From Candidatus Altimarinota bacterium (lineage in GTDB: Bacteria; Patescibacteriota; Gracilibacteria; UBA4473): a stretch of DNA of 64,000 nucleotides. The number at the start of each line of letters is the position of its first letter. Within the stretch, counting starts at the first letter, position 1. Below, piece after piece: positions 1 to 64,000 of the stretch. Where the stretch lies: contig JAHDHX010000007.1 of the NCBI GenBank assembly GCA_020631075.1, forward strand, positions 3,192 through 67,191, given 5' to 3'. The notes beneath the pieces were generated by a model, which saw nothing but the letters and a program-made list of their open reading frames with translations, ran no database searches and was not told the origin of the DNA. Position numbers and translations under genes: made by a program.

Positions 1-2
1 AA

Positions 3-167
3 CCCCACCCGGGTCTGCCGCTCAGTGGTAACGCCAACATGGGCTGGATGAGCCATATGCTCTACCACCTCGCCCCGCATGGCATGATGGCCACCGTGCT
101 GTCGAACGGATCACTGAGTAGTAACAGTGGTAGAGAGGGTGACATACGCAGAAGGATGAAAAATTAA
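3..167 (+). pseudogene. hsdM: HsdM-like type I restriction-modification N6-adenine DNA methyltransferase fragment (5' end outside window, 3' part lost at IS insertion)
   Basis: Frame 3 reads PHPGLPLSGNANMGWMSHMLYHLAPHGMMATVLSNGSLSSNSGREGDIRRRMKN*. This matches the conserved HsdM block downstream of the NPPF motif (compare EcoKI ..[38 protein letters not shown]). The frame terminates a few nt inside the left IS inverted repeat, and no continuation is seen right of the IS. Confidence 0.6.
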
Positions 168-1188
168 AATCTTAAACGCAACACTTGAGGGAGTAACCTT
201 CAAGTGCATGGGACAACTCAGAAAAACAGAACGACAGGAAATACAAGAATACTTGCGAAGAGGGCACAGCATACGGGCTATAGCCCGTATGCTGTGCCGG
301 AGCCCGAGTACGATCTCTCGTGAGATAAAACGGAATAGTGTGCAAGGAGAGTATGATGCAGGAAAAGCAGTACAGAAAGCATATTACCGTCGCTATTGGG
401 TAACGAAAGAACGCCCAAAGATTCGTGGTTGTCCAGCTCTTGAGGAGTTTATCGAAACAAGTCTCAAGGGGCTTAATGCTTGGTCGCCCGAGCAAATTGC
501 CGGGCGATGGAATAAAGAACACGCTGCTGCAGTTGGAGTGAGAATTTCCACTCCCACCCTCTATCGTTTCCTGTATCGTCATCGTCTCGATCTTTGCAAA
601 TATCTTTGTACCAAGCGTACAAAGAGAAAAAAGCGTGTTCAGAAAACAAAACGACAAATGATTCCGCAGCGGACTTGGATTGAAGATCGCCCCCCTATTG
701 TCGATGAAAAAGTACGTATTAGTGATTGGGAAGGTGACACAATCTGCTCTCTTCGCGGCGATAAAACCACCTTCCTTGTCCTGCATGATCGTGCTTCTCG
801 TTTCATTCGTGTCTCCAAATCCTGTGACAAAAAACCCAAGCGTATTGCCTCCAAAGTTCGTTCTCTCCTCAAAGACGCTCCCACTCACACTCTCACGCTC
901 GATAACGGCATTGAATTCAAAGACCACCTCTCCTACCAAATCCCCACTTTCTTTTGTCAGCCTTACTCCTCGTGGCAGAAAGGCGCTGTCGAGTATTCAA
1001 ACCGCCTTATTCGTCGTCATGTTCCTAAAAAATCTATCCTTGCCAATGTTCACCAAAAGCACCTTGCCTCCATAGTCCATGCCATCAATAATACCCCCAG
1101 AAAATGCCTCAACTTCCAAACTCCCGCTGAGGTCTTCTTTTCTTCTCCTTATCTCACCCCCTAGTGTTGCATTGCCCCCTTTAATTTT
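160..1188 (+). mobile_element. IS30-family insertion sequence
   Basis: The imperfect terminal inverted repeats are AAAATTAAAATCTTAAACGCAACAC (160-184) and GTGTTGCATTGCCCCCTTTAATTTT (1164-1188), with 18 of 25 positions complementary. They bracket one IS30-type transposase ORF. The element is visibly lower in GC than the backbone. The exact ends are uncertain by a few nt. Confidence 0.75.
208..1164 (+). CDS. IS30-family DDE transposase
   Basis: 318-aa ORF with an N-terminal HTH (RAIARMLCRSPSTISREIKRN). The catalytic-core blocks WEGDT, LTLDNGIEFKDH and SSWQKGAVEYSNRLIRR are typical of IS30 transposases. Confidence 0.9.
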   Translation: MGQLRKTERQEIQEYLRRGHSIRAIARMLCRSPSTISREIKRNSVQGEYDAGKAVQKAYYRRYWVTKERPKIRGCPALEEFIETSLKGLNAWSPEQIAGRWNKEHAAAVGVRISTPTLYRFLYRHRLDLCKYLCTKRTKRKKRVQKTKRQMIPQRTWIEDRPPIVDEKVRISDWEGDTICSLRGDKTTFLVLHDRASRFIRVSKSCDKKPKRIASKVRSLLKDAPTHTLTLDNGIEFKDHLSYQIPTFFCQPYSSWQKGAVEYSNRLIRRHVPKKSILANVHQKHLASIVHAINNTPRKCLNFQTPAEVFFSSPYLTP

Positions 1189-1403
1189 GCCCCCCTCCAT
1201 CAAAGATGCTAATAATTCATTCTTTTGATTCATCAACAGCTTTATGGCATAAGACTGGGATGATTGCAATGAGAAAGTCTTACATTCTAGAATGAAACGC
1301 AACAGAGAGTTTGTAGAAGACTTGGAAAGGAGTTTTCTTGCGACCCTTTAACTCCAGCTCATGATTCTTTATTTTTCCCAAAATTGGAGAGCAAAACTGG
1401 GGG

Positions 1404-1754
1404 TTATTTTATTACTGTCAGTGCACTCCGCACCGCTTGCCAGTACCGCTGCATTTGAATGTGTCCAGAATAGTCGCCTTCGCCCGTGATCAAGTCTTCC
1501 AGATTCTCTGCTCGCACTTCAGCCAACGTCTCCATTTTCCACTTCCAGCGGTTAAACTCTGTTTTGATGATTGGTAGTACGAACGTCTCTTTTTGCAAAA
1601 TGCTGATGAGGGCATTGCAGATCCACATTGGTGTTCCTTTGGGCATATGCTGTTGAATGTATTCCTTGCACTCTTTCTTCCGTTCACTGGGGCATATTTT
1701 TGTGATCATTGTCACAGAAATTTTGGAGATGAATTTATAATGAAGTAAACACAT
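1404..1754 (-). CDS. hypothetical protein in an AT-rich patch right of the IS (start uncertain; an internal Met at 1709 is possible)
   Basis: It is the only sizeable ORF in the 1190-1980 AT-rich patch. No recognisable motif. Confidence 0.3.
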   Translation of the reverse strand: MCLLHYKFISKISVTMITKICPSERKKECKEYIQQHMPKGTPMWICNALISILQKETFVLPIIKTEFNRWKWKMETLAEVRAENLEDLITGEGDYSGHIQMQRYWQAVRSALTVIK

Positions 1755-1983
1755 ACAAAGCCTGCGCGGGGGCTGTAAGTCGAGGGGAAGCGGGGATTAA
1801 AAAAAGAAAAATATTAGAATGAACAATAAATTTATTCAAAACTAGAAATGAGACATCCTTTTTTATAGTGTCTTATTTGGTCTCATTTTTGGTTAACACA
1901 AAATGAGTGTTGTGTAAACTGAATGGGTACTAGACCCATGCGCTCTGCCAAGATGCCCACAAGCCGCCCCCAGAGCGGTTTTT

Positions 1984-3531
1984 TCACTTCCGCTTCATCA
2001 GCGGCAACAGCACCACATCCCGCAGGTTTGGCTGCCCCGTGATCAGCGCGACAAAACGGTCAATCCCCATCCCGAAGCCAGTCATGGGGGGCAGACCGTG
2101 CTCCATCGCGGTCAGGAAGGCTTCATCGACGTCCATGGCTTCGTCGTCACCCGCAGCGCGGGCGGCGGCTTGGGCTTCCAGTAGTTCACGTTGCACGCGT
2201 GGGTCGATCAGCTCACCGTATGAGTTCACGATCTCCCACCCCGCCACCACCAGCTGGTAGCAGTCCGCCGTGCCGTCAGCGTTGGGGCGGGCCAGCGGCT
2301 TGAGGTCAGACGGGTACCCAAACACAAACGTCGGGTGGACGATCTGCGGCCGAGCCGTCTTTTTATAGATGAAATCCAGCAAGTTCCCTCGGCCAGTTTT
2401 TTCGATCTCCTCTGGCGCCATCCCCAAGTGCGCCGCCTTCTCTTCGAGGTCAGCCCGGGTCGCGGCAAACATATCCAGCTCCGCATAGTCCGCCAACAGT
2501 TGGGCAAAAGTCACCCGCGGCCACTCCCCGCTGAAGTCCACCGTCTGCGGTTGGTCATCTTTGTCGAGCACCGTCACGCGATGGGTCTGCACCGCGGCCA
2601 GCATCACTTGTTTGATCATGGCTTCCGTCCAGGCCATGTTGTCCGACAGGTCGGCATAGGCCGCATACCACTCCAGCATAGTGAATTCTTGCAGATGAGA
2701 CGGGTCAGTCCCTTCATTACGAAAACACTTCCCGATCTCATACAACCGCTCTATGCCCCCCGCCATGATGATCTTATGGTCGATTTCGAGCGCAATCCGC
2801 AAGACAAACTCCGCGTCATACGCGTTGTGATGGGTGGCAAACACCCGCGCCATGGCCCCACCCGCCTGCGGCTGGAGGATGCGCGATTCAATCTCTTGGA
2901 AATTCTTTTCGTTGAGGAACCGCCGAATTTCATTGACGACCTTCGTGCGGACGAGAAACCGCTGAAACGTGTCAGGGTTTGTCGCCAGGTCCAAGTACCG
3001 CTGTCGGTAAAGCGTCTCACGATCCGTCACCCCGTGAAACTTCTCAGGCAGCGGGCGCAGCGCCTTCGACAGGGGGGTGACCTCTACCGCCATCAGGGAC
3101 GGCTCACCGTGCTTCGTCAGGAAAAATTCCCCCCGAAAGCCACAGAAATCCCCCAGATCGAGCAACCGCAAGAGGGTTTTGTGCTGGTCCCCCAGCACAC
3201 TGGCCGCCAGACACACTTGGAAGTCTCCTTCCGCATCACGGATCCGCAAAAAGGAGAGCTTGCCCATGTCACGCACGTTCATGATCCGCCCACAGACCGC
3301 CGTGTCGGTGCGCGGCTCCGCCATCACGTCTTTGGTGGGGCGGGGGTCATTCTCATGGATGTACTCACGCGCCAGCTCCGACGTGTGGGTGCGGTCGTAC
3401 CGACTAGCATACCCCCAGCCGTGCTCGGCCCACAGGGCCAGTTTGTTTTCGCGTTCCGCGATCAGTTTCCCTTCAGGCTTCTCGTGCAGGGGTGTCTGGT
3501 CGTTGGTTTCGGGCTGTGGGGTGGGGGGCAT
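1984..3531 (-). CDS. lysS: lysine--tRNA ligase, class II
   Basis: The translation has an OB-fold N-terminal region and class II core motifs (..FRNEGTDPSHLQEFTMLEWY.., ..GFGMGIDRFVALITG..). I chose the start at MPPTPQ (ATG 3531-3529) rather than the ORF-track start at 3693, because the upstream extension is Cys/Pro-rich and non-conserved. Confidence 0.9.
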   Translation of the reverse strand: MPPTPQPETNDQTPLHEKPEGKLIAERENKLALWAEHGWGYASRYDRTHTSELAREYIHENDPRPTKDVMAEPRTDTAVCGRIMNVRDMGKLSFLRIRDAEGDFQVCLAASVLGDQHKTLLRLLDLGDFCGFRGEFFLTKHGEPSLMAVEVTPLSKALRPLPEKFHGVTDRETLYRQRYLDLATNPDTFQRFLVRTKVVNEIRRFLNEKNFQEIESRILQPQAGGAMARVFATHHNAYDAEFVLRIALEIDHKIIMAGGIERLYEIGKCFRNEGTDPSHLQEFTMLEWYAAYADLSDNMAWTEAMIKQVMLAAVQTHRVTVLDKDDQPQTVDFSGEWPRVTFAQLLADYAELDMFAATRADLEEKAAHLGMAPEEIEKTGRGNLLDFIYKKTARPQIVHPTFVFGYPSDLKPLARPNADGTADCYQLVVAGWEIVNSYGELIDPRVQRELLEAQAAARAAGDDEAMDVDEAFLTAMEHGLPPMTGFGMGIDRFVALITGQPNLRDVVLLPLMKRK

Positions 3532-3769
3532 GGGCGGAGGGTGGCAAAGAGTGTGCAGGCAAGAACGGTGTGAGTCAGGGCCCACAGAGGGCCCACAGAA
3601 GGAGCCGCAAACGAGCACAAAGGAGTCGAGCATTAGTATAACTTGAGCCAAGGGGGTCGGGCAATGTATAATAGACCGATCATCCGCCCTCACGGCTGGC
3701 CCAGTGCAGACTTGTCTGTTGCCACTACCCCCGAGGGCTCGATCTCCCTTTTTGCCTCCACCGTGCCCT

Positions 3770-4219
3770 ATGCGCTACCGCGTGCCCCAAAACGTCCAGC
3801 GAGAAGACAAAATTGTCTGGATACTCTCCTTGCGGCAGTTGATCTTGGTCATGTGCGGGTGCGGGTTTTCCTACTGGCTCTACCTCCAGTTGGCCGAGAG
3901 CTTCATCTTGACCGAGATCGAACTCGCCCTCATCGCCATCCCGGGCATCCTCTCGATCATGTTCGCCTTCTTGACCATTAAGGGCATGGCCCTGCACGAG
4001 TTTCTCCTCATCTTGATCGAGCAATCATTTTACCGCTCACCCCGCCGAATGTGGCAGGCCCACGGGGGTGAACCCTTCATGAGCATGACCCGTGACTACG
4101 GCCAGAAAGCCCAAAAGACCGACAACCCCGTTGCGCGGCCTGCCTACAGCCGCCGACGGGTCGAAGACCTCGCCGCCCTCCTCGACGGTGACTCCGCCTC
4201 TCTCCCCCCCGCCGCATGA
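3770..4219 (+). CDS. PrgI-family membrane protein (conjugation/T4SS-associated family)
   Basis: The N-terminus MRYRVPQNVQREDKIVWILSLRQLILV, followed by two TM helices, is the typical PrgI-family signature. The stop overlaps the next start (ATGA at 4216-4219). Confidence 0.6.
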   Translation: MRYRVPQNVQREDKIVWILSLRQLILVMCGCGFSYWLYLQLAESFILTEIELALIAIPGILSIMFAFLTIKGMALHEFLLILIEQSFYRSPRRMWQAHGGEPFMSMTRDYGQKAQKTDNPVARPAYSRRRVEDLAALLDGDSASLPPAA

Positions 4220-4950
4220 CCCCAGACCCACCCCCCACCAAAGAAACCGTCAAGCAGCCCAAAAACAAAAAGCTGCAAGCCACCCAACGCTACATCGACT
4301 TCAGCGGCGCGCGTGAGGACACCCTCATCCTCAAAAACGGCGGCCTGCGAGCCGTGTTGGAGGTCGGCTCAGTCAACTTCAACCTCAAATCAGAAGAAGA
4401 ACAGCAAGGGATCATCGTCTCCTACCAGCGCTTCCTCAACGCCCTCGACTTCCCCGTCCAGGTGCTCATGCGCTCGCGCAAACTCGACATCGACGGGTAC
4501 ATGAGCACCCTCAAACTCCGACACAAAGAAATCAAGAACCAACTCCTGCACGAGCAGATGATCGAGTACATGGACTATGTGTCACGCCTGGTCGAGTACT
4601 CCGACATCATGGAAAAGAAATTTTACGCCGTCGTCCCCATCAACCCCCCCGCCGCCGACAAGGTCGGCATCCTGTCGACCTTCTTTTCCTTCATCAAACC
4701 CGACGACACCGTGGCCAACATCCTCAAACGACGCAATGAGTTCGGCAAACTCAAAAAAGACCTCGAATCACGGGTCAACGTCGTCACCACAGGGCTCAAT
4801 AATTGCAGCCTGCGCGTGCGCCGTCTCAGCACGTCAGAGCTCATCCAGCTGATGTACCAAGTCTATAACCCACAGGCCGCCCGTACCCAAAAAATGGACT
4901 CCGTCGCGGACTTCGCCGTGACCGACGGCCCCGAAGAAATGCTGGCATGA
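4216..4950 (+). CDS. protein resembling only the N-terminal domain of VirB4/TraC-like T4SS ATPases (no ATPase domain)
   Basis: The block ILKNGGLRAVLEVGSVNFNLKSEEEQQGIIVSYQRFLNALDFPVQVLMRSRKLDIDGY..KKFYAVVP is the pattern I associate with the N-terminal region of Gram-positive/CPR-type VirB4 homologues that follow PrgI. The ORF ends at 244 aa, before any Walker motifs. Confidence 0.45.
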   Translation: MTPDPPPTKETVKQPKNKKLQATQRYIDFSGAREDTLILKNGGLRAVLEVGSVNFNLKSEEEQQGIIVSYQRFLNALDFPVQVLMRSRKLDIDGYMSTLKLRHKEIKNQLLHEQMIEYMDYVSRLVEYSDIMEKKFYAVVPINPPAADKVGILSTFFSFIKPDDTVANILKRRNEFGKLKKDLESRVNVVTTGLNNCSLRVRRLSTSELIQLMYQVYNPQAARTQKMDSVADFAVTDGPEEMLA

Positions 4951-4998
4951 TGAGGGCAGGGGAGTAGGGTGCGGGGTGATTATTGTGTCACAACCCAC

Positions 4999-6174
4999 AT
5001 GGCCCCCAAACGCATCGCCATCATCGAACAGGGTGAGATCTTAGGCGGGGCCGAGCGCTATATGCTCGACCTCCTCCGCGGGATGGACGGCATCGAGCGC
5101 CGCACCCTGCAACCAGTGGTCATCGGCGCCAGCAGCCTCGACTACCGCGACGCCCTGCCGGACTGGGCCCAAGTGGTGCGGTTTGCCTTGCCGAGCTTCA
5201 AAGGCCACGCGCTTAAAAAACTCTGGGCAGGGGTGCGACTGTGGGGTGCCGCGTGGCGCCTGCGCGGACAGCTGCGAGCCCTGGGCGTGACCACCACCGT
5301 GACCAACACCCCCCGCGCCCACTTTGCCGTGCTGCTGGCGCGGGTGCTGGGGTGGCGTGGCCGCTGGGTGATGATCGTCCACGACTTCCACACCCAAAAG
5401 CGCCTCTGGGCGCAGGTGCACCGCTGGCTTCGTCGGCGCATCTTGCAGGCAGCCGACACCATCGTGGCCGTGTCCATCCCCACACGGGCGCGCGTGCGGG
5501 CCTACCTCACCGAAGCCGAGTACCCCAAGATGCGCATCATCGAGAACGGTCTGGATTTCACCACCTACCCCCCAGCCGTACCCCCCACGGCCCTGCGGCG
5601 CGTGGTGCTGATGGCCCGCCTCGACTACCGCAAAGGCCAACTGCACCTGATCAACGCCGCCCGCTTGCTCAAGGAACGTCTGCCTGGGGTGCAGTTTCGT
5701 CTCGTCGGGTCCAGCTACCGCGGTGACCCCATGACCGTCGCCTACGAAAACCAGTGCTGGCGCGCCGTGCGTGACCACGGGCTGGAAGAGACCGTCAAAC
5801 TGGTCGGCGAGGTACCAGACGGCTTGGCGGAGCTCCGCGAAGCGGACCTCGTCTGCTGCCTCAATGTCGAAGATGAGACCTTTGGTCGGGTGGCCATCGA
5901 AGCCCTCGCCTTGGGCAAACCCGTCCTCAGCTTTGACTGCGCTGGCCCGCGCGACATCATCGGGCAATACCTCCGCTGGAGCCAGATCACCCCCCCAGTG
6001 CCCCTCGTGCTGCCACTGGGTGACCACGTCGACCTCGCCGCGACCATTTTGTACCTGGCAGAGACCCCCAGCCACCTCGCCGCTATTGCTGCCCGTGGCC
6101 GCGAATTTGTCGCCAGCCACTACGACCTCGCCGACTCCCGCAAGCGTTTTTACCAGCTCCTCGGGGAGGGGTGA
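4999..6174 (+). CDS. glycosyltransferase, GT4 (GT-B fold) family
   Basis: The N-terminal ..IAIIEQGEILGGAERYMLDL.. and the C-terminal ..EDETFGRVAIEALALGKPVLSFDCAGPRDII.. (EX7E-type motif) fit GT4. The start was chosen at MAPKRIAII. Confidence 0.8.
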   Translation: MAPKRIAIIEQGEILGGAERYMLDLLRGMDGIERRTLQPVVIGASSLDYRDALPDWAQVVRFALPSFKGHALKKLWAGVRLWGAAWRLRGQLRALGVTTTVTNTPRAHFAVLLARVLGWRGRWVMIVHDFHTQKRLWAQVHRWLRRRILQAADTIVAVSIPTRARVRAYLTEAEYPKMRIIENGLDFTTYPPAVPPTALRRVVLMARLDYRKGQLHLINAARLLKERLPGVQFRLVGSSYRGDPMTVAYENQCWRAVRDHGLEETVKLVGEVPDGLAELREADLVCCLNVEDETFGRVAIEALALGKPVLSFDCAGPRDIIGQYLRWSQITPPVPLVLPLGDHVDLAATILYLAETPSHLAAIAARGREFVASHYDLADSRKRFYQLLGEG

Positions 6175-6181
6175 GGGGGGT

Positions 6182-8044
6182 TTAAGTTTGGGCAGTGTTT
6201 AAGATTTCATCAACATGAGCAACCAATTCCCCCAGGATTGACTCTTCCATCAGTGCAGTGCGAGTGTCGCTGAAGATTTTTTCTATTCGCCCTTTGTTGT
6301 CCCCTATTTCCTTTGACTTATCGAGCAGTGAATAAAGCCGATTGAAGCTCAGATTATTATTGAGACGAGTAAATGCCGTTAGTTTCCCTTGAGCAATATC
6401 TGCTGGGAAATCCAAGAAAAAGCTGGCTATTTGGCCTGAAATATTTCCCCAATAGTAACCAAGTTTATCAGAGTGTTCATCTCCGAGCGCACTTTGCAGA
6501 TCACCTAATAAATTTTGATCGATGATATTTGTTCGTAATTCACTTATTCCTTGAGTAAGTTTCCCCCAGTTTTGAAATGCATAGTCAAGAGCTGAGACGG
6601 CGTTTGCCCCCACTGTCTGTGCTTGCCCTATTATATAACTGACATTTTTCGGTGCAGACGCCAGCGATCGGAAGGTTTCCGTTGCGTATACCGCCATCTG
6701 CAGTGATCCTGTCCCACTGTCAACGACGGCGTCGGCCATAGCGTCAGCAAATCCCACAGTTTCAGCAATAGCAAAATTAATCTTCTGCTGTTGCTGCGTT
6801 GTTAAGAATGGAAATAAGGCCTTTTTCAAGCCTTTAATGGCCAAACTGTCAGTTTCTTGTCCATCGACACCCTTTATCGCAATGATAAAATGCACCATAT
6901 CTCTCAGCGCTTCATCGGCCAATCCGATAGACTCTTTAAGCAAAGGAACAATCCAAAATATATCTTTGAGAAACCCCGTCACGCTCAGCTCCGTGGCCAC
7001 GTCAGCCTCCAGCAGCGTGTCGAGTAAGCCTTGATCGTCAGATGACAGTGAGTGAATTTCTCCACCATTCAGGGCGGCATCTGCGTTTCGCTCGGTCTGC
7101 ACCGCTGCGAGGTAGAGTCGTTCCCCAATGACTGTGTACCCTTTCGCTAGGGCAGGGAAGCCCATACTGGCGAGTTGCTCACCACGGGCGCGAATATTTT
7201 GGCAGACTCCCAAGGCTTTTTGGGCCTTTTCTGTCTCACGATATTGCTGGTCCAGCCGACGGTCTGGTGTGTAAGTATTCCGCTTCACTCGGTCATCATT
7301 CTCTCTGAAAAAATTGAAGATATTTTCTTCGATCATCACCAGTTCGGCTGGGGAAAATTCACCGTCTTGGTCCACGTCATACGCCCAGAGGTTAAAGGCA
7401 TCATGGGCAGAAACGTAGTTTTCAGCCAGTTGCTGGGGTGAGAGCGGTGTGTTGGGCGCATAGGTGGTACAGTACGCCTGAGCCATGGCCGTGACACAGT
7501 CCATGAAGTGCGTTGTGGAAGTGATCTTGGGGCCTTCACCTGGGTAGTTACTCGTCGGGAGGACGGGTTTGTCAGGCTGCTTAGCCGAGGGTTTGAGGTA
7601 CTGCGGTTGCTCAGCCCATTGTTGCAGCGTCGGCGAGACCTCTTGCAGACTGCGAAAAGCCAAAAACTCCTCCAACTGCGCGACAAGGAAGTTTTGCAAC
7701 CGTTGGAACTCCAGCACACTGATGGCACCCAGCTCGTAGTCTTTGGCCTCTTGCTCTAGCCCCTGCAGGAGGTCAAATCGGTTTTCTCCAGTGAAAAAGT
7801 GCTGTAAGAATTCGTCTAAAATTTCGTCTCGCACTTCTGGGTCGTTGTAGTAGTTTTCATCGAGCATCAGCTCCGTTATCAAGTCTGAGAGTTCGTGCTC
7901 CCGTAGCACTTCCTCGGTCAAGGCGCGGATTTCGTTATTCTGAATCGTCTCACGCCCAGCAATGACCTCGTGGTACTCCGCACGTTCCTGCCACAGCCAG
8001 CGGCTGGTGACAGTGCAGTCATGTGCGTACGGCAAAAATTTCAT
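6182..8044 (-). CDS. hypothetical 620-aa protein (visibly lower GC than flanks), with a DxDxDG EF-hand-like loop
   Basis: Uninterrupted 620-codon ORF with no competing frame. The segment YDVDQDGEFSPAELVMIEE resembles a Ca-binding loop. No other motif was recognised. Confidence 0.7.
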   Translation of the reverse strand: MKFLPYAHDCTVTSRWLWQERAEYHEVIAGRETIQNNEIRALTEEVLREHELSDLITELMLDENYYNDPEVRDEILDEFLQHFFTGENRFDLLQGLEQEAKDYELGAISVLEFQRLQNFLVAQLEEFLAFRSLQEVSPTLQQWAEQPQYLKPSAKQPDKPVLPTSNYPGEGPKITSTTHFMDCVTAMAQAYCTTYAPNTPLSPQQLAENYVSAHDAFNLWAYDVDQDGEFSPAELVMIEENIFNFFRENDDRVKRNTYTPDRRLDQQYRETEKAQKALGVCQNIRARGEQLASMGFPALAKGYTVIGERLYLAAVQTERNADAALNGGEIHSLSSDDQGLLDTLLEADVATELSVTGFLKDIFWIVPLLKESIGLADEALRDMVHFIIAIKGVDGQETDSLAIKGLKKALFPFLTTQQQQKINFAIAETVGFADAMADAVVDSGTGSLQMAVYATETFRSLASAPKNVSYIIGQAQTVGANAVSALDYAFQNWGKLTQGISELRTNIIDQNLLGDLQSALGDEHSDKLGYYWGNISGQIASFFLDFPADIAQGKLTAFTRLNNNLSFNRLYSLLDKSKEIGDNKGRIEKIFSDTRTALMEESILGELVAHVDEILNTAQT

Positions 8045-8053
8045 AGCGGGTGA

Positions 8054-8380
8054 TCAGAGTTCAGACAAGATATCTTCAGCTTGTGCTTGGTTTTCGGTGT
8101 GATGTCGTTGCTCAACTTTCAGCAAGCTCTGCCCGTGTTGTCCCTGCAAGAAAGCCTTCATCCTTCGTGCAAGCGGCGGATTGCTTTTCGAAACCGTCTC
8201 AAGCATTCGTCCAGTGGCACGGTCACCCAGCTGCAGGTAAGCCAGCACTTGGTTAATTTTTACCAGAGACGACTCCTGACGGATGTGTGCCCGTAGTCGC
8301 TCTTTGAGCGCTAGAGGCAGCATTACGCTGCGGTCTATCAGGGCGAGGGCTTTTCGGGCGGGTTCAGCATGGTCTGTCAT
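8054..8380 (-). CDS. hypothetical 108-aa helical protein, apparently co-transcribed with the 620-aa ORF
   Basis: It lies on the same strand with a 9-nt gap to the downstream ORF and has similar AT-shifted composition. No motif was recognised. Confidence 0.55.
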   Translation of the reverse strand: MTDHAEPARKALALIDRSVMLPLALKERLRAHIRQESSLVKINQVLAYLQLGDRATGRMLETVSKSNPPLARRMKAFLQGQHGQSLLKVEQRHHTENQAQAEDILSEL

Positions 8381-8451
8381 CTCTCTATTTTATCACAAAA
8401 AGAGACAAACCCAAACCCCACTGTCCCCAGTGAGGTTTGCGTATGAAGGCC

Positions 8452-8646
8452 TAGGGAGTGTTCACAAAATGGTTTGAGAAGAAAAAAGAGAGATTTTTGA
8501 GCGAAAAATGAGCGCGTATTTGCAGCCTTGATGGATCAAGGCAAAAATGCGCAACCATTTTGCAGCCAAAAAGATTCTTTTTTCACTCAAATCACTCCTT
8601 ATATTTCAGGATCAACCTGTTTTTTCCAATTTGTGAACACTCCCTA
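8452..8646. mobile_element. MITE-like element, family A (TA-flanked, 15-17 bp perfect terminal inverted repeats)
   Basis: TA-GGGAGTGTTCACAAA at 8452-8468 pairs with TTTGTGAACACTCCC-TA at 8630-8646. The ~195-bp element is non-coding and contains an internal palindrome, CCTTGATGGATCAAGG. A second, internally deleted copy lies at 50298-50367. Confidence 0.65.
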
Positions 8647-11316
8647 CCCCTTCAACACCGATTTTTTCCGCCCTCGCTTGCGGGTGGGTTTGGGCTCAGC
8701 GATGCTAAACGTGCAAGCCTGGGTGGCTTTATCAAACTTCACCATGTAGGTCTGCTCGGTCGTCAGCACCCCGTTGATGAGCCCTTCCACCAGCGGGTGC
8801 TCGAGCGCCTGCGTCAGCACACGGCGCACTTCACGCGCACCATTCTCTGGTGTGTATGCCAGCTTGGCCAGTGCGTTGACCGTCGCCCCACCGACGACCA
8901 GCTTGATGTTTTTTTCTTGCAGCCGCCCCTCAAATTCCTTGATCTGCATTTTGACGATTTTTTTAATCGCGTCGCGGTTGAGCGGGCGAAACATCACCGT
9001 GTAGTCCAAACGATTGAGGAACTCCGCTGGGAAGATTTTTTTCAGGTCTTTTTGCACGTCTTCGGCGATCGACGCAAACTCATGGTCGTGCTCCGCCATA
9101 TCACGCTGGGTGTCGGTGAAGCCAATCGAGTTGGCATTTTGCTGAAATCGCGCCGCGCCGACATTCGACGTCATGATGATGATCGCATTGCGGAAGCTCA
9201 CCGTGCGGCCTTTACCGTCGGTCAGTTGACCATCTTCGAGGATCTGCAGCAGGAGGTTGTGCACGTCACGGTGGGCTTTTTCTATCTCGTCAAACAGCAC
9301 GATCGAGTACGGCTTCCGCCGAATTTTTTCTGTCAGTTCACCACCGTTTTCATACCCCACATACCCCGCACTGGCCCCCACCAGTCGGCTGGATGTATGC
9401 CCCGACGAAAATTCCGACATATCGATTTTGATCAGGGCGTTCTCATCGTGATACACCTGCTCCGCCAGTTGTTTCACCAGCTCGGTCTTGCCCACCCCCG
9501 TCGGCCCGAGGAAGAGAAACGCCCCCAACGGTCGGTTCGGGTCGTGCAGGCCCACTCGCGCCCGTCGGATAGCCTGCGCCACGTGGTCGACAGCTTCATC
9601 CTGCGCGATGATGTGCTGCTTAAGCGTTTTCTCCAGCCCTTTCAGGGTTTTGATCTCTGACTCCAGCAACGCCGTCATCGGCACGCCAGTCATGGTCTGC
9701 ACCACGGTGGCGATGTCGCGCACTGTCACCTTACGCGGTTTCAGTTTTGCGGCTTTTTTCACTTTCAGCTCTTGCACCGCTTCCGTCACGGCTTGCTCTT
9801 GCTGGTGCAGGCGGTTGGCCTTTTCGTAGTTTTGGTCAGTGACGGCTTGCTCTTTTCGCCGTTGGATGTCCGAGAGCTTTTTCCGCAGCTCGCGGATCGC
9901 CTTGCCGTTGGTGCGGTTCATGGCGGACTTCCCCGCGCAGGCCTCGTCCAGCACGTCGATAGCCTTGTCGGGCAAAAACCGATCGTTGATGTACCGCGCC
10001 GCTAGCTGCACGGCCGTTTCCACGGCTTCGGGGCTGACCGACACACTGTGATATTTCTCAAAATGTGGCGTAATACCCTGCAAGATCTGCGTCGCTTGGT
10101 CGAGCGTGGGCTCAGGCACATCCACCGACTGAAACCTTCGGGCAAGGGCCGCGTCTTTCTCAAAGTGTTTGCGGTACTCGTCCACGGTCGTCGCCCCCAC
10201 CACCTGGATCTGCGCCCGCGCCAGCGCAGGTTTGAGGATGTTCGCCGCGTCCAGCGACCCTTCCGCCGACCCCGCCCCAATGATGGTGTGCAGCTCGTCG
10301 ATGAAAAGGATCACCTCATTGTCGGCCTGCGAAGCCTCTTCGATGATTTTTTTCAGTCGATCTTCAAACTCCCCACGATACTTCGTCCCCGCCACAAGGT
10401 TTGACATAGACAGCGCCAGCACCCGCTTGTCGGCCAGGCTGTCGGGCACCTGCCCACGGATGATCCGCTGCGCCAGCCCTTCCACGATGGCCGTTTTCCC
10501 TACCCCAGGGTCCCCCAGCAGCACGGGGTTGTTTTTGGTCTTCCGTGACAGGATGTGCACCACTCGCTCGATTTCCTTGTCGCGCCCGATGATGGTCTCG
10601 ATTTCCCCGGTTTCAGCCTGCTCGGTGTAATCCTCACAAAAGTAATCCAGCGCTAATTTTTTCTTTTTCATCCCGGGGCCAGACTTGGTTTGGCCTCCTT
10701 CCTCAAACATCTGCGCCACGTCTTCGGGGTCATGCTCGCCTTGCCCCATGCCCATCAGCATCTGGTGCAGAGACCCAAGAAAGTGCTCCAGTTGCTCTTG
10801 GTTCCCGCCGTTGAAAACCATCGTTTGGGTGTTTGACTCCCCCGCGCGGGTGTTGACGTTTTGCTTGTTGGTGTTGCGGAAAAGGTTTTCCAGCTTGTCT
10901 ATCACTTGCTCTGGGTGCACCATCAGGTGACGGAGCACCTGCACCGCTCCACTGTCGCCCTGCTTGAGGATGGCGTAGAGTATGTGCTCAGAGTCCACCA
11001 GCGAATGCCCATAGTCAAGGGTCGCCTGGGCGGCGTTTTCGATCGACTTTTGCGCATACAGCGAAAAGATATTTTCCGTCTCATCAGCCGTTTCGTTTTG
11101 GGCCGCCGTGCTCATGTCCTCCACTATGCGGAACGCATTTTCATACTTCACACCAAAGTTACGCAGCACAAAGCTCGCCATGCACTTGGGCTGGCGCAGG
11201 ATCCCCAGCAGCAAGTGCTGGGTCTGCACGCGGTTGGCGCTGAGTTTTTGCATTTCCTCCTGTGAGAGGATCAAAGTGTTTTTGGCGTGGCGGGTGAAGG
11301 AGTTGAAGTGTGACAT
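8644..11316 (-). CDS. clpC: ATP-dependent Clp protease ATP-binding subunit ClpC
   Basis: 890 aa with two Clp_N repeats and Walker A motifs GDPGVGKT and GPTGVGKT. A short UVR-like linker ([15 protein letters not shown]) indicates ClpC rather than ClpB. A ClpP-docking SIGF loop is present. Confidence 0.9.
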
Positions 11317-11472
11317 GGGTGTGGTGGGGAGATTTCAGGGAAATTTCTGAGAGCGTGTCCTCCGAGGCTTTTCCGAGGCCTTATTGTGGATTTGAGCAAT
11401 ACCTGCGTTTACATGATTCCAGTTTTGTCAGTTTGCATTCTTAAGTTTTAAGTCAGAGCCATTCTACCTGTT

Positions 11473-11499
11473 TTAGCACTCACGCGCAATGATTGCTAA
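11473..11499. promoter_or_regulatory. CIRCE-like inverted repeat (HrcA operator type) in the clpC leader
   Basis: TTAGCACTC-ACGCGCAAT-GATTGCTAA compared with the CIRCE consensus TTAGCACTC-N9-GAGTGCTAA: exact N9 spacing and one mismatch in 18. It lies about 157-183 nt upstream of the clpC ATG. Confidence 0.6.
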
Positions 11500-11520
11500 G
11501 AAAGTAGCCTCTGTCACCTG

Positions 11521-11548
11521 ACTATAGCGCTTAACGCAAAAAACACAA
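11521..11548 (-). promoter_or_regulatory. putative sigma-70-type promoter for clpC
   Basis: The minus strand reads TTGTGT-16 nt-TATAGT, about 21 nt upstream of the CIRCE-like element. This is the usual promoter/CIRCE arrangement. Confidence 0.4.
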
Positions 11549-11642
11549 CCAGAGGTGATTGCGGAGAAGCCCAAAATGTCGTTTCCCCAAAATATCACTC
11601 ACGCAAATACCCCCTCACGTTCCTCTGCTATAGAGAGAAACC

Positions 11643-12026
11643 CTAAAGCGGCTCTTGGGCTGGGTTGAGGGTCGTGGCGGTGTTTTCAGCCTGCGCGGTC
11701 AAGATATCACTCAGCACGATGTACTGCGTCTGCGCTTTTGAAACCATCCCCGCCGTCAGGTGTGAGTCGAGCACAAACTGGTGCGCGCTGTATGTCGCCA
11801 GTCGCGCGTCTATCTGCTCCGCCGATTGTTTGAGTTCAGAGTGCTCCTGCGCGAGGAGGTTGAGGCGATAGGTTTGGATCGACTGGTGGTTGAGCCAAAA
11901 CAAGTACGCACTCATCAACCCCACAAAAACCGCCGAAAAAAGCCCCACCAGCCAGCGATGCGTCTGCAGCACGGCGGCCGACAGCTGGGTGCGTTGGGTT
12001 CTGCGAAAGGAGAGAGAACGAGTCAC
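11643..12026 (-). CDS. hypothetical single-pass membrane protein with a coiled-coil (FtsL/DivIC-like architecture)
   Basis: One TM helix (WLVGLFSAVFVGLMSAYLFWL) is followed by a helical region. Family assignment is not supported beyond this architecture. Confidence 0.45.
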   Translation of the reverse strand: MTRSLSFRRTQRTQLSAAVLQTHRWLVGLFSAVFVGLMSAYLFWLNHQSIQTYRLNLLAQEHSELKQSAEQIDARLATYSAHQFVLDSHLTAGMVSKAQTQYIVLSDILTAQAENTATTLNPAQEPL

Positions 12027-12211
12027 GATGCCAGGGGGAGAGAGGAGGGGATTGCGCCGATTGTGGAGTCTTCAGGTCTGAAGCCTCACCCGCAGTGCAG
12101 GCCAGAGCGCGAAATCTTACCTATGCTAGGGTCACAATTTCCCCTGTCAAAGTATTTTATCCGCAAATTTTACACACTTTTGGCGGAGTTTTGCACAGTG
12201 CGTTTTGGGAT

Positions 12212-12814
12212 TTATTTTTTTAAAATACTTAGAAGATGCGGCACCATCTGCCCCGCACTCAGCCCACGGTGTGACACGTCCCGCTTGGCGTCGGGTGACA
12301 GCGCACTAAAGACCTCCTCTTGCCCCTCTGGCACAAACACCGCCGCAATCGGGATACCTTTCTCTATCGGTGCCTGGGGGAAGTCCACGATCTGCCCGTG
12401 GCAGCTGCCCAGCACCGTGTGGCAGGCGTCGGTGCTCGGGTCATACAGGCTGATCGCACTATAAAACGTCGCCCGACGGTCAGTCTGCTCCGCCATCAGG
12501 GCTAAGAATTGCGTCAGCCAGTCCATGTCAGAGCTGGCCGTCAGCTGCCGCCGCGTCCGCAGGCCAAACATCCCCGGCAGGGCGGCAATTTCCACGCCGC
12601 TGTCTTCCGCCACGGTCAGCTGGCCGTGGGCTTGGCCATACGCCCTCGCTTTGATTTCTGCATTCGCGGTATACGTCTCACCCGTTTCCGCAGGTTCGGC
12701 AATCGGCGGGAAGTCCTTGAGCGACAACCAGTCAATCTCCAGCTCTTTCCAGAAAGTCAGCAAGCCTTTCTTCTTGCCTTCGTTGGCGGTGGCGATCAGC
12801 ACACGGGGGCGCAT
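12212..12814 (-). CDS. rdgB: non-canonical purine NTP pyrophosphatase (RdgB/HAM1 family)
   Basis: VLIATANEGKKKG.., ..ETGETYTANAEIKARAY.. and ..VAEDSGVEIAALPGMFGLRTRR.. match RdgB/HAM1 motifs. Confidence 0.85.
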   Translation of the reverse strand: MRPRVLIATANEGKKKGLLTFWKELEIDWLSLKDFPPIAEPAETGETYTANAEIKARAYGQAHGQLTVAEDSGVEIAALPGMFGLRTRRQLTASSDMDWLTQFLALMAEQTDRRATFYSAISLYDPSTDACHTVLGSCHGQIVDFPQAPIEKGIPIAAVFVPEGQEEVFSALSPDAKRDVSHRGLSAGQMVPHLLSILKK

Positions 12815-12828
12815 GGGGCAAGGGAGGG

Positions 12829-13242
12829 TTAAGCAGCAGGGGGAGGGGATGCAGGGGCAGTGCCGTCAGGCGTTTGACCCGCGTCAGGTGCAGGCGCGAA
12901 GTCCCCTTCAGGGATCGCCGCCAGCGAGTCATGTACCCGTCGGGCGTGGTCAGGCGCTTGGTCGAGCTTAAACCGCAGCTGCAGCGTGCGGGGCAGCGTC
13001 ACCCGCCGCCCGAGGTCCCCCACCAGTGCCCGTTGCCGCCCCGCCAACAGGGTGATCACCTCCGCATGGGGTTTCCCGATCGAGCGAAGAAACACGTCCG
13101 CTACCTTCAGGTCAGACGCCACCTCCACCGCCGTGATGGTACACAGGCCGATCTGGTTCGGCGTGCAGAGAGCCTGCAGCGACTGCGGCAGAAATTCTTG
13201 TATCAGGCGCGCCAGGCGGCGACTTCGTTCAGATTGCTTCAT
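12829..13242 (-). CDS. rbfA: ribosome-binding factor A
   Basis: From MKQSERSRRLARLIQEFLP.. the protein matches the RbfA pattern (..ITAVEVASDLKVADVFL.., ..LPRTLQLRFKLD..). The ORF-track N-terminal extension to 13500 was rejected. Confidence 0.7.
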   Translation of the reverse strand: MKQSERSRRLARLIQEFLPQSLQALCTPNQIGLCTITAVEVASDLKVADVFLRSIGKPHAEVITLLAGRQRALVGDLGRRVTLPRTLQLRFKLDQAPDHARRVHDSLAAIPEGDFAPAPDAGQTPDGTAPASPPPAA

Positions 13243-13286
13243 CACGCGGAAGGTAGCGCAACCACGCCCAAAAGGGAAGCAGCACT

Positions 13287-13931
13287 TTACAGGGGTGCCT
13301 CCCCCCGCCACCACACCACCGTCACCGCCTGCCCCGAGTCCAGCAGCTGGTGGGCGGGCGTGTGGCCAGTGGCCTGCAGCTGGGCCCATATGTCGGCTTT
13401 GCTCGGCCCGATCAGCAGCAGCACCACCTGCCCACACCGCTCGGTGAGGTACGTCATCGTCACACTCAGTCGCTCCGCCACGGCGAAGGCCGACGTGCAC
13501 GCCGTCGTCACCCAGCCATTGCGGCTAGGGGTTTCGCTGTGCCCTGACTCATCCGCAAACAAACTCCCAATGTGCCCGTCAGGCCCCACCCCCAGCACCG
13601 CCAGAGGGCAGTGGGCGGGCAGCTGCTGGCTATACGCCTCAGCGGCGGCCAGGCGGTCTGTCACCGCGGGGGGCACCGCGGGCCCGTGCACGGTGGCGGT
13701 GGGGGCTAGTGCCTGCACCTGTCGGTGGTTGCTGTGCTCGTGGTCGCGTGGCACCCAGCGTTCATCGGCCAGCCACACGGCTCGCCGTGGCCCGACCCAC
13801 TGCACCGCGCGGGCGGCGCTGCCCCCACTCAGCAGCAAGTCCCCCCCCGTGCTGACGGCGGCCAGCGTCGTCAGTTGGCTGCGGGCCTCGGCCAGTGTGT
13901 CACAGTCTACAAATTCTACAAAGCGTGCCAT
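13287..13931 (-). CDS. pgl: 6-phosphogluconolactonase
   Basis: LLLSGGSAARAV and LGVGPDGHIGSLFAD are signatures of the Pgl/NagB superfamily. The start was chosen at MARFVEF (overlaps the zwf stop by 16 nt). Operon context is with zwf and gnd. Confidence 0.75.
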   Translation of the reverse strand: MARFVEFVDCDTLAEARSQLTTLAAVSTGGDLLLSGGSAARAVQWVGPRRAVWLADERWVPRDHEHSNHRQVQALAPTATVHGPAVPPAVTDRLAAAEAYSQQLPAHCPLAVLGVGPDGHIGSLFADESGHSETPSRNGWVTTACTSAFAVAERLSVTMTYLTERCGQVVLLLIGPSKADIWAQLQATGHTPAHQLLDSGQAVTVVWWRGEAPL

Positions 13932-15328
13932 GTCGTCTGGGGCAAGTGGTCGACAGGCCCCGCCCCCCCACGTCGGTACAGCGTCGGTGCCGTGGCCGCC
14001 GTGTACTCTATCACTTGGTCGAGCACCCGCCAACACGCGATTATCTCACTAAAGCTCAAAAAGTGCGTCTGGTCACCCGTCAGCACATCCAGCAGCAGCA
14101 ATTCATGTTCCCCCAGGCAGTCATTCCCCCGACAAGCGATCGACTGCGAAGCAGTCGGGCTGGCCACTTCCGCGTTTTGCCCCGTCAGGTCACCGTGCTG
14201 GTCATAGAGTTTCAGGTGCAGCCGCTCCGCTGGGGCCATCTCCAGCACGATGCGGTTGGCGGGGAAGTCCGCTGGCTGGAAAGGGCTCCGTCTCAGCTCA
14301 AAACTGACATAGGACTGTTTTTCTTGCCCGACATACTTCCCGCTCCGCAGCCAGATGTCCACCCCATACCAGCTCTCACGGTCTATCTGCAGCCGCAGCG
14401 CCGCAAAGGTCGGCGTGTGCTGACTGCCCTGCTGGGTGTACCCCTCATATTGCCCCACGAGGATGTTTTGCGGCTGGGGGTCAAACCGCAGCGCGGACAA
14501 GATCGCCGACTTCTCTTGGCGGATCGCCTGCGGCGAGAGCGTTGTCGGGATAGACATCGTCGTCAGGGCCAATATCTGCAACAGGTGGCTCTGGTGCATA
14601 TCTCGCAGCGTGCCAGTACTATCAAAGTACCCCAGCCGTTCCTCCACCCCAAAGGGTTCTAGCGCATTGATCTGTATTTCCCGCATTTCCGTGCCCTTGA
14701 GCATAAGGTTGAGGAGGCGGTTGTGGTGCCGCAAGGGCAAGATCGACCGCACGGCTTGCTTCCCGAGGTAATGGTCGAGCAGATAGAGACTCTCTTCGGG
14801 GAAGTGCTGCCCAATCAAATGAAACAGCGCCTGTGCGCCCGCTTGGTTGTGACCGAAGGGCTTTTCGATGATCAGCTTCGTACGGCTGGGGGAGAGCTCA
14901 GGCAGCCCCGCCACCCCGCGGGTCACCGCCCCAAACACCTGCGGCGGGATGCTGTAGTAAAACAACTCTTGGGCAAAATTCCCCTGCGTCAGGGCATTGC
15001 GGTGCTCCGCATACGCCGTGAAGGCCTGCACGTCATCATACGCCCCTCGGTGGTATGTCACCCGCGGCAAAATGTCTTCCAGTGTTGCCTGCTGGTGCTC
15101 CCCCCACTCACCCGCGTGCTGCGCCTTGACCGACTCCGCAAAGAGTTCCCGAAACGCCTCATCGCTATACTCCGACCGACTAAACCCAATGATCCAATAT
15201 TGCTCAGGCAAGCGTCGCCGCTGGGCGAGGTCAAACAGCGCAGGAAATATCTTCAGCTGGGCCAGGTCGCCACTCGCCCCAAAAATAGTGCAGATAAAGG
15301 GCTCGGTCAGTCGGTCAACAGTGGGCAT
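13916..15328 (-). CDS. zwf: glucose-6-phosphate 1-dehydrogenase
   Basis: It has the NADP-binding motif IFGASGDLAQLKIFPAL, the active-site block LLDHYLGKQ, and full length of 470 aa. Confidence 0.9.
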   Translation of the reverse strand: MPTVDRLTEPFICTIFGASGDLAQLKIFPALFDLAQRRRLPEQYWIIGFSRSEYSDEAFRELFAESVKAQHAGEWGEHQQATLEDILPRVTYHRGAYDDVQAFTAYAEHRNALTQGNFAQELFYYSIPPQVFGAVTRGVAGLPELSPSRTKLIIEKPFGHNQAGAQALFHLIGQHFPEESLYLLDHYLGKQAVRSILPLRHHNRLLNLMLKGTEMREIQINALEPFGVEERLGYFDSTGTLRDMHQSHLLQILALTTMSIPTTLSPQAIRQEKSAILSALRFDPQPQNILVGQYEGYTQQGSQHTPTFAALRLQIDRESWYGVDIWLRSGKYVGQEKQSYVSFELRRSPFQPADFPANRIVLEMAPAERLHLKLYDQHGDLTGQNAEVASPTASQSIACRGNDCLGEHELLLLDVLTGDQTHFLSFSEIIACWRVLDQVIEYTAATAPTLYRRGGAGPVDHLPQTTWHAL

Positions 15329-15388
15329 GAGGGTGTGGGGGTGTAAGGATGAAAGGGAAAGATTTTGAGGTAAAGGCGAGATGGAGGC

Positions 15389-16795
15389 CTAGCTCCCCCA
15401 CGCAGAGTGAAACACCCCCTCACGGTCGAGCCGTTGGTAGGTATGCGCTCCGAAATGATCGCGCAACCCTTGCAAGAAATTTGCCCCCGAGCGGGCCGTC
15501 GTGTGGGCCAGATGCCGTTGCAGTGCCCCCGTCAGCACAGGGGTGCTGACGGCCGCGCGGGCCGTCAGCGCTGTCACCGTTTGCAGGGCAGGCGTGGCCG
15601 TGCGCAGGGCCGCCACCACCCACGGCAGGGCCAGTGGCTGCGCCTGTGGCGCAGCGGCAAACCCCGCCTGCCACTGGGTCAGCACCCGCGAGCGGATGAT
15701 GCACCCCCCCTGCCAGATACGGCTGATTTCCGCCAAGTCCAAGGGCCAGTCATACGCCTCCGCCGCCGCCCGCAGCAGCGCAAACCCCTCCGCATACGCC
15801 AGCAGCATCGCCCCTTCCAGCGCCGTCTGCAGCGTCGGTGCAGTGTCCGCCCACGCGGGGAGGGTGTCGGTGTCGGGGGCTTGGCGGGCATATTGCTCCG
15901 CGCGGGCCACCCGCCCGGGCTGGTCACTGCTGCTCACTCGGGCGTTGACCGCCGCCGTCACGAGGGTACCATCGACCCCCAGTTTCAGCGCCTCCACCGC
16001 CGTCCAGCGGCCAGTGCCTTTCTGCCCCGCAGTGTCGAGCACTTGGTCGAGCAACCACCCCGCCCCACGGTCATCTTTCGTCGCGGTAATGATGCGTGAG
16101 ATCTCGGTTAAGAATCCCCCCATCGGGCCGGCGTCCACCGCAGCAAAAAACGCTTCCTGCGCTTCGGCTTCTAGCCCATACCCATCACGCATCACGGTGT
16201 ACGCCTCCGCCAACGCTTGCATGATCGCATATTCGATCCCATTGTGGACCATCTTCACATAGTGCCCCGCCCCGTCAGGCCCCAAGTGCGTCACACAGTC
16301 CCCCCCCGCAAAGTCCTTCGCCACTATCACCCGCAGCAGCGGCTCCAGCGCGTCCCAGACCTTCGGCTCCCCCCCGGGCATGAGGCTCGGGCCCCGCAGG
16401 GCGCCCTCTTCCCCCCCACTGACCCCCATGCCAAACCAGTGCACCCCCCGCGCGCGGTGGTGGGCCTCACGGCGGATGGTGTCGCGAAACAGGCTATTGC
16501 CTCCATCGATCATGATGTCCCCCTCTGACAACACCCCCCCGATCGCCTCCGCCGTCAGGTCAGTCACTTCCCCCGCCTTCACCATCAGCAAGACCCGGCG
16601 CGGTGTTTTGAGGGCACCGACCAGTTCCTCCAGCGTGGCGTACCCTTGCAGCTGCTCGCTGCCATGGGCCGTGATGAAGTCCCTCATCTTGCTCGTCGTA
16701 CGGTTATACACCCCCACCGACAGGCCGTGGTTGGCGGCGTTGCGGGCGAGGTTTTGCCCCATGGGGCCGAGTCCAACTATGGCGAGATCATGCAT
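15389..16795 (-). CDS. gnd: 6-phosphogluconate dehydrogenase, decarboxylating
   Basis: An N-terminal Rossmann motif (IVGLGPMGQNLARN) and conserved 6PGD core blocks (..GGNSLFRDT.., ..GHYVKMVHNGIEYA..) are present. Length 468 aa. Confidence 0.9.
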   Translation of the reverse strand: MHDLAIVGLGPMGQNLARNAANHGLSVGVYNRTTSKMRDFITAHGSEQLQGYATLEELVGALKTPRRVLLMVKAGEVTDLTAEAIGGVLSEGDIMIDGGNSLFRDTIRREAHHRARGVHWFGMGVSGGEEGALRGPSLMPGGEPKVWDALEPLLRVIVAKDFAGGDCVTHLGPDGAGHYVKMVHNGIEYAIMQALAEAYTVMRDGYGLEAEAQEAFFAAVDAGPMGGFLTEISRIITATKDDRGAGWLLDQVLDTAGQKGTGRWTAVEALKLGVDGTLVTAAVNARVSSSDQPGRVARAEQYARQAPDTDTLPAWADTAPTLQTALEGAMLLAYAEGFALLRAAAEAYDWPLDLAEISRIWQGGCIIRSRVLTQWQAGFAAAPQAQPLALPWVVAALRTATPALQTVTALTARAAVSTPVLTGALQRHLAHTTARSGANFLQGLRDHFGAHTYQRLDREGVFHSAWGS

Positions 16796-16807
16796 GAGGA
16801 AGTTTTT

Positions 16808-17470
16808 TTACTGATACAAGTTTTGACACGCATCACAGTCGGCCCAGTCCGCATTAAATTTCGCCAGCCCGCTGTCAGTCTGTGGGTGGGCGAGCATTTG
16901 GTCCAGCAACCGCGGCGGGAGGGTCGCGATGTCCGCCCCCACCCGCAGACACCCCGTAATGTGCCCCATGTGCCGCAGCGAAGCCGCCAGCACGAGGGTC
17001 GACAGCCCATACTCACGGAAAGTCTGAACGATGTCCGCCACCAGTGTCAGTCCCTCACCCCCGATGTCATCTACCCGCCCCACAAAGGGGCTCACCAGCG
17101 TCGCCCCCGCTTTCGCCGCCAGCAGGGCCTGCGTCACGCTAAACACCAGCGTCACATTGGTTTTGACCCCCTCCGCACTCAGTTGCTTCACCGCCTGCAG
17201 CCCCGCCGCCGTCATGGGTATTTTCGCATAAATGTTCGGGTGCCAGGCGGCTACAGTGCGGGCTTGCTCCACCATGGTGTCGACGTCTTCCGCCACCACC
17301 TCCACGCTGATCGGCCCGTCTACCACTTGGGTTATCTCCGTAATGGCCGCCTTGGGGTCAGTGCCTTCCTTGGCCATCAGTGACGGGTTGGTCGTCACCC
17401 CATCGACTATCCCCCACGACGCATATTGCTTGATGTCCGTTACGTTGGCTGTGTCGAGAAATATCTGCAT
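16808..17470 (-). CDS. tal: transaldolase / fructose-6-phosphate aldolase family (short type 3B)
   Basis: MQIFLDTANVTDIKQYASWGIVDGVTTNPSL.. is the canonical N-terminus of short transaldolases. The upstream ORF extension to 17593 was rejected. Confidence 0.85.
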   Translation of the reverse strand: MQIFLDTANVTDIKQYASWGIVDGVTTNPSLMAKEGTDPKAAITEITQVVDGPISVEVVAEDVDTMVEQARTVAAWHPNIYAKIPMTAAGLQAVKQLSAEGVKTNVTLVFSVTQALLAAKAGATLVSPFVGRVDDIGGEGLTLVADIVQTFREYGLSTLVLAASLRHMGHITGCLRVGADIATLPPRLLDQMLAHPQTDSGLAKFNADWADCDACQNLYQ

Positions 17471-17490
17471 CGGGGTGGGGGAGTGAGGAA

Positions 17491-17518
17491 AGTACAGGAG
17501 AGTACAGGCTAGTACAGG
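17491..17518. promoter_or_regulatory. three direct AGTACAGG repeats at an exact 10-bp period upstream of the tal-gnd-zwf-pgl operon
   Basis: The sequence is AGTACAGGag AGTACAGGct AGTACAGG (17491-98, 17501-08, 17511-18), 21-48 nt upstream of the tal ATG. One-helical-turn spacing is typical of direct-repeat regulator sites. Confidence 0.35.
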
Positions 17519-17687
17519 CACGTCTGAAGTCCGAGGACAAGCACCTGAAAAAGGTGTGTGTGTGCCTACCGTCGTAAGCCCATCATACATCATTGTACGC
17601 TTCCGCTTCCTCCGCTGACAACCCCATGCTGTAGGCTAGATCACACTTACAGTGTTTTGGAGGGCCTCCCCATTCAACCTCACTCGC

Positions 17688-18335
17688 TCAGCCTGCAGCC
17701 TCAGACACATCTGTTTCATAGCTCGCCGCACTCCGTGCCTCACGCTCCTCCAGCACCCCCAGCACTGGCCCCAGCCCCAGCCCACGCCCCGCCAGCAACA
17801 CCAGCAGATGATACACCAGATCCGCACACTCACCCGCCAGCGCGTCATCATCATCATTTTTCGCGGCTATCACCACCTCCACCCCCTCTTCCCCCACTTT
17901 CTGGGCACAGCGGTCAGTGCCACTGTCCAGCAACTCCGTGGTATAAGACCCCACAGGCCGCTCCACCGCCCGTCGCTCGACCCGTCGCCACAATTGGCCG
18001 ATCTGCCCCACCCCCAGCCCCCCACCGAAGCACGACACCGCCCCCGTGTGGCACGTCGGCCCCGCAGGGGTCACCAGCACCAGCAGCGCGTCCGCGTCAC
18101 AGTCATGTCGCACGGTTTCCAGTTGCAGCGTGTTCCCACTGGTCTCGCCCTTGCGCCACAGGCTCTGGCGACTCCGCGACCAAAACGTCACCCCCCCCGT
18201 GGCCAGCGTGTGCTCCAGTGCTTCACGGTTCATGTACCCCAGCATCAGCACCTGCCGCGTGGCCGCGTCCTGCACTATGGCTGGCACCAGCCCGCCCCCT
18301 TTCTCGAAATCAACTTTGTTCACATCGATCATCAT
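17688..18335 (-). CDS. hisIE: bifunctional phosphoribosyl-AMP cyclohydrolase / phosphoribosyl-ATP pyrophosphatase
   Basis: The HisI block is ..[48 protein letters not shown]... It is followed by a HisE-type helical domain (..[20 protein letters not shown]..). Confidence 0.85.
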
Positions 18336-18354
18336 TTACAGGTTATAGACTAAT

Positions 18355-19101
18355 TTAGACTGGCCGAATAGCAATGCCCTCCGCTGCCAGCGCTGCCTTC
18401 AAGTCAGGGATTTCCACCTCCCCATAGTGAAAGATCGACGCCGCCAGCCCCCCATCCGCTAGGTCCTCCGCAAACACCTCCACAAAGTCCGCCACCGTCC
18501 CCGCTCCCCCCGAAGCGATCAACGGCACGCGACACCGCGGCCGCACCGCGCGGTAAAGCTCCAGATCAAACCCCGCCTTGGTGCCATCCGCCGCGATGGA
18601 AGTCAGCAAGATTTCCCCCGCCCCCGCTGCCTGCACGGCCTCCACCCAGTCAATCACGTCCCAGTCTGTCCGTTCGCGCCCCCCGCGCACATACACCCCA
18701 CCCTCACGCGTGTCGACTGACACCACCACCGCTTGCCGCCCCAGCGCCTCGGCCAGCTCCGTCACCAGCTCTGGCCGCGCCACCGCCGCACTGTTGACAG
18801 CCACCTTGTCGGCCCCCGCGTCCAGCACGGCCTTGGCGTCCGCCACGGTTTTGACCCCCCCACCGATCGTAAAGGGTATGTCGAGCACCTTGCCCACCTC
18901 CGCCGCGAAGTCCGCCACCGTGCCACGGCGCTCGTGCGTCGCCGTAATGTCCAAAAACACCAGCTCGTCCGCCCCCGCGTCCCGATATTGCTGGGCCAGC
19001 TCCACGGCGTCACCCGCGTCCCGCAGGTCGACAAAGTGCGTCCCTTTGACCGTCCGCCCATTTTTAATGTCCAAACAAGGAATGATTCGTTTTCGCAGCA
19101 T
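18355..19101 (-). CDS. hisF: imidazole glycerol phosphate synthase, cyclase subunit
   Basis: RIIPCLDIKNGRTVKG.., ..VFLDITAT.. and the (beta/alpha)8 pattern are present. Length 248 aa. Confidence 0.9.
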   Translation of the reverse strand: MLRKRIIPCLDIKNGRTVKGTHFVDLRDAGDAVELAQQYRDAGADELVFLDITATHERRGTVADFAAEVGKVLDIPFTIGGGVKTVADAKAVLDAGADKVAVNSAAVARPELVTELAEALGRQAVVVSVDTREGGVYVRGGRERTDWDVIDWVEAVQAAGAGEILLTSIAADGTKAGFDLELYRAVRPRCRVPLIASGGAGTVADFVEVFAEDLADGGLAASIFHYGEVEIPDLKAALAAEGIAIRPV

Positions 19102-19129
19102 GAGAGTTATTTTTGAATAAATATTGTGC

Positions 19130-19154
19130 GCAGATTTGCGTTGCAGATTTGCGT
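19130..19154. repeat. tandem 12-mer GCAGATTTGCGT x2 in the hisA-hisF intergenic gap
   Basis: GCAGATTTGCGT occurs at 19130-19141 and 19143-19154, separated by one T. It lies inside the 66-nt gap between the GNAT::hisA stop and the hisF start. Confidence 0.5.
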
Positions 19155-19167
19155 AATGGAGTACACC

Positions 19168-20400
19168 TCAAGCAGGAGGCGTGTAATAATTTTGAAGCTC
19201 CCTCAGTGGCAACCGCCCTTCATAGTACGCCTTGCCAAATATGACCCCCGCCAACCCAGCCGCCTGCGTCGCGCGGATGTCTCCCACGCTCGCCACCCCC
19301 CCAGAGGCGATCACCCGCAACTGCGAGAACTTTCCTTGCAGCGCGCGCAGACTAGGCAGGTTGGGCCCTTGCAGCATCCCGTCCGTGGCAATGTCGGTCG
19401 AGATCACCGTCCGCAACCCCCACGGCACAAACCGCTCTATCAGCTCGTCCACCATCACCCCCGAGTCAGACTCCCACCCGTGGGTGGCCACGCGGCCGTC
19501 TCGGGCATCGACGCCCAGCACCACTTGCGCTGGGCCCAGCTCCTGCAGGGCTTGCTCGACCACGGTGGGGTTTTGCACCGCCGCCGACCCATATATCACT
19601 CGGCTCACCCCCAAGGCCAGCGTCTCGCGCGCGTCCGCCAGCGTGCGGATCCCCCCCCCCAGCTCCACGGGCACCGTCGCGTGCTCGACTATCTGCTCTA
19701 TCACCGCCGTGTTCACCCGCTTGCCGGCCTTGGCCCCGTCCAAGTCCACCACGTGTATCCCCCCCGCAAAGGTACTTAACTCCGCCACCAGCGTCGGCAC
19801 CGCCGTGGTGTATGTCGACACTTGGGCGTAATCCCCCTGCCGCAGCCGCACCACGTCCCCCCCCAGCAGGTCTATCGCGGGCCACAGCGCAAACCGCTCA
19901 TACTCATACAAGTATTCATCCAGCATTTCACCGTTTTTTTCCACCGCGTTTGTCAGGCGCTTCACCTGCCGAAAGCCCGCCTTCGCTAGCGCCTTTTGTG
20001 ACGCAATGTTCCCCAAAAACGTTTGCGCCGTGATCTTCCGCAGCCCCATCCTCTGGGTGATGTACTGCGTCAGTCCTTTGATGAGCTCTGTCCCCAGCCC
20101 TTGCCGTTGGGCACTCTGGTGCACCCAGTACCCTATATCCGCCGACCCCGCCCCGTGGTCAACCTCCCGAATGCTCGCCCGCCCGATGATAACCCCCCCC
20201 CGCCGCACCGCGAAGCCGTAGGGCTTATGCGGGCGACGGTCATGCGCCGCGTACGTTTCGCCTATTTCAGACGGCGGGTCCCACAGCATATACTGCGTCA
20301 GCTCCCAGTTGTCTTTGATCAGAGGAAACACCTCCGCAATGTCCTCCCGCACGAAGGTCCGAAACGTCAGGTCGCCGTACGCAAAGGTAATGATCTTCAT
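19168..20400 (-). CDS. hisA: fusion protein: N-terminal GNAT (RimJ/RimL-like) acetyltransferase + HisA (ProFAR isomerase)
   Basis: Residues 1 to about 170 carry GNAT motif A (..VHQSAQRQGLGTELIKGL..). From ..LWPAIDLLGGDVVRLRQGDYAQ.. onward the sequence is canonical HisA. It is one uninterrupted 410-codon frame. The start overlaps the hisH stop (ATGA). Confidence 0.85.
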   Translation of the reverse strand: MKIITFAYGDLTFRTFVREDIAEVFPLIKDNWELTQYMLWDPPSEIGETYAAHDRRPHKPYGFAVRRGGVIIGRASIREVDHGAGSADIGYWVHQSAQRQGLGTELIKGLTQYITQRMGLRKITAQTFLGNIASQKALAKAGFRQVKRLTNAVEKNGEMLDEYLYEYERFALWPAIDLLGGDVVRLRQGDYAQVSTYTTAVPTLVAELSTFAGGIHVVDLDGAKAGKRVNTAVIEQIVEHATVPVELGGGIRTLADARETLALGVSRVIYGSAAVQNPTVVEQALQELGPAQVVLGVDARDGRVATHGWESDSGVMVDELIERFVPWGLRTVISTDIATDGMLQGPNLPSLRALQGKFSQLRVIASGGVASVGDIRATQAAGLAGVIFGKAYYEGRLPLRELQNYYTPPA

Positions 20401-20951
20401 GCTTGGAGGAATTGTGAAAGGAGTTCTGCCCCCACAGGCCCACTTTTTTCAGGGTGAAACTGCATCCCCCAGCGGTGGCCTGCCCGCACGATGGCACTAA
20501 AGGTCTGCCCGTTGTACGTCCCCGTGGCGACCGTGGCAGGCCCCACAGGGCAGCCATAGCTATGCACGAAGTACACCATCTCACCGGTGCTCAGCGTGTT
20601 CCACCCCATGTGGGGCACAGGCTGCGGCCCAGGGGGCAGCTCCGTCACCCGCCCAGGCAGCAAGCCCAGACACGGCGTGTCCCCCTCGGTCGAATGTTCA
20701 TACAGCAGCTGCATCCCGAGGCATATCCCCAGCAATGGCTGCTCACACTCCCGCACCCACTGGGTCAGGCCCCGCTCCGCCAGCCCCCGCATGGCACTGG
20801 CGGCCGCCCCCACCCCGGGCAAGATCACCCGCTCCGCCGCCCCCAGCACCGCTGGGTCCGCCGTCAGGGTGTGGGGTTCCCCCAGTCGCGTCAGCGCGTT
20901 GCTGACACTGCGGGTGTTGCCCGCGCCGTAATCAATGATGGCCGTTCTCAT
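20397..20951 (-). CDS. hisH: imidazole glycerol phosphate synthase, glutamine amidotransferase subunit
   Basis: AIIDYGAGNTRSV.., the catalytic Cys block GICLGMQLL and ..FHPEKS.. are present. Confidence 0.9.
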   Translation of the reverse strand: MRTAIIDYGAGNTRSVSNALTRLGEPHTLTADPAVLGAAERVILPGVGAAASAMRGLAERGLTQWVRECEQPLLGICLGMQLLYEHSTEGDTPCLGLLPGRVTELPPGPQPVPHMGWNTLSTGEMVYFVHSYGCPVGPATVATGTYNGQTFSAIVRAGHRWGMQFHPEKSGPVGAELLSQFLQA

Positions 20952-20973
20952 GTTTCTACCAGTGATAAATACT

Positions 20974-22221
20974 CTACAAATTTTCGATCAACCGATCGAT
21001 AGCGTCAGGCACGCTGCCCCTTGCCCCCAGTTCCACCGCCCGCCCCAGCCCCAGCAGCTGCACCGCAGGGCTATACTCCCCCCCGATCAGGTTTTTGACC
21101 AAAAACGGACAACAGAAAAGCCCCTTCCGTATCACTTCCCGCCAATCAGACGGCAGCATCCCCTCCGCCCGCAGGTGCGCGACCAGCGGCTGCCACACCT
21201 CCCGAAATTTCTGCTCCAGCACTCCCCAGCGCGCAGGGGCCACGTCCGTCAGGGTTTGGTTATGCGTGACTTCTATACGTTCATCCGTCAGCGTGTATGT
21301 CAGCTCCAGCGACAGCTCCGACGGCTCATACAACCACCACGGGTGGGCGAGGGTGTCGTGGAAGGTCGTCTTGATAAACGCCAGCAAGGGCGGGATTTCC
21401 GTCCCCGCAAAGGCAGGGTCAAAGAGGAGAAACTCCCCCTCAGGGGTCAAGAATTTATTACCGTTGTGCTCGTCCCCATGGGCCGTTATGGCTCCATACG
21501 GCGCGAGGTACGCAGGCGTAATGATCTCCTGCGCCCGCGTAATGATCTCCGTCAACGTTTCAGTGTACTCCACTCCGTTCACCACCCAGCGCTTGGCGGC
21601 CAGCTCCGCCCAGGTCAGCCGCTCACCACGGGGCAGGGTCACCGTCGCCCCGAGGTAATACTCCTGCAGTCGGCACCCTTCCCCGTGCAGTCGGTGGGTG
21701 AAGAGCTGCCACAGCCCCTCGTCGCGCATGACGGTGGGGTCAGCGGGGTGCAGGGTGGCCTTGGCCATAGCGACACACTCCGCGTTGAGGTTCGACTCCG
21801 CTCGGTTGAGCGTCGGCAATATCCGCACATTCCCTTGGTCGACCGTGCGCCAGACGTCATACGCCGTCGGCCAGTCCACTCGGGGGTAGACCAGCACCTG
21901 CTGCCCGGGCACACTCGACTGCGCCAAGGGTTCGAGCACCCGCAGCCCCGCCCGCTGCAGCACCCCCGCACGGTAATACTCCGAAACCGACTCCGTCTCT
22001 CCGTCCTCCGCGTGAAACTTAAAAAACAGCCCCTCCCCTTGGTCAGTCTCCAGCACCCCATTGACGGAGTTCAAACTCACCGCACTCTCATTGACCCGCA
22101 TGGCCACTATCCCCAGCCGCGGAAAGAGTTTTTGCAAAAACGGCAACAGCCGCGCCCGTTGCTCCGCTGGGGGCAGCCCCACCACCGCCGCCAGGTCTAT
22201 CCCTCGGTCGTCACTCATCAT
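20974..22221 (-). CDS. kinase-fold (APH/choline-kinase-like phosphotransferase) protein embedded in the his operon
   Basis: HGDEHNGNKF ... LFDPAF resembles the HxDxxxxN catalytic loop plus the metal-binding D of the APH/ChoK-like fold. The rest of the 415-aa protein was not recognised. Its stop overlaps... its start overlaps the upstream IMPase gene stop (22218-22221). Confidence 0.5.
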   Translation of the reverse strand: MMSDDRGIDLAAVVGLPPAEQRARLLPFLQKLFPRLGIVAMRVNESAVSLNSVNGVLETDQGEGLFFKFHAEDGETESVSEYYRAGVLQRAGLRVLEPLAQSSVPGQQVLVYPRVDWPTAYDVWRTVDQGNVRILPTLNRAESNLNAECVAMAKATLHPADPTVMRDEGLWQLFTHRLHGEGCRLQEYYLGATVTLPRGERLTWAELAAKRWVVNGVEYTETLTEIITRAQEIITPAYLAPYGAITAHGDEHNGNKFLTPEGEFLLFDPAFAGTEIPPLLAFIKTTFHDTLAHPWWLYEPSELSLELTYTLTDERIEVTHNQTLTDVAPARWGVLEQKFREVWQPLVAHLRAEGMLPSDWREVIRKGLFCCPFLVKNLIGGEYSPAVQLLGLGRAVELGARGSVPDAIDRLIENL

Positions 22222-23096
22222 TGGTCTTTTGTGTCAAAATACCCCCGAAAATCCGCCGCCACCCGCTCCAAGCGGTGCTCAGGCCGCAGCTGCCCCCGCC
22301 CGACTTTCACCAGCGCCTCAGCGTCCGCCACCGTGGCGGCCACCACCACCAGCATCACGTCCCTCCCCGCAAACCCCAGCCGCACCACCCAGCCTTGGGC
22401 CGTCAGCGCCCCCAGATACACCAGATCATACAGCGGATACGTCCGCTTCCCTTCCCCCGAAGCCACCCACAGCAACGCGTCCGCCCGCCCATACGTCAGG
22501 GCCGCGCCCTCACACACCGCCGCTGGCACCACCACCGTGGTCACAGGGCGCTGGGTCAGCGCGCGCACGGCCGCCACAGCCGCGGGTTCCCCCCCCGCCC
22601 CATAGTCACAATAAAGCAACTGCACGGTCTCTCGCTCCGCCAACGGCGTGGCCGCGGGCCGCGGGGCAGGCCCCCAGTTGGTGTACATTTCCCCCCCCGC
22701 CGTCACGTTCCAGCTCGCCCGCCAGCTGCCGTCACGGTTCAGCCCCCCGACCATCGTGCCCCACTGGTCTTCCCCCCGCGCGAAGGCCGACGTACCGTCG
22801 ATCGGGTCCACCAGCAGGTACCAGTCTGGGTCAGCAGGCTGCTCAGCCCACTCGGGCCCCAGCTCTTCTTCTGCCCATATCGCGTACTGCCCCGCCGCGC
22901 CGCTCGCCGCCCAGTGCTGCAAGATCATCTGCTGCAGGGCAGTGTCTGCCGCCGTCACCAGCTCGGTCGCATCCTTGTGCTGGGCGGTCAAGGTACCCGC
23001 CTGCAGGGCAGTCTGCACTTGCCGTGCGTGGGCCAGCCACGTTTCAGCGGGCAGGGTGCGCCACGTCTCAGCGTCAGGGTAGGGGAGTGAGGTCAT
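22218..23096 (-). CDS. hisN: inositol-monophosphatase-family protein, probable histidinol-phosphate phosphatase (HisN type)
   Basis: IMPase motifs are present: WAEEELG and LLVDPIDGTSAF. Its location between hisD and hisH supports a HisN role by context, as in Actinobacteria. Confidence 0.65.
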   Translation of the reverse strand: MTSLPYPDAETWRTLPAETWLAHARQVQTALQAGTLTAQHKDATELVTAADTALQQMILQHWAASGAAGQYAIWAEEELGPEWAEQPADPDWYLLVDPIDGTSAFARGEDQWGTMVGGLNRDGSWRASWNVTAGGEMYTNWGPAPRPAATPLAERETVQLLYCDYGAGGEPAAVAAVRALTQRPVTTVVVPAAVCEGAALTYGRADALLWVASGEGKRTYPLYDLVYLGALTAQGWVVRLGFAGRDVMLVVVAATVADAEALVKVGRGQLRPEHRLERVAADFRGYFDTKDQ

Positions 23097-23132
23097 GTGT
23101 ATTTACTTTTTAGCAGCACGAAGTGTTGAGCG

Positions 23133-24437
23133 TTAATCCCGCAACCGAATATCCACCGCCTCTTTGTGCGCGTCGAGCCCCTCCACGTCACTGATCGTTC
23201 GGACAATGGGCGCCAGCGCCGCCAGTCCTTCTTTCGTCAGCACCTGAAACTCATTGTTTTTGATGAAAGTCTCAGGCCCCACAGGCGAGCTAAATTTCAC
23301 CGCGCGGCTCGTCGGCAGGCTGTGGTTGGTGCCACTGGCATAGTCACCCACTGGCACAGGGGCATACGGCCCGACGAAAATCGACCCCGCATTACGGATT
23401 CGCCCCGCTACCGCTTCGGCGTCCGCAACCTGGATGTGCAAGTGTTCCGTCGCGTAATCATTAGCAAAGTCCACCATCTCGTCGACCGACTCCACAATGA
23501 TGATCCCTTGGTACCCATTCTCGAGCGCTGGTTTGATGTACTGCCCATAGCGGGCACGCGCAGGGGCTTGGCGTGCGACCTCTTCATTGATCGCCTCCGC
23601 CAGCTCGCGTGACGTCACCACCACGGGGAAGCACGAATCAGGCCCGTGCTCACACCGCGCTAAGATATCCGCCGCCACCCACGCAGGGTTGGCCGTCTCG
23701 TCCGCCAGCCCCAGCCCCTCTGACGGCCCCGCGATCATGTCTATCCCCACCTGGCCAAAGACCTGCATCTTGGCCGCCTGCACCCACGGGCTCCCTGGGC
23801 CAGAGATTTTCTCAACGGGTTCTATGCTCTCCGTTCCGTACGCCAGCGCCGCGATCGCCGCCACCCCCCCCACACGATAAATCTCATCCGCCCCCGCTAT
23901 GTCCGCCGCCGTAATGATCTCAGGGTAATAATTCGTCGGCGGGAAGCACACCACTATCCGCGGCACCCGCGCCGCCTTGGCCGCCACGGTAAGGATCTGT
24001 GACACCGTGGGCAGTGGCGCCTTCCCCGCGGGCACATACAGCCCAGCACTGTCCATCGGGTTCTTTTTCACCCCAGTGCGCACCCCGGGCACATATTCTA
24101 CTTCCCACGTCCCCTCAGCATAGATCTTCTCAGCGTGTGTCTGGTGAAAGTTCTGCGAGATCTCTATCTGTCGCCGCTGGGTGGCCAGCACCTCTGGGTC
24201 AACGTCTTTATACGCCTGCTTGATCTCCGCAGGCGTCACCCGCAGTTGCTCCACGGTGAAGTTCGGATCATCAAACTTCCGAATATAATCAACGATCGCC
24301 GCGTCCCCCCGCGCACGGATGTCTTCGATTATCCGCTTCACGTCAGGCGCGATCGCGTCTATGTCCGCCTGCGACCGCCGAAACAGCTTCGCCCGCAGCG
24401 CCCCCATCAGTTCCGCATTGGTGTAAATAGGTATCAT
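23133..24437 (-). CDS. hisD: histidinol dehydrogenase
   Basis: 434 aa with ..IAGPSEGLGLADE.. and conserved C-terminal blocks (..GDYASGTNHSLPT..). Confidence 0.9.
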   Translation of the reverse strand: MIPIYTNAELMGALRAKLFRRSQADIDAIAPDVKRIIEDIRARGDAAIVDYIRKFDDPNFTVEQLRVTPAEIKQAYKDVDPEVLATQRRQIEISQNFHQTHAEKIYAEGTWEVEYVPGVRTGVKKNPMDSAGLYVPAGKAPLPTVSQILTVAAKAARVPRIVVCFPPTNYYPEIITAADIAGADEIYRVGGVAAIAALAYGTESIEPVEKISGPGSPWVQAAKMQVFGQVGIDMIAGPSEGLGLADETANPAWVAADILARCEHGPDSCFPVVVTSRELAEAINEEVARQAPARARYGQYIKPALENGYQGIIIVESVDEMVDFANDYATEHLHIQVADAEAVAGRIRNAGSIFVGPYAPVPVGDYASGTNHSLPTSRAVKFSSPVGPETFIKNNEFQVLTKEGLAALAPIVRTISDVEGLDAHKEAVDIRLRD

Positions 24438-24503
24438 GTCAGTTGAGGAGTGAAAAGAATTTAAGAAGAAATAAAGTGCAAACTAAAATGGAAAGTGAGT
24501 GTT

Positions 24504-25598
24504 TTACGAGCCGCCATGCCCCTGCGCAGCCAGCTCCGCCCGCAGCGCCCCCATCACCGTTGGCAGGTCGTCGGGGTGGGGCACCGCCGACAGGCACAGG
24601 TGCGGGTCACGCTGGGCAAATATCCCCATCGGCTTGAGAGCCACCCCCCGCCGCAGCAGCCCCCGCCGATACTCCTCCGCCAGCATCGGCACCCGAAACA
24701 GACAAAAACTCGTCAGCGTCGGCCGCACCTGCACATCAGGCAGGGCCGTCAGCGCCGTCACATATTCCTCTTTCGCTTGTTGATACTCTCGCACAAACGC
24801 TGCCGCCTCTTGCGGGTGGCGCAGCACAGCTTCGGCTGCGGCCAGCGCCACTTGGTTCACCGCAAAAACCTGACTACTCCCCTCCACCTTTTGCAGCAGG
24901 GCAATCATGGCTTCGTCCCCATACACCAGCCCCACCCGCAGCCCCGCCAGCCCATACCCCTTACTAAACCCACGGAAGACCACCAGATTGGGGTACTTCC
25001 CTTCCGCCACCAGTGGCAGCACCGTTTCCCCCCCCAGCTCGAAATACGTCTCGTCCACCACCCACATTGTCCGCGGGTGCTCGGCCACCCACTGGGCGAT
25101 TTCAGTCGGGGTGACCAGCTGGTTGCCGGTCGGGTTGTTGGGCTGGGCCAGCCACACGACTTTGGGTTGGTCGGCCAGGGCCGCGGCCCAGTCAGCGCGG
25201 GGCAGGGCCCAGTTTTCGTCCAGCGCGACGGTCCGCACCGTCGCCCCCAGCAGGTGCGTCGCCGCCGCGTAGCACGGAAAAGTCGGCCCAGGCACCAGCA
25301 CCGTGTCCCCCTCTTCGAGGTACGTCTTGGCCACCAGCTCTATCAGTCCATCCACCCCGTTCCCCACATACACTTGGCCATAGGTCACTCCGTCACGCGC
25401 CGCCACCAGTCGCCGCAGGGCGGATTTTTGCGCGTCAGGGTAACGGTTCATTTTCCCCAGTGCAGCCGTCGCCGCCACGCGCGCAGGGCCAAACACATAA
25501 GGATTCTCACCAAATTGCAACCGCACCACCCCCTCGGGGTACTCCCCCCAGCTGAGGGTGGGCATATTCCGTACCGCTGACCGCGCCAGTGACTCCAT
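24504..25598 (-). CDS. hisC: histidinol-phosphate aminotransferase
   Basis: Class II aminotransferase with PLP-lysine block FRGFSKGYGLAGLRVG and NPNNPTGN. Confidence 0.85.
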   Translation of the reverse strand: MESLARSAVRNMPTLSWGEYPEGVVRLQFGENPYVFGPARVAATAALGKMNRYPDAQKSALRRLVAARDGVTYGQVYVGNGVDGLIELVAKTYLEEGDTVLVPGPTFPCYAAATHLLGATVRTVALDENWALPRADWAAALADQPKVVWLAQPNNPTGNQLVTPTEIAQWVAEHPRTMWVVDETYFELGGETVLPLVAEGKYPNLVVFRGFSKGYGLAGLRVGLVYGDEAMIALLQKVEGSSQVFAVNQVALAAAEAVLRHPQEAAAFVREYQQAKEEYVTALTALPDVQVRPTLTSFCLFRVPMLAEEYRRGLLRRGVALKPMGIFAQRDPHLCLSAVPHPDDLPTVMGALRAELAAQGHGGS

Positions 25599-25632
25599 TG
25601 TGCACTTTTTTTACTCAATTATAATTTTCCCC

Positions 25633-26481
25633 TCACTCGACTATCTGCTCTATCGGCAACACAAGGATCCCCTCCGCCCCCGCCGCCTTCAGCGCCTTGA
25701 TCGTCTCCCAAAACTTCTCCGTCCGCACCACCGTGGCGAGGCTCACCCACCCGGGGTTGGCCAGCGCACTGATGGTCGGGTTTTTCAGCCCTGGCAACAG
25801 CTGCTTGATGTCCTCCACCGCGTCCTCGGGCGCATTCATGACGATGTACTTGTTTTGCTTCGCCGCCAGCGTCGACCGCACCCGCAGCAGCAGCTCCCCC
25901 AGCACGGGGCAGTCCCGCTCCGTCAGGCCGTTTTTGGCCACCAGCACCGCTTGGCTCTCCAGCACCGTTTCCAGTTCCACCAGCCCATTCTGCGTCAGGG
26001 TCGACCCCGTACTGACCAAGTCACAGATCGCGTCCGCCATCTGCAGGCTCGGGGCGATTTCTACACTCCCCGACAGCTCCACCACCGTGGCAGTTTTGCC
26101 CACTCGGTTCAGGTACCCCCGCAAGATGTTCGGGAAGCTCGTCGCGATCTTCTTGCCCTCTATTTCCAGTGGCCCAGGCGCCGCCAGACACAGCCGACAC
26201 CGCCCAAACCCTAGCCGCTCCAGCGTCGTCAGCTCGTCTGACGCTTGTTCCAGCAGCGCGTCTTCCCCGCATATCCCCAGGTCAGCCACCCCCTGCGCCA
26301 CCGCCCGCGGGATGTCCTTAGACCGTAAAAATATCAACTCCAACGGAAAGTTCCGACACGGCGCCTTCAGCGCGCGGTTGGCCGAAACAAACCGCAACCC
26401 CGCCCGCCGTAAAAATTCTAACCCCGCGTCCGCCAATCGCCCCGATTTCTGTACCGCCAGCGTCAGTGTCTTGTTGGTCAT
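25633..26481 (-). CDS. hisG: ATP phosphoribosyltransferase (long form)
   Basis: LTLAVQKSGRLADAGLEFL.., ..DLVSTGSTL.. and a C-terminal regulatory domain are present. Length 282 aa. Confidence 0.9.
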   Translation of the reverse strand: MTNKTLTLAVQKSGRLADAGLEFLRRAGLRFVSANRALKAPCRNFPLELIFLRSKDIPRAVAQGVADLGICGEDALLEQASDELTTLERLGFGRCRLCLAAPGPLEIEGKKIATSFPNILRGYLNRVGKTATVVELSGSVEIAPSLQMADAICDLVSTGSTLTQNGLVELETVLESQAVLVAKNGLTERDCPVLGELLLRVRSTLAAKQNKYIVMNAPEDAVEDIKQLLPGLKNPTISALANPGWVSLATVVRTEKFWETIKALKAAGAEGILVLPIEQIVE

Positions 26482-26559
26482 CTTGTCCTATTTTTTGAAG
26501 AGTTACCTATCCGCCCCCCTTCCTACCCCCTTGTCTTGTCCCCTCTATCCCCATTTTTT

Positions 26560-26874
26560 TCAGCCATTTTTCTGCGCTTCGTCACCCCCATAGCACCGCA
26601 TATGCAGCTTCGCATACCCCCCCGCCCCATGCTGCAGCCAGTGGGCCACGCGGGTCACCGTCGCGGTTGAAGCCCCCACCTCCATGGCTATCTGCCGATA
26701 CGCCAGCCCCGCTTTCAGCTTACGGACGATCTGCCAGCGTTCCGTCATGGCCCGCAGCTCGCTCAGCGTGCACAAGTCCCGAAAAAACTCCTCACACTCC
26801 GCCAGATCTTCCAGCTGGAGGATCACCCCAAACAGGTCGTCACTTGCAGTCCCAAAGGAAAAATCTTTTATCAT
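26560..26874 (-). CDS. TrpR/YerC/YecD-family DNA-binding protein heading the his operon
   Basis: ..LCTLSELRAMTERWQIVRKLKAGLAYRQIAMEVGASTATVTRVAHWLQHG.. is the TrpR-like HTH pattern. The gene is 78 nt upstream of hisG on the same strand. Confidence 0.7.
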   Translation of the reverse strand: MIKDFSFGTASDDLFGVILQLEDLAECEEFFRDLCTLSELRAMTERWQIVRKLKAGLAYRQIAMEVGASTATVTRVAHWLQHGAGGYAKLHMRCYGGDEAQKNG

Positions 26875-26878
26875 CCCA

Positions 26879-26894
26879 AGCGTTTTAACACGCT
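26879..26894. promoter_or_regulatory. 16-bp near-palindrome AGCGTTTTAACACGCT abutting the TrpR-like gene start
   Basis: The half-sites AGCGTTTT / AACACGCT are complementary at 7 of 8 positions. The site lies 5 nt upstream of the ATG at 26874. It could be an operator or a translation-masking hairpin. Confidence 0.3.
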
Positions 26895-27823
26895 AAAACA
26901 AAAAAGCCAAATTATTTCCCCCTTTTTTCAAAAACCTCCCGACATCCCACTCCCTTTTCCCCATTAATCAGCCACGAAAAAACACCAGCAAATGCGAAGC
27001 CAGCGAGCCTTCCGACTAGCAGGAGGACAAACCACTACGACAGCATTCAAGAGTGACTGTCTGTCTGCTGCAGGTCTCTGATTTCATCGAGGAGCAGGGT
27101 GGAAGTCATCAAATGAACCAAGAAGAGGAGCGGTGAGAGAGCCAGTCGGGAACGGTGATCGACCCACGAACAGCTTACCCAGAAACGAAAGAGCCCAAGC
27201 GAATGCGTAAGGTTGCGTAGATGGAGCGAAGCGGGATCAAGCCCACTGAAGCATTCAAGAGTGTCTGTCTACTGCAGACATCCGAGCGAGTCGCTCCGCC
27301 TGTGATAATGTAAGTCTTGCGAGGAAAGAGGAGCGGTGAGCGGAGCAGTAGTGAGCGACAGCGACCCACGCGCAGCTCACCCAGCGACGAGTGAGCCCCC
27401 AAAGTGTCCCAGCATGGTTCGCTGCGCGAGTCCACCAAAGATAACAGCGAATGCGTCGCCAGCGTGCCGTCCGACCAACGGGAGGACAAACCGCGGCGAT
27501 AGCATTCAAGATGCCTGTCTGTCTGCTGCAGCCCTCCGAGGTGATCGCGTCACATGGCTCATGGCATAGCGGTCGCGGAGGAAAGAGGAGCGATGAGCGA
27601 CCTACGGCGAAATCACCCAGCGACGAAGCATCAGGGAGTTATAATGATGATCTGCACACAAGTTGAGGAAGTATTGAAGCGAATGCGTCGCCAGCGTGCC
27701 GTCCGACCAACGGGAGGACAAACCGCGGCGATAGCATTCAAGATGCCTGTCTGTCTGCTGCAGCCCTCCGAGGTGATCGCGTCACATGGCTCACTCCCTA
27801 GCGATCGCCGAGGAAAGGTGAGT

Positions 27824-27883
27824 GATGAGGGAGTAGCGCGCATTTGGGGCGACTAAGCCCCAAAAAGCCGCAGCGGACTCATC
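27824..27883 (+). repeat. Z3-type nested hairpin, copy A
   Basis: The outer stem is GATGAG (27824-29) / CTCATC (27878-83). The inner stem is TTTGGGGC (27843-50) / GCCCCAAA (27857-64). Confidence 0.7.
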
Positions 27884-28253
27884 CAACGAACCACGGTTCG
27901 CTGAACCATAGATTTTTTGGTGGACTTTTTGGCCCCCTGCTTCAGGGCAATTTTCGAGTCAAATTATAACAAATTTGAAATAAAAAGCCCAAGCGAAAGC
28001 GAAAGGGCGCGCGCACTTCCCCCAGCGACGAAGCGACAATTGCCTGATTTATCAATCATAATAGCAAGAGAAGCGGGGGTCTGGGGGGGCCACCGATGTC
28101 TGAGCCAAGAGTGAGCAGTCGAAGCACCAGTGTGATATTGGCACCAGTTCATTATATCCAATCAATGATGATGGAGGTGTCTCTCTAGCGAACGGTCGGG
28201 TCATGCCCAGTGCCATCAACGTGTCGGCGAGTTTGGCCCCCCCAGCAGTTTTG

Positions 28254-28275
28254 GTACTTTTGCTGCCAAAAGTAC
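28254..28275 (+). repeat. H-module hairpin GTACTTTTG-CTGC-CAAAAGTAC
   Basis: It has a perfect 9-bp stem and a 4-nt loop. The same hairpin with a CTGT loop occurs at 52202-52223 and 63123-63144. Each copy is preceded by CCCAGCGACGACCCCCCAG and followed by AAACACTG..AATGAACCA. Confidence 0.8.
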
Positions 28276-28586
28276 AAACACTGTCTGAGAATGAACCAAC
28301 AAGGGTAACGAGCAAGAACAATAGCGAATGCGAAAGGACGCGCCGATGGAGCGCAGCGGAATCAAGTCCCCTGAAGCATTCAAGATGACAGGTTGTCAGT
28401 CTGCAGACATCCGAAGTGATCGCGTCACCTGGCTCAGAGCCTAGCGATCGCCGAGGAAGAGGAGCGGTGAGAGAGCCAGTCGGGAGCGGTAAGCGACCCA
28501 CGGCGAAATCACCCAGCGACGACCTGAAGCATTCAAGATGGTCGAGTGACTGTTGTCTGACATCCGAGGTGATCGCGCTGTGTGGC

Positions 28587-29414
28587 TCATGGTGTAGCGG
28601 TCGCCGAGGAAAGGCGAGCGATCACAGAGCCAGGTGCGCCGTTTGGGCGCTGCGCCCAAACCAGCTCCGGCGGAGTGATCCAGCGAGCCCTCCACCACGT
28701 CAGCTGCCGCTTCGCATACTTCCGCGTACGCTGCGCTAGCTTCCTGACGGCTTCGGCTTCGGTCAGCAGCCCACGGTCATATGCACGGGCCTCGGCCAGG
28801 CCCACGGTGGTCAGGGCGTTGTGCACGGCGGGGGGGGCGTGCTGGTGGGCGTGTCGGGCTTCCGCCAGCAGCCCTGGCCCCCACATCTGGGCCGCCCGCT
28901 GGTTTATCCGCTCATACAACACCTCCCGCGGCCAGTCTATGCCATACAGACAGCTGGGGTACCTCGGCACATTGGGCAAGCCGTCTTCCCAGCTCCACCC
29001 ACCACAGATCCCATCCACCCACAGCATGGTGCCCCCACACAGCAGCACCCGCTTGTCGGCGGCATGGGCCGCGTCTATCACCCCATACGCATACTCCGCA
29101 AACCGCTTCGCGTCCCACTTTTCGTGCAGGTCAGCAATGCTCAGGCCATAGTGGGGCACCCCCCGCATTTCCGCCGCTGATATTTGCGCCGTGGCGATGG
29201 GCATCCCGCGATATATCTGCCGACTATCGACCGACACCACCACTGCGTCACCCAGCGCCAGCGCTACTTCCACGGCCCAGTCGCTCTTGCCACTGGCCGT
29301 CGGCCCGACGATCGCGCACAGCCCCCGCGGGTGGTCAGCATACCACCGCACTATTTCGGCGGTGGCACGCGCCCGCGGGTCATTCACGTCATTCTTATTC
29401 GCCAGTGCAGTCAT
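28587..29414 (-). CDS. miaA: tRNA dimethylallyltransferase
   Basis: It has the P-loop IVGPTASGKSDWAVEVA and ..RQIYRGMPIATA.., ..TRKYAKRQLTWWR... The last ~33 codons (28587-28687) are read from repeat unit U6, so the native C-terminus is probably replaced. Confidence 0.85.
   Translation of the reverse strand: MTALANKNDVNDPRARATAEIVRWYADHPRGLCAIVGPTASGKSDWAVEVALALGDAVVVSVDSRQIYRGMPIATAQISAAEMRGVPHYGLSIADLHEKWDAKRFAEYAYGVIDAAHAADKRVLLCGGTMLWVDGICGGWSWEDGLPNVPRYPSCLYGIDWPREVLYERINQRAAQMWGPGLLAEARHAHQHAPPAVHNALTTVGLAEARAYDRGLLTEAEAVRKLAQRTRKYAKRQLTWWRARWITPPELVWAQRPNGAPGSVIARLSSATATP
28620..28680 (+). repeat. Z3-type nested hairpin, copy B
   Basis: The outer stem is GATCAC (28620-25) / GTGATC (28675-80). 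The inner stem is GTTTGGGCG (28641-49) / CGCCCAAAC (28653-61). Copy C lies at 58258-58316: outer GATCAC/GTGATC, inner CTTTGGGGG/CCCCCAAAG. Confidence 0.7.
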
Positions 29415-29437
29415 TCTGCCCTACAGTCTACAGCGTC

Positions 29438-30121
29438 ATGCTGTCTGTCAACGTCGTCGAACGCACCCTCCGCCTCCGGATCAACGATCGGGTCGGCACA
29501 GGGTTCGTCTACGACCACGACGGTCGGCAATACCTCCTGACGGCGCGGCACATCTGGGGTGAGTCACCGGGCCTGGGCTACATTGAGGTCTATCGCAACG
29601 CCCAGTGGGACCGCCTCGCAGCGGAGTCCCTCGGCCACTCGGGCGACATCCTCGTCTTGTCGGTCAATGACCGTCTCACCACCCGCGCGGCCGTGCCACC
29701 GGTGCACCGCGTGGGCATGGGGCAAGACGTCTACATTCTCGGCTTCCCCCTCAACCTCAAGTCCCAAGCCCACCACGCGGGCCACACCGTGCCCATCCCG
29801 TTCGTGAAGAAATCACTGCTCTCCGCCGCGCTCGAAACCCCCCCCAGCGGCCAGGTCCTCTACCTCGACGCTATCTTGGCGGGGGGTTTCAGCGGCGGGC
29901 CGGTGCTGGCCTACACACCGTCGGCGCCCGCCCCGCAGCGCTGGGCACTGCTGGGGCTGGTCTCGGGCTACATTTCCGAGCACCACCGCGGCACCGTCCG
30001 CACCCGCGACGGCGAATACTCCGTCCAGAGCCCCCGCAACACGGGCATCACCGTTGGGTGGTCACTGGCGCACGCCGTGCGGGTCATCCACCAGCGCCCT
30101 GAGGGGTTTGAGTTGGGGTGA
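29438..30121 (+). CDS. trypsin-like (S1/PA clan) serine peptidase
   Basis: From MLSVNVVERT.., the catalytic-triad candidates are LLTARHIW (His), DILVLSV (Asp) and GGFSGGPVL (Ser). The 219-codon N-terminal extension in the ORF track (antisense to miaA) was rejected. Confidence 0.7.
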   Translation: MLSVNVVERTLRLRINDRVGTGFVYDHDGRQYLLTARHIWGESPGLGYIEVYRNAQWDRLAAESLGHSGDILVLSVNDRLTTRAAVPPVHRVGMGQDVYILGFPLNLKSQAHHAGHTVPIPFVKKSLLSAALETPPSGQVLYLDAILAGGFSGGPVLAYTPSAPAPQRWALLGLVSGYISEHHRGTVRTRDGEYSVQSPRNTGITVGWSLAHAVRVIHQRPEGFELG

Positions 30122-30134
30122 CTGATAAATAAAA

Positions 30135-30164
30135 TTGAATTATATTGCACTAATGCTTTATAAT
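30135..30164 (+). promoter_or_regulatory. putative promoter of the 704-aa island gene
   Basis: TTGAAT-18 nt-TATAAT is present. The -10 element ends 6 nt before the ATG at 30171, which implies a leaderless or very short-leader mRNA. Confidence 0.45.
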
Positions 30165-30170
30165 TAATTT

Positions 30171-32285
30171 ATGGAAAAAGAGAGTAATGAAACCGAGAGT
30201 GGGCTGTTTTATTGTGAAGTGGAACTCAAACCAATTCCACCAAACATTTTAAGTAGAATACAAAAGAAATTTTTGAAATACTCGATTATTGATGGAAATA
30301 ACTTGAGTTATTCAACGTCATTTGCAGACGAAGATTATTATGATTTGTATAAATATTTTAAATCTCACGGACTGAGCGCTGTATTAACAGAAGAGCAAAA
30401 AAGCAAAATTACTAAAATTGAAAAGATACCTTTGAAGCAAATTGAATGGAAGAAACAATTTTTATCAAAAAAAGGTGAATGGTGGATAGAAAAAAATGGC
30501 ACAATTTATTGGGGAATAGACTCAGGCCTAAATTCAGCTTTATACAGTGCCATAAGTAGAAAAAGCATTGAAGAAGTTTTGAATTTAAACTTGTTTGAAG
30601 GTCAGATTTTAGTTCAATCTACGGTTACAAAAATTAAGAAATTCACAGAAGATTTATTATCAATTGATGAGTTAAAAATAGAAAAAAAGAGGAGGAAAAA
30701 TAAAGAAGGAAGTTCGAATGATCTAATGACAAAAAAAGGTGATTACTGGATTGAATTTGGAGGGAAAGTAATTATTTCTATTCCTTCCTCGGATACAGCT
30801 TTGTATCTGTTTCAAAATAGAAATAAATTATCAAAGATTATCCCAAATATTTGGAGAAATAAGACTATTCTAGTAGTTAAGAGAAAAGTGTTTGAGAAAT
30901 TGAAGGAAAATGTAAATCGATCTGAAATATATTTTGTGGGAAAAGATCTTGATGGTAATTTAATTGAAAATGGAAATCCTAAATCTGGTGTAGGTTTAAT
31001 CAAAATTCAGGAAATAATTGAAAAGAGAGATATTAAATTGACTCCAAGTCAGATTGAAAAATTAATAGGTATCTCTAGCGAATTACAAGATCTTTTTGAG
31101 TTATCCGAATTTCAAGAAAATTGGAGTACTGGAAAAATTAAATCCCACAATCCAGCACTATATAAACAGTCAAAAACATGGGCAAAAAAGCTCAAAACAG
31201 ATTTCACCGATTTTCTTTCTATTTTTGCTGGAATCGAAGACAGCAATTCAAAGTATTTGACCAGTGAGATGAAAGCTGAAAAAGACAGTAAAGAAAAAAT
31301 GCAAAGGATTACATCTGACTTAATCGAATGGTTGAAAATAAAACAGGTAGGAGAATGGTATATAAATGACATTCCAAATACTTCAGTGCGTTCCAAAATT
31401 CAAATTTTATCTAAAAACATAGCTGACAAATCATTATTTCTAGAAAGATTTCTCATCAAATACGCAGAAGAGTTATCAGAGAATGAGAACAAAAAAAATC
31501 AATTAAAAAGTGAAATCAAAGCATTACTCTCTTTGAATCCTGTGAAAAGCCTAAGTAAGGAGATACCGAAGAATAAAGAGATGTTAAAAGAAAGAACGAT
31601 TAAAGAAATCATATCAGTTTCTGGGTCTTCTTGGTCAATAAATACACTTTCTAAAGCCTCACAAACAATTCTTAAAAGATACCTAAAAACGTCAAACCAA
31701 GAGTTTAAGAAAATAGCAGGAGCAAAAAATTCTATAAATGAAAAAATTCTTTTTGAGGATTGGCTTAATGATAGCTTTGAGATACTGAAAACTTATAAAC
31801 CATACGGATACTCAAATTACATGATTAAGAAAAAATTTAGTGAATATACAATGAATCTAAAAGTAAAAAAACCCTCGGATATCGAGAAAGTAGATAGATC
31901 ACTTTATAAAGCAATTTGCAGGAACATTAGTCGTAAAGGGAAATCATTGTGGCTCTATTTAATATTAAACTCTTTACCAGAAGTGTTTGTAAATAAAAAG
32001 CGCTACAAGTTTACTTTAGAAAATGAAATTATTTATAGAGGTGAGGGAAGTGCCAAAAAACAAGGCCATAACGATCCAGAGCTATTTATAAATAAATTTA
32101 AAAAAAGTAGTGCACAAACGCCCGAAGAAATAATGATTGCTAATGAAAGTTTGGATTTACTGCGAAATGGCCTTTCTGTAGTAAGAAATAACCCTCAATA
32201 CGCCGATTTTGTTGCTCGATACGAAGAAGAGGGAGAAATAACCCCAGAACTGGTTTCGATATTGAAGGAAGTGTTAAAGATTTGA
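30171..32285 (+). CDS. hypothetical 704-aa Lys/Glu/Asn/Ile-rich protein encoded on a strongly AT-rich island
   Basis: Uninterrupted 704-codon ORF in sequence whose composition differs sharply from both flanks. It contains internally repeated segments (KKGEWWIEKNGTIYWGIDSGLNSALYSAI / KKGDYWIEFGGKVIISIPSSDTALYLF / VGEWYINDIPNTSVRSKIQIL / SGSSWSINTLSKASQTIL). No known domain was recognised. Confidence 0.75.
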   Translation: MEKESNETESGLFYCEVELKPIPPNILSRIQKKFLKYSIIDGNNLSYSTSFADEDYYDLYKYFKSHGLSAVLTEEQKSKITKIEKIPLKQIEWKKQFLSKKGEWWIEKNGTIYWGIDSGLNSALYSAISRKSIEEVLNLNLFEGQILVQSTVTKIKKFTEDLLSIDELKIEKKRRKNKEGSSNDLMTKKGDYWIEFGGKVIISIPSSDTALYLFQNRNKLSKIIPNIWRNKTILVVKRKVFEKLKENVNRSEIYFVGKDLDGNLIENGNPKSGVGLIKIQEIIEKRDIKLTPSQIEKLIGISSELQDLFELSEFQENWSTGKIKSHNPALYKQSKTWAKKLKTDFTDFLSIFAGIEDSNSKYLTSEMKAEKDSKEKMQRITSDLIEWLKIKQVGEWYINDIPNTSVRSKIQILSKNIADKSLFLERFLIKYAEELSENENKKNQLKSEIKALLSLNPVKSLSKEIPKNKEMLKERTIKEIISVSGSSWSINTLSKASQTILKRYLKTSNQEFKKIAGAKNSINEKILFEDWLNDSFEILKTYKPYGYSNYMIKKKFSEYTMNLKVKKPSDIEKVDRSLYKAICRNISRKGKSLWLYLILNSLPEVFVNKKRYKFTLENEIIYRGEGSAKKQGHNDPELFINKFKKSSAQTPEEIMIANESLDLLRNGLSVVRNNPQYADFVARYEEEGEITPELVSILKEVLKI

Positions 32286-32289
32286 TTTT

Positions 32290-32363
32290 TGGCATCCCTC
32301 CGTGGGATCGAACCACGAGTTTCCCCTTAGGAGGGGGACGTTTTTCCATTAAACTAGAGGGAC
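32290..32363 (-). tRNA. tRNA-Arg (anticodon CCT), CCA encoded
   Basis: The minus strand reads GTCCCTC-TA-GTTT-AATGGAA-AAAC-G-TCCCC-CTCCTAA-GGGGA-AACT-CGTGG-TTCGATC-CCACG-GAGGGAT-G-CCA. This gives a full cloverleaf with a canonical T-arm and anticodon loop CT-CCT-AA. Pair 1-72 is G-U. Confidence 0.85.
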
Positions 32364-32388
32364 ACTTCACTCATCCGCCGCCCGCACC

Positions 32389-32835
32389 TCACTGCCCCAG
32401 CCCCTGCAGCAACCGCCCGATCTCCCCCCCGATGGCCCCCGTCGTCGTGCCGCCCCCTGGGTTAAAGTTTACCCCACTCCCACCCACGCCGTTGCCGCCA
32501 GTGGCGCCGTTGCCCAGCATATTCCCCAGCCCCCCCAGCCCAAAGTCAAAGTCCTTCAGCCCGTCGAAGACCGAAAACAGCGACTGGAGGAATTCCCGCG
32601 CCGCCAGCAACGACAGCACAAACACCACCCCCCAGATCAAGTGCTTCACCCACGACCCCGCCACCGACATCCGCCAGTGTTTGTGCTGGGTGCGCTGCAT
32701 CTCCAGCGACTGCTCCTGCGCGACGATCAACCGCGCCAGCAGCTTGTTGGTCTGGTGTTGCTGGGCTATCAGCCGCTCCACGGGGGGCACGGGTGGGGGC
32801 GGGGTGGTCAGGGGGTCAGGGGCTGGCGTGGTCAT
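32389..32835 (-). CDS. hypothetical membrane protein with a Gly-rich C-terminus
   Basis: ORF with one TM helix (LIWGVVFVLSLLAA) and a GGxG-rich tail. The start was chosen at MTTPAPDP. No family was recognised. Confidence 0.45.
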   Translation of the reverse strand: MTTPAPDPLTTPPPPVPPVERLIAQQHQTNKLLARLIVAQEQSLEMQRTQHKHWRMSVAGSWVKHLIWGVVFVLSLLAAREFLQSLFSVFDGLKDFDFGLGGLGNMLGNGATGGNGVGGSGVNFNPGGGTTTGAIGGEIGRLLQGLGQ

Positions 32836-32863
32836 GGCACTTGGGCTACTATGCTCCGTGATT

Positions 32864-33157
32864 ATGGCATTCAACCCCCTCAAAGCAACTCTCGCTCACT
32901 TCGCCCATCGGCGACCGCTGCTGCGCACCGCGCACGCCAGCGGCGTGTGCGCCTGGGCGCGGCGGCATCTGGAGGCTACCTACCCCCCGTTGGACTACCA
33001 GCACATCATTTTTGCTGACCACACCCTGACCATCGCCACCCACAATTCCGCCGACCACCAGTTTTTGTCCCTCCGCCAGCCCGACCTCCTCACCGCCCTG
33101 CAGGGTGAATTTGGCCCCAGCACCGTGCAGGGCGTCCGCCTCACCCACCAGCTCTAG
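32864..33157 (+). CDS. DUF721/DciA-like small protein (tentative)
   Basis: ..VCAWARRHLE..IIFADHTLTIATHNSADHQFLSLRQPDLLTALQGEFGPSTVQGVRL.. follows the DUF721 pattern (W...., L.v.v.s..w...L......l...l). The start is uncertain (32834 or 32864). Confidence 0.4.
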   Translation: MAFNPLKATLAHFAHRRPLLRTAHASGVCAWARRHLEATYPPLDYQHIIFADHTLTIATHNSADHQFLSLRQPDLLTALQGEFGPSTVQGVRLTHQL

Positions 33158-33161
33158 CCCC

Positions 33162-33716
33162 ATGCCCCGCTTCCAGCGTCTCCCGTCCCACGTCCGCTAC
33201 CCCCGCACCTACCTGCGACTGGTGTTGGCTGGGGTGGTGCTGGCGCCAGTGTTTTCGCTCGGGTTGACGGTCTGGCTGTCTCGGCAGCCCTTCGGCACGG
33301 CGCCGTCACTGTTTGGGCTGCCCCTGTGGCAGTTTATCGGCCTGGTGGCCTTGGCGCAGGTGCTGGTCGCGGCCCAGTTCACCTGGGCGGAGCTCCGCCC
33401 ACGCCTCGCGCGGCACACCCGCCTGCGGCAGATCGGTCGGCCCGTGTCAGTGCCCGCCGACGGCTTTTCGGCGGGCCGCGCGGGCTACGTCTTCACCGTT
33501 GGGGGGCAGCAGTTCCAGACCCCACTCCTCCCCACGCACTTCCGCCAGCCGGCCCAGTCCATCCCCCTGTGGCAGCACCCGTCTGACCCCACCGACATCG
33601 CCGTGCACTGGCGCCAGGCCGCTGACAGCACGGCCACGGTCACCCCCTTGGCCGGCACCACCCCGCTGGTGGCCCCGCTGGCGAGCCAGTCCACCACTCA
33701 CCCAGCCGGCTCATGA
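33162..33716 (+). CDS. hypothetical membrane protein
   Basis: Two predicted TM helices follow MPRFQRLPSH... The stop overlaps the next start (ATGA at 33713-33716). Confidence 0.45.
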   Translation: MPRFQRLPSHVRYPRTYLRLVLAGVVLAPVFSLGLTVWLSRQPFGTAPSLFGLPLWQFIGLVALAQVLVAAQFTWAELRPRLARHTRLRQIGRPVSVPADGFSAGRAGYVFTVGGQQFQTPLLPTHFRQPAQSIPLWQHPSDPTDIAVHWRQAADSTATVTPLAGTTPLVAPLASQSTTHPAGS

Positions 33717-35242
33717 CCCAGCGCCTACTGCTTTGGCTCTGTTTGACGTTTCTGCTTGTGCCGCTGCCACGCGCTAGCCACAGCCAGTCCCTCGGGCCCC
33801 AGATCGACCAACTCCTCGAGTCCTACTATTCAGGCACCTACGACCTCGTCATCGACCAAGCGCTCATCACGTCCAGTCAGTCAGGCTGGCAGCCCAGCTT
33901 CCGCCAGACCCCCGTCATCGACCAAGTCCAACGCCTCCGCACCCAGCTGGAGTCCGACCGCCGCGCCCTCACCCAGCTGGAAGCCACCGCCACCCGCACC
34001 GTCAGCGCCCTGCAAGCGGCCCGCGCCCAGTCGTCCGACGCCCAGCTGCGGCTGCAAGCCACCCAAGCCCAGATTACTATTTTAGAGGACAAGATCACCA
34101 AGCTCGAAACCGTCGCCGCCCAGTGGGAGGCCGCGCGCCAGACCACCACCCGCCAAGCGTATGAGGCCCGCCTTGTCCTGCGCGCCCTCGGGCGTGAAGC
34201 CGCCGCCGACAAACGTGACCAGTACCTCGCGCGTGAGAACCAACTCTGGACAGGCCAGTGGCAAGCCCTCGAGTGGCTGCTGGGGGAGGAGTCAATGGCC
34301 GACATCATCGAGCGCGAACGCCGCGCCCAGTGGGCCCGCGCCAGTGCCCGCGCTTCGTTGGCAGCCGTGGGCAACATCCGTGCTAATCTCGAACAAGCCG
34401 AAATCCGCCAGAGCCTCTACGCCCAGCGGGTCACCCAGCTCGAATCCCAGCTGACTACCGCTCGGGCAGAGCTCCAGCAGGCGCTCACCACGCAAAACCA
34501 AACCGTCACCGCCAGCCGCCAGACCACGCAGCAGCTGGAGTCACGCCTGGCCGCCCAGTCCCAGCAGCTTACGACCCAGCAGGCCACCACCCGCCAGACC
34601 GCCCAGCAACTCACCGAAGCAGAAACCACCGTCGACACCACTGGGCAAGACGTCCCCACTGACATCCGTCTGGCGGCCGTCGGCCAGTTTGTGCCCCCAG
34701 TGGCAGGCCCTGCCCCGCTCACCGCCACCTTCCGCGACCCCACCTACGCGGCGGACTTCGGCGTCGACCATAATGGCCTCGACATCGCCCTGACCGTCGG
34801 CACCCCTGTGCTGGCCAGCCGCGACGGTATAGTGCAGGAGGTCAAAGCCGACGGCACCGACTATAATCTCACTCTCCAGCACGCAGACGACTGGTTTACC
34901 GTCTACGGCCACCTGTCCGAGACATTCGTCCTCCCGGGGGACCTCATCACCGCTGGCACCCCCGTGGGGCGCAGCGGCGGCGCAGGCGGCGGCCACAGCA
35001 CGGGCCCTCACCTCCATTTTGAAGTCATCCATCAGGGGCTCTACCTCGACCCCCTGCAGGTGCTCACGGGGTTCGACTATTCACTGGCAGGCCCAGACGC
35101 CCTCGTCCCCAGCCTCGCCACGCCCCCCACCCCCACGCTTGACGCCCCTGCCGACGACTCCACTCCCCAGAGTGGGGGAGTCACCTCCGCCAGCTCGCCC
35201 GCAGACACTTTCCCAGAGATCGACCTTCCCTTTTATGATTGA
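33713..35242 (+). CDS. M23-family (LytM-type) peptidoglycan endopeptidase with a long Gln/Ala-rich coiled-coil
   Basis: The C-terminal domain has ..DHNGLDIALTVGTPVLASRDGIV.. and ..GPHLHFEV.. (HxxxD / HxH metal ligands). A signal/TM segment is present at the N-terminus. Confidence 0.8.
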   Translation: MTQRLLLWLCLTFLLVPLPRASHSQSLGPQIDQLLESYYSGTYDLVIDQALITSSQSGWQPSFRQTPVIDQVQRLRTQLESDRRALTQLEATATRTVSALQAARAQSSDAQLRLQATQAQITILEDKITKLETVAAQWEAARQTTTRQAYEARLVLRALGREAAADKRDQYLARENQLWTGQWQALEWLLGEESMADIIERERRAQWARASARASLAAVGNIRANLEQAEIRQSLYAQRVTQLESQLTTARAELQQALTTQNQTVTASRQTTQQLESRLAAQSQQLTTQQATTRQTAQQLTEAETTVDTTGQDVPTDIRLAAVGQFVPPVAGPAPLTATFRDPTYAADFGVDHNGLDIALTVGTPVLASRDGIVQEVKADGTDYNLTLQHADDWFTVYGHLSETFVLPGDLITAGTPVGRSGGAGGGHSTGPHLHFEVIHQGLYLDPLQVLTGFDYSLAGPDALVPSLATPPTPTLDAPADDSTPQSGGVTSASSPADTFPEIDLPFYD

Positions 35243-35267
35243 CTACAATGAAAATATAATTTAAAAT
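35239..35267 (+). promoter_or_regulatory. near-consensus sigma-70 promoter of the 163-aa cassette
   Basis: TTGACT (35239-44)-17 nt-TAAAAT (35262-67). The -35 element overlaps the M23 peptidase stop codon. Confidence 0.55.
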
Positions 35268-35295
35268 TAGAATAATTCATAAACATCACCTAAAT

Positions 35296-35787
35296 ATGTC
35301 AGAAGAAGTAACAAATATCGATTACGCTCTCGAAAAAGGATTTACCCCAGAGGTGGTAAATTTCCCAGACGGAACGAAGTTCATCAACGACTTGAGTGGC
35401 TGGACTACGGAGCAAATTGACCTTATGACCAAACTTTCACCAATGCAGCTGAAGCTTCACCATGCGTATCAAGAATATTTTGCATTGATAAATAAAATGA
35501 AGCAACTATTGGATGAACGTGGATTCCAGACAACAATTGGTTCTGCCCCAGCTGATGAGTACGCTCAATTTCTAAAAAGTTTGCAGCCAGAAACTCAGCG
35601 CATTATAACCACAGGAGGAGGCAATGGACTTATGTTTATGGCAGCAAGTGCTGATAACTTTAATCAAATAATTGATACTAAGTTTAGAAAAGAAATGGAT
35701 GAAAAACAATTAGCAGAAAGCTTAAAGTCAGCGGAGAGTGAATGTGATACAATCAGAAAAATATTGCACGTGATTCAAAATTATTAA
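35296..35787 (+). CDS. hypothetical 163-aa protein on a small AT-rich cassette
   Basis: Clean ORF with its own promoter and a downstream inverted-repeat structure. No motif was recognised. Confidence 0.6.
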   Translation: MSEEVTNIDYALEKGFTPEVVNFPDGTKFINDLSGWTTEQIDLMTKLSPMQLKLHHAYQEYFALINKMKQLLDERGFQTTIGSAPADEYAQFLKSLQPETQRIITTGGGNGLMFMAASADNFNQIIDTKFRKEMDEKQLAESLKSAESECDTIRKILHVIQNY

Positions 35788-35943
35788 GAAGTAAGCATCA
35801 CAGAAAAGACAAAAATGATGAAAAAAACAGAAGTGTTGTTTCATGTTTTGCTTTTTTGGAACAAAAAAGAAAAAGCAAAATGAGTTGAGGGTTTTACCCT
35901 CGCTAGACAGAATACCCTCAGAGGGCTATGCTTACTTCTGAAT
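35783..35943. repeat. inverted repeat pair TTAAGAAGTAAGCAT / ATGCTTACTTCTGAA enclosing about 130 nt with two internal hairpins
   Basis: AGAAGTAAGCAT (35787-98) is the exact reverse complement of ATGCTTACTTCT (35928-39). The interior contains hairpins TTTTGCTTTTT..AAAAAGCAAAA and GAGGGT-TTT-ACCCTC. Confidence 0.6.
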
Positions 35944-35968
35944 ACTTTATTTGCTCGCCCCCCTCACT

Positions 35969-36310
35969 ATGTCCTCCCCCAGCAAGCTCCACACCACCGT
36001 TTGGGCCTTGGTGCTCTTTTTGCTTGGCCTCTGGTCACTGTTTGCCGTGGTGTACATCGCCACTGACATCCAGCAGACGGTCAACGCCACCCAGGCCACC
36101 ACGGCGCAGGCCCAGCAGACAGGTGCCCAGGCTGGCAGACTGGCGGCCGTCACCGAAGTCATGCAACTGGGCGCGAAGTGCGAACCAGTCACCCTGTCTC
36201 TGGGTGAGGGTGACAGCCAGCAAACGATGATCCTCTGGAATACCGCCTGCCCCGTGCCCCAGCAGGCGCCCGTTGCCCCCGCTGGCGGTGAGGCCCCCCC
36301 CACTGAGTAG
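35969..36310 (+). CDS. hypothetical small N-terminally anchored protein
   Basis: MSSPSKLHTTVWALVLFLLGLWSLFAVVYIA is a signal-anchor. It is followed by a Gln/Ala/Thr-rich region and two Cys. Confidence 0.4.
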   Translation: MSSPSKLHTTVWALVLFLLGLWSLFAVVYIATDIQQTVNATQATTAQAQQTGAQAGRLAAVTEVMQLGAKCEPVTLSLGEGDSQQTMILWNTACPVPQQAPVAPAGGEAPPTE

Positions 36311-36380
36311 TCTCCCTTTAGGGCAGCCAAGCGTGTTGCGGGTTCACCTTACCCGCTCAGCCATGCTATAATACCCAGAA

Positions 36381-37352
36381 ATGACCCCTCCCCCCCACAC
36401 GCTCGACACGCTCTCCACGGCGGACACCACCCCCGAAGCGCTCCCTCCCGCCGAGCAGCTCCAGCACGACATCGAGCACACTGACCACCTGCTCAGCCAG
36501 GCCAGCGCCAACTTTGAGCGTTTTCAGTTTTTGCATCGCCACTTCCCCGACCAGGCCCAGCACCACTGCACCATGTCCGAGCTTTCCACCCAGCTGCAGC
36601 ACGTCGTGGCCGATTTCGCTGCCACCTACGCCCGATTTGGCCTCCGCCTGATTGACTTCACCCCCCACAGTGCAGACGACCTTTCGTACAGCCTACAGTT
36701 CGCCGCCGACACCTCCATCGACCTATTTCTCCACACCGCAGCCGAGATTATAAACACCCTCAACTGGCACATTTCTGAGAACCGACTCAACTCATTCGGC
36801 GGTCTCAGGTTGGCCATCCGTCAGGAAGAATTCTACGAGTCCCTCGACGTAGACCTAAAAGAGCTTTACCGTCAGATGGAGGCCGACTGGCGCGGCTCGG
36901 CCAACTTCGAATTCCTCAAAAACTGTGGCCCCCACTCCGTGGCCGAGTGCTTGACGGTGTGGCACGGTGGCACCTACGACGAAGCCCAATACCGCCAGAT
37001 GTTCGCGGACTGCAACCCAGGCCACCTCGGGTCGATGCCATGGGCCATCACCAGCGCACTGGAGGCCACCGCCCAGCACGTCGTCGACCAGCGCACCCAC
37101 GCTGACCTGGCTGCTTTCGTGCGCTACGCCCAGTCACACCTCCCCCTCATCACCAAGCTCGCCCTCAGCCCGCTCCAGCAACACTACGAGTGCTTCACTC
37201 AGGTCAGTTTTGACCCCGACGGTCAGGTCGACGGTTTTTTTACCCCCAGTTCTTTTTACCCCCTGTCCGTGCTCGGGCCCCAGCTCCAGTCAGGCATATT
37301 TTACGAGCAGACCACTTGGCACATCACCGACACTCCTCTCCCCACCGAATAA
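36381..37352 (+). CDS. hypothetical 323-aa protein (weak hint of a papain-like Cys/His peptidase core)
   Basis: The ORF has GC-backbone composition. ..FLKNCGPHSVAECL.. and ..QQHYECFTQVSFD.. could be a Cys nucleophile / His pair, but this is pattern-level only. Confidence 0.5.
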   Translation: MTPPPHTLDTLSTADTTPEALPPAEQLQHDIEHTDHLLSQASANFERFQFLHRHFPDQAQHHCTMSELSTQLQHVVADFAATYARFGLRLIDFTPHSADDLSYSLQFAADTSIDLFLHTAAEIINTLNWHISENRLNSFGGLRLAIRQEEFYESLDVDLKELYRQMEADWRGSANFEFLKNCGPHSVAECLTVWHGGTYDEAQYRQMFADCNPGHLGSMPWAITSALEATAQHVVDQRTHADLAAFVRYAQSHLPLITKLALSPLQQHYECFTQVSFDPDGQVDGFFTPSSFYPLSVLGPQLQSGIFYEQTTWHITDTPLPTE

Positions 37353-37475
37353 ATCTTTCCCTGTTCTCTTCTTTGCAGTGTTTTCAAGGCACCTCAAATC
37401 CACCACCCAAGCCAAACAGCTGAGTCTATCTGTTGATCACTATTATTACTCAGAAGGAGTCGGAGACAACACCCC

Positions 37476-38267
37476 CTACACCTCTTCATCCAGCCAGTCT
37501 TCTTCTTCCGCCTCGTCTGCGCTTTGGCTCTCGCTGTAGTCACTCCCAAACCGTGACCGCACATCGAGGAAATCACTCCCATACGCCTCATACAACGCGT
37601 GATACATCCCCTCCGCCGCGGCGTTGCCCCCGTGGAGGAGGCCCAGCAGCAGTGGGTATAGCCCCAGCACGAGCGCCGCAGGCGCCACGTCTGTCACCCG
37701 CGCCAGCACAAAGTACCCCACCCCAAAGAGCATCAACCCCAGCGTAAACCCATACGCCGACACCATCAGGTGGTGCCGTCCGTGGAGGATTTCGAGCAGC
37801 AAGCCCGTCAGCAACGTCATGCACACCGCGTGCAGCAGCGCCGCCACGGCTATCCCCTCTGGGCCAAACATCCCCGACGCCAGCAGATACACCGGCAACG
37901 CCAGCACGAGGAAGAATATCATCCCCGAAAAAACGTGCGTGATCGCCGTCGCACGGTGTTCATATTTGGCCTCCGTTACGGTGAGGAGGATTACAAAAAG
38001 GAGGTTCGCCCCCAGCCCCGACAGAAACATCGCCAGCACCGCAAACCAGAGAAACATCGGGTGCACTGCTCGTTCTTCGCTCGCTATCCCAAATTCATTG
38101 ATCACTGTCTCCGCCCCGAAGCTCGGCCCCACTATCCCCCACGTCGCCAGCATAATGAACCCCAGCACGAGTGTCCCCACCACGCCCGCCGCCACCCCGA
38201 TAGCCCCGCGCTGCAGCGTTGCCCCGAGCCCCCCGCCGTCATCATGTTTTTTTCTGCGCGCCATCAC
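37476..38267 (-). CDS. hypothetical polytopic membrane protein with an acidic C-terminal tail
   Basis: It has about 6 hydrophobic helices and a C-terminus ..SQSADEAEEEDWLDEEV. Confidence 0.55.
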   Translation of the reverse strand: MMARRKKHDDGGGLGATLQRGAIGVAAGVVGTLVLGFIMLATWGIVGPSFGAETVINEFGIASEERAVHPMFLWFAVLAMFLSGLGANLLFVILLTVTEAKYEHRATAITHVFSGMIFFLVLALPVYLLASGMFGPEGIAVAALLHAVCMTLLTGLLLEILHGRHHLMVSAYGFTLGLMLFGVGYFVLARVTDVAPAALVLGLYPLLLGLLHGGNAAAEGMYHALYEAYGSDFLDVRSRFGSDYSESQSADEAEEEDWLDEEV

Positions 38268-38328
38268 TCTATTCTACCACACCTCCCCCCCTCGCTTCAA
38301 GCCTCCCCACAGTCACGTCCTCACTGGT

Positions 38329-39069
38329 TTATCTTACGACCATCAACAGAGGTAATCCCTGCTTCTTAAATCCCATTTTTTTATAGAGCCCCAGCGCTTT
38401 GTGGTTCTCCACCGAAACAAACAGCCACATAGACCGTCTTTCGCCCCCCATTGCGACCATATAGTGCTCTAATAAGCCTTTTCCCAGTCCTTGTCGCCGC
38501 CAGTTTGGGTGAATGAACAACATATTGATCATCACCTCTTTGCTTGTTTGAAAGTTTGAACTCACCATTCCCACAGCTTCCTGCTTATTGAAAAGCCCTC
38601 TTATCTGACGGTGTTCACACTCTTTGGCTACAAATTTCACCGCCGACTGCAGACAATTGTCTTTACCTGACTCTTCATCCAGAAACCACTTCCGCAGTGC
38701 TGCTACGCTCAGTTGCTCGGCTTTTCTAGTCGGCACCCGCAGCTGCAGGTCATTAGGCAGTGTCACTATTTGAGGGTTTATGATGGCTGTCCGCTTCATC
38801 AGCGATTTTTCCATCACCAGTGCGCCTGCGAATTCTTTTTGGTTGAGCCACGTTTCCACCCAGCGTGTCTCCCCCAGCAAGCAATACGGAGAATCGGTGT
38901 TCCAGTGCGCAGCAATCTTTTGCCTATCAGCAAAAGGATAGAGCGTCCGCCCATCAAAACTTCCAAGTATTATCCCTTGTTTGTCTGTAATGAGTGATTG
39001 CTGCACCGTTCGCCCAGCAAATACCCCCGTCCCTTGCTGCGCCGCTTCCACGATTAAATTTTCAATCAT
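38329..39069 (-). CDS. GNAT-family N-acetyltransferase (C-terminal domain) with an unknown N-terminal domain
   Basis: Motif A is ..FIHPNWRRQGLGKGLLEHYM.. and ..ENHKALGLYKKMGFK... The start overlaps the upstream glycosyltransferase stop (39066-39069). Confidence 0.7.
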   Translation of the reverse strand: MIENLIVEAAQQGTGVFAGRTVQQSLITDKQGIILGSFDGRTLYPFADRQKIAAHWNTDSPYCLLGETRWVETWLNQKEFAGALVMEKSLMKRTAIINPQIVTLPNDLQLRVPTRKAEQLSVAALRKWFLDEESGKDNCLQSAVKFVAKECEHRQIRGLFNKQEAVGMVSSNFQTSKEVMINMLFIHPNWRRQGLGKGLLEHYMVAMGGERRSMWLFVSVENHKALGLYKKMGFKKQGLPLLMVVR

Positions 39070-40235
39070 TTTTTTACAGTTTCCCCCTCCAGCACCGCCT
39101 CATACACCCCCAGGGTTACCTCCGCACACTCACCCCAGTCATACTGCGCCAGCTGCCGCTCCGCCGCCGCGGTCAGGGCTCTGCGCACGGTGTTGTCGTT
39201 GAGCACGCTGCCTATCACCGCCGCCATCTCGTCTACATTCAGCGGGTCAAAGTACCGCGCCGCTTCCCCACACACCTCAGGCAGGCTCGACACCCCCGCC
39301 GCGGCCACGGGCGTCCCCACCGCCAGTGCGTCGAGTGCCGGCAACCCAAACCCTTCATACAGCGAAGGAAACCCATACACCGCCGCCCCGGCCATCACCG
39401 CGGCTATGTCCCCACGGTCTATGTACCCGAGCGGCTTTATCCGCCCTCGGTGCGCACTCTGGGCAATGGCCGCCGCCGTTCCGCAGTCTTCCCCCGTTGG
39501 CTTGCCCGTCAGCACTAGTTCTAGGCTTAGGTCAGTGTCCGCCAGCTGGTCAAAGGCTTGCACCAGCCGCGGCAGGTTCTTGTGCGGCTTCCAGTTCCCC
39601 ATATACAGCACATACCGCCCCCCCAGCCCATATTTTGCTCGCACCTCCGCCACCACCGTCGGGTCTATCACTTGCCGTTTTGGCCCCCCTAGCTTGATCG
39701 CCCGCACCTTTGATTGATCAATTTTGGTATTCAGCAATTCTCCCCCCAGCACGTCTTTCGCCGTGTGGTCAGACACCGTCACCACGCAGTCCGCCGTGTT
39801 GATCATGTGCGTGATCAGCCCACGATACGCCCCCAGTTTCAGGCCACTAGCCCCCGCAGGGGGGTGGGCCGCCAGCGTCAGGTCATGGATGGTCACCACC
39901 TTGCGCCCGCGGTACGCCACCGGCCCGTTGAAGTTGGTAAAATGCACCAGATCACACTTTTCCCGCTGCAGCTGCCACCACAGGCTCGTTTGCTCACCGA
40001 CGCTATAGTGCTTGGCCGCCGCCACCACGGCCGTCACCTGCGGCCAGCGGTCACCATGGGTGGCGACCCACTGGGCGTGCTCCCGCGGGGCCAGATACAA
40101 CCGCCACTCCCACCCAGGGCGGTCCGCCGTCAGCGCAAACAGACGGTTCGTCAGCTCTACATTATAGTGCCCTATCCCCGTAAAGCGATCCCCATACATC
40201 CGCGCATCTATCCCCACTCGCACATTGTTCATCAT
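39066..40235 (-). CDS. glycosyltransferase, GT4 family
   Basis: ..VRVGIDARMYGDRFTGIGHY.. at the N-terminus and ..PSLYEGFGLPALDALAVGTPVAAAGVSSLPEV.. at the C-terminus are typical GT4 blocks. Confidence 0.8.
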   Translation of the reverse strand: MMNNVRVGIDARMYGDRFTGIGHYNVELTNRLFALTADRPGWEWRLYLAPREHAQWVATHGDRWPQVTAVVAAAKHYSVGEQTSLWWQLQREKCDLVHFTNFNGPVAYRGRKVVTIHDLTLAAHPPAGASGLKLGAYRGLITHMINTADCVVTVSDHTAKDVLGGELLNTKIDQSKVRAIKLGGPKRQVIDPTVVAEVRAKYGLGGRYVLYMGNWKPHKNLPRLVQAFDQLADTDLSLELVLTGKPTGEDCGTAAAIAQSAHRGRIKPLGYIDRGDIAAVMAGAAVYGFPSLYEGFGLPALDALAVGTPVAAAGVSSLPEVCGEAARYFDPLNVDEMAAVIGSVLNDNTVRRALTAAAERQLAQYDWGECAEVTLGVYEAVLEGETVKK

Positions 40236-40309
40236 GGGTATGTTGGCGCGCCTGCCCCCCCCCGTCAATGTTTCCGCTCTTTCACGACCAGTACAGCCTC
40301 CCCAGCCCC

Positions 40310-42700
40310 CTACCCCTTCTTCTTGGCCGCTGTCTTCTTCTTGGCGACGGTTTTCTTTTTCGTGGTGGTCTTTTTCTTGGCCGTGGTTTTCTTTTTGGTG
40401 GTGCCCCGCCCCCGCCCCTTGCGCTCAGGAGCCGCTTCCACCAGCGCCTTAATGTCCGCGAGACTCAGCTCTTCATAGTTTTGATCTTTCGGGATTTTCA
40501 CATTCTTCTTCCCCGCCTTGATGTACGGCCCCCAGCGACCATTGAGGATGAAAATCTCGTCCTCCGCAAAGATTTTCAAAAATTTCTGATCATACAGTTC
40601 TTGCGCCCGCTTCATCGTCACGGTGTAAGGCGAGTCACCCTCTTTTTCTTTCAGCGACACAAACTGCCCGTGGATCTGCACATACGGCCCGAAGCGCCCA
40701 AAGTTGGCCCGCACGTCCACCCCGTCAGGGGTCTGGCCCACCACGCGCGGCAGCTCAAAGAGCTTCAGCGCCTGCTCCAGTGTCACGTCATCCATGCGCA
40801 TCCCGGGCAGCAGCGACGCAAACCGCGGCTTTTCTTCGTCTGTCGCCTCACCCATCTGCACCATCGGGCCATACCGCCCTATCCGCACAAATATCGGTCG
40901 ACCCGACGCAGGGTCTGTCCCCACCTGTCGCATTTGCATCACCTCCGCACGGTCAACCTCCATGGCCGCCGTCACTTCTCCCTTAAAGGGCGAGTAAAAC
41001 GTCTGCAACATCGCGTTCCACGTCGTGTCCCCACGGGCAATCGCATCAAACTCTTCTTCGACCTTCCGCGTGAAGTCATAGTCCACCACCGCTGAGAATT
41101 GTTGAACCAAAAAGTTATTCACCACCTTGCCGATATCCGTCGGGAAGAGCTTACTCCGCTCCGCCCCAGTCATCTCGGTCAGGCGCTGGCTGGTCACCGC
41201 GCCGTCGGCCAGCTTCACCACGGTGTACTCCCGCTCACGCCCTGGTCGGTCAGTTTTTTCGACATACCCACGGTTTTGGATGGTCGAGATCGTCGGCGCG
41301 TAGGTCGACGGCCGACCGATGCCCTTCTCTTCCAGCGTCCGCACCAGCGTCGCCTCCGTAAATCTCGCAGGCGGCCGCGTAAAGGTCTCACGCGCCTCCA
41401 GTGTGCGCAGGTTCAGCTCTTGACCCTCGGTCAGCGGCGGCAGCAGCCCCGCCGTGCTCGACTCACCGTCCTCTTCGTCGTCCCGCGACTCCAGATACAC
41501 CTTCAGAAACCCATCAAACACCACGATTTCCCCCTTCGCGTTCAGCGTCTCGGGCCGCGTGCTCACCGCCACACTCACGGTCGTGCGCTCCAGCTGCGCA
41601 TTGGCCATCTGCGACGCGATCGCCCGCTTCCAGATCAAATCATACAACCGTGCCTGGTTGCGCTCCCCACTGTGAAATGTCCGCCCAAAGTCCGTCGGAC
41701 GGATCGCCTCATGCGCCTCCTGCGCGTCTGACGACTTCGTTTTGAAAGTGCGAATTTGATGATACTGTTCCCCATACTGCGCCTTAATCGTCTGCGCCGC
41801 ACTGGCCAGCGCCGTTTTTGACAGGTTCACCGAGTCCGTCCGCATATAGGTAATCAGCCCCTGCTCATACAGCTTTTGGGCCACTACCATCGTCTGCTTC
41901 ACGCTGAAGCTCAGCTTCCGTGCGGCTTCCTGTTGCAGGGTCGAGGTTGTGAAAGGCGCGGCTGGTTTCTTTTGGGCGGGCTTTTTGGTGATCGAGTCCA
42001 CCGTGAAGGTCGCCCCGTTACAGTCCGCCAAAAATTGCTCCGCCGTTTCGAGGGGGGCCAGCTTCTTGGGCAGCTCCGCTTTCAGGGTCAGTCCCTTCTC
42101 CAGTGCAAACACCCCCGTCACCTTATACGCCGACGTCGCCTCATGCGCCTCGATCGCTTCCTCCCGCTCCACGATCAGCCTTACCGCCACCGACTGCACC
42201 CGCCCCGCCGACAGCCCCGTGCGGATCTTCCGCCACAGCACGGGCGAGATCTCATACCCCACTATTCGATCCAGCACCCGCCGCGCCTGCTGCGCATACA
42301 CCACAGGCATATTCACCGTCCGCGGTTCTTTGATCGCCGCCTGGATGGCAGGCTTAGTGATCTCACGAAACACAATCCGCTTCGTCGTCGCGGGGTCCAG
42401 GCCCAGCGCCTGCGTCAGGTGCCACGCTATCGCCTCTCCTTCACGGTCTTCATCGGAAGCCAACCAAACGTGATCCACCCCCTTCACCGCCTTTTTCAGC
42501 GCCGACACCGTCTTTTTCTTATCGTCAGACACCTCATATATCGGCTCAAACGTCCCCCCCTCGATGTCTATACTCATCCCACTCCGCGGCAGATCCCGTA
42601 TGTGCCCATACGACGACAACACGCGGTAGTCAGGCCCAAGGTACTTTTCAATAGTTTTCGCTTTCGCAGGCGACTCGACGATCAGCAGGTTTGAAGCCAT
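40310..42700 (-). CDS. topA: DNA topoisomerase I with a Lys-rich repetitive C-terminal tail
   Basis: It has a TOPRIM N-terminus (LLIVESPAKAKTIEKYLG), the active-site Tyr block GLITYMRTDS, and a C-terminal tail TTKKKTTAKKKTTTKKKTVAKKKTAAKKKG. Confidence 0.92.
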   Translation of the reverse strand: MASNLLIVESPAKAKTIEKYLGPDYRVLSSYGHIRDLPRSGMSIDIEGGTFEPIYEVSDDKKKTVSALKKAVKGVDHVWLASDEDREGEAIAWHLTQALGLDPATTKRIVFREITKPAIQAAIKEPRTVNMPVVYAQQARRVLDRIVGYEISPVLWRKIRTGLSAGRVQSVAVRLIVEREEAIEAHEATSAYKVTGVFALEKGLTLKAELPKKLAPLETAEQFLADCNGATFTVDSITKKPAQKKPAAPFTTSTLQQEAARKLSFSVKQTMVVAQKLYEQGLITYMRTDSVNLSKTALASAAQTIKAQYGEQYHQIRTFKTKSSDAQEAHEAIRPTDFGRTFHSGERNQARLYDLIWKRAIASQMANAQLERTTVSVAVSTRPETLNAKGEIVVFDGFLKVYLESRDDEEDGESSTAGLLPPLTEGQELNLRTLEARETFTRPPARFTEATLVRTLEEKGIGRPSTYAPTISTIQNRGYVEKTDRPGREREYTVVKLADGAVTSQRLTEMTGAERSKLFPTDIGKVVNNFLVQQFSAVVDYDFTRKVEEEFDAIARGDTTWNAMLQTFYSPFKGEVTAAMEVDRAEVMQMRQVGTDPASGRPIFVRIGRYGPMVQMGEATDEEKPRFASLLPGMRMDDVTLEQALKLFELPRVVGQTPDGVDVRANFGRFGPYVQIHGQFVSLKEKEGDSPYTVTMKRAQELYDQKFLKIFAEDEIFILNGRWGPYIKAGKKNVKIPKDQNYEELSLADIKALVEAAPERKGRGRGTTKKKTTAKKKTTTKKKTVAKKKTAAKKKG

Positions 42701-42720
42701 AGGGTCAAATGAGGGTCAAA
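42701..42720. repeat. direct repeat AGGGTCAAA-TG-AGGGTCAAA immediately upstream of the topA start codon
   Basis: The 9-mer occurs at 42701-09 and 42712-20 (period 11). On the coding strand this reads TTTGACCCT-CA-TTTGACCCT-ATG. Confidence 0.6.
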
Positions 42721-42796
42721 AGAAGAGGAATCCAGAGTAATCGCAGGCATGATAGGAGCACCCACAGAAAACTCAAATACGGAAAAACAACTCAAA

Positions 42797-45721
42797 TTAC
42801 ACTCTGTTTTCCGCCTCTGCACCGCCGCCCCCCGTGTCAGGCTTTGCTTCTGGCTCCACCACCACCCGATTCACCCGCGTCCGCAGCGCATTGGTCAGCT
42901 CCAGCACCACGTTTTCCAGCTTCTCCACCGTCATCTCGGCGGCTTTTTCCGCGGCCTCTTTGTGGGCCTCTGTTCGCTCTGCCTGCACTTTTTTATCCAC
43001 CGTTTCCTCGGGCAGCCCCACGTCCCCCAGCAGCCCTCGCACCCGCTTTTCTACCGCATCGGCCGCCAGTGCCGCATACCGCTGCGTCAGCTTCGCTCGC
43101 TTTTGTTTGGCCAGAGCCTCTGGCGTGGGGTCGCTTCGGGTCAGGTCAGTTATGTGCTCGTCATAGTCACGCTGCAGCAGGATGTGATTCGCCCCCTCCT
43201 CGTGCTTGTCTTTCTTGGTGATGTACTTCTGGTCTATCCCATACGCCTCGATTTTATATTTCCCCACCGCTCGGCTAATCATCGGCACGAGAAAATTTTT
43301 GAGTACCTTTTTCCGCACCCCCTCCTGACTCACTCCGTTCAGGTCCGTCCGACTGCTGAGCACCTGGCTAAACCGCGACACGGTCGGCAGCGGTCGCCCC
43401 GCCATTCCGTCCAGCAGCGCCTTGACCACTTGGGTGTCAGGGTTGGCCTCGTCTTGCTCGCTCATGGCCTGCAATTTTCGCCTGGCCTGCGCTACATTGG
43501 TCACTGGGGTCTGCGTGTCTTGGTCTACGTCTTCGACCAGTCTTTTGACTATCCGCTGCACATACGCAGGGCTGACACCCTGCTCCTCCGCTACTTCGCG
43601 TAGCGTCTCGACCAGCGCTATCAGTCCGTCCAGCTGGCCTTTCATTTCTTCCTGAAATTCAGGCGGGAAGGTCGACAGCTGCGTCTCCCCCAGTAGCAAC
43701 CACGGTTTGACGTTCTCTGGTGTCACCCCTTTCCGCAGCAGGGGCGGCAGCTGCTGGTGGAAATGCTCAAAAAATATCTGCTCCACCTGCGGCACCTCTT
43801 CCCCGAGGAGTATCCGCTGATACGTCAGCTGGATCGGCAAATATCGTTGATTTTCCCCGATCTTAAACGGGATAAACTCTTTCGCCACCTGCGCGGCAAA
43901 TTTCTCCCGCAGCTTCGCCGCATACTCCGCATCAAAGGTCACCCCCCGCAGCTGGCACTGCTGTTCATACGCCTGCACCATTTCCACCGCCAGTAAGCCA
44001 AAATACGCCTGACTCACCACCCCAAACGCATTCCCCGACGCCGTCGCCTTCGCCACATACTCATACGGCTTGTGGTTTTTTAGTCCCGTATACAGCAATG
44101 ACGACACGTCTTTTGGCGTGTACGCTATTCCCATAGTTTTCAGGATTTCCTCCAGCCCCACCTTGTCATCGGGCGAGAAATGCTGGGCCATTTCCTGCGC
44201 CTGCAGCACATTTTCATTCTGGATCTGAAACTCAATCCCCTCCCGAAAATTATCCGTGTACACTATCCACGAGCTTTGCCCCACCTTCGTCGTTTTCACC
44301 TTCACTTTATACCCCCGCTGCCGCAGCTGCTCCGCCCCTTTTTCGGCAAACTCACGCGGGTCAGCCGCGCCTGTTTTCCCCATTTTTTCTATCCCCAGCG
44401 TCGTCCGTTTCAGGTCCTCCACCAGCACCTTCGTCAGCTCGTTGAGGTCATAATCCACCTCAAACACCTCCCCAAACTCAGCCGTCTTGTTGCGCTTCTC
44501 ACGGAGGTACTTACCCACCCGCACCGAATTCTTCAGGATCTTATCCACGATCCGATCCAGCGACTTCGGCGGCGCCTTTTTGACTGATTTAATCCCAAAA
44601 CTGCTCTTCCCCAACCGCACGTTGAGCTGCGCATCACTGCGGTTGATTTCATCCAGATCAATATTTTGCCCCCCCGCGTTCAGCACCCCCAGCACATCCG
44701 TGACAAACTTCGCACTGTCTTGGTCTTCGGCCACCCGCTTTTCCATGCTCAAGGCAATGTTGTACGCATTCGCCACCTGCATCAGCGGGCAGGCCCCCAC
44801 TCCTTTATATTTCTTCGGGTCATCCTGCCCCTTCAGCAACCGAAATATCGCCAAGATTTTATCCTTCTCTATTGCATTCGCATTGACTACGCGTCCCTTT
44901 TCGTCGATCACCTCTTCACTCCCGAGGTCGGCTATTTGCTGACGGAGCGACAGTGGCAGCACTGACGGCTCATTTTTCAGGTTCTCCGTTAGGTACCGCA
45001 CCGCGTGGGTCAGGCACCGTTTCACCAGCGCCCGCTCATCCGCGTTGTACGCCTTTTTGACCAAACTTTTCACCTTAATGTTCAAAAAGTTCTCGATCCG
45101 ATCTTTTAAGTATTCATCCAGTTCTTGTCCTTCACGCTCCGTGCGGATAGCCCCCAGTGCAAACGGCGTAATGATTTCCCCCGCCGTCGGGTGCTTGACC
45201 GTCCCTTCATCCAGCAGTCGCTCCCCCTCGGGCTGGTTGCTTCCTTTCAGCAGTGGGTTCCGTCGCTGGTTTTTGACCACCCGCAGCATAAAAAACGCCA
45301 CGTCCTCCACCCGATACACTTGCGCCATCTCAGGGTGCTCCGTGATGAATTCCTCCGCCGCCACCACAAAGTTCTCCGGCAAGTACACCTTCGCCTCTGG
45401 CACAAACGCTGGCAAGGCGTCCACATCGCTGTCTGGCCCAGGGGCAGCCGCATTGTCACTCTCCGTCCCGAGGTCTTCCTTCAGCTGGGTCATGTACTGG
45501 TTTTCCCAGTTCCGACGTTGCGCTTCACGGTCAGCCGCACGCATGGCCTGCACCTCAGGGGTGTACATATTCACCGCCGTGCCATAGTGCGCCGCCATCT
45601 CGTCGACCATCTGTTCATACTTTTTCAGCTGCATAAATACCGCTTGTACTTCCTCTGGCGGCATTGCGTGCAGTGCCACGGTTTCGGTTGTCTCGGGCTG
45701 GTTCAGGTTTTCTTGGGGCAT
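42797..45721 (-). CDS. hypothetical 974-aa protein
   Basis: Uninterrupted ORF with backbone composition. No confident domain. The segment ..VKTTKVGQSSWIVYTDNFREGIEFQIQNENVLQAQEMAQH.. vaguely recalls the EiQiRT..mh.waE..H block of RelA/SpoT-type nucleotidyltransferases (unverified). Confidence 0.7.
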   Translation of the reverse strand: MPQENLNQPETTETVALHAMPPEEVQAVFMQLKKYEQMVDEMAAHYGTAVNMYTPEVQAMRAADREAQRRNWENQYMTQLKEDLGTESDNAAAPGPDSDVDALPAFVPEAKVYLPENFVVAAEEFITEHPEMAQVYRVEDVAFFMLRVVKNQRRNPLLKGSNQPEGERLLDEGTVKHPTAGEIITPFALGAIRTEREGQELDEYLKDRIENFLNIKVKSLVKKAYNADERALVKRCLTHAVRYLTENLKNEPSVLPLSLRQQIADLGSEEVIDEKGRVVNANAIEKDKILAIFRLLKGQDDPKKYKGVGACPLMQVANAYNIALSMEKRVAEDQDSAKFVTDVLGVLNAGGQNIDLDEINRSDAQLNVRLGKSSFGIKSVKKAPPKSLDRIVDKILKNSVRVGKYLREKRNKTAEFGEVFEVDYDLNELTKVLVEDLKRTTLGIEKMGKTGAADPREFAEKGAEQLRQRGYKVKVKTTKVGQSSWIVYTDNFREGIEFQIQNENVLQAQEMAQHFSPDDKVGLEEILKTMGIAYTPKDVSSLLYTGLKNHKPYEYVAKATASGNAFGVVSQAYFGLLAVEMVQAYEQQCQLRGVTFDAEYAAKLREKFAAQVAKEFIPFKIGENQRYLPIQLTYQRILLGEEVPQVEQIFFEHFHQQLPPLLRKGVTPENVKPWLLLGETQLSTFPPEFQEEMKGQLDGLIALVETLREVAEEQGVSPAYVQRIVKRLVEDVDQDTQTPVTNVAQARRKLQAMSEQDEANPDTQVVKALLDGMAGRPLPTVSRFSQVLSSRTDLNGVSQEGVRKKVLKNFLVPMISRAVGKYKIEAYGIDQKYITKKDKHEEGANHILLQRDYDEHITDLTRSDPTPEALAKQKRAKLTQRYAALAADAVEKRVRGLLGDVGLPEETVDKKVQAERTEAHKEAAEKAAEMTVEKLENVVLELTNALRTRVNRVVVEPEAKPDTGGGGAEAENRV

Positions 45722-45976
45722 GGGCGTGGGGTGGTTTGGGGGTGGGTCGTCTCACTTCTGTCTGGGGGGCAACCGCAGCGCAGTTAACTCATATATTAAG
45801 CCGCCTACTGCAGACTCCCCCCTGTTTTCTACTCTTTACGAGCCACCCTACTCCCTCAGCGCACTTTTTTGAGGGTTTAGTCCTGACCCGCTCATTATGT
45901 TACTCTAAATTGTCCCAAGTCATTAGTCCAACGCATCTGCTGCTTTTTTTGTGACCATCCCTGCTACTCCCAGTGC

Positions 45977-46558
45977 ATGAATACTTGCCACACCACCCAC
46001 CCCCCCGACCGTTCACTCTCGGGCCTGCAGCCCGCCTTTCGCGCCGCCGTCACCCAGCTGCTCGCCCTCCACCCAGACGCCGCCGTGCACGAAGCCCACC
46101 GCACCGACGCCCGCCAGGCCTGCGTGCGGGCCGCTGGCAGCAGCTGGGTCACACGGTCCCTGCATCAGGACGGCTGGGCCGTTGACATCCACTTCCGCAC
46201 CGCGCCCCACTTCCCCCCACGGTCAGACCCCCGCTGGGGTCGGCTCATCGCCACGGCCGCCCGCCTCGGCATCGACAACGGCTACACCCTCTGGGGCACC
46301 GACACCAACCACTTCCAAGCCAGCCCCGCCCTGCGCCAGGGCCGCTGGCGCCCCGTGGCATTGCCTGCCCCCACCCCAGACCCCAGCACCTCTTCCCCCA
46401 CACTCACTCCCGCCTGCCGCACCGCCTTACAATCCCAACTCGACCTCCACTCCGCCCTCTGGCACGACCTCCGCCAGTCAGAGTCCTCCCTCGCCCAAGT
46501 CCGCCAGCAGCTCCATCAGGGCAACGAAGCCCTGCGCACTCTCCTCAAGACCAAATAA
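45977..46558 (+). CDS. M15-family (VanY/CwlK-like) D-Ala-D-Ala or L-Ala-D-Glu peptidase
   Basis: Zn-ligand pattern: ..HEAHRTDARQ.., ..SLHQDGWAVDIHF.., ..GTDTNHFQ... Confidence 0.7.
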   Translation: MNTCHTTHPPDRSLSGLQPAFRAAVTQLLALHPDAAVHEAHRTDARQACVRAAGSSWVTRSLHQDGWAVDIHFRTAPHFPPRSDPRWGRLIATAARLGIDNGYTLWGTDTNHFQASPALRQGRWRPVALPAPTPDPSTSSPTLTPACRTALQSQLDLHSALWHDLRQSESSLAQVRQQLHQGNEALRTLLKTK

Positions 46559-46617
46559 TAATTAGTTTGCACAAATTATTTACTCAAGAATAAATAAAAT
46601 GCTCTAGATCATCTTTT

Positions 46618-47850
46618 GTGATCAAAAATAGCCCCCCGTATCTTTGCCCCCCGTTCCCCTGTGCGTATCATCCCCCCGTGACCTCCCACACCCACACTAC
46701 TTTCGCATTTTGGGCTCGGCGCGCGCTGGGCGCGGTGTCGGTGCTGGGGTTGTTGGTTGTGCTGGGGGCGAGCGTGTCGGTGGTGCGGGCCCAGCTCCCG
46801 GGCTTGTTTACGGTGCTGTCCTATCAGCGCGGGTCAGACCTCGGCCTCATTGACCAAGTCTGCAACGCCTCCCTCGACTACGTCCTCCTCGACGACCTCC
46901 CCGACCCCACCGACCTCGCCGCCCAGGCGCAGCTCACCGACGCCTTCTTTAATTTCTTCCACCACGCCCACCTGTCAGATGACTCCGCCGCCGAGTTCGT
47001 TTATAATTCCCAGCTCGAGTCCCGTGTCCGCGACAGCCTCCTCAAACGCGCCAGTCTGGAGGAAGTTCGCACCGCCTACATAAACCGCCAAGACGCCATC
47101 CTCAATAATGCCCTCGCAGGCATGATCCAACACGCCAACGCCACCGCCGTCGACCAGCTGACCGCCGTCGTCGGGGGCAGCCCCGCCCAAGCGGCTGACG
47201 TCTGCACCCGCAACCCCGAGCTCGAGGTCGGCCAAGCCCTCCCCGACGCCGACGCCCGCCAGTCCGAAGCCACCGCCAGCCAGCTCCTGCCGGGCCTCAC
47301 TGACCCCAACCGCTTGTCCTTGCGCCCGCTCTACCTCCGCACTGGCAGCTACACCACTGACCTCGCCGAGCTCCGCCAAACCCACCTCCCCACCAACCGC
47401 CCCTCCAGCCGCGACCTCTGTTTCTCTGACACCTACCCCGAGCTCGCCCTCCCCCACAGCCTCTGCTGGGTCACCGTGCTGATGACCGCCGAGCACTGCG
47501 CCTACGACGCCTTCCTCTGGGCCAAAGCGCAAGACGAAGCTGGCCAAGCCGCCACCTTGTCCGAGGCCGTAAACCCCTCCACCACCGCCACGCGGGCCGA
47601 TGACCGCTTCACCAACGTCCGCACCCAGCTCGCCGTGCTCGACCGCGAACGCATAGACGCCGAACTCGCCCTGCGCACCGCGCTCGAGTCCTTCGCCCAA
47701 CTGTCAGAGACCTACCGCCTCCACGCCGCCCGCATGGCGTCAGTGGCTGCGTCCCAGCAACTCACCCAGACCATCGACCAGCTCAATGAACGTCAAACCA
47801 CCTGGCCCGCCGAGCTCGTCCACGCCACCATGCCCAATTGCCCCAACTGA
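46618..47850 (+). CDS. hypothetical secreted protein 1 of 3 (start uncertain: GTG 46618 or GTG 46678)
   Basis: Signal-like segment ALGAVSVLGLLVVLGASVSVVRA. Ala/Leu/Asp/Thr-rich with no motif. The next gene follows after 7 nt. Confidence 0.55.
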   Translation: MIKNSPPYLCPPFPCAYHPPVTSHTHTTFAFWARRALGAVSVLGLLVVLGASVSVVRAQLPGLFTVLSYQRGSDLGLIDQVCNASLDYVLLDDLPDPTDLAAQAQLTDAFFNFFHHAHLSDDSAAEFVYNSQLESRVRDSLLKRASLEEVRTAYINRQDAILNNALAGMIQHANATAVDQLTAVVGGSPAQAADVCTRNPELEVGQALPDADARQSEATASQLLPGLTDPNRLSLRPLYLRTGSYTTDLAELRQTHLPTNRPSSRDLCFSDTYPELALPHSLCWVTVLMTAEHCAYDAFLWAKAQDEAGQAATLSEAVNPSTTATRADDRFTNVRTQLAVLDRERIDAELALRTALESFAQLSETYRLHAARMASVAASQQLTQTIDQLNERQTTWPAELVHATMPNCPN

Positions 47851-47857
47851 CCCCCCC

Positions 47858-49570
47858 ATGCCTCTCCTTTCACCTCGGTCACGTTGGGGTCTGCGCAGTG
47901 CACTCTCGCTGGGCGGCTTAGCCACTCTCGCGGCCCTGTGGCTCAGCACCTCACCCGTGCTGGCTGACACCGACACAGCCGCAGGCTCAGACCCAAGCAC
48001 CAGCCCCCCGCCTCGCGCCCTCGACCACCTGCGCACCACGCCCTACGCCACCTTGGGCACTGGCACCTACGAGTACGAATCCAACCAAAACCAACCCCAC
48101 CTCCGCCCCCGCACCTCCCTCAGCGACCTCGACGGCCTCTACCGCCAGATCCATCTTTCCGCCACCGCACTCAGTCAGGTCGAATCCGACCGCCTCACTG
48201 ACCTCCTCACGCCCTACGCCGCCCACATCGCCGAAACCCACCGCCTGCTGCCCCCCGCGGCGCAGGCCGCCGTGTCGGCCGCCGCGGCCGACTACCGTCA
48301 GGCCATCACCCGCGGCACCGTCCGCACCCCGTCGCAGCTCGCCACCGACGACTTCCACGTCCGCTGGTGCGAACGGCTCTACGTCCGCCAGTTTTTGCCC
48401 GACCCCACCACCCCGTCAGGCAGCGACAGTTCCTCCCCCGAGCCCACCGACCGCCTCCAGCCCACCGACTTCCGGCTCGGGTGCCTCCTCGGCTCGGGCT
48501 ACCCCCCCGACCTGCAGGTCATCGCCGACGACATCCAGCAGGCGCTCTCCAGCGTCCCCCCTGTTACCGACTTCACACCCCAGACACTATTTAGTGGCCT
48601 TAGCGGCCGCCAGTGGTCACAGGCGCTCACCCAAGGCAACGTCGCCCAACAGATCGACCTCACCCAAGCCCTTGAATCGCTCGAGTCCCGCACCATCGCA
48701 CTCGAGCAGTGGCGCCGCCGTCTGGAGGCCTCCAGCACCCTCGCCCTCCACCACCACACGGGGGACATCACCACCAGTGGGGTCGACCACGTCCGCTCCC
48801 AGTTAATGCTCCAGCACGCCCTCTTCGGTGACCGCGCCCAGTCGCACCAGCCCACCTTTGCGAATCTCGACCAACCCACCCCGCCCCCCACCCAGGTAAT
48901 TGACCCCACCACCGAGGCCTGGCAACGGCAGGGCCACCACCGCGAAGGCGAACCCCTCCCACAGGGTTCCACGCTGGAGCCCGTCAGTCAGTCACTCGCC
49001 GACGCGCTGATGACCAACGTCGGCCTCATGCGTGACCTGCAGCAGTCAGTGGCCAGCCATTGCATCCCTTCGCAATACTTCCGCAGCACCTACACCACTC
49101 AGGGCCCCAAAGGCACCGATTGCTTCGCCCCCGACAGCACCACCGAGGTCGCCGCCAGCGCCGCCCCCGACCCCGAGGCCGACACCCGCCCCAGCCGCAC
49201 CCCCGCCGCCGACTATCTCACCCTGGTGTCAGACCTGCTCGCCTCCGCCCAGTGCGTCCCCAGCACCCAGTCCACCCGCAACGCCCAGTCATTTAGCATC
49301 GGTTCTACGCCCGCCTTCACGGCGGAGCCCTCCGCCCAGGTCACCGGCAACGTCTCCGCCTACGCCGACTGCGTCGCCCAGGCCCGCTTCCAGTTCTCAC
49401 AGTCATTGTCCGACACCGACCTCCTCACCCGCCTCACGCCCCAGCTCCAGCATCAGGTCGCCCAGCTCACCGCCGCCCAACAGTCCCTGCAACTGACCGC
49501 CTCCGTGTCGGACCTCAGCCACCGCTACGCGGAAGTCCTCCAGTGCCTCGCCGCCAAACCCCAGCTCTAA
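47858..49570 (+). CDS. hypothetical secreted protein 2 of 3
   Basis: Signal peptide MPLLSPRSRWGLRSALSLGGLATLAALWLSTSPVLA. Pro/Thr/Ser/Gln-rich with no motif. Confidence 0.55.
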   Translation: MPLLSPRSRWGLRSALSLGGLATLAALWLSTSPVLADTDTAAGSDPSTSPPPRALDHLRTTPYATLGTGTYEYESNQNQPHLRPRTSLSDLDGLYRQIHLSATALSQVESDRLTDLLTPYAAHIAETHRLLPPAAQAAVSAAAADYRQAITRGTVRTPSQLATDDFHVRWCERLYVRQFLPDPTTPSGSDSSSPEPTDRLQPTDFRLGCLLGSGYPPDLQVIADDIQQALSSVPPVTDFTPQTLFSGLSGRQWSQALTQGNVAQQIDLTQALESLESRTIALEQWRRRLEASSTLALHHHTGDITTSGVDHVRSQLMLQHALFGDRAQSHQPTFANLDQPTPPPTQVIDPTTEAWQRQGHHREGEPLPQGSTLEPVSQSLADALMTNVGLMRDLQQSVASHCIPSQYFRSTYTTQGPKGTDCFAPDSTTEVAASAAPDPEADTRPSRTPAADYLTLVSDLLASAQCVPSTQSTRNAQSFSIGSTPAFTAEPSAQVTGNVSAYADCVAQARFQFSQSLSDTDLLTRLTPQLQHQVAQLTAAQQSLQLTASVSDLSHRYAEVLQCLAAKPQL

Positions 49571-49575
49571 CCCCC

Positions 49576-50289
49576 ATGACTGCTTTCTCTCGCCCCACTC
49601 GTCTGTTTGCGCTCGGCCTGCTGGCCAGCACGCTGGTCACGCTGGGGGTGGCTTCGGGCAGCTGGCTGCTGCGGGCCACTCGGGCCGTCTCCCCCACGCC
49701 GGAGCTCGCCCAGCAGGTCATCGGCCAGCACCAGCTCATGCTCCGCCCGCAGTCTGACTACACCTTCGACACCCCCACTGGGCAGCAGTGCGCCCAGCTC
49801 CTGGCCGACGGCCTCATCGACACCCCCGCCGCCCTGCGTTGCCGCCTGGCCGAGTGTCAGGCCCTCGACGGCACCGAAGGCTTCACGGGCCTCGTCACCC
49901 ACCTCTGCGCCCTGTTGCACCAGCAACACGACCGCTGGTCTGACGTCACCGACACCCTGTCCCTACTCACCGCCTCTACGCCCGACGGCGGCCGCGACAC
50001 CGCCGACACCATCTTCGAGCGCCAAATCATCGAAAACGCCCGCAACGGCTTCCAGTACACCATCGCCCGCCAGGCCGAACGCGAGCGCGAGCTCCTCACC
50101 GACATGCTCACCCGCGAGCGAATTATCATCCAGCAGGAGCGCCTCTTCCGCGGCTCCCCCGACGGCACCATTGACGAGTTCGAGCTCCACCATCTCAGCC
50201 AAGCCATCGACCATTTCCGCTCCTCGCTCGACTCCAGTCAGACCATCTGCAACGCCCAAAAGGACAGCGTGACCTGTCAGGGCTTATAG
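49576..50289 (+). CDS. hypothetical secreted protein 3 of 3
   Basis: Signal-anchor MTAFSRPTRLFALGLLASTLVTLGVASGSWLL. It has several Cys and starts 5 nt after the preceding stop. Confidence 0.55.
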   Translation: MTAFSRPTRLFALGLLASTLVTLGVASGSWLLRATRAVSPTPELAQQVIGQHQLMLRPQSDYTFDTPTGQQCAQLLADGLIDTPAALRCRLAECQALDGTEGFTGLVTHLCALLHQQHDRWSDVTDTLSLLTASTPDGGRDTADTIFERQIIENARNGFQYTIARQAERERELLTDMLTRERIIIQQERLFRGSPDGTIDEFELHHLSQAIDHFRSSLDSSQTICNAQKDSVTCQGL

Positions 50290-50297
50290 CTCCTTTT

Positions 50298-50367
50298 TAG
50301 GGAGTGTTCACAGATTAGTTTGAGGCGAAGAAAGCGAGATTTTTGGCGAAAATAGCCCCCCCCCCTA
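50298..50367. mobile_element. MITE family A, internally deleted copy
   Basis: TA-GGGAGTGTTCACAGATTAGTTTGAGGCGAAGAAAGCGAGATTTTTGGCGAAAATAGC aligns with 8452-8512. The copy then jumps to the terminal ..CCCC-TA. The terminal CTA (50365-67) is the TAG stop of the minus-strand gene. Confidence 0.55.
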
Positions 50368-50874
50368 CCCAAAGAAATACTCCCACAGTCCCACGCCCCC
50401 CGCGGTCAACCCCGCCACCACCAGTCCGCTGATCGCCACCCCCAGCACGATGAGCCCCACCGCCAGCGGCCGCTTTATTCCGAAGAGATACGCCACCAGC
50501 GCCCCCGTCCAACCCCCACTCCCAGGGAGGGGGATAGCCACCAGCACCACCAGCGCAATGTCCCCCCAGATTTGCAGTTTTTTTGAGTGCTCTGCTCGCG
50601 TCTTGGCAAATATCTTTTCCACCAGTTTATCTATCCAGTCTGCGTGCTGCCGAAACCACTCCACCAGCGGCGGCGCGATGTACACCATCGAAGCCGCCAC
50701 CAGCCCATTCCCGACAATCGCCGACACCGTCGCCAGCCACAGTGGAAGGTCATAGAGCGCATACCCCAGCGGCAGCCCCGCCCGCAGCTCCACAAACGGC
50801 AGCATTGAGAAGAGCCCCGTAAACAGGCTCCCTTCCAGCCACAGGTCGAGTCCAGTCCAGCCAGGGGTGATCAT
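50365..50874 (-). CDS. small multidrug export-like membrane protein (COG2426 / Sm_multidrug_ex type)
   Basis: ..MLPFVELRAGLPLGYAL..AIVGNGLVAA.. plus 4-5 TM helices. The start was chosen at MITPGW. Confidence 0.6.
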   Translation of the reverse strand: MITPGWTGLDLWLEGSLFTGLFSMLPFVELRAGLPLGYALYDLPLWLATVSAIVGNGLVAASMVYIAPPLVEWFRQHADWIDKLVEKIFAKTRAEHSKKLQIWGDIALVVLVAIPLPGSGGWTGALVAYLFGIKRPLAVGLIVLGVAISGLVVAGLTAGGVGLWEYFFG

Positions 50875-50967
50875 TTGCTTGAGGGGTTTTGAAGGGAAGG
50901 TACACACGCCCCGTCACACAGGGCAGCGCCACGCTGCGGTTAGCAGCAGGGCAGAGATTTTTTTAGC

Positions 50968-51957
50968 TTATTGCGTCGACATCCAACGGGCTATCTGCGC
51001 CGAAGTCGGGTTGAGCACCCGCGCACTGACCGTGCCATCTTTTTCTATGTAGGCCGCCCGCGAGTGCTCCTCCACCCCCAGCTCCGCGCGCAGGGTGGCT
51101 TGTTGGGTGAAGTCCGCCTGCAGCACCACCGTGCCCGCTGGCCAGCGAAAGAAATCCCCCTGCATCTCGGTCGTCCACGCCTGTGACGTCGGCACCCAGT
51201 CCGCCCCGAAATACACCACAAACGGCCGCTCCCCCTTCAGCGCCGCATACAGCGCTGGCTCATACCGAAGGAACTGCGGCTTCGTTTCCCCCACCGCCGC
51301 TTGGGTCTTGGCTTGGTTGGGACTGTTGCTGGTCGGGGCAGGGTCTGGCGCGGCCGCGGGCGTGCCACTGGGGCGGGGCCCCGTGGGCTTTGGCTCCACG
51401 GTTTCCCCCGCCAGCGTCACGGGGACTATCAGTTCATCCACCAGCAGCAGTTGCCCGTTGGTCAGCGGCGTGTCCACCACGGTCGCGGGGGCCCCATTGA
51501 CCAGCAGTCCGTCCCCCGCTCGCTCCAGTCGGACATACTTCCCATTGGCGGTCTTCACCCGCCGCATCTGCACTATCGCTTCCAGGTCAACGATTTCAGG
51601 CACGAGGTGGCTCCGCAGCACATCTTTCAGCTTCCGCTCATTCAGGAGTAAATCCTGCAAGTTTTCGCCCCCCAGCGCGTTCCACGCGCGGTTGCGCGGC
51701 CCCACCAGCGTGAAGGGCCCCTCCGTGCGCAGCAACGGCTCCAACCGCGAGGTTTTCAGCGCCGCCCCCAGCAGCTGCAGCTGCGGGTCACGGTCAACGG
51801 CCCCGACCAGGTCCAGGTCTTGGCTGACCGTCAGGGTGGGGGAGTCACCCGCCTCACCGCCCGCCGTGTCACCGCCCCAGCACGCCGACAGCCCCACCGT
51901 CAGCAGTGTCAGCAACGTCATTCGCCCCAGCGTTTTCATTTGGTCAGTGCGCATCAC
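50968..51957 (-). CDS. lipoprotein with a fasciclin (FAS1) domain and a thioredoxin-like C-terminal domain lacking CxxC
   Basis: It has a lipobox LSAC, a FAS1 pattern (..GPFTLVGPRNRAWNAL....VNGAPATVVDTPLTNGQLLLVDELIVP) and a C-terminal ..FVVYFGADWVPTSQAW... Confidence 0.7.
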   Translation of the reverse strand: MMRTDQMKTLGRMTLLTLLTVGLSACWGGDTAGGEAGDSPTLTVSQDLDLVGAVDRDPQLQLLGAALKTSRLEPLLRTEGPFTLVGPRNRAWNALGGENLQDLLLNERKLKDVLRSHLVPEIVDLEAIVQMRRVKTANGKYVRLERAGDGLLVNGAPATVVDTPLTNGQLLLVDELIVPVTLAGETVEPKPTGPRPSGTPAAAPDPAPTSNSPNQAKTQAAVGETKPQFLRYEPALYAALKGERPFVVYFGADWVPTSQAWTTEMQGDFFRWPAGTVVLQADFTQQATLRAELGVEEHSRAAYIEKDGTVSARVLNPTSAQIARWMSTQ

Positions 51958-52039
51958 CCACAGTGGTTATTTCACCCCTTGTCTACCCACTTTCCCCGCT
52001 GGGGGCAAACCCGACCAGCGATTTCCCACGCACTTCTTA

Positions 52040-52483
52040 AATTCTTCAAGACGACAGGTTGTCTGGCTGCAGACATCCGAGCGAGTCGCTCTGTCTGTGA
52101 TAATTTTAGACTCGTGAGGAAGGAGGAGCGGTGAGCGAAGCAGCAGGGAGCGGCAGCGACCCGCGCGCAGCTTACCCAGCGACGACCCCCCAGTGGTTTT
52201 GGTACTTTTGCTGTCAAAAGTACAAACACTGTCTGAAAATGAACCAGTAAGGATAATGAGAAAGAACAATAGCGAATGCGACGCCAGCGAGCCGTCCGAC
52301 CAGCGGGAGGACAAACCGCGGCGACAGCATTCAAGATGCCTAAATGCAGATGCAGACATCCGAGCGAGTCGCTCTGCCTGTGAAAATTTCAGACTCGTGA
52401 GGAAAGAGCAGCGGTGAGAGAGCCAGTCGGGAGCGGTGAGCGACCCACGGCGAAATCACCCAGCTGCGACAGCGTAGTGATTT
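52040..52483 (+). repeat. array 2 of the X-Y-Z/H modular repeats
   Basis: Unit 2a spans 52040-52185 (X tail + Y1 + Z). The H module spans 52186-52270 (hairpin 52202-52223). Unit 2b spans 52271-52470, plus a Z3-tail fragment AGCGTAGTGATTT reaching the trmD stop. The array fills the whole trmD / fasciclin-gene gap. Confidence 0.85.
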
Positions 52484-53147
52484 AGCTGCGACACTGCCCC
52501 CTTCGCCACGCCTCTATCTTCGCATGGTGCCCACTCAGCAGCACGTCGGGCACGGCCATCCCCGCATACTCCGCAGGCCGTGTGTAGTGCGGGTACTCCC
52601 GCTTGCGGTCGAGTGCCACACTGAAGGACTCCTCGGCGACCGACTCCGCCGTGCCCACCACGCCGGGGCGCAGCCGCGCGACGGAGTCCATCAGCACCTG
52701 CGCGGGCAGCTCTCCTCCTGTCAGCACATAGTCCCCAATGCGGTATTCATGTTGCACCAGCGCTTCCCGCACGCGGTAGTCCACCCCCTCATAGTGCCCA
52801 CACAGGATGATCATCCGCTCCCCACGGTCACCCGCCGCCCAGGTTTCTGCCTCGGGCTGGGCCCACGGTTGGCCCTGCGGGGTGAGGTACACCACTGGCG
52901 CAGGCGCTTCCCCCATCGCCTGCACCGCCTCCACCGCCTTAAATATTGGCTCACACATCATCACCATCCCGGGCCCGCCGCCATAGGGCACGTCGTCCAC
53001 CTGACGGTGCCGCAGCGTTGAGTAGTCCCGAATATCATGACAATGCACCGAGATCAGCCCCCGCTCGACCGCCCGCCCGATGATCGAGTGCCCCGTGAAG
53101 GCCGCAAACGCTTCTGGAAACAGTGTCAAGACATCAAATCGCATCAA
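52482..53147 (-). CDS. trmD: tRNA (guanine37-N1)-methyltransferase
   Basis: MRFDVLTLFPEAF.., ..GGGPGMVM.. and ..LLSGHHAKIEAWRR.. are present. The C-terminus ends only 6 aa after WRR, directly at the repeat array. Confidence 0.9.
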   Translation of the reverse strand: MMRFDVLTLFPEAFAAFTGHSIIGRAVERGLISVHCHDIRDYSTLRHRQVDDVPYGGGPGMVMMCEPIFKAVEAVQAMGEAPAPVVYLTPQGQPWAQPEAETWAAGDRGERMIILCGHYEGVDYRVREALVQHEYRIGDYVLTGGELPAQVLMDSVARLRPGVVGTAESVAEESFSVALDRKREYPHYTRPAEYAGMAVPDVLLSGHHAKIEAWRRGQCRS

Positions 53148-53157
53148 GGAAGAGTCT

Positions 53158-53349
53158 TACGGAAACACTGATAAAGTCAAAAAGACGTGAAAACAACTGA
53201 GAAAGAGTCGCCACCAAAAAAGTATCTTTGGGGTGCTTTTTCACTCCAGAACCGTCACAGGGTCGAGAGACCCCGTGAGAACCCGTCGTAAAAAATCATC
53301 CCCAAATCTTTCTTTTTGTGCTTGGCGAGATTGTATCAGTGTTTCCGTA
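53158..53349. mobile_element. MITE-like element, family B (TA-flanked, 14-16 bp perfect terminal inverted repeats)
   Basis: TA-CGGAAACACTGATA at 53158-53173 pairs with TATCAGTGTTTCCG-TA at 53334-53349. The 192-bp element is non-coding. It sits in the divergent trmD / purC promoter region, 11 nt from the trmD ATG. Confidence 0.6.
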
Positions 53350-53467
53350 CCCACTCCTGCCCCCCCGCGCAAGCCTCATCGCAAGCACCTCGCAAAAATC
53401 TCACTTTTTCCTCCTCAAACCAAGCGCAGAATACTACCATACCCGTGACCTTTCTTGCCCCCGCGTT

Positions 53468-54493
53468 ATGCCCACCCCCGACACCCCCGCCCTGACCGCC
53501 CGCCTCACCGCCGACCTGGCCGACTGCATCGACACGCTCCCTTTTCCCGCTGGGGCCACCGTCCACCGCGGCAAAGTGCGCGAGTCACTGCTGCTCAGTC
53601 CCACCCATCGGGCGATCGTCGTGACCGACCGCATTTCTGCGTTTGACCTCGTCCTGGGCACAGTCCCGCACAAGGGCCGCGTGCTGTCTCAGCTGGCCGC
53701 CTGGTGGTTTGAGCAGATCGGCGACACCGTTCCCACCCACTTCATCGCCCAGCCCGACCCCAATGTCACCCTCACCCGCACCGCCACCCCCCTCCCGGTC
53801 GAGATCGTCATCCGCGGCTACCTCACCGGCAGCACCAGCACGTCCAGCTGGCACGCCTACCAGCACCACGACCAGGTCATCTGTGGCTACCGCATGCCCG
53901 ACAACATGGTCAAAAACCAGCCCTTCGCCGAGCCCATCATCACCCCCACCACCAAGCCCACCGACGGCACGCACGACGCCCCCATTTCCCCTGAGCAGAT
54001 AGTCGCCCAGGGGCTCGTCACGGCGGACGTCTACGCCCGCGCCGAAGAAATCGCCCGCACCCTCTTCGCCCTCGGGCAACGGGTCGCGGCTGACCGCGGG
54101 TTGATCTTGGTCGACACCAAATACGAAATGGGCCTCACCCCCGACGGCGAGCTCATCGTCATCGATGAAGTCCACACCCCCGACTCCAGCCGCTACTGGC
54201 TGGCCGACACTTATCACGACCGCATGGCCCAGGGGCAGGAACCAGACATGTTCGACAAAGAGTTTGTCCGCCGCCAGCTGGTGGCGAAGGGCATCGACAT
54301 CACAGCCGACACCAGCACCTACGACGGCACCAAGTTTATGACCGACGACCTCCGCGTCAGCGCCGCCCTGCGCTACCTGCAGCTCTTCCAGCAGATGACC
54401 GGCCAGCCGCTCACTCTGCCCAGCGCGGGCACTGCCCCCACCCCCCGCATCATGGCCGTCTTGTCTGACCTCATGGCCCAGTACGGCGGGTGA
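53468..54493 (+). CDS. purC: phosphoribosylaminoimidazole-succinocarboxamide (SAICAR) synthase, long form
   Basis: ..HRGKVRESLLL.., ..VTDRISAFD.., ..VEIVIRGYLTGS.. and ..LVDTKYEMG.. are present. The start was chosen at MPTPDTP. Confidence 0.85.
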   Translation: MPTPDTPALTARLTADLADCIDTLPFPAGATVHRGKVRESLLLSPTHRAIVVTDRISAFDLVLGTVPHKGRVLSQLAAWWFEQIGDTVPTHFIAQPDPNVTLTRTATPLPVEIVIRGYLTGSTSTSSWHAYQHHDQVICGYRMPDNMVKNQPFAEPIITPTTKPTDGTHDAPISPEQIVAQGLVTADVYARAEEIARTLFALGQRVAADRGLILVDTKYEMGLTPDGELIVIDEVHTPDSSRYWLADTYHDRMAQGQEPDMFDKEFVRRQLVAKGIDITADTSTYDGTKFMTDDLRVSAALRYLQLFQQMTGQPLTLPSAGTAPTPRIMAVLSDLMAQYGG

Positions 54494-54538
54494 GTTACCG
54501 CTTGGTCACACAACGCAAAGACCCCACCACACAGCCCT

Positions 54539-55327
54539 CTAATTGCAAAATCTTCCTAGCAACTGCCACGTCAGGTCAAACGACCGCCGATGAAAATCAG
54601 CAATCTCCGCACTGTGGATCAGTAACGCCATCGTTTCCTTCCACGACGCGATCATCACCTTATCGTCATACACATTCAGCTCTGGCGAAAACTCATACAA
54701 CTCAGAGTCTATCAGCCGTATTTCCCGCATTTCATCAGGGTCACGGGCCTGTCGCGCCCGCCCCAGTGGCGTGTCGGGTGAAATCGTGTAAATAAACAAC
54801 CCCGCCTCGACCCGCCGTTGGTAATACTCAGGAAAAAATCCAGGCAACCCCGCGTGCATCTCATCCACATTGGCCCACGCACGGATGGGCTCCGTCGCCG
54901 TCAGCGTGTCTTCATACGCCTGCACCAGCGCTTTTTCCCCTTCATATATTTTCACCTTGGGCTTGGTCGACAGCGGGTTTTGTAGGGACGCCAATTCAGG
55001 GATCACCCGCTCAATGATCTGGCGTTGGCGCGTGTGCTGCTGGAGGTACGCATCCCGCTCACGGTCGAGGAACCGCGTCAGGTTCGCAGGGTCGAGCACT
55101 TGATAGTACCGCACCGCCCCCCGGTTACTGGTCGAAGCCAACCCCCGTTTGACGAGCCCCGCAAACACGTCGTAGAGCGTCGTGCGCCCCAGTCCCGTGT
55201 GCCGCGCCATGGCGGATATCCCCTGCGGCCCCAGCCCCAAGGAGGCCAGATACACCGTCGTCTCTTTTTCCGTCAGGCCGATCTCACGCAGGATCTTATG
55301 CAAATGGGGTGGGGGAGTGGTCGTCAT
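54539..55327 (-). CDS. TrmB-family transcriptional regulator
   Basis: It has an N-terminal winged HTH (..LREIGLTEKETTVYLASLGLGPQGISAMARHTGLGRTTLYDVFAGLVKRGLAS..) plus a TrmB-type C-terminal domain. It is divergent from the radical SAM gene. Confidence 0.75.
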   Translation of the reverse strand: MTTTPPPHLHKILREIGLTEKETTVYLASLGLGPQGISAMARHTGLGRTTLYDVFAGLVKRGLASTSNRGAVRYYQVLDPANLTRFLDRERDAYLQQHTRQRQIIERVIPELASLQNPLSTKPKVKIYEGEKALVQAYEDTLTATEPIRAWANVDEMHAGLPGFFPEYYQRRVEAGLFIYTISPDTPLGRARQARDPDEMREIRLIDSELYEFSPELNVYDDKVMIASWKETMALLIHSAEIADFHRRSFDLTWQLLGRFCN

Positions 55328-55430
55328 GAGCCTGAGTCTAGCAGAAGTGTTGTCGAAAGTAAACCGACAGTCTTATTTATTGCTATGACTGAGCCAATAA
55401 GGTGCAAGAATGGTTCGTGTCGCCCATATA

Positions 55431-55467
55431 TTTACAATTATAAAAATAAAATAATTATCAAAGAGTA
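55431..55467 (+). promoter_or_regulatory. AT-rich promoter-like motif TTTACAATTATAAAAATAAAATAATTATCAAAGAGTA upstream of the radical SAM gene
   Basis: It begins with the same 10-mer TTTACAATTA as the motif at 57001 and has the same distance (37-38 nt) to an ATG. TTTACA is a -35-like hexamer. Confidence 0.4.
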
Positions 55468-56979
55468 ATGAACAACGCCCCCGACCTCATCGTCATCACT
55501 CCTGAGCACATCTACAATGATCCCGCAGCGCCCTATACGGTTATGCCGGGCTCTGCCTACGCCTTCATTGACAGCGTCGCTGCCCATTGCAAAGGCCAGA
55601 TCCAGCACCTCGACGGTAATTTTGACCACTTCACCCCCGACCGAGTTCACAACCAGCAAGTCGCCCCAGTCATAGGGTTGAGCACCATCGGGTGTATGTA
55701 CGCCGCCGACGTTCGTGAGTTAATGCAAACCATCCGCGAGCAGTGCCTTGACCAGCTCGGGCTCGACCCCCAGTTTGCCGTCGGAGGCTACTGGACATCA
55801 CGCCTCCGCCGTCACGAGTTCAAAACCCTGTTTGGCCCCCGCACCCTCAGCCAGGTTGAGACCTTCCAGCTCCGCCAGGCCCTCGGTGGTGAGCGTGGCC
55901 CCATCAAACCCAAAGAGCAAACCGCCTTCAGTCAGTGGCTCCGACGTGAGCCCCCCGAACGCCAAAAAGCCTACCTCGAGCAGGAAGTCTCTTTTTACTT
56001 CTCTGACGGCTGCGCTTACTTTTGCACCCCCTGCGCGGCCGAGCGCTCGGTCAAAGACCAGCAAGGCAAAACCACGAAGACCGTCCGCAGGCAGTACCGT
56101 GCCGCTGAAGCCGTCTGGCAAGACCTCCAGACACTCGCCGAGCTCAAAGCCGAGCACGGCGGCGGCACCATGAAGCTCTATATGTCCTGCCTCGACGGCC
56201 TGCAAAAAGAAGGCCAACACAAAGAAGACCGTATGCTTGGCTGGTGCCAGATGCTCGCCGCCATGCGCCAGCAGTACCCCACCGTCGACTGGCAGTGGCG
56301 TTGCCTGGCCACGACTCAGTCCACCTTGAGCATCAGCGATGACACCCTCGCGCAGATGCAAGCCGCAGGGCTCAGCCGAGTCGGGCTCGGGTGGGACGGC
56401 ATGAGCCTCCAAGCCTGGGAAGCGTTCGGAAAAGTCATGAATGTCAGTGGCGCCATTAAACGCGGGGACGTCGCCCCCGAAACCAAGTGTTTAGCCGCCT
56501 GCGAAAAGCTCCGTCGCCACGGTGTGCAGGTCGAAGGCCTCTGTGTCGCTGGTAATGAAGGCGCCGACACCCCCGAGACCCTCACCCAACTCCGCGATTT
56601 CTGCGAAGCCGAAATCGGTCGTGGCGCCGTCATCCACACCTACATCACCAAACAAATGGTACCAGGCAACGCAGGGTGGATGAGTGAAGACCCCGTCAAC
56701 CAAGCCACCAGAGAGTACCTGTTGCAGGAGCCCCGCCTCCTACAACTGCTGGACTTCGACGTCGCCGCCACCCCCATCTCTCACCCCCGTTCAGGGCCCG
56801 CATTCATCCAGATGGTCAACGACCACGCCGAAGCCATGAGCCAGCTCCCCCACAGCGGCGACACCGAGTCTGTCGACGCCGTACGGTACGAATACGACCC
56901 CACCAGTGGCCTGTACCACGTTACAGACAGCGCCTGGCGCACGATGAAAAAGCTCAACCGTGGCCGCTACGACCGATAG
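55468..56979 (+). CDS. radical SAM domain protein (with an N-terminal Rossmann/B12-binding-like region)
   Basis: The CxxxCxxC cluster motif is in ..FSDGCAYFCTPCAAE... Later ..GLSRVGLGWDGMS.. fits the radical SAM barrel. Substrate unknown. Confidence 0.65.
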   Translation: MNNAPDLIVITPEHIYNDPAAPYTVMPGSAYAFIDSVAAHCKGQIQHLDGNFDHFTPDRVHNQQVAPVIGLSTIGCMYAADVRELMQTIREQCLDQLGLDPQFAVGGYWTSRLRRHEFKTLFGPRTLSQVETFQLRQALGGERGPIKPKEQTAFSQWLRREPPERQKAYLEQEVSFYFSDGCAYFCTPCAAERSVKDQQGKTTKTVRRQYRAAEAVWQDLQTLAELKAEHGGGTMKLYMSCLDGLQKEGQHKEDRMLGWCQMLAAMRQQYPTVDWQWRCLATTQSTLSISDDTLAQMQAAGLSRVGLGWDGMSLQAWEAFGKVMNVSGAIKRGDVAPETKCLAACEKLRRHGVQVEGLCVAGNEGADTPETLTQLRDFCEAEIGRGAVIHTYITKQMVPGNAGWMSEDPVNQATREYLLQEPRLLQLLDFDVAATPISHPRSGPAFIQMVNDHAEAMSQLPHSGDTESVDAVRYEYDPTSGLYHVTDSAWRTMKKLNRGRYDR

Positions 56980-57000
56980 TATTTTCTGACACCTTAGGTG

Positions 57001-57038
57001 TTTACAATTAATAAATAATATCAATAATAAGGATGAAG
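57001..57038 (+). promoter_or_regulatory. second copy of the TTTACAATTA promoter-like motif, upstream of the PLP-enzyme gene
   Basis: The sequence is TTTACAATTAATAAATAATATCAATAATAAGGATGAAG, followed by ATG at 57039. TTTACA-17 nt-ATAATA is present. It suggests each of the two genes has its own similar promoter. Confidence 0.4.
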
Positions 57039-57902
57039 ATGAGTATCCCTTCACTTTCATTCTACCTCACCGAAGACACCATCCCCACCCCCGTGGGCGA
57101 GGTCACCGTCGTGAGCCTCAACCAAGGCCCCACCGGCACGCATAAGGACATCAAGGCCGCAGAGCTGGTCGAGCAATACACCACCTGGCCCGACCGCCCC
57201 GACGGCCAGCGGCCCCAGCTCTGCATCATCTCGATGGGTTCGTGCGCCCTCGCCGTGCAGCACGCCTTGCGGCAAGCCCAGCAGCCATCCTTGCACGTGG
57301 TCGTCAGTCATTTGATGGCCCAGCACCGCCGCACCATGTTGGCTGAGATTGGCTGTCTTTTGCACCTGACCAACCTCAGTCACGGGCTCAAACCCACCCA
57401 GATCAAAGCCGTCGCAGGGTTGACCGACCACGACATTGACCTCACCAGCTACCACACTCGGGTCTACGCCCAGCTCGCCCAGCACATACTCCAGCAGCAC
57501 CACCCCGACCACGTCTACGTCCCCTACGGCACGGGCCAGCTCTGGGCCGACCTGGCCGAGACGTGGGCCCAGCAGCCCCAGCTCACCCCCGCCCAGCAAC
57601 CCATCCTCCACGGGGTACGGACCAGCAACCCCCAGTCACAGGCCATCAAGCTCTACAGCGACCACCTCCCCTTCGCGCGCGCTATAGACAGTGAAAACGC
57701 CCACATCATGGAGCTCGAAGAAGCCGCCTTGATGATAGCCCGCCGCCAGCTCGAACGACTCGCCATCGACGTTGAGAATTCAGGCGCCGCTGGCTGGGCG
57801 GGCTACCTGCAAAACGAGCGCTACCACCGCCCAGGTGAGCGCATAGTCGTGGTGAATACTGGTCGCGCTCGCCTCCCCAGCGAGTCATCCGACCAACAGT
57901 AA
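57033..57902 (+). CDS. PLP-dependent enzyme, fold type II (tryptophan synthase beta / threonine synthase-like superfamily)
   Basis: ..NQGPTGTHKDIKAAELV.. resembles the NPTGSFKDR PLP-lysine block. ..ISMGSCALAVQHA.. and ..VPYGTGQLWADL.. fit the following conserved loops. The start may be the second ATG at 57039. Confidence 0.55.
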   Translation: MKMSIPSLSFYLTEDTIPTPVGEVTVVSLNQGPTGTHKDIKAAELVEQYTTWPDRPDGQRPQLCIISMGSCALAVQHALRQAQQPSLHVVVSHLMAQHRRTMLAEIGCLLHLTNLSHGLKPTQIKAVAGLTDHDIDLTSYHTRVYAQLAQHILQQHHPDHVYVPYGTGQLWADLAETWAQQPQLTPAQQPILHGVRTSNPQSQAIKLYSDHLPFARAIDSENAHIMELEEAALMIARRQLERLAIDVENSGAAGWAGYLQNERYHRPGERIVVVNTGRARLPSESSDQQ

Positions 57903-57961
57903 GACAGTACTCCCCTCCACACGTCCCCCCCAGCGCAACAATCTCATTGCAAAAGACTCAT

Positions 57962-58323
57962 AGCGAGCGTATTCAAGATGACTCACTGTCAGTTGCAGGC
58001 ATCCGAGCGAGTCGCTCTGACTGTGAAAATTTCAGACTCGTGAGGAGAGAGGAGCGGTGATTGAGCCAGTCGGGAGCGAGAGCGACCCACGCGAAGTTAC
58101 CCCAGCCACGAAAGAATATGAGCGAATGCGAAAGGTTGCGTAGATGCAGCGCAGCGGAATCAAGCCCTCCTGCAGCATTCAAGATGACAGGTGACTGACA
58201 TCCGAGGTGATCGCGCCACCTGACTCACTGCCCAGCGATCGCCGAGGAAAGAGGAGCGATCACGAAGCAGCGCGCACTTTGGGGGCCGCCCCCAAAGCAG
58301 CCACAGCGTAGTGATCCAGCGAC
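57962..58323 (+). repeat. array 3 of the X-Y-Z modular repeats
   Basis: Unit 3a spans 57962-58111 (collapsed X + Y1 + Z). Unit 3b spans 58121-58323 (X2 + Y2 + Z3 nested hairpin). The array ends exactly one nt before the greA stop codon (58324-26). Confidence 0.85.
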
Positions 58324-58827
58324 TCAGCCCACCTTTACTATCTCATATTCATACTCCCCCCCGGGAGCCTTCACTTTCACTTGTTTTTTGGCCTTCATCC
58401 CCACGATGGCCTCCCCCACAGGCGACTCGTTCGAGATTTTATTATTCAACGGATCAGCCTCCGTCGACCCCACAATGTAATACTCCGCCACGTCCCCCGT
58501 GTCGAGCGCCTTGAGCGTCACCGTTGACCCCACTTGGATCGTCCCGTCATTTTTGTCAGCTTCCACGATGTCCGCATACTTGATCTGATCCTCCAACTCG
58601 ATGATCCGCGCCTCAATGAACGCCTGCTGGTTCTTCGCCTCATCATACTCCGAGTTCTCTGACAAGTCACCATAGCTGATCGCCTCCGCCAAACGGTCCG
58701 ACACCTTTTTCCGTTCGGTGGTTTTCAGCTGTTCCAGCTCCGTCACGAGGTTGTCATACCCTTCCTGCGTCAGCAGGAATCGCTTCTCGTCGGTCGCTTT
58801 GGCGGCTTTTTTCTTGGCTGGGGCCAT
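58324..58827 (-). CDS. greA: transcription elongation factor GreA
   Basis: It has an N-terminal coiled-coil (..LTQEGYDNLVTELEQLK..ISYGDLSENSEYDEAKNQQ..) and a C-terminal FKBP-like domain. Length 167 aa. Confidence 0.9.
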   Translation of the reverse strand: MAPAKKKAAKATDEKRFLLTQEGYDNLVTELEQLKTTERKKVSDRLAEAISYGDLSENSEYDEAKNQQAFIEARIIELEDQIKYADIVEADKNDGTIQVGSTVTLKALDTGDVAEYYIVGSTEADPLNNKISNESPVGEAIVGMKAKKQVKVKAPGGEYEYEIVKVG

Positions 58828-58966
58828 AGTGCAGGGGGGTCAGGAAGGAAATTCGGACGCGACTATGACGCAGCCCCCCCCTTTTGGCAAGGGTTTTTAC
58901 TTATTGAGTGTAACACCCCACGCCCCCCGCTTCACATCACCACCCTTTTTATGGTATACTCCCCCG

Positions 58967-59527
58967 ATGAACGCAGAAATTTCCATCCCCAACGACATCC
59001 TTGAGCAAGGCGCCCCCACCGCGCCCGCTCCTGTCGCAGCCCCCGCCCCCAGCGCCTCCACTCGCCCCACCGCCAACTTAATCGACCAGATGGTCCTCGC
59101 CGCCCCTAAGCAAGCCGAGGCAGAGCAGGTCACCACCCCCGAGCGCGTTTCCAACGCCGTTATTCAGATCGACATCGACGAAGTCGCCGCCCAGACCGAA
59201 AACCGCCACGAACGGTTCGAGCAGGGCCAAGCCGAAGACGACGCCGACCTCGGCTTCGGGCAAAAGCACTACCCCGTCGCCCTCCCGGCCAAGGCCGTCG
59301 CCGTCCTCACGCGTGAGCACGACCTGCTGGCCACCGACCACGACCGTCCGTCCCTGTTTGCCCGCCTCTGGGGGTATGAGATCAAAACCGCCGACACCAT
59401 CGCCGACGATATCGAGTCCCAGTGGGGCATGAGCCGTGACAGCGTCGCCGCCAGCCTCTGGACACAATACCAAGAAGACCTCCTCTGCGAAGGCGAGCTC
59501 CGCCCCCCGCAAACGGTCGAGGGCTAG
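58967..59527 (+). CDS. hypothetical acidic protein
   Basis: The ORF starts at MNAEISIPND. A promoter-like TTCACA-18 nt-TATACT lies just upstream. No motif was recognised. Confidence 0.45.
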   Translation: MNAEISIPNDILEQGAPTAPAPVAAPAPSASTRPTANLIDQMVLAAPKQAEAEQVTTPERVSNAVIQIDIDEVAAQTENRHERFEQGQAEDDADLGFGQKHYPVALPAKAVAVLTREHDLLATDHDRPSLFARLWGYEIKTADTIADDIESQWGMSRDSVAASLWTQYQEDLLCEGELRPPQTVEG

Positions 59528-59623
59528 GAGTAAATTCTTGGCAACCTCCCTGTTGCGCTTCATTCTAGCATGTAAGAACACTCCCTAGACATCACCCAAC
59601 CACTGGTGGTACTATTGCACTTG

Positions 59624-59866
59624 ATGACCATCGCTGAGATCAAAGCCCAACTGCACCAACACATCGACCAGATGACAGACGAAGCCGCCCTGCGGGCTTT
59701 GCAGTGGCAGTTGCTGCCGTCGGGTTTGTCCGCTCTGCCAGTGGTGCCAAGCCTAGTGATGACCGATATGCAGGCGCAAACCAAAGCCACCGAGGCCATA
59801 GCCCAAATCGAGGCAGGTTTGGGTGTATCCCACACCGAAGTCACGTCCATGTCAGCCCAATGGTAA
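59624..59866 (+). CDS. antitoxin of a ParD/RelB-like type II toxin-antitoxin pair
   Basis: MTIAEIKAQLHQHIDQMTDEAALRAL.. and ..AIAQIEAGLGVSHTEV.. are typical of addiction-module antitoxins. The stop overlaps the toxin start (ATGGTAA). Confidence 0.55.
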   Translation: MTIAEIKAQLHQHIDQMTDEAALRALQWQLLPSGLSALPVVPSLVMTDMQAQTKATEAIAQIEAGLGVSHTEVTSMSAQW

Positions 59867-60147
59867 AGCGGAAGTTGGTCTGGGCACCGTTAGTGGTCGA
59901 GCAGTGGCGTCAGTCTGTACAATACATGAGAGAGCAATGTGTGCCTGACACGACTATTGCATCACTCCGCCAAGCAATCTTGTCCCAGACAGAGCGTCTT
60001 TTATTGTTGCCACTTATGGGGGCAATTGCCCCTGATATTCCGACATTGCGTCGTGTGCGTGTCCACCAGTGGTGGCTGTATTATCGCATCACAGACACTT
60101 CTATCCAGCTCATCCTCCTCCGCCACACTGCCCAGTCAGCGCGATAA
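59860..60147 (+). CDS. ParE/RelE-superfamily toxin
   Basis: 95 aa. ..LRRVRVHQWWLYYRITDTSIQLILLRHTAQ.. matches the ParE/RelE C-terminal pattern (R..... y.i.Y.i....i.i..i.H..). Confidence 0.6.
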   Translation: MVKRKLVWAPLVVEQWRQSVQYMREQCVPDTTIASLRQAILSQTERLLLLPLMGAIAPDIPTLRRVRVHQWWLYYRITDTSIQLILLRHTAQSAR

Positions 60148-60251
60148 TTTACCACATTCCCCCCTCCCTCGCCACGGCTGTCGCTTGACCACCCTCGGTG
60201 GCGGGGGGTAAGTTTTAACCTGAATATTTCATTTTTTTACACACACCTCAC

Positions 60252-60773
60252 ATGCAGGGAATACAAAAACTAACCCGCGGGTTCACGCTCATCGAGCTCC
60301 TCGTGGTGATCGTCATTATTGGGATTTTATCAGTCGGTGCCATGACCACTTTCAACCAATTCTTTGGTCAAGCCGAAGACGCTGCCCTTGAAACCACTAT
60401 CAGCAACACCGCTCTGGTTGTTACGGGTGACGCTATCCGCCGTCCATTGAATGAGAAATATGATTACGAAGACGCAGGTGGATCGGAAGACACGGGTAGG
60501 GAATTAGCGGATGTATTAACTGAGAATGGTATTTCTCTTAATGATTCTCAGGATACTGTTTGTTATGGATTTGTTGCAGGCTCCGCAGGCACCCCAGCCG
60601 AGTTTGCCATCTACGCCCCCAATTCCGAAGACGATGTAATGTTTGTCGCTGGTACCCAAGGCGGAATTAACATCGTCAATAGTACTTATTCTACAGCAGA
60701 AGAAATTGAAGATTTCGAGAATTGTGAAATAGATGCTTTCGATGGTACATTTAATATCCAAACACTTTACTAG
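60252..60773 (+). CDS. type IV pilin / pseudopilin with a prepilin N-methylation signal
   Basis: The class III signal KLTRG-FTLIELLVVIVIIGIL has Gly-1, Phe+1 and Glu+5. The body is visibly AT-shifted. Confidence 0.8.
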   Translation: MQGIQKLTRGFTLIELLVVIVIIGILSVGAMTTFNQFFGQAEDAALETTISNTALVVTGDAIRRPLNEKYDYEDAGGSEDTGRELADVLTENGISLNDSQDTVCYGFVAGSAGTPAEFAIYAPNSEDDVMFVAGTQGGINIVNSTYSTAEEIEDFENCEIDAFDGTFNIQTLY

Positions 60774-61051
60774 TACTGTGTGTAAGGAAAGCCCCCCCAG
60801 GGGGCTTTTTTTTTACCCCATTTTTTCCCACCCCCCTCCCCCTCCAGCCACGGCTCATGCTCTGTGTCCAGGCTTTGCCCAGCCATCAGCCACTCCAGCG
60901 ACATGGTAGGTTTCAGGACGAGCGTGTTGTCGCGCAGTTCAATGTCTATTTTTTGACCGTCCTGCAGGTTCAGCTTTTCCGCCATACGCTTGGGTATGCG
61001 CAGCCCGAGACTCTTTCCCCACTGGTTCATGGTCACAGTTTGATTCATCAC
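60770..61051 (-). CDS. AbrB/MazE/SpoVT-family antitoxin-like protein, no cognate toxin adjacent
   Basis: ..NQWGKSLGLRIPKRMAEKLNLQDGQKIDIELRDNTLVLKP.. is the swapped-hairpin AbrB/MazE pattern. Its 3' part runs through the pilin terminator and overlaps the pilin stop. Confidence 0.6.
   Translation of the reverse strand: MMNQTVTMNQWGKSLGLRIPKRMAEKLNLQDGQKIDIELRDNTLVLKPTMSLEWLMAGQSLDTEHEPWLEGEGGGKKWGKKKAPWGGFPYTQY
60789..60814 (+). terminator. rho-independent terminator after the pilin gene
   Basis: The stem is AAGCCCCC / GGGGGCTT with loop CCA, followed by a run of 9 T. Confidence 0.65.
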
Positions 61052-61154
61052 GGTTTAGTATCTCCCAAAGATATCAATTCCCCAACCCTTTCCCTGAAAC
61101 CTCACCTCCACTTGCCCCTCGCACACTCCCCTCACATTTGCTAGACTCCCCCCG

Positions 61155-61409
61155 ATGATTACCCTCACTCTTACTCCCGAGCTCGAAGCCAAGGCCGCCG
61201 CCCTCTCCCCCGACGGCACCGCCCAGTCCTACGTCGACTCACTGGTGCAGCAGTCTCTGGCCGCAGGGCTGACAGCCAACGGGTTCACCCCCGCAGAGGA
61301 AGACACCCTGCTGCAGCAAGCACAGTCACCCGCCGACGACGCGGTTATTTTTGACACCCCCAAAACCGCCACCCAATACTTGGAAACAGCTATGCAGATT
61401 GCCCGCTAA
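61155..61409 (+). CDS. hypothetical 84-aa protein
   Basis: Short ORF directly upstream of the truncated sugar-transferase gene. No motif was recognised. Confidence 0.3.
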   Translation: MITLTLTPELEAKAAALSPDGTAQSYVDSLVQQSLAAGLTANGFTPAEEDTLLQQAQSPADDAVIFDTPKTATQYLETAMQIAR

Positions 61410-61413
61410 CCCC

Positions 61414-62259
61414 ATGCCCAAACCCCTCCTCTGGCTCCGCACCGCCCAGATCGCCCTCGACGCAGGGCTGCTCTACGCCGCGTGGTTACTGGCCTACGGC
61501 CTGCGGGTGGGCTTTTTCTTCTCGACTGACTTCCCCTTTCCGCCCTACGCGGGCGCAGCGCTGCTGGGCACGGCGGCCACGGTGTTGACGTGGCTGTCAC
61601 TGGGTCGCTACTCGTTGCCGTTGGGGTCGTGGTGGCGGCGCGGGTGGCAGGTCGCCGTCGGGCTGGGGGCAGGGGTCGCCTTGGTCATCCTGCTCTACTA
61701 CTTCCAGCGCCAGCTCTTCTTCAGCCGCCTCCTGCTCCTCATGGTGCTGGGCGGGGCGGGGGTGCTGCTGGCCCTGTCCGAGTGGGCCCTGCGCTGGCTG
61801 GTCGCGCGGGCACGGGCCACGGGGCGCTACGGCCACCGCACGTTGGTGGTGGGGGCCAACCGCACGACCGAGTCCCTCCTACGGCAGATCTCCACCGACC
61901 CCCATTGCCTCCACCGCGTCATCGGGGTGATCGACCCCTACGGCGTCGCCCAGTCGGTCGCGGGGGCGCCCCTACTGGGCAAGCTCAACCAGCTCGAATC
62001 CGCCGTGTCCCAGCACCGCGTCACGTCCATCGTCCAGACAGATGGGTTTGAGCACACCCTCAGCCTCATCGGCCTCTGCCAGCAGCACGACCTCAAGTAC
62101 CAGTTCGTCCCCGCCCTCCGCGGCGTCCCAGATGACAACATCCGCATCCGCAAGCTCGCCTATACCCCAGTCATCAGCTTCGTCGAGCGCACCGACGGCC
62201 GCCGCGGGTGGTACCGCCTGGTCGACTGGGCCCTGCGTGACGTGCTGGGCGTCGACTAG
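61414..62259 (+). pseudogene. truncated polyprenyl glycosylphosphotransferase (WbaP/EpsB-type): N-terminal TM + CoA-binding-like region only
   Basis: ..LRTAQIALDAGLLYAAWLLAYGLR.., 4 TM helices, and ..RTLVVGANRTTESLLRQI..RVIGVID.. match the N-terminal two-thirds of this family. The ORF stops at ..WYRLVDWALRDVLGVD*, where the catalytic bacterial sugar transferase domain (KR.fD...) should begin. Confidence 0.55.
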
Positions 62260-62276
62260 TTTTTTTCTTACATTTC

Positions 62277-62861
62277 ATGAAAAAATTACTCTCTATCCTT
62301 CTGAAGCTCTTCGCAGCCGTGTTCACCCTGTTTGGCCTGCTGTTTGTGTGGGTCTTCGTGACCAAGATCCTCATCGCCCCCCAGACTATCGACTCACGGA
62401 TTGAGCAGATACACCAGGCCTATTGTGCTGGTGATTGGGCACAATTTGACCAGTACCGCACAGACATGTACCGCGCGGCTGTGCCGTTGGCAGAGGTCAA
62501 GTCTGCGCTGCAGACCGTAGAGTGTGACTCAGCTCATCCGCTGACCACTGCCCACACAGGCGTCTTTTCTGACGAAGACACCGCTCTGGGTTTGGCCCAC
62601 CGCGTCCCCGCGACGACCACGGGCACCGACCTCGGTCAACACATGGCAACCCATCCCGCCCTCGGCCTTCACCTCACCACTGGGGGGCTGCTTACTCCAT
62701 GGCGGTGGCAGGTATCTTTCGCTTCCCCCACCACCAGCGTTGACCCGCACAACGTCACGTTTCACACACCGTGTGTGTGGTTGTCCGAGGGCAAATTAAA
62801 GCATTACCGCCATAGAAACAGTGTGGAGCGAGGCTGTGACCTCAATCTTGCAACGCAGTAA
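62277..62861 (+). CDS. hypothetical N-terminally anchored protein
   Basis: Signal-anchor MKKLLSILLKLFAAVFTLFGLLFVWVFV. No motif was recognised. Confidence 0.45.
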   Translation: MKKLLSILLKLFAAVFTLFGLLFVWVFVTKILIAPQTIDSRIEQIHQAYCAGDWAQFDQYRTDMYRAAVPLAEVKSALQTVECDSAHPLTTAHTGVFSDEDTALGLAHRVPATTTGTDLGQHMATHPALGLHLTTGGLLTPWRWQVSFASPTTSVDPHNVTFHTPCVWLSEGKLKHYRHRNSVERGCDLNLATQ

Positions 62862-62867
62862 AGAGGC

Positions 62868-63481
62868 AATCACTTCCGAGCTATTGCATTTCCCCCAGCG
62901 ACAAAAGACCCCCAGCGAATGCGGAAGGATGCGCCGATGGAGCCTGAGCGGAATCAAGCCCCCTGAAGCATTCAAGATGTCTGTATGTCTGAACATCAGA
63001 ACGAGTCGCTCTGTTTGTGATAATTACAGACTCGTGAGGAAAGAGCAGCGGTGATTGAGCCAGTCGGGAGCGATGAGCGACCCACGGCGAAATGACCCAG
63101 CGACGACCCCCCAGCAGTTTTGGTACTTTTGCTGTCAAAAGTACAAACACTGCCAGGGAATGAACCAAAGGTTGCCTCTTGCAGACATCCGAGGTGATCG
63201 CGTCACCTGGCTCATGGCATAGCGGTCGCGGAGGAAAGAGCAGCGGTAATTGAGCCAGTCAGGAGCGATGAGCGACCCACGGCGAAATGACCCAGCGACG
63301 ACCTGAAGCATTCAAGATGTCTGTATGTCTGAACATCCGAACGAGTCGCTCTGTCTGTGATAATTACAGACTCGTGAGGAAAGAGCAGCGGTGAGCGAAG
63401 CAGCAGGGAGCGACAGCGACCCGCGCGCAGCTCACCCAGCTGCGAGCGCTAGCGACCCGCGCGCAGCTCACCCAGCGACGA
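62868..63481 (+). repeat. array 4 of the X-Y-Z/H modular repeats
   Basis: A Z-tail fragment spans 62868-62913. Unit 4a spans 62914-63106 and the H module spans 63107-63183 (hairpin 63123-63144). Unit 4b spans 63184-63301 (Y2 + Z, no X). Unit 4c spans 63302-63481 and contains an internal tandem duplication of AGCGACCCGCGCGCAGCTCACCCAGC. Confidence 0.85.
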
Positions 63482-64000
63482 AGCTGCTCTCATCGCCCCC
63501 ACAAACACCCCCATCATTTCCGCCACCCGCGCCTCGGTGCGGCCCTGCACCCGCAGCGATATTTTCGGCGTCGTGTTCGAGCACCGAATGATCCCCCACT
63601 CACCGTCAGCCCAGTCTATGCGCACCCCATCGGTCAGGTTCGCCTGGGGGTACTGCGCGCCCAGGTCCGCCTGCACACGCTCCATCACGGCAAATTTCTC
63701 ATCGTCAGGCACAGGGAATTTCTCACTCCGCTGGACCATCTGCGGCCACTGAGTGGTCAGGCTGGGCAGCAGGTCAGGGTCCGCCTGGACCGCCGACACC
63801 CAGCGGATCACCGCCAGCATGGCGTCATCATACCCATAATACTCCTCCCCAAACATAAAGTGCCCCGACTGCTCCCCCCCGAGGCGTATCCCATGCTGGT
63901 GCATCGCTTGCTCTATGTGCGAATGCCCCGTTTTCGACAGCAGCACCTCCGCCCCACGCGCCTCCGCATACGCCACATACGCCGCCGACATCATCAGGTC
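63449..64000 (-). CDS. phosphoglucomutase/phosphomannomutase family protein, C-terminal part (gene continues beyond the window)
   Basis: ..SKTGHSHIEQAM..RLGGEQSGHFMFGEEYYGYDDAMLA.. are the domain III/IV blocks. The frame stays open to position 64000. The last ~10 codons and the stop lie inside repeat array 4. Confidence 0.75.
   Translation of the reverse strand, partial: DLMMSAAYVAYAEARGAEVLLSKTGHSHIEQAMHQHGIRLGGEQSGHFMFGEEYYGYDDAMLAVIRWVSAVQADPDLLPSLTTQWPQMVQRSEKFPVPDDEKFAVMERVQADLGAQYPQANLTDGVRIDWADGEWGIIRCSNTTPKISLRVQGRTEARVAEMMGVFVGAMRAASSLGELRAGR

Follow-up and report, generated by a model that had tools for sequence, protein, structure and literature searches.

BIMEs of E. coli alternate in orientation, REPs can stabilize upstream mRNA, and in REP-RAYT systems the gene for the cognate RAYT, a Y1/HUH transposase, is usually flanked by repeats. 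As far as we are aware, CPR bacteria, whose genomes are very small and tightly packed, are not known for repeat families. The REPIN is an inverted doublet of a 20–40-nt palindrome, and compensatory change has been documented in this hairpin-forming mobile DNA as well (PMC3116915), which means that "selection on structure" alone does not amount to a functional RNA. BOX elements of Streptococcus pneumoniae are composed of boxA-boxB(n)-boxC modules, and the Rickettsia palindromic and Correia/ERIC elements act as RNA processing or stability signals when they are transcribed (PMC3049150).

The stretch of DNA analyzed here (64,000 nt, referred to as the window) is a piece of a bacterial chromosome, as judged from its Pfam matches (his operon, zwf/gnd/tal, clpB, topA, trmD, greA, miaA, and pgm). 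Its TrmD and GreA are at most 67–73% identical to anything else in a collection of 5.8 billion proteins, and the nearest named relatives are Candidatus Peribacteria and Gracilibacteria. Four intergenic regions (together ∼3.1 kb, about 5% of the window) are filled with arrays of modules arranged head to tail and all in the same (+) orientation. The modules of this repeat family fall into the classes W, X (X1/X2), Z1/Z2, V, and Z3. Array R1 (26975-28692, +) consists of two sub-arrays: R1a (26975-27895, +) extends from the start of a trpR-like gene (26874, −) to an AT-rich spacer and contains W-X-Z units with the first Z3 copy, Z3-A, as the last module; R1b (27985-28692, +) contains a unique stretch followed by V, W2, X1, Z1, W-tail, X1, and Z3-B, and abuts and overlaps the 3′ end of miaA. 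Array R2 (52040-52495, +; W-tail, X2, Z2, V, W1, X2, Z1, Z3 remnant) reaches from the start of a fasciclin-domain gene to the trmD stop codon. Array R3 (57870-58328, +; W1 remnant within the 3′ end of a PALP ORF, W-tail, X2, Z1, W2, X1, Z3-C) is flanked by convergent genes, and array R4 (62890-63484, +; W2, X2, Z1, V, X1, Z1, W-tail, X2, Z2, half Z2), which is without Z3, overlaps the tail of the pgm ORF. The order of the modules is unlike in all five arrays and sub-arrays. Neighboring units are up to 93–94% identical, which indicates recent local duplication, and both truncated and deletion forms are present.

Z3 follows directly after X1 in all three copies and is also the last module of its array or sub-array in all three. 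The corresponding X1 modules are located at 27767-27814 (+; TCC-GA-GGTGATCGC-(20-nt loop)-GCGATCGCC-GA-GGA), 28563-28610 (+), and 58201-58248 (+), upstream of Z3-A, Z3-B, and Z3-C, respectively. A fourth array, R2, also has Z3 sequence at its end, in the form of a 3′ remnant (ACAGCGTAGTGAT-ttAGCtGCGAC; 52470-52495, +) that is identical at 13 of 13 core positions and whose flanks align to Z3-C. Z3-A alone does not abut a gene; just past it lies a small hairpin with a T-run (27895-27917, +), the sole terminator-like site beside any Z3, and then the AT-rich spacer. Almost all module junctions (Z tail, W head, V head) carry the heptamer CCAGCGA, of which the window has 33 occurrences (29 of them on the + strand), versus about 12 expected; it may serve as a motif for recombination or processing.

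The cores of the three Z3 copies (27824-27883, 28620-28680, and 58258-58316) were confirmed by direct reading, in position as well as in sequence, as they had been given in the sequence-only reading. The full modules are longer and comprise 27817-27892 (Z3-A, +, closing R1a), 28613-28689 (Z3-B, +, closing R1b), and 58251-58325 (Z3-C, +, closing R3). The copies are 68–76% identical to each other and have a common fold, an interrupted, nested hairpin of ∼76 nt. Its outer stem (6 bp) is GATGAG/CTCATC in Z3-A (27824-29/27878-83) and GATCAC/GTGATC in Z3-B (28620-25/28675-80), and that of Z3-C (58258-63/58311-16) is identical to that of Z3-B. As had been claimed, both sides of this stem are swapped together; the number of paired changes is two (positions 4 and 6), not three. 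On its 3′ side, the stem carries an invariant CA bulge. Inward of it follow a purine-rich 3×3 loop, a middle helix that is variable, and a GC-rich inner hairpin of 8–9 bp (TTTGGGGC-gactaa-GCCCCAAA in Z3-A, GTTTGGGCG-ctg-CGCCCAAAC in Z3-B, and CTTTGGGGG-ccg-CCCCCAAAG in Z3-C). The hairpin also extends beyond the outer stem, by a 2-bp stem (GT/AC or GC/GC) and an outermost 3-bp stem (GGT/ACC in Z3-A, GGC/GCC in Z3-B, and GAG/CTC in Z3-C), both of which covary (three additional covarying pairs) and between which an invariant GA lies opposite GA. Z3-A, for example, reads GGT-GA-GT-GATGAG ... TTTGGGGC-gactaa-GCCCCAAA ... CTCATC-CA-AC-GA-ACC, and the skeleton invariant among the copies is NNN-GA-GY-stem...stem-CA-RC-GA-NNN.

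RNAalifold placed 24 pairs in the alignment of the three Z3 copies, with eight double-sided changes, one change from G-C to U-G, and no broken pair except for one loop-closing cell; these three are the only full copies in the window, and all of them are on one metagenome-assembled contig. Paired cells amounted to 98.6%, versus 84.6 ± 3.1% when the 3′ partners were shuffled, and the observed values on five measures were matched by none of 500 shuffles. When the partners were slid by one to three columns, only 29–41% of the cells were paired, with at most one double change. All 33 pairs of the outer skeleton in the three copies are Watson–Crick, despite the fact that the stems differ. Variable columns made up 18 of 48 paired and 15 of 33 unpaired columns; thus, stem columns vary about like unpaired ones, which indicates that the sequence of Z3 is free to drift and its pairing is not. 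Folded as RNA, the + strands of Z3-A, Z3-B, and Z3-C reach −36.1, −41.9, and −35.8 kcal/mol, with z-scores of −5.1, −3.2, and −3.9, respectively, relative to dinucleotide shuffles; DNA parameters gave the same fold with z-scores of −2.7 to −3.4. Hence, every copy folds better than its shuffles irrespective of the parameter set, the outcome of a check that had been proposed together with the claim of selection on structure, not on sequence or frame. This claim is borne out in that the pairing is kept and the stem columns drift like loop columns, and it is considered very likely that the structure is under constraint. That the three copies are unrelated sequences aligned by chance is excluded by the invariant skeleton, the X1 module upstream, and the array-terminal position, which establish their homology. 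With a covariance model derived from them, the three Z3 copies scored 94.6 (Z3-A), 95.7 (Z3-B), and 101.2 (Z3-C) bits (E about 1e-25), and anything else in the 64-kb window scored no more than 27 bits; no further full Z3 was found within the window.

The architecture of Z3 recurs in the sister modules, each type of which folds independently. X and Z modules have a common skeleton, consisting of a stem, a conserved GA/GA internal loop, and another stem. In their outer skeleton (GA, GC, a 5–7-bp stem ... stem, CA, GC, GA), the nine Z1/Z2 copies match Z3; 89.5% of their cells are paired, and four pairs covary. They are represented by the Z1 copy at 28459-28522 (+), which reads GAG-GA-GC-GGTGA...TCACC-CA-GC-GA-CGA and encloses an inner GG-GA-GC-loop-GC-GA-CC hairpin; the others are located at 27125-27188, 27328-27390, 52123-52185, 52406-52469, 58049-58111, 63043-63106, 63238-63301, and 63383-63445, and a short deletion form at 27585-27625. 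Every Z1/Z2 copy was recognized by the Z3 covariance model (14–27 bits), and only on the + strand. In two Z copies (those starting at 52406 and 63383), GA/GA is substituted by Watson–Crick CA/TG, from which it follows that the GA/GA positions face each other in the helix. The X module (TCC-GA-stem-20-nt loop-stem-GA-GGA) exists in two variants, and its GA/GA and its TCC...GGA ends are kept in 12 of 12 copies. A position-by-position table (the MAFFT alignment is not structure-aware, and its consensus is meaningless) showed that the stems of X1 (GGTGATCGC/GCGATCGCC) and X2 (GCGAGTC/GACTCGT) still pair although both partners are exchanged at four of the seven positions. Among the 132 skeleton pairs of the 12 X copies, read on the + strand, 127 are Watson–Crick (114) or G·T (13, an excess that corresponds to about four independent changes when counted by event), and one is A·C. 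The W module has the outer stem GAATGC/GCATTC and two variants; V is an AT-rich hairpin of 9 bp. Overall, the mismatched GA/GA loops, the CA bulge, and the 3×3 purine loops are invariant or nearly so among 3 Z3, 9 Z1/Z2, and 12 X copies.

GA opposite GA is stabilizing, and its complement, TC opposite TC, is not. The GA/GA loops and the G·T wobbles make structural sense only on the + strand, which argues for a single strand of + polarity as the constrained form. The + strand gave the better fold for 12 of 12 X copies and 9 of 12 Z copies, and the skeleton pairs recovered in minimum-energy folds of whole arrays numbered 37 on the + versus 0 on the − strand for X, 22 versus 0 for Z3, and 36 versus 21 for Z. 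Z3 alone had no energetic strand preference (−36.1/−31.2, −41.9/−42.4, and −35.8/−37.0 kcal/mol for the +/− strands of Z3-A, Z3-B, and Z3-C), also not with DNA parameters, and the minimum free energies of whole arrays were not lower on the + strand and did not discriminate between the strands. The strand evidence therefore leans toward +, but is soft. The multi-stem architecture with its conserved non-Watson–Crick loops looks RNA-like, as far as predicted folds can tell, and RNA is slightly favored over single-stranded DNA as the constrained form.

On its right side, every array reaches a − strand gene at the gene's 3′ end, and five ORFs have 3′ ends that run into repeat sequence. The miaA ORF (−) continues for 33 or so codons beyond its Pfam IPPT domain, which ends at residue 243 of 275 (about position 28686), through antisense Z3-B and into the loop of X1 (28587-28690). 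About 11 codons of the pgm ORF come from the end of array R4 (63449-63484); the last codons and the stop codon of trmD (52482-84, −) lie inside the Z3 remnant (repeat part, 52482-52496); and the stop codon of greA (58324-26, −) overlaps the CTC of the outermost Z3-C stem (58323-25). At the left of R3, a W1 remnant (57865-57902) makes up about the final 12 codons in the ORF for a PLP enzyme (PALP). Repeats appear to have replaced native gene ends. The two gene starts that face arrays have 80–100 nt left free before them. Taken together, ORF tails within arrays, common remnants, and avoided promoters are a signature of selfish, proliferating DNA. A simple promoter scan yielded nothing upstream of arrays R2 to R4. 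Since each of the four arrays adjoins the 3′ end of a gene on the − strand, a reading as 3′-UTR of the − strand is just as compatible with the context.

Exact-pattern scans of 185,579 species genomes (one per bacterial or archaeal species) and of viral contigs gave no match, and distant blastn against plasmids and phages gave none either. Among JGI metagenome contigs, there were 10 exact-pattern matches, all of them bare 19–21-mers without extension and thus attributable to chance. The contigs of the closest relatives (TrmD 67% and GreA 66–70% identical), which have short intergenic regions, contained no related repeat according to blastn or the Z3 model. Rfam 15 reported only tRNA-Arg over the window in gathering mode and noise (E > 1) over the arrays in permissive mode, and a protein search with an ORF from within an array (28416-28739) returned nothing. 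The repeat family is lineage-specific and absent from all other collections searched.

Several further features of the window lie outside the arrays. A textbook intrinsic terminator (AAAGCCCCC-cca-GGGGGCTTT and then TTTTTT; 60788-60820, +) follows the ORF at 60252-60773, indicating that the organism uses hairpin-plus-U-tract terminators; weak Rfam matches to "Phe_leader" and ctRNA at 60788-60820 are just this terminator hairpin. A low-GC island (30000-32363; 30–33% GC versus about 60% elsewhere) consists of one ORF of 704 aa (30171-32285, +) without a Pfam match, which ends beside tRNA-Arg(CCT) (32290-32363, −), and has the appearance of DNA gained by horizontal transfer next to a tRNA gene. 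In a stretch of lower GC, a perfect 16-bp palindrome (GGCACAGCATACGGGC-tata-GCCCGTATGCTGTGCC; 263-298) lies within an ORF (208-1164, +) that matches HTH_38/HTH_23 only and hence may be what is left of an IS30-like transposase. The topoisomerase I ORF (40310-42700, −) has four to five tandem repeats of 18 nt at its 3′ end (40317-40406), and these encode a lysine-rich C-terminal tail. A 29-nt inverted repeat (8444-8472/8626-8654; 90% complementary, with its arms 153 nt apart) just downstream of a ClpB-like gene (8644-11316, −) does not belong to the W/X/Z family. Finally, 13916-26481 (−) is a same-strand block of zwf, gnd, tal, and a complete-looking his operon (hisIE, hisF, hisA, hisH, hisD, hisC, hisG), the hisA ORF of which (19168-20400) has a GNAT acetyltransferase domain at the N terminus; biosynthesis in this block is unusually rich for a CPR genome.

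In the reading put forward here, which is regarded as about evenly balanced between right and wrong, Z3 closes the arrays of a lineage-specific family of modular intergenic repeats that form hairpins in a Peribacteria-like CPR bacterium, is constrained on the + strand, and serves as a 3′ cap. At the DNA level, duplication, deletion, and recombination at short junction motifs (e.g., CCAGCGA and GAGCG) would have spread and reshuffled the arrays, which now occupy non-promoter space at the 3′ ends of genes. Each module conserves its fold and not its sequence, with covarying stems that are interrupted by invariant purine loops (GA/GA) and the CA bulge. The form under constraint would be a single + strand, most likely the array transcript, and in this transcript Z3 is predicted to fold into an extended stem-loop of high stability (−36 to −42 kcal/mol). 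At the border between the array and the stop codon of the convergent gene, Z3 might cap the 3′ end of the array, and its proposed role would be that of a hairpin that protects this end or insulates, and not that of a canonical terminator. The family itself, its mosaic module order, the covariation, the strand asymmetry, the terminal position of Z3, and the absence from the other collections searched are shown by the analysis; transcription of the arrays, a role at the RNA level, and a cap function of Z3 are what we infer from these patterns, and Z3 as a 3′ cap or insulator is proposed tentatively. A further-reaching version, considered rather improbable, is that the arrays are genes for new, long, modular structured RNAs, whose tandem-G·A hairpins might be sites of protein binding or of RNA–RNA docking; transcribed convergently toward housekeeping genes, such RNAs would have Z3 as the 3′-terminal domain that sets their end without a U-tract and shields the neighboring gene from antisense read-through.

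The main rival, which explains the distribution of the family equally well and is itself possible but somewhat unlikely, regards the arrays as selfish, non-autonomous mobile DNA of the REP/REPIN, MITE, or BOX kind, with a transposase or recombinase reading the folded single-stranded DNA; an effect of the RNA, which this does not exclude, would then be a by-product. If only foldable copies are propagated, changes in both arms survive, and such compensatory changes are frequent in REPINs (PMC3116915); BOX elements consist of modules, are found preferentially between convergent genes, and extend ORFs (PMC3049150). The mosaic order, the truncated modules and deletion forms, the recent local duplication (93–94% identity of adjacent units), the restriction to one lineage, arrays that lie flush with or over five gene 3′ ends and leave 80–100 nt before gene starts free, and a Z3 fold that is equally good with DNA parameters are all in accord with this explanation. 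On the other hand, the units are without terminal inverted repeats or target duplications, the modules are direct, on the same strand, and form no inverted doublets, and there is no Y1/HUH transposase, integrase, or reverse transcriptase among the genes of the 64-kb window. Furthermore, the non-palindromic GA/GA loops, the CA bulge, and the nested multi-stem build seem closer to an RNA motif than to a transposase hairpin. The + strand is C-rich and of lagging-type composition, so that exposure as lagging template would be expected for the − strand, not for the better-folding + strand. Templated correction of one arm by the other is known from palindromic DNA, and three copies represent few independent events; the paired changes could therefore have arisen without any selection, through template switching or intrastrand repair that copies the arms of quasi-palindromes, or from three differing master copies. 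However, a mutation that perfects a palindrome would be expected to erase the GA/GA, the CA bulge, and the 3×3 loops, and their persistence in Z3, Z1/Z2, and X counts for structural constraint instead. As, in addition, the covariation extends over four separate helices and to X1 versus X2 and Z1 versus Z2, and G·T wobbles have been left uncorrected, an origin without selection is considered very improbable.

With its GC-rich inner hairpin of 8–9 bp placed right where greA and trmD have their stop codons and where miaA ends, Z3 might also be taken for a Rho-independent, possibly bidirectional terminator of the adjacent convergent genes, and the pneumococcal SPRITE is a repeat that was co-opted as a terminator (PMC3049150). 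Yet the arms, TTTGGGG...CCCCAAA, have the U's 5′ and the A's 3′ in both directions, no T-run follows the inner or the outer stem on either strand, the terminator scan called none of the Z3 copies, and the real terminator of the window (60788-60820) has the opposite arm order and a T7 run. Moreover, the conserved outer architecture of 76 nt would be left unexplained, which makes such a function highly improbable. Even less credible, with a probability close to negligible, is that chance similarity or protein-coding sequence was mistaken for a structure. Several frames are open through single copies (e.g., the tail of the miaA ORF through antisense Z3-B), but none is both open and conserved across the three Z3 copies, the lengths of which differ by 1–2 nt and thereby shift the frames, as the claim of structure instead of frame in the sequence-only reading had implied; the protein search with the array ORF found nothing. 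Chance similarity is at odds with the scores of the three Z3 copies (95–101 bits versus no more than 27 elsewhere) and with the flanking modules common to the copies. If the arrays are transcribed, they would be a compact natural case of structure-preserving evolution within one genome, where paralogue covariation substitutes for phylogeny, and they might indicate a way to end or insulate transcripts between convergent genes independently of a U-tract. If they are selfish DNA, the genomes of streamlined episymbionts would still be open to repeats, even to ones that rewrite C-terminal tails (miaA, pgm, trmD).

CRISPR, attC, and iteron arrays were rejected on the grounds of module lengths, missing spacers or cassettes, and missing core sites; resemblance to hammerhead or box C/D motifs is fragmentary, with Rfam being silent; and a CsrB-like GGA sponge is at variance with GGA motifs in stems and linkers and not in hairpin loops. 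Integron attC sites have R″/L″...L′/R′ cores (RYYYAAC...GTTRRRY), extrahelical bases, an intI gene nearby, and cassette ORFs; here, direct reading of the module ends showed no such cores, the modules are not separated by cassette ORFs, and the genes of the window include no integrase. In a canonical kink-turn, a 3-nt bulge is located directly 5′ of tandem sheared G·A pairs. GA opposite GA between Watson–Crick stems, which occurs three times per unit (X, Z outer, and Z inner), is reminiscent of this tandem-G·A motif, but the loop is a symmetric 2×2 one and the sole bulge, the 2-nt CA, is 2 bp away on the other strand. MITE-like ends are not discernible, in that there is no complementarity between the unit ends (AGCGAATGCG... 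and ...CCAGCGACGA) and no flanking direct duplications were seen when the junctions were read. Like Rickettsia palindromic, Correia, and ERIC elements, the modules are palindromic repeats within or against coding sequence that add peptide tails; unlike the modules, those elements each consist of one MITE-like unit bounded by terminal inverted repeats and not of mixed modules in head-to-tail arrays, and there is no evidence in this window for in-frame insertion inside a gene body.

Likeness extends to REP, REPIN, and BIME sequences, which are also extragenic, hairpin-forming, present in multiple copies as clusters or tandem arrays, and rich in compensatory changes; changes that keep the hairpin are found in Z3 as well. 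In contrast to REPINs and BIMEs, the modules are all direct, strand-asymmetric, 45–80 nt long, and have nested stems. The repeat finder revealed no inverted pairs within the arrays, hits of the Z3 model were confined to the + strand (weak self-palindrome echoes aside), and no RAYT was present among the Pfam-scanned ORFs of the 64-kb window. With BOX elements, which were compared by description, the arrays have in common the variable number and mosaic order of a few module types, the stable stem-loops predicted for the transcript, the enrichment at gene 3′ ends or between convergent genes, the several open frames through which neighboring ORFs gain repeat-encoded tails, and the restriction to a lineage; in kind, these are modules that are variably combined, each fold alone, and lie outside promoters. 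They differ in the unrelated host (CPR, 60% GC), in array lengths of up to 0.9 kb, in the lack of a boxA/boxC-type complementarity closing the whole element (each module being its own hairpin), and in conserved GA/GA internal loops and explicit covariation between variants. Thus, the repeat family belongs in kind with the modular small interspersed repeats (BOX, BIME/REP, and REPIN), yet it is a member of none of those families because it is without inverted doublets, terminal inverted repeats, and an Rfam match. It is a new family, distinguished by its streamlined CPR host, its density, its RNA-like tandem-GA architecture, and its rewriting of gene ends.

Follow-up and report, generated by a model that had tools for sequence, protein, structure and literature searches.

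Hairpin repeats homologous to a tRNA-leader RNA supply the last codons and the stop of miaA in a Candidatus Altimarinota bacterium

Protein ends coded by repeats are already known. Rickettsia palindromic elements (RPEs), intragenic MITEs that form translational fusions, have been reviewed (PMC10969869), and the repeat described here resembles them in that a hairpin repeat of about 100–150 nt is read as protein in housekeeping genes while the host enzyme apparently stays functional. RPEs, however, lie in frame inside an ORF, and the native reading resumes behind them, whereas the present repeat replaces a C-terminus and supplies the stop codon; its units also form arrays and are homologous to a tRNA-leader RNA. 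Against this background, the repeat-coded tail of MiaA, taken alone, is a modest curiosity. What distinguishes the present case is the apparent descent of the repeat from a structured tRNA-leader RNA, together with its fixed strand relative to GC skew.

BOX elements of Streptococcus pneumoniae are likewise built of modular, interchangeable hairpin modules in intergenic DNA, but they have no sequence relation to the present family, and we know of neither a tRNA-leader origin nor strand-locking for them. REP and BIME sequences of enterobacteria and pseudomonads (PMC3333891) share with our arrays an intergenic location, hairpin formation, clustering and enrichment downstream of genes. In contrast to them, the units described here are modular (X, Y, Z, L and R) and 4–5 times as long, no RAYT/Y1 transposase was found in this genome, the fold is antisense to the abutted genes, and orientation is locked to GC skew. 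One-strand hairpins in uniform orientation relative to a replication-linked asymmetry are also found in IS200/IS605 elements and integron attC sites (PMC5027513, PMC5371416). Here, unlike in those systems, no link to an HUH transposase or an integrase was found; of the features expected of IS200/IS605, neither a TnpA (Y1)/TnpB partner nor a conserved tetra- or pentanucleotide at the junctions was found. Finally, the structured tRNA 5′ leaders of related genera, considered below, differ from the present repeats, which are dispersed as arrays, include additional X, L and R modules and lie in antisense against the 3′ ends of genes.

The 64-kb stretch of DNA analysed here, which we call the window, carries miaA (tRNA dimethylallyltransferase) on the minus strand at 28587–29414, an ORF of 275 aa. 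The product matches the Pfam IPPT family (PF01715) with E=6.8e-44, and the domain ends at residue 243. In addition to the IPPT domain, it has the P-loop and the DSRQ.Y, GGT.LW and RQ.TW motifs, and it retains the invariant MiaA columns G37, T39, G42, K43, D63, S64, Q66, G127, G128, R231..W240 and R242. The stop codon is TGA, at 28587–28589. The segment from 28587 to 28686 has two readings: on the minus strand it is the 3′ end of miaA, with codons R244–P275 (RWITPPELVWAQRPNGAPGSVIARLSSATATP) and the stop, and on the plus strand it is the right half of a complete Y2–Z3 unit. This unit, U6 (28560–28686), is resolved by folding into the Y2 hairpin at 28560–28612 and the Z3 long hairpin at 28613–28686.

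When 28587–28720 was compared with the genome by blastn, query positions 1–100 matched the other arrays at 72–80% identity over 90–105 nt (E 7e-18 to 1e-9), and the similarity ended at ..GTGATCCAGCGA (28686), immediately past the TWWR codons of miaA. Codon A243 spans the repeat junction, the repeat-coded part comprises the 32 codons R244–P275 and the stop, and the C-terminal peptide reads ..VIARLSSATATP. The last 32–33 codons of miaA and its stop are the reverse complement of one Y2–Z3 hairpin-repeat unit. A repeat-derived tail of about 33 codons plus the stop had been proposed in the preliminary description of this DNA, and the blastn E-values and the boundary bear it out. Because of these E-values and of the 43 covariance-model matches to the unit in the genome, chance resemblance is excluded. 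TGA is a stop in this genome, where it terminates 181 of 707 confident ORFs (26%) and table 11 leaves long ORFs unbroken. A reading of TGA as a sense codon, prompted by Gracilibacteria-type relatives, one of which has in-frame TGAs, is ruled out by this share of TGA-ended ORFs.

Comparison with orthologues agrees with a repeat origin, as the tail is absent from the genomic loci of 19 relatives and from the homologues obtained by protein search. In both sets MiaA terminates 9–20 aa past RQLTWW, with an ending of the form TWWRGR[ED]D[VI]xW... The native RGR-[ED]D-[VI]xW segment is absent here, and the repeat-coded RWITPPELVWAQ... plus tail stands in its stead. In a MAFFT alignment, W253 is placed under the near-invariant Trp of the family, and the repeat-coded PELVWA aligns with the family segment [ED]D[VI]xW[VIL] after a 4-residue insertion. 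The AF2 model of MiaA (mean pLDDT 85.6) places a strand at residues 251–255, for which the confidence is low (pLDDT about 58) and may be alignment-driven; pLDDT is below 50 over residues 259–275, and the distal 20 or so residues are likely to be disordered and carried as a passenger. In the same frame, other Z3 copies encode WITTLRLLWAQ.., and LLWAQ is also encoded by repeat copies outside genes. A displaced native C-terminus was sought in the three minus-strand frames of 26481–28690, none of which contains an [RK]x[ED..][ED][IVL]xW motif; the native end is lost rather than displaced. The closest MiaA homologue in a search of 5.8 billion proteins is only 48% identical; with no close relative in the searched collections, there is no empty site or intermediate to record the deletion step.

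It could be argued that the tail is native and its resemblance to the repeat coincidental or secondary, as PELVW aligns with the family [ED]D[VI]xW motif. Against this stand nucleotide homology over about 100 nt to at least nine other copies, covering the 3′ arm of Y2 and the whole of the Z3 hairpin, the LLWAQ reading in non-genic copies, and a 20-residue distal tail that occurs in no homologue. We give this reading next to no probability and regard it as already effectively refuted by the blastn result.

The window holds four arrays, all on the plus strand. Array 1 (26987–28686) is composite: besides X–Y–Z units it includes an internal L module (27401–27437), an internal R palindrome (27887–27902) and a non-unit segment of about 400 nt that recurs at C8:170302-170559. 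Array 2 (52040–52491) has a degenerate right end enclosing the stop of the minus-strand trmD gene (52482–53147; Pfam tRNA_m1G_MT, E=7.4e-55). This stop, TAA at 52482–52484, lies within the degenerate unit end (GTGATTTAGCTGCGA versus the consensus GTGATCCAGCTGCGA), and the repeat therefore extends to 52491. TrmD ends in ..WRRGQCRS, its relatives end in WR-x3-C-x2-4, and it is full length for the family. Array 3 (57960–58323) ends one base before the TGA stop of greA (58324–58827, minus strand), which follows immediately after ..CCAGCGAC; greA is apparently full length, with Pfam GreA_GreB_N and GreA_GreB matches up to residue 166 of 167. Array 4 (62892–63481) covers the last 10 codons and the stop of a gene of the PGM/PMM family (63449–64000, minus strand, extending beyond the window; Pfam PGM_PMM_III and PGM_PMM_IV). 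Its TAG stop, at 63449, is about 33 nt within the array, and its tail, ..SSLGELRAGR, is repeat-coded over 10 residues; the homology of relatives stops at residue 158–174 of 182. The positions of the trmD, greA and PGM-family stops, and the contact or overlap of the right array ends with them, are as originally described, and comparison with relatives shows a repeat-coded PGM tail and a TrmD that is not shortened.

Similar fusions occur elsewhere in the genome. Tryptophanyl-tRNA synthetase (trpS, C5:81528-82571) has 24 repeat-coded C-terminal residues and ends in the same repeat-coded peptide as the PGM-family gene. At least three core genes of this 1.46-Mb genome, namely miaA, trpS and the PGM-family gene, have had their ends rewritten. 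Both trmD and the ORF at C8:199464-200651 end in ..RS followed by a stop at which the TGG of the repeat is altered to TAA or TAG. In trmD and in this unannotated ORF, the stop codon apparently comes from the repeat. In a relative, G043, the end of a homologous module adjoins exactly the stop of an intact guaA.

The genome contains 27 intergenic arrays, and a covariance model finds 43 unit (Z) matches in it, with E down to 5e-19. Units are two-hairpin modules of 115–130 nt. L and R modules form the boundaries of full arrays and have GGTTCGCTG and AGTCCACCA in common; these resemble a tRNA-like 3′ end in direct and in inverted copy. Individual copies differ from one another at all bases, and indels occur as well. 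A variable repeat of a diversity-generating retroelement was considered and rejected, as there is no RVT_1 match and the copy differences are not A-specific. The exact unit pattern is absent from 185,579 species genomes in a pattern scan of contigs, and the 4227 covariance models of Rfam give no match at E<=1 over Array 1. Y1 transposase (PF01797), reverse transcriptase (RVT_1) and TnpB (PF07282) were not found in this 95.9%-complete genome, and literature searches returned no description of the leader or of the repeat.

The fold of the repeat is specific to one strand. Folded over 28560–28690, the plus strand of U6 reaches -66.9 kcal/mol (z=-3.74; none of 200 shuffles as good), against -53.5 kcal/mol (z=-1.29) for the minus strand, and for the last unit of Array 3 the corresponding z-scores are -4.57 (top) and -1.50 (bottom). 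Among Y modules, the top strand folds better in 33 of 35, with 45 G.U pairs. In the Z fold, pairing extends to 92.9% of cells, compensatory changes are seen at 9 of 14 pairs, and none of 500 shuffles equals it; its long hairpin, GAGCG-GUGAU..AUCAC-CCAGCGACGA in model R1, shows covariation. Relative to miaA, the strand that folds is the antisense one.

Beyond this genome, the Z model points to tRNA genes. It has matches in 13 of 43 genomes of the family and in 8 of 25 genera; a sample of 110 genomes from other families of the class gave no match (E<=1e-4, strict filters). Outside this genome, 22 of the 26 inspected Z matches, which fall in seven other genera, end 0–2 nt 5′ of the first base of a same-strand tRNA, and in one genus (g5) several leader loci have TTGACA-17-TAnAAT promoters upstream. 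When Rfam models were run over the leader loci of relatives, they returned tRNAs only, plus a sub-threshold Plastid-ycf2 hit (33 bits versus a gathering score of 66) that lies on tRNA. The Z hairpin of the repeat is thus homologous to an uncatalogued structured tRNA-leader RNA of related genera. In the present genome none of the 37 tRNAs carries a Z leader; at the four arrays near tRNAs, the tRNA is on the opposite strand and turns its 3′ end towards the array. Searches for sigma-70 promoters left of the arrays found none, with weak matches at 6 of 27 on the top strand versus 3 of 27 on the bottom. As for terminators, there is no GC-rich hairpin with a U-tract at the end of miaA, and matches within 26400–29500 are not above those in shuffled sequence.

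A genome-wide survey of the arrays shows their positions to be non-random, as the preliminary description implied. In 21 of 27 arrays, a gene or tRNA on the opposite strand has its 3′ end towards the right array end, against an expected 50.6% (p=0.0036), with flanking genes taken from a home-made ORF caller and four of the flanking ORFs lacking a Pfam match. For left ends, the corresponding count of 3′ ends is 17 of 27. A gene 5′ end lies opposite the right end in 6 of 27. Arrays without an R module have the right end facing a 3′ end in 12 of 13 cases (p=0.002); for those with R the figure is 9 of 14, which is not significant. Convergent gaps are enriched, with 12 of the 27 arrays where 19% would be expected (p=0.0025); depletion is seen in divergent gaps, which hold 1 of 27. 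Placement chiefly reflects avoidance of promoter-side DNA. Only right array ends overlap ORFs. At tRNAs, the right end lies within 0–5 nt of the 3′ end (tRNA-Leu and tRNA-Lys here, tRNA-Arg in the related genomes G004 and G043). GTCCACC, which occurs at both the L and the R end and is similar to TCCACCA in the TWW codons of miaA, was tested as a target motif at right junctions and is not significant (p about 0.1); R-less ends show no evident target-site duplication.

Insertion targeted to gene 3′ ends had been one of the suggestions of the preliminary description. The data argue against site-specific insertion, because junctions are spread from -101 to about +9 nt around stops and a target motif was not found, and left ends too tend to face 3′ ends; tolerance and erosion at the 3′ ends of genes account better for the placement. 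The common orientation of the four window arrays, which had been read as a gene-directed polarity, does not stand as such, since the orientation of every one of the 27 arrays and 43 Z units agrees with that of the local GC skew (p=1.5e-8), which is very strong. An unrelated MITE of the TIR type shows the same bias (24 of 25 copies), so that the cause may be a property of the genome rather than of the element. The G-rich strand carries the L16 gene, dnaA, 23 of 37 tRNAs and 44% of called coding bases, and the C-rich strand carries 16S, 23S and rpoC; as these leading-strand markers conflict, orientation is stated relative to GC skew only.

We propose, with somewhat better than even confidence, that the arrays are tolerated downstream of genes and that deletion or recombination fused R-less ends to convergent genes, neither site-specific targeting nor a 3′-UTR device being involved. 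Arrays would persist where they are least harmful, that is, downstream of genes, and where the R module is missing, deletion or recombination would have joined the array to the 3′ end of a convergent gene. The survivors would be joins that spare function: tRNAs abutted exactly, greA and trmD joined at the stop, and miaA, trpS and the PGM-family gene joined inside dispensable C-terminal codons. The ORF would then read the antisense strand of the repeat as far as the first in-frame stop, and tails may be long because that strand is C-rich and stop-poor. For miaA, the native RGR-[ED]D-[VI]xW-h segment would have been lost, and the repeat-coded PELVWAQ would by chance give a hydrophobic-x-Trp strand. 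The unit, if transcribed as folded RNA, would be antisense to the 3′ end of miaA. This erosion model leaves the strict co-orientation with GC skew unexplained, which may hint at a polar spreading mechanism.

Such a mechanism would be at hand if the arrays were a mobile element with a single-stranded or fork-coupled intermediate whose right end is directed to gene and tRNA 3′ ends, the tails then being direct insertion products. The single orientation relative to skew of all arrays and units, the near contact with tRNA 3′ ends, the position of 12 of 13 R-less arrays next to 3′ ends, the bounding of full arrays by L and R with their tRNA-3′-end-like GGTTCGCTG and AGTCCACCA, and the precedent of strand-locked insertion in IS200/IS605 (PMC5027513) all speak for it. 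We nevertheless think it unlikely, with a small but real chance of being right: the expected transposase, reverse transcriptase and TnpB were not found, the junctions are scattered and share no motif, six right ends lie at gene 5′ ends, R-less ends lack an evident target-site duplication, and the strand lock is common to unrelated repeat families and hence not specific to the element.

Two functional readings concern the RNA. Top-strand array RNA might overlap or collide with the 3′ ends of miaA, trmD, greA and the PGM gene and so regulate or terminate them; the fold is specific to that strand, the homologous module of relatives is promoter-driven on it, and the U6 fold is intact, even strengthened, within the miaA ORF. 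This we consider improbable, given that promoter-like sites left of the arrays and a terminator were not found here, that the abutted genes are functionally unrelated and that 6 of 27 arrays face gene 5′ ends. The 3′-UTR role raised by the preliminary description is the weaker of the two, because the structured strand is antisense to miaA and relatives read it as a tRNA leader. In this reading, the array would be a REP-like element that is co-transcribed with the upstream minus-strand gene and stabilises or terminates its mRNA. It agrees with the location of 21 of 27 arrays directly behind a gene, on its 3′-UTR strand, and with the way REP and BIME act (PMC3333891). On the mRNA-sense strand, however, the fold is no better than that of shuffled sequence (z=-1.3 and -1.5), the conserved G.U pairs become C.A mismatches, and no hairpin with a U-tract was found, so that we hold it to be very improbable.

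It is tempting to go beyond tolerance and erosion. A tRNA-leader RNA might have escaped tRNA genes to become a proliferating element locked to a replication strand, spreading via single strands at the fork with L and R (a minihelix plus ACCA, mimicking a tRNA 3′ end) as handles; it would actively remodel the 3′ ends of essential genes, and its capture by miaA would have been exapted to rebuild the Trp strand. We offer this as a speculation that is probably wrong but has some chance of being correct.

Tracing the family to a leader RNA would give a rare view of a functional RNA module becoming a dispersed repeat. Fusions to core genes recur, with a recurring reading frame, and in trmD and the unannotated ORF a Trp codon of the repeat has been turned into a stop. 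The tail of MiaA, which partly mimics the conserved C-terminal motif, provides a directly testable case of selfish DNA that is tolerated or exapted. Finally, every repeat family examined in this genome follows a strand rule tied to GC skew, which bears on how repeats spread or survive at replication forks.

The gene miaA (28587..29414, minus strand) encodes 275 aa, and its Pfam IPPT domain match (E=6.8e-44) ends at residue 243. Its 3′ end is overlapped by U6, the Y2-Z3 unit at the right end of array 1, the first of the four runs of modular hairpin-repeat units in the window. From 28560 the plus strand reads ACATCCGAG, a hairpin, CGAGGAAAG, a long hairpin and GTGATCCAGCGA, a Y-Z layout identical to that of the other arrays. 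In a blastn search of the whole genome, the first 100 bases of 28587-28720 match other arrays (72-80% identity, E 7e-18 to 1e-9), and the similarity ends at 28686, directly after the TWWR codons of miaA. Since array similarity covers codons R244-P275 together with the TGA stop and goes no further, this stretch is derived from the repeat, which bears out the preliminary description of a repeat unit supplying the last codons and stop of the gene. Because some relatives fall in TGA-recoding groups, stop usage was examined: TGA is a true stop in the source genome, where 181 of the 707 confident ORFs terminate with it and table 11 leaves long ORFs uninterrupted.

The closest MiaA homologue, the best of 5004, is 48% identical, so that none of these is a close relative. 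At 19 genomic loci of the same family or class, MiaA terminates 9-20 residues past RQLTWW, typically as RGR-[ED]D-[VI]xW-[VIL]-[DE], and homologues from the protein search end likewise; the C-terminal comparison proposed earlier thus finds relatives ending without the repeat-coded tail. Since no remnant of the native end is present in the 2.2 kb downstream of the gene, that end has been lost, not pushed aside. The tail that replaced it reads TWWR-AR-WITP-PELVWAQ-RPNGAPGSVIARLSSATATP. Other Z3 copies encode WITTLRLLWAQ.. in the frame of miaA, so that the hydrophobic-x-Trp pattern is inherent to the repeat; the changes TL>PP, R>E and L>V set the miaA copy apart. In a MAFFT alignment, W253 falls under the near-invariant Trp of the homologues. 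The AlphaFold2 model (48 sequences; mean pLDDT 85.6) predicts a β strand at residues 251-255 (pLDDT about 58), and residues 259-275 have pLDDT <50. The proximal part of the tail may stand in for the terminal strand that was lost, and the 20 distal residues would be a disordered passenger. When the top strand of U6 is folded in silico, ~7 pairs form in the middle helix of its long hairpin, a higher number than the greA-side unit shows, and the substituted stretch lies, by eye, in the 3′ arm of that helix. The substitutions may reflect either protein adaptation or upkeep of the fold.

Repeat fusions recur in several genes. The stops of trmD, greA and the phosphoglucomutase (PGM)-family gene lie at or in arrays 2-4, all three where the preliminary description had placed them: the TAA of trmD (52482-53147, minus strand) within a degenerate unit end (GTGATTTAGCTGCGA vs. 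GTGATCCAGCTGCGA), the TGA of greA directly after the repeat unit of array 3, and the TAG of the PGM-family gene about 33 nt inside array 4. Elsewhere in the source genome (G000), TrpRS (contig C5:81528-82571) ends in ..MRELVGL followed by a repeat-coded tail of 24 residues, SSLGELRAGRSSLPAASLTAPLPR*, and the same peptide, from the same Z module and frame, terminates the PGM protein. The mutually unrelated trmD (end at 52482-52491) and C8:199464-200651 ORF (end at C8:200643-200651) both close with ..RS* and read the end of the repeat in one and the same frame, the Trp codon TGG of the repeat having become TAA or TAG; a stop has apparently arisen twice at one repeat position. When the trmD and PGM ends were compared with those of relatives, as had been suggested, the homology of the PGM protein was seen to end at residue 158-174 of 182; TrmD is full length for the family (..WRRGQCRS* vs. 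WR-x3-C-x2-4 in relatives). Relatives' TrmD ends 5-10 residues past the conserved WR, with a conserved Cys, and the source protein, alike in both, is not truncated.

The survey of all arrays against the nearest stop codon was extended to the 1.46-Mb assembly of 50 contigs, in which the window is C49:3192-67191. With the four window arrays as queries, blastn finds 27 arrays totalling about 12 kb; gene context was taken from a home-made codon-model ORF caller, ARAGORN and Pfam checks. The right end faces a gene or tRNA of the opposite strand at its 3′ end in 21 of the 27 (expected 50.6%, p=0.0036), and the left end faces a 3′ end in 17/27 (p=0.12). Convergent gaps hold 12/27 arrays (expected 19%, p=0.0025), divergent gaps a single one (p=0.025), and tandem gaps of the two orientations nine and five (p=0.42). 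The arrays are thus enriched on the 3′ side of genes, as the window had suggested.

The association differs with the terminal R module, which ends 14 arrays and consists of a perfect palindrome (CGAACCACGGTTCGCT), a 7-bp hairpin (GGACTTT..AAAGTCC) and ACCA, a likeness to a tRNA acceptor minihelix with its CCA end. Among the 13 arrays without R, 12 abut a 3′ end (p=0.002), and among the 14 that bear it, nine do, which is not significant. Many arrays begin with an L module, GTGGTTCGCTGCGCGAGTCCACCA, containing GGTTCG..GAGTCCACCA. In the window, L lies at 27401-27437 and R at 27887-27935; both modules are present at about 14 other arrays. As a pair flanking the array, L and R look like a tRNA 3′ end copied in direct and in inverted orientation. 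Upstream of L, about nine arrays (for example, C22:41850-42095 and C35:108640-108838) have on their left flank some 200-230 nt of conserved C-rich sequence, the complement of which has runs of at least four G, such as GGGGGAATGTGGGGTGGGGAGTGGGG.

Array orientation is locked to GC skew. The G/A-rich, structure-forming strand sits on the locally C-rich strand in 27/27 arrays (p=1.5e-8), and all 43 matches of the covariance model described below share this orientation. The skew is extreme (0.2-0.35 per 10 kb) and keeps one sign throughout each large contig (C3, C5, C7, C8, C10, C22, C35, C40, C45, C49). Nor is the strand rule confined to the array family: it is common to unrelated dispersed repeats, as 24 of 25 copies of MITE family A (window 8452-8646) are co-oriented with the skew and 609 of 682 dispersed-repeat HSP pairs are concordant. 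That the four window arrays have the same polarity is therefore due to their place in one skew domain, and the earlier view that it points to a gene-directed mechanism does not hold. The breadth of the rule implies a cause at the level of the genome: the way repeats spread, or selection acting at replication forks. Leading-strand markers conflict: the G-rich strand carries the L16 gene, dnaA and 23/37 tRNAs, and the C-rich strand carries 16S, 23S and rpoC. Called coding bases lie 44% on the G-rich strand, and genes show no strand bias. Since the skew keeps its sign near dnaA (C35:109428-110903), that gene probably does not adjoin the replication origin; the array C35:108820-109429 ends about 9 nt from the dnaA stop.

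The predicted fold is a property of the top strand (plus in the window), antisense to the abutted genes. Of 35 Y modules, 33 fold better on that strand, and the 45 G.U pairs they form there would turn into C.A mismatches if the bottom strand were folded; z is -3.74 (top) and -1.29 (bottom) for U6, and -4.57 and -1.50 for the greA-side unit. A DNA search of the family gave weak Z-module matches in one genus (g5), whose units are tandem, with conserved flanks (CCGAG..GAGGAAAG; GGAGCGGTGAT..ATCACCCAGCGACG) and covarying stems. In several of these loci, the units are preceded by a TTGACA-17-TAnAAT promoter; most units run up to the first base of a tRNA encoded on their own strand. In a Z covariance model built from 24 sequences, 92.9% of cells are paired, with compensatory changes in 9 of 14 pairs; none of 500 shuffles attains this pairing, and slid controls reach 23-47%. 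The model matches 13/43 family genomes, in 8/25 genera, and none of 110 sampled genomes from other families of the class. Outside the source genome, 22 of 26 inspected matches end 0-2 nt before a same-strand tRNA, two have one 14 and 303 nt downstream, and the last two abut the 3′ end of an opposite-strand tRNA-Arg, the geometry of the source genome. In one relative (G043), the end of a Z unit also abuts the stop of an intact guaA (..PPGTIEWE*). The Z module and this tRNA leader are homologous; none of the 37 tRNAs of the source genome carries the leader.

Rfam 15 has no family matching the arrays or the relatives' leaders. This uncatalogued leader, a structured RNA, spans about 120-200 nt and lies 0-2 nt before many different tRNA genes in seven other genera of the family (loci L022, L031, L034, L042 and L061-L087; genomes including G004, G043, G048, G018, G046, G034, G013 and G001). 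Among the loci inspected, those of five further genera (g2, g14, g19, g37 and that of G048/G018/G046) have an extra upstream ..GGGGUAGCUGAGnnCGAAUAGG.. domain. RNase P RNA was detected in 5/5 genomes tested, the source-genome match (94.6 bits) being under the Rfam gathering score of 100. Two other genera have a leader unit or array with tRNA-Arg directly at the 5′ side of miaA (L010/L043, G004 C23:17191-18446; L064, G001 C7:13141-14061); in the window, tRNA-Arg(CCT) is about 3 kb from miaA, past an AT-rich island (30171-32285).

What brings array ends to gene ends? Site-specific targeting would account for the association, which stands, but we argue against it. Measured from the stop codon or tRNA end, junction offsets vary: -101 nt for miaA, -77 for trpS, -33 for the PGM-family gene, -10 for trmD, 0 for greA, 0 to 5 for tRNA-Leu and tRNA-Lys and about +9 for dnaA, with -14, -8 and +3 nt for three ORFs lacking a Pfam match (C8:168215-169720, C8:199464-200651 and C10:37837-38238). 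No motif common to the array–gene junctions was found, and a search of the genome for a Y1 transposase, a reverse transcriptase or TnpB gave no partner enzyme. A 3′-UTR role, also proposed earlier, is disfavoured, as the fold is on the other strand than the mRNA of the abutted genes; an antisense role is possible, but no sigma-70-like promoter was seen left of the arrays. Given the strand lock of the arrays, a fork-coupled mechanism is possible.

Parts of this behaviour are known. Rickettsia RPEs are hairpin repeats translationally fused to housekeeping genes (PMC10969869), as here, but the miaA case is a terminal replacement and not an internal insertion. REP/BIME elements likewise form intergenic clusters on the 3′ side of genes (PMC3333891), and IS200/IS605 elements and integron attC sites share a strand-linked orientation, which in them is linked to replication (PMC5027513, PMC5371416). 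New relative to these systems are the terminal replacement, the descent from a tRNA-leader RNA, the grouping of modular units into arrays and a strand rule that repeat families of the genome have in common.

We infer that the arrays are a lineage-specific proliferation of a tRNA-leader module, surviving at sites where promoters stay undisturbed. Deletion or recombination removing the R module and spacer would be tolerated solely against gene 3′ ends, and for this reason the array boundary would come to lie precisely against tRNAs and, in ORFs, at or within C-terminal codons that are dispensable. An invaded ORF would then continue through the C-rich, stop-poor antisense strand of the array to the first stop.

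Follow-up and report, generated by a model that had tools for sequence, protein, structure and literature searches.

How did 2.2 kb of AT-rich DNA with a single gene come to lie in a GC-rich bacterial genome, directly beside the 3' end of a tRNA gene? The locus belongs to a stretch of 64,000 nucleotides (the window) from a Candidatus Altimarinota bacterium and lies on a 74-kb contig. The host genome is small (1.46 Mb) and GC-rich, and is available as a 50-contig draft with a contamination estimate of 0.74%. Our analysis suggests, with a probability of roughly 0.65, that the island is a recently acquired, self-contained, cargo-only islet, made of a promoter plus a gene, at a tRNA hot spot. The cassette fits exactly into the space that separates a native protease gene, at its stop codon, from the CCA tip of a native tRNA-Arg(CCT), and is one of many AT-rich accessory islets that are spread through the genome and located preferentially at tRNA 3' ends. 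Comparable sites elsewhere in the genome hold large-serine-recombinase (LSR) elements, whereas here the cargo stands alone; the vehicle may have been lost, or insertion may have taken place in trans or by some other route.

Boundaries, composition and expression layout of the island

The island occupies positions 30122-32289 of the window and has a GC content of 26-33%, compared with 64-70% in its flanks. The GC profile drops from 0.70 (29750-30049) to 0.29-0.31 (30200-32150) and has returned to 0.64 by 32300. The only ORF, referred to here as P0001, has a GC of 0.30 and a GC3 of 0.26, compared with a GC of 0.65-0.71 and a GC3 of 0.75-0.87 in five neighbouring genes. The composition of the island is foreign, and both the GC profile and the GC3 of the ORF confirm the abrupt switch at both ends of a single-gene island that the first-pass annotation had described.

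The left edge is the TGA stop codon of a Trypsin_2-type protease gene (Table 1). The junction that follows has stops in all three frames (TGACTGATAAATAA) and contains a promoter-like site. The right edge is the 3' tip of tRNA-Arg(CCT), which is convergent with P0001, and the ORF call together with ARAGORN and Rfam recovers the 704-codon ORF that had been noted, with 4 nt between its stop codon and the CCA end of this tRNA. The possibility that the tRNA is itself part of the insert was rejected: its GC (0.54) falls within the 0.51-0.67 spanned by the 37 tRNAs of the genome, and it resembles the tRNA-Arg(CCT) of relatives (85-93% identical), the closest copies in other genomes being 75-93% identical.

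Table 1. Features of the AT-rich island and its borders (positions are those of the window)
Feature	Position	Strand	Basis or remark
Trypsin_2-type serine protease gene, native flank	29435..30121	+	Pfam PF13365, E = 3.9e-10; GC 0.675, GC3 0.865
AT-rich left junction / 5' region of the cassette, 49 nt	30122..30170	+	Sequence read; GC switch
Sigma-70-like promoter TTGAAT-18-TATAAT (putative function)	30135..30164	+	10/12 consensus match
704-aa orphan ORF P0001	30171..32285	+	Single intact frame
Two tandem ~88-aa repeats in P0001	30399..30926	+	Self-alignment
Terminator-like hairpin + T-run (putative)	32319..32339	+	Consensus scan
Resident tRNA-Arg(CCT), CCA encoded	32290..32363	-	ARAGORN; Rfam 57 bits

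P0001 has no internal stop in 704 codons, compared with 22-80 stops in each of the remaining five frames, and is therefore a real coding frame; since an in-frame TAA stands 6 nt before the ATG, its start is unambiguous. The layout is leaderless: no Shine-Dalgarno sequence is present, and 6 nt lie between the -10 box of the promoter-like site and this ATG. The box and spacing of the leaderless-type promoter reported earlier hold up, with box matches per se at chance level in this AT-rich DNA (9 compared with 6.8 +/- 3.0 in shuffles). Of 79 low-GC ORFs in the genome, 10 show leaderless spacing of 6-8 nt and only 4 have an SD-like core. Transcription of P0001 probably begins at the ATG, giving a leaderless mRNA, and would then enter the tRNA gene from the opposite direction. 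The sole candidate terminator there is a hairpin that is antisense to the anticodon arm and D-loop of the tRNA; the antisense anticodon arm and T-run could terminate transcription.

P0001, an intact protein without detectable relatives

P0001 matches only itself among ~15 billion proteins; a word search of a 5.8-billion-cluster database and a phmmer search of 1.84 billion representatives both return nothing else. Its matches in 30 relatives and 400 genomes of its class are at chance level only, and there is no match by tblastn in phages and plasmids or in a search of IMG/VR. Comparison of the whole protein with Pfam, PADLOC, PHROGs and NCBIfam gave nothing beyond two weak PHROG matches (E ~0.1). 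Six segments gave only weak matches in Pfam (E ~0.2), PADLOC-DB 2.0 gave 0 defence families at E <= 1, and sequence comparison with the PDB stayed at chance level (E >= 0.14). The initial view that no known domain can be recognized in P0001 agrees with these results, as no family was matched in the libraries searched. A helix-turn-helix-like C-terminus had also been proposed and finds no support, the C-terminal 182 residues matching 0 Pfam families at E <= 10.

Where at least four internal repeats had been counted, self-alignment and HMM analysis give statistical support to two tandem repeats of ~88 aa (aa 77-164 and aa 164-252). They are 26% identical and both carry the pattern KKG(E/D)(W/Y)WIE..G....I.S...ALY. 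The self-alignment score is 70, compared with a shuffled null of 26 +/- 5 (maximum 52). An HMM built from the repeat pair finds no further copies in P0001, and a profile of the two repeats has no match in a large protein database. Divergence of the internal duplication to 26% identity implies that the gene has been coding for a long time, in a donor that has not been sampled, and did not arise de novo.

Several candidate identities were considered for the protein. A GIY-YIG nuclease, for which the pattern GEWWIE..GTIYWGID was the lead, was rejected: there is no Pfam match at E <= 10, an HMM of 30 GIY-YIG domains from relatives finds nothing in P0001, and the hhalign probability is 2%. The repeat module was also compared with the C-terminal 60 residues of a Topo VI-A/Spo11-like family of ~290 aa, giving an hhalign probability of 10% with one sequence and 20.5% with a 32-sequence profile. 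The compared region is the C-terminal end of the Toprim domain, and the invariant W-E-V-D-A-L residues of the family are not kept in repeat 2. A degenerate serine recombinase was rejected, as P0001 has no similarity to the LSRs of the genome.

P0001 is rich in Lys, Leu, Ile, Ser and Glu and has a net charge of +25. Neither a membrane segment nor a signal peptide is present (the highest Kyte-Doolittle mean over 19 residues is 0.97), which speaks against the surface function suggested at first, and there is no catalytic motif (no P-loop, no R-x(4-6)-H). AlphaFold2 models are unusable, with a pLDDT of 35.4 for the whole protein and 44.7 for the repeat pair; in these low-confidence models, each ~88-aa repeat is a beta-hairpin followed by helices, and the C-terminal half of P0001 is helical. 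These properties would fit a cytoplasmic, strongly basic, non-enzymatic or nucleic-acid-binding accessory protein. Its role is most likely in defence, exclusion or mobile-element maintenance; on genomic context alone, involvement in defence or exclusion is plausible (see below).

tRNA 3' ends, AT-rich patches and recombinases

The 3' end of tRNAs is a real hot spot for AT-rich DNA. The enrichment is modest (p ~0.01-0.02) at GC thresholds picked by the analyst: in this genome, flanks below 40% GC are found at 5/36 tRNA 3' ends and at 0/37 5' ends, and the former compares with 4.5% of random windows (binomial p = 0.02). A GC-rich relative (G003) has an AT-rich flank at 4/30 tRNA 3' ends and 1/30 5' ends, and the two genomes pooled give 9/66 and 1/67, respectively (Fisher p = 0.008). 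The asymmetry of 3' over 5' ends in two genomes bears out the description of the tRNA-Arg(CCT) 3' end as an integration-type position. What follows tRNA-Arg(CCT) in G003 is a different AT-rich gene, an unrelated ORF of 160 aa. Other tRNAs of the host genome have a terminator hairpin at the point where the island begins, 4 nt past the CCA tip.

The island is not special within its genome; it is one of ~146 patches of less than 40% GC, which together make up 7.4% of the 1.46-Mb genome, and represents an ordinary kind of genomic islet. Most of these patches lie away from tRNAs, and a second promoter-plus-ORF cassette is located only 3 kb away, at the stop codon of a protein gene (35239-35943). 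No DNA is shared between the island and any other island of the genome. Where they can be annotated, the AT-rich patches are rich in defence genes: the Pfam and PADLOC matches of 57 low-GC ORFs include HEPN_AbiU2 (2), DUF3800 (2), a type I R-M S subunit, KAP NTPase/PifA, mad5, SLFN_AlbA_2, T5orf172 and Peptidase_M78.

Six serine-recombinase genes are present in the genome, all within ~9 kb on the 3' side of three tRNAs. At tRNA-Leu(TAG), a 22-kb LSR element has at its ends a direct repeat of ~120 nt whose first 7 nt are the last 7 of the tRNA. A tRNA-Trp-tip remnant lies in the same window as the island, and repeats were found at tRNA-Trp as well. The end motif GT[AT]CTAGACCC has 6 copies in the genome, all at the ends of LSR or tRNA elements; it is absent from the island, and its sole copy in the window is at 1927. 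The genome has a single tyrosine recombinase, on another contig.

The first-pass annotation had seen no integrase gene and no duplicated tRNA 3' segment at the island, and profile and repeat searches agree with it. The profiles PF00589 and PF00239 have no match on the island's part of its contig (C49), there is no copy of the 15-nt tRNA-Arg(CCT) tip near the island at <=3 mismatches, and no suitable direct repeat bounding the island was found. The negative att result is meaningful because the same search found att repeats at other tRNAs. An integron gene cassette was also considered and rejected: P0001 has its own promoter-like site, the sole tyrosine recombinase is elsewhere, and there is no room for an attC because only 4 nt separate the P0001 stop codon from the tRNA.

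Searches for an empty site, with the flanking protease as query in genome and metagenome contigs and with the exact tRNA-Arg(CCT) 3' half in metagenome contigs, gave no match. The nearest genomes are from other genera and show no synteny, and no close relative or metagenome variant was found. A search with ClpC gave only proteins of Firmicutes and Actinobacteria at 40-50% identity. Most genomes of the family are low in GC, with 0.28-0.47 at their tRNA-Arg loci. G003, a 2-contig assembly, shows the same AT-rich mosaic as the host.

Origin of the islet and comparison with known systems

The insertion had been thought possibly old or decayed. A GC3 of 0.26 and an unbroken frame of 704 codons agree poorly with this and make the DNA look recently arrived, even if its vehicle is gone. 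One possible route, which we put forward tentatively, is that the islet is a recombinase-orphaned LSR cassette at a tRNA tip, inserted either by an LSR once present in cis and since lost, or by one working in trans. The six LSR genes adjoining three other tRNAs, the att-bounded element at tRNA-Leu(TAG), the tRNA-Trp-tip remnant in the same window and the start of the island at the usual place of the terminator hairpin are all consistent with such a route. Crossover sites of serine integrases may be as short as 2 bp, so the missing long repeat is compatible with it. However, the marks of LSR elements (end motif, tRNA-tip copy, LSR remnant) are absent at the island, which has no DNA similarity to the LSR elements of the genome, and because P0001 fills the whole island, half-sites could fit only inside the coding sequence. 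Arrival that is not site-specific, by DNA uptake and illegitimate or flank-homology recombination at convergent gene ends that would be permissive and harmless, is likewise possible rather than probable. It would suit the majority of the ~146 patches, which are not at tRNAs, the nearby cassette at a protein-gene stop codon and the lack of att features, but would leave unexplained the asymmetry of tRNA ends in two genomes, the different cargo at tRNA-Arg(CCT) of G003 and a boundary exactly at the CCA tip. That P0001 is instead an ancestral, fast-evolving native gene that has kept its aberrant composition is very unlikely: the low GC of most family genomes at tRNA-Arg loci means that an AT-rich state could be ancestral, but there is no homologue in the 30 relatives or 400 class genomes and no support from synteny, and a resident gene should have drifted to the GC3 of its neighbours. 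The chance of a metagenome assembly chimera, produced by splicing low-GC DNA from another organism into a high-GC contig at a conserved tRNA, is slighter still. tRNA genes are conserved sequences able to bridge assemblies, and the genome is a 50-contig draft; against this, DNA of the host type lies on both sides of the insert within the 74-kb contig, the left junction at the protease stop codon offers no shared sequence to bridge an assembly, the closest tRNA-Arg(CCT) in other genomes is just 75-93% identical, the mosaic recurs ~146 times in this genome and is seen in the 2-contig G003 as well, and the contamination estimate is 0.74%.

As to function, we regard it as somewhat doubtful that P0001 is a single-gene anti-phage defence protein of the abortive-infection type, or an exclusion protein. 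The annotatable AT-rich islets are rich in such genes (AbiU2 HEPN, PifA/KAP, mad5, R-M S subunit, Schlafen/AlbA_2), and P0001 combines its own promoter-like site with a single large, basic protein that is predicted to be cytoplasmic. However, the case is one of guilt by association: PADLOC, Pfam and PHROG give no assignment, the protein has no catalytic motif and just 3 His and 2 Cys, and a protein without relatives gives no sign of the spread that is usual for successful defence genes. It is more speculative, and in our view improbable, to suppose that P0001 is the first member of a family of defence or exclusion factors that act as single proteins, and that its promoter-plus-gene unit is a mobile cassette which serine recombinases encoded elsewhere in the genome place at tRNA tips in trans; ultra-small bacteria would then have a system for collecting cassettes that is analogous to integrons but anchored at tRNAs.

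The islet itself is an ordinary result of horizontal transfer, and its cargo defies interpretation. It is useful as one data point in a clearer picture of the whole genome, in which sharply bounded AT-rich accessory units, often with a single gene, make up 7.4% of the DNA and are concentrated at tRNA 3' tips, with links to LSRs for some of them. If cargo-only units are placed in trans by LSRs, they may constitute a simple gene-capture system in organisms that are seemingly poor in mobile machinery. In addition, P0001 is a large, intact and evidently selected protein from a pool that ~15 billion public proteins have not sampled, which points to unseen accessory sequence space but does not by itself raise a new question.

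Tycheposons remodel the islands of Prochlorococcus, mostly by means of tyrosine recombinases, and leave partial copies of tRNAs (bioRxiv 10.1101/2020.12.28.424599). The present genome resembles those islands in that a small genome carries flexible cargo of odd composition at the 3' side of particular tRNAs, with integrase-less degenerate remnants beside active elements and with defence genes among the cargo. Unlike tycheposons, the islet has neither a partial tRNA nor a hallmark gene, and its genome encodes one tyrosine recombinase and six serine recombinases. A parallel in position is offered by LSR elements and cassette arrays, such as the composite islands of the SCCmec/Ccr type and the ssrA islands of Dehalococcoides with DsiB: the LSR elements of this genome occupy three tRNA 3' flanks with att-like repeats, and the islet is at the equivalent position of a fourth tRNA. 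It differs from them in having no LSR, att repeat, conserved end motif or shared sequence.

In Patescibacteria, genomic islands detected with island-prediction tools, mostly in low-GC genomes, account for up to 13% of the genome and carry R-M and other defence cargo (PMC12455944). The 7.4% found here and its defence cargo are in line with that survey, whereas the units in this genome are often single promoter-plus-gene cassettes, and the contrast is extreme (30% compared with 65-70% GC) because the host is GC-rich. Hsiao et al. are said to have described, in 2005, orphan (ORFan) genes in genomic islands. P0001, a long intact ORF without a detectable homologue in an island of atypical composition, is a textbook instance of such a gene, except for its length of 704 aa and the duplication within it.

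An intact foreign gene and its orphan product

The abrupt change of composition that the first-pass annotation had placed at both edges of the AT-rich island is sharp in 300-bp windows, where GC content drops from 0.70 at 29750-30049 to 0.29-0.31 between 30200 and about 32150 and is back at 0.64 from 32300 onward. Its account of the island's content likewise stands: a single long ORF lies in the AT-rich DNA and encodes the 704-aa protein P0001, its TGA stop is 4 nt from the encoded CCA end of tRNA-Arg(CCT), and the promoter-like sequence described (TTGAAT-18-TATAAT) is present. Since the upstream protease gene ends directly at the left edge, foreign DNA occupies the entire gap from a native stop codon to a native tRNA tip. 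The P0001 frame is certainly coding, with 0 internal stops in 704 codons as against 22-80 in the other five frames, and its GC3 is 0.26, compared with 0.75-0.87 in five neighbouring genes.

Features in the window, in the host genome (G000) and in other genomes
Feature	Coordinates	Strand	Remarks
Trypsin_2-type protease gene	TGA ends 30121		upstream neighbour; Pfam E = 3.9e-10
Island	30122-32289
Promoter-like site	30135-30164
P0001 gene	30171-32285	+
tRNA-Arg(CCT)	32290-32363	-	ARAGORN and Rfam agree
Putative terminator of P0001 transcript	32319-32339
Second cassette	35239-35943		163-aa ORF
End motif and tRNA-Trp tip copy	1927-1984 (G000:C49:5118-5175)		tip copy at 1938-1984
tRNA-Trp gene	G000:C7:23208-23281
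Serine-recombinase gene regions	G000:C7:17347-20145, C7:175993-178051, C35:21527-22822, C35:29569-30238
tRNA-Leu(TAG) element	G000:C35:7880-30494		22 kb
T-arm-like fragments	G000:C7, ~23140 and ~175020		inverted
219-aa ORF	G000:C5:206369-207028		convergent on tRNA-Glu(TTC)
77-aa ORF	G000:C5:210678-210911		beyond tRNA-Val(TAC)
160-aa ORF of relative G003	L027 8013-8702 (G003:C1:604012-604701)
294-aa ORF of genome G012	L002 802-1686 (G012:C106)

Six nucleotides separate the end of the -10 box from the P0001 ATG; an in-frame TAA lies in between, and no Shine-Dalgarno sequence precedes the ATG. Genome-wide, 10 of the 79 low-GC ORFs have a -10-like box whose end lies 6-8 nt ahead of the start codon (other distance bins hold about one each), and an SD-like core occurs in only 4 of the 79; the imported AT-rich genes of this genome seem generally to be expressed as leaderless mRNAs. 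The P0001 transcript would be leaderless, beginning at the ATG, and may end at a hairpin formed by the antisense of the tRNA anticodon arm and followed by a T-run; with termination in the antisense tRNA, transcription of P0001 would be convergent with the tRNA.

P0001 is an orphan by all tests applied, as the first-pass annotation had supposed. The whole protein has no match in Pfam, PADLOC or NCBIfam, none above chance level among PDB sequences and none in GenBank phages, PLSDB plasmids or IMG/VR, and only itself was recovered from 5.8 billion clusters and by phmmer in a full read of 1.84 billion representatives. PHROGs gave two weak matches (E ~0.1), and six overlapping segments searched against Pfam at E <= 10 gave weak matches only (E ~0.2). 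A GIY-YIG identity was ruled out (no HMM match; hhalign 2%).

The protein is rich in lysine (14%) and in L, I, S and E (10% each), has a net charge of +25, and contains only three His and two Cys; neither a P-loop nor an R-x(4-6)-H motif was found. The surface function suggested earlier is disfavoured, as P0001 contains no membrane segment or signal peptide (top 19-residue hydropathy 0.97). Of the at least four internal repeats proposed, two are supported: residues 77-164 and 164-252 are a true tandem duplication, 26% identical, with a self-alignment score of 70 where shuffled sequences average 26 (sd 5.3, max 52), while further copies score below 0 against an HMM of the pair. This duplication is old and diverged, which argues that P0001 is a long-evolved protein of an unsampled gene pool and not a chance or de novo ORF. 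AlphaFold2 models made without homologues are of low confidence (mean pLDDT 35.4 for the whole protein, 44.7 for the repeat pair) and concur in predicting a beta-hairpin plus helices per repeat and a helical C-terminal half.

Between the repeat module and the C-terminal end of a family of ~290-aa Topo VI-A/Spo11-like proteins, which is very large and lacks annotation, hhalign gave probabilities of 10% and 20.5%, leaving a tentative lead. In genome G012, a 294-aa ORF adjoining an antirepressor-like ORF matches TP6A_N and the TOP6A/Spo11 Toprim domain weakly but in the correct order. The family to which it belongs comprises at least 7,918 homologues (E <= 1e-5); the matches listed have no precomputed Pfam domain and carry no source names other than 'hypothetical' or 'uncharacterized protein'.

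tRNA 3' ends and serine-recombinase elements

AT-rich DNA (GC < 40% in the 300 bp beyond the tRNA end) flanks the 3' end of 5 of 36 tRNAs in the host genome (Val-TAC, Trp, Ser-GGA, Leu-TAG and Arg-CCT) and the 5' end of 0 of 37, compared with 4.5% of random windows (binomial p = 0.02). In the GC-rich relative G003 the counts are 4/30 and 1/30, the lone 5' case sharing its spacer with one of the 3' cases, and the two genomes pooled give 9/66 versus 1/67 (Fisher p = 0.008). The tRNA position of the island is moderately meaningful. tRNA-Arg(CCT) is a hot spot with differing cargo in the two genomes: directly 3' of it, G003 carries an unrelated AT-rich (38% GC) 160-aa ORF with an N-terminal hydrophobic, signal-like segment. 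A terminator hairpin follows straight after the CCA of the host tRNAs Trp, Glu and Arg-TCG; at tRNA-Arg(CCT) this place is taken by the foreign ORF and no hairpin is present, which suggests that the insertion boundary is the tRNA tip itself. Two further islets at tRNA 3' ends were read by eye: a 219-aa ORF ends 36 nt from the tip of tRNA-Glu(TTC), and a 77-aa ORF beyond tRNA-Val(TAC) is ribbon-helix-helix-like.

The host genome encodes one tyrosine recombinase, on a contig other than that of the window, and six serine recombinases, all within ~9 kb on the 3' side of tRNAs Trp, Arg-TCG and Leu-TAG. No more than six copies of the motif GT[AT]CTAGACCC exist in the 1.46 Mb, each at the end of such an element. 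The AT-rich element at tRNA-Leu(TAG) is bounded by a ~120-nt direct repeat whose first 7 nt are the last 7 of the tRNA. This element encodes a large serine recombinase, whose final 123 codons are duplicated beside the tRNA at 98% identity, together with a 901-aa DNA methyltransferase-like ORF, Schlafen/AlbA_2, T5orf172 and a 2074-aa ORF. Within the window, the end motif GTACTAGACCC precedes a 46-nt copy of the tRNA-Trp 3' tip and terminator (42/46 matching). The tRNA-Trp gene itself adjoins a 23-kb AT-rich region that reaches the end of its contig, C7; this end probably joins that of the window's contig, C49, in which case the serine-recombinase element or array at tRNA-Trp would measure at least 28 kb. 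About 60 nt past the terminators of tRNA-Trp and tRNA-Arg(TCG) are the inverted T-arm-like fragments TGGGAATCGAACCCCA and TGGGATTCGAAC, possible relics of tRNA-like att sites on the opposite strand.

The att structures at tRNA-Leu(TAG) and tRNA-Trp serve as internal positive controls, and the earlier finding of neither an integrase nor a duplicated tRNA 3' segment at the island held up in the same searches. There is no copy of the tRNA-Arg(CCT) tip within 3 mismatches, no element end motif and no useful direct repeat at the island, and it resembles neither the recombinases nor any other island of the host genome. The island is therefore cargo only; recombinase elements are confirmed in this genome, and that the island belongs to them is a tentative reading.

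Probable origin of the island in an AT-rich mosaic

Merged patches below 40% GC number 146 in the genome (1.46 Mb, 50 contigs, mean GC 0.573) and add up to 7.4% of its length; low-GC ORFs of 100 aa or more, counted without overlap, number 79. The island is thus the most extreme case of a common feature and not a singular event. G003 has the same AT-rich mosaic, whereas most family relatives are low-GC (0.28-0.47 around tRNA-Arg(CCT)). For Patescibacteria, published work puts islands at as much as 13% of the genome (PMC12455944). When 57 ORFs with GC < 0.40 were compared with Pfam and PADLOC, matches included HEPN_AbiU2 (2), DUF3800 (2), a type I R-M specificity subunit, KAP NTPase/PifA and mad5, as well as Schlafen/AlbA_2, T5orf172, Peptidase_M78, a nucleotidyltransferase, LRR proteins and a sigma factor; the predicted functions are typical accessory and defence ones. 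Another AT-rich promoter-plus-ORF cassette (GC 0.38), 3 kb from the first, begins at the stop codon of an M23 peptidase gene and encodes a 163-aa orphan with only the weakest Pfam match (E 0.18).

We consider it probable (roughly 65%) that the island is a cassette of one promoter and one gene that arrived recently at a tRNA-tip hot spot. The earlier reading of a foreign tRNA-side insertion is partly supported: composition, orphan status and hot spot favour it, its further repeats have no support, and its surface function is disfavoured. Amelioration is almost absent (GC3 of the genome is ~0.8) and the frame is intact, pointing to recent arrival or to selection. A serine-recombinase event, its traces lost or too short to detect, is one possible if tentative route, and non-site-specific recombination following DNA uptake is equally so. 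An ancestral gene is very improbable: 30 relatives and 400 genomes of the class yielded no credible match, two hits at E <= 0.01 being within chance expectation. Slightly less probable still is a metagenome assembly chimera; the island lies on a 74-kb contig of an assembly 95.9% complete with 0.74% contamination. From its context, P0001 might be a single-protein defence or exclusion factor, a doubtful assignment, or otherwise a nucleic-acid-binding protein of a mobile element.

Of greater interest genome-wide are the population of AT-rich cassettes and the tRNA-linked serine-recombinase elements. The island itself is of a known kind, a genomic islet that carries an ORFan and sits at a tRNA hot spot.
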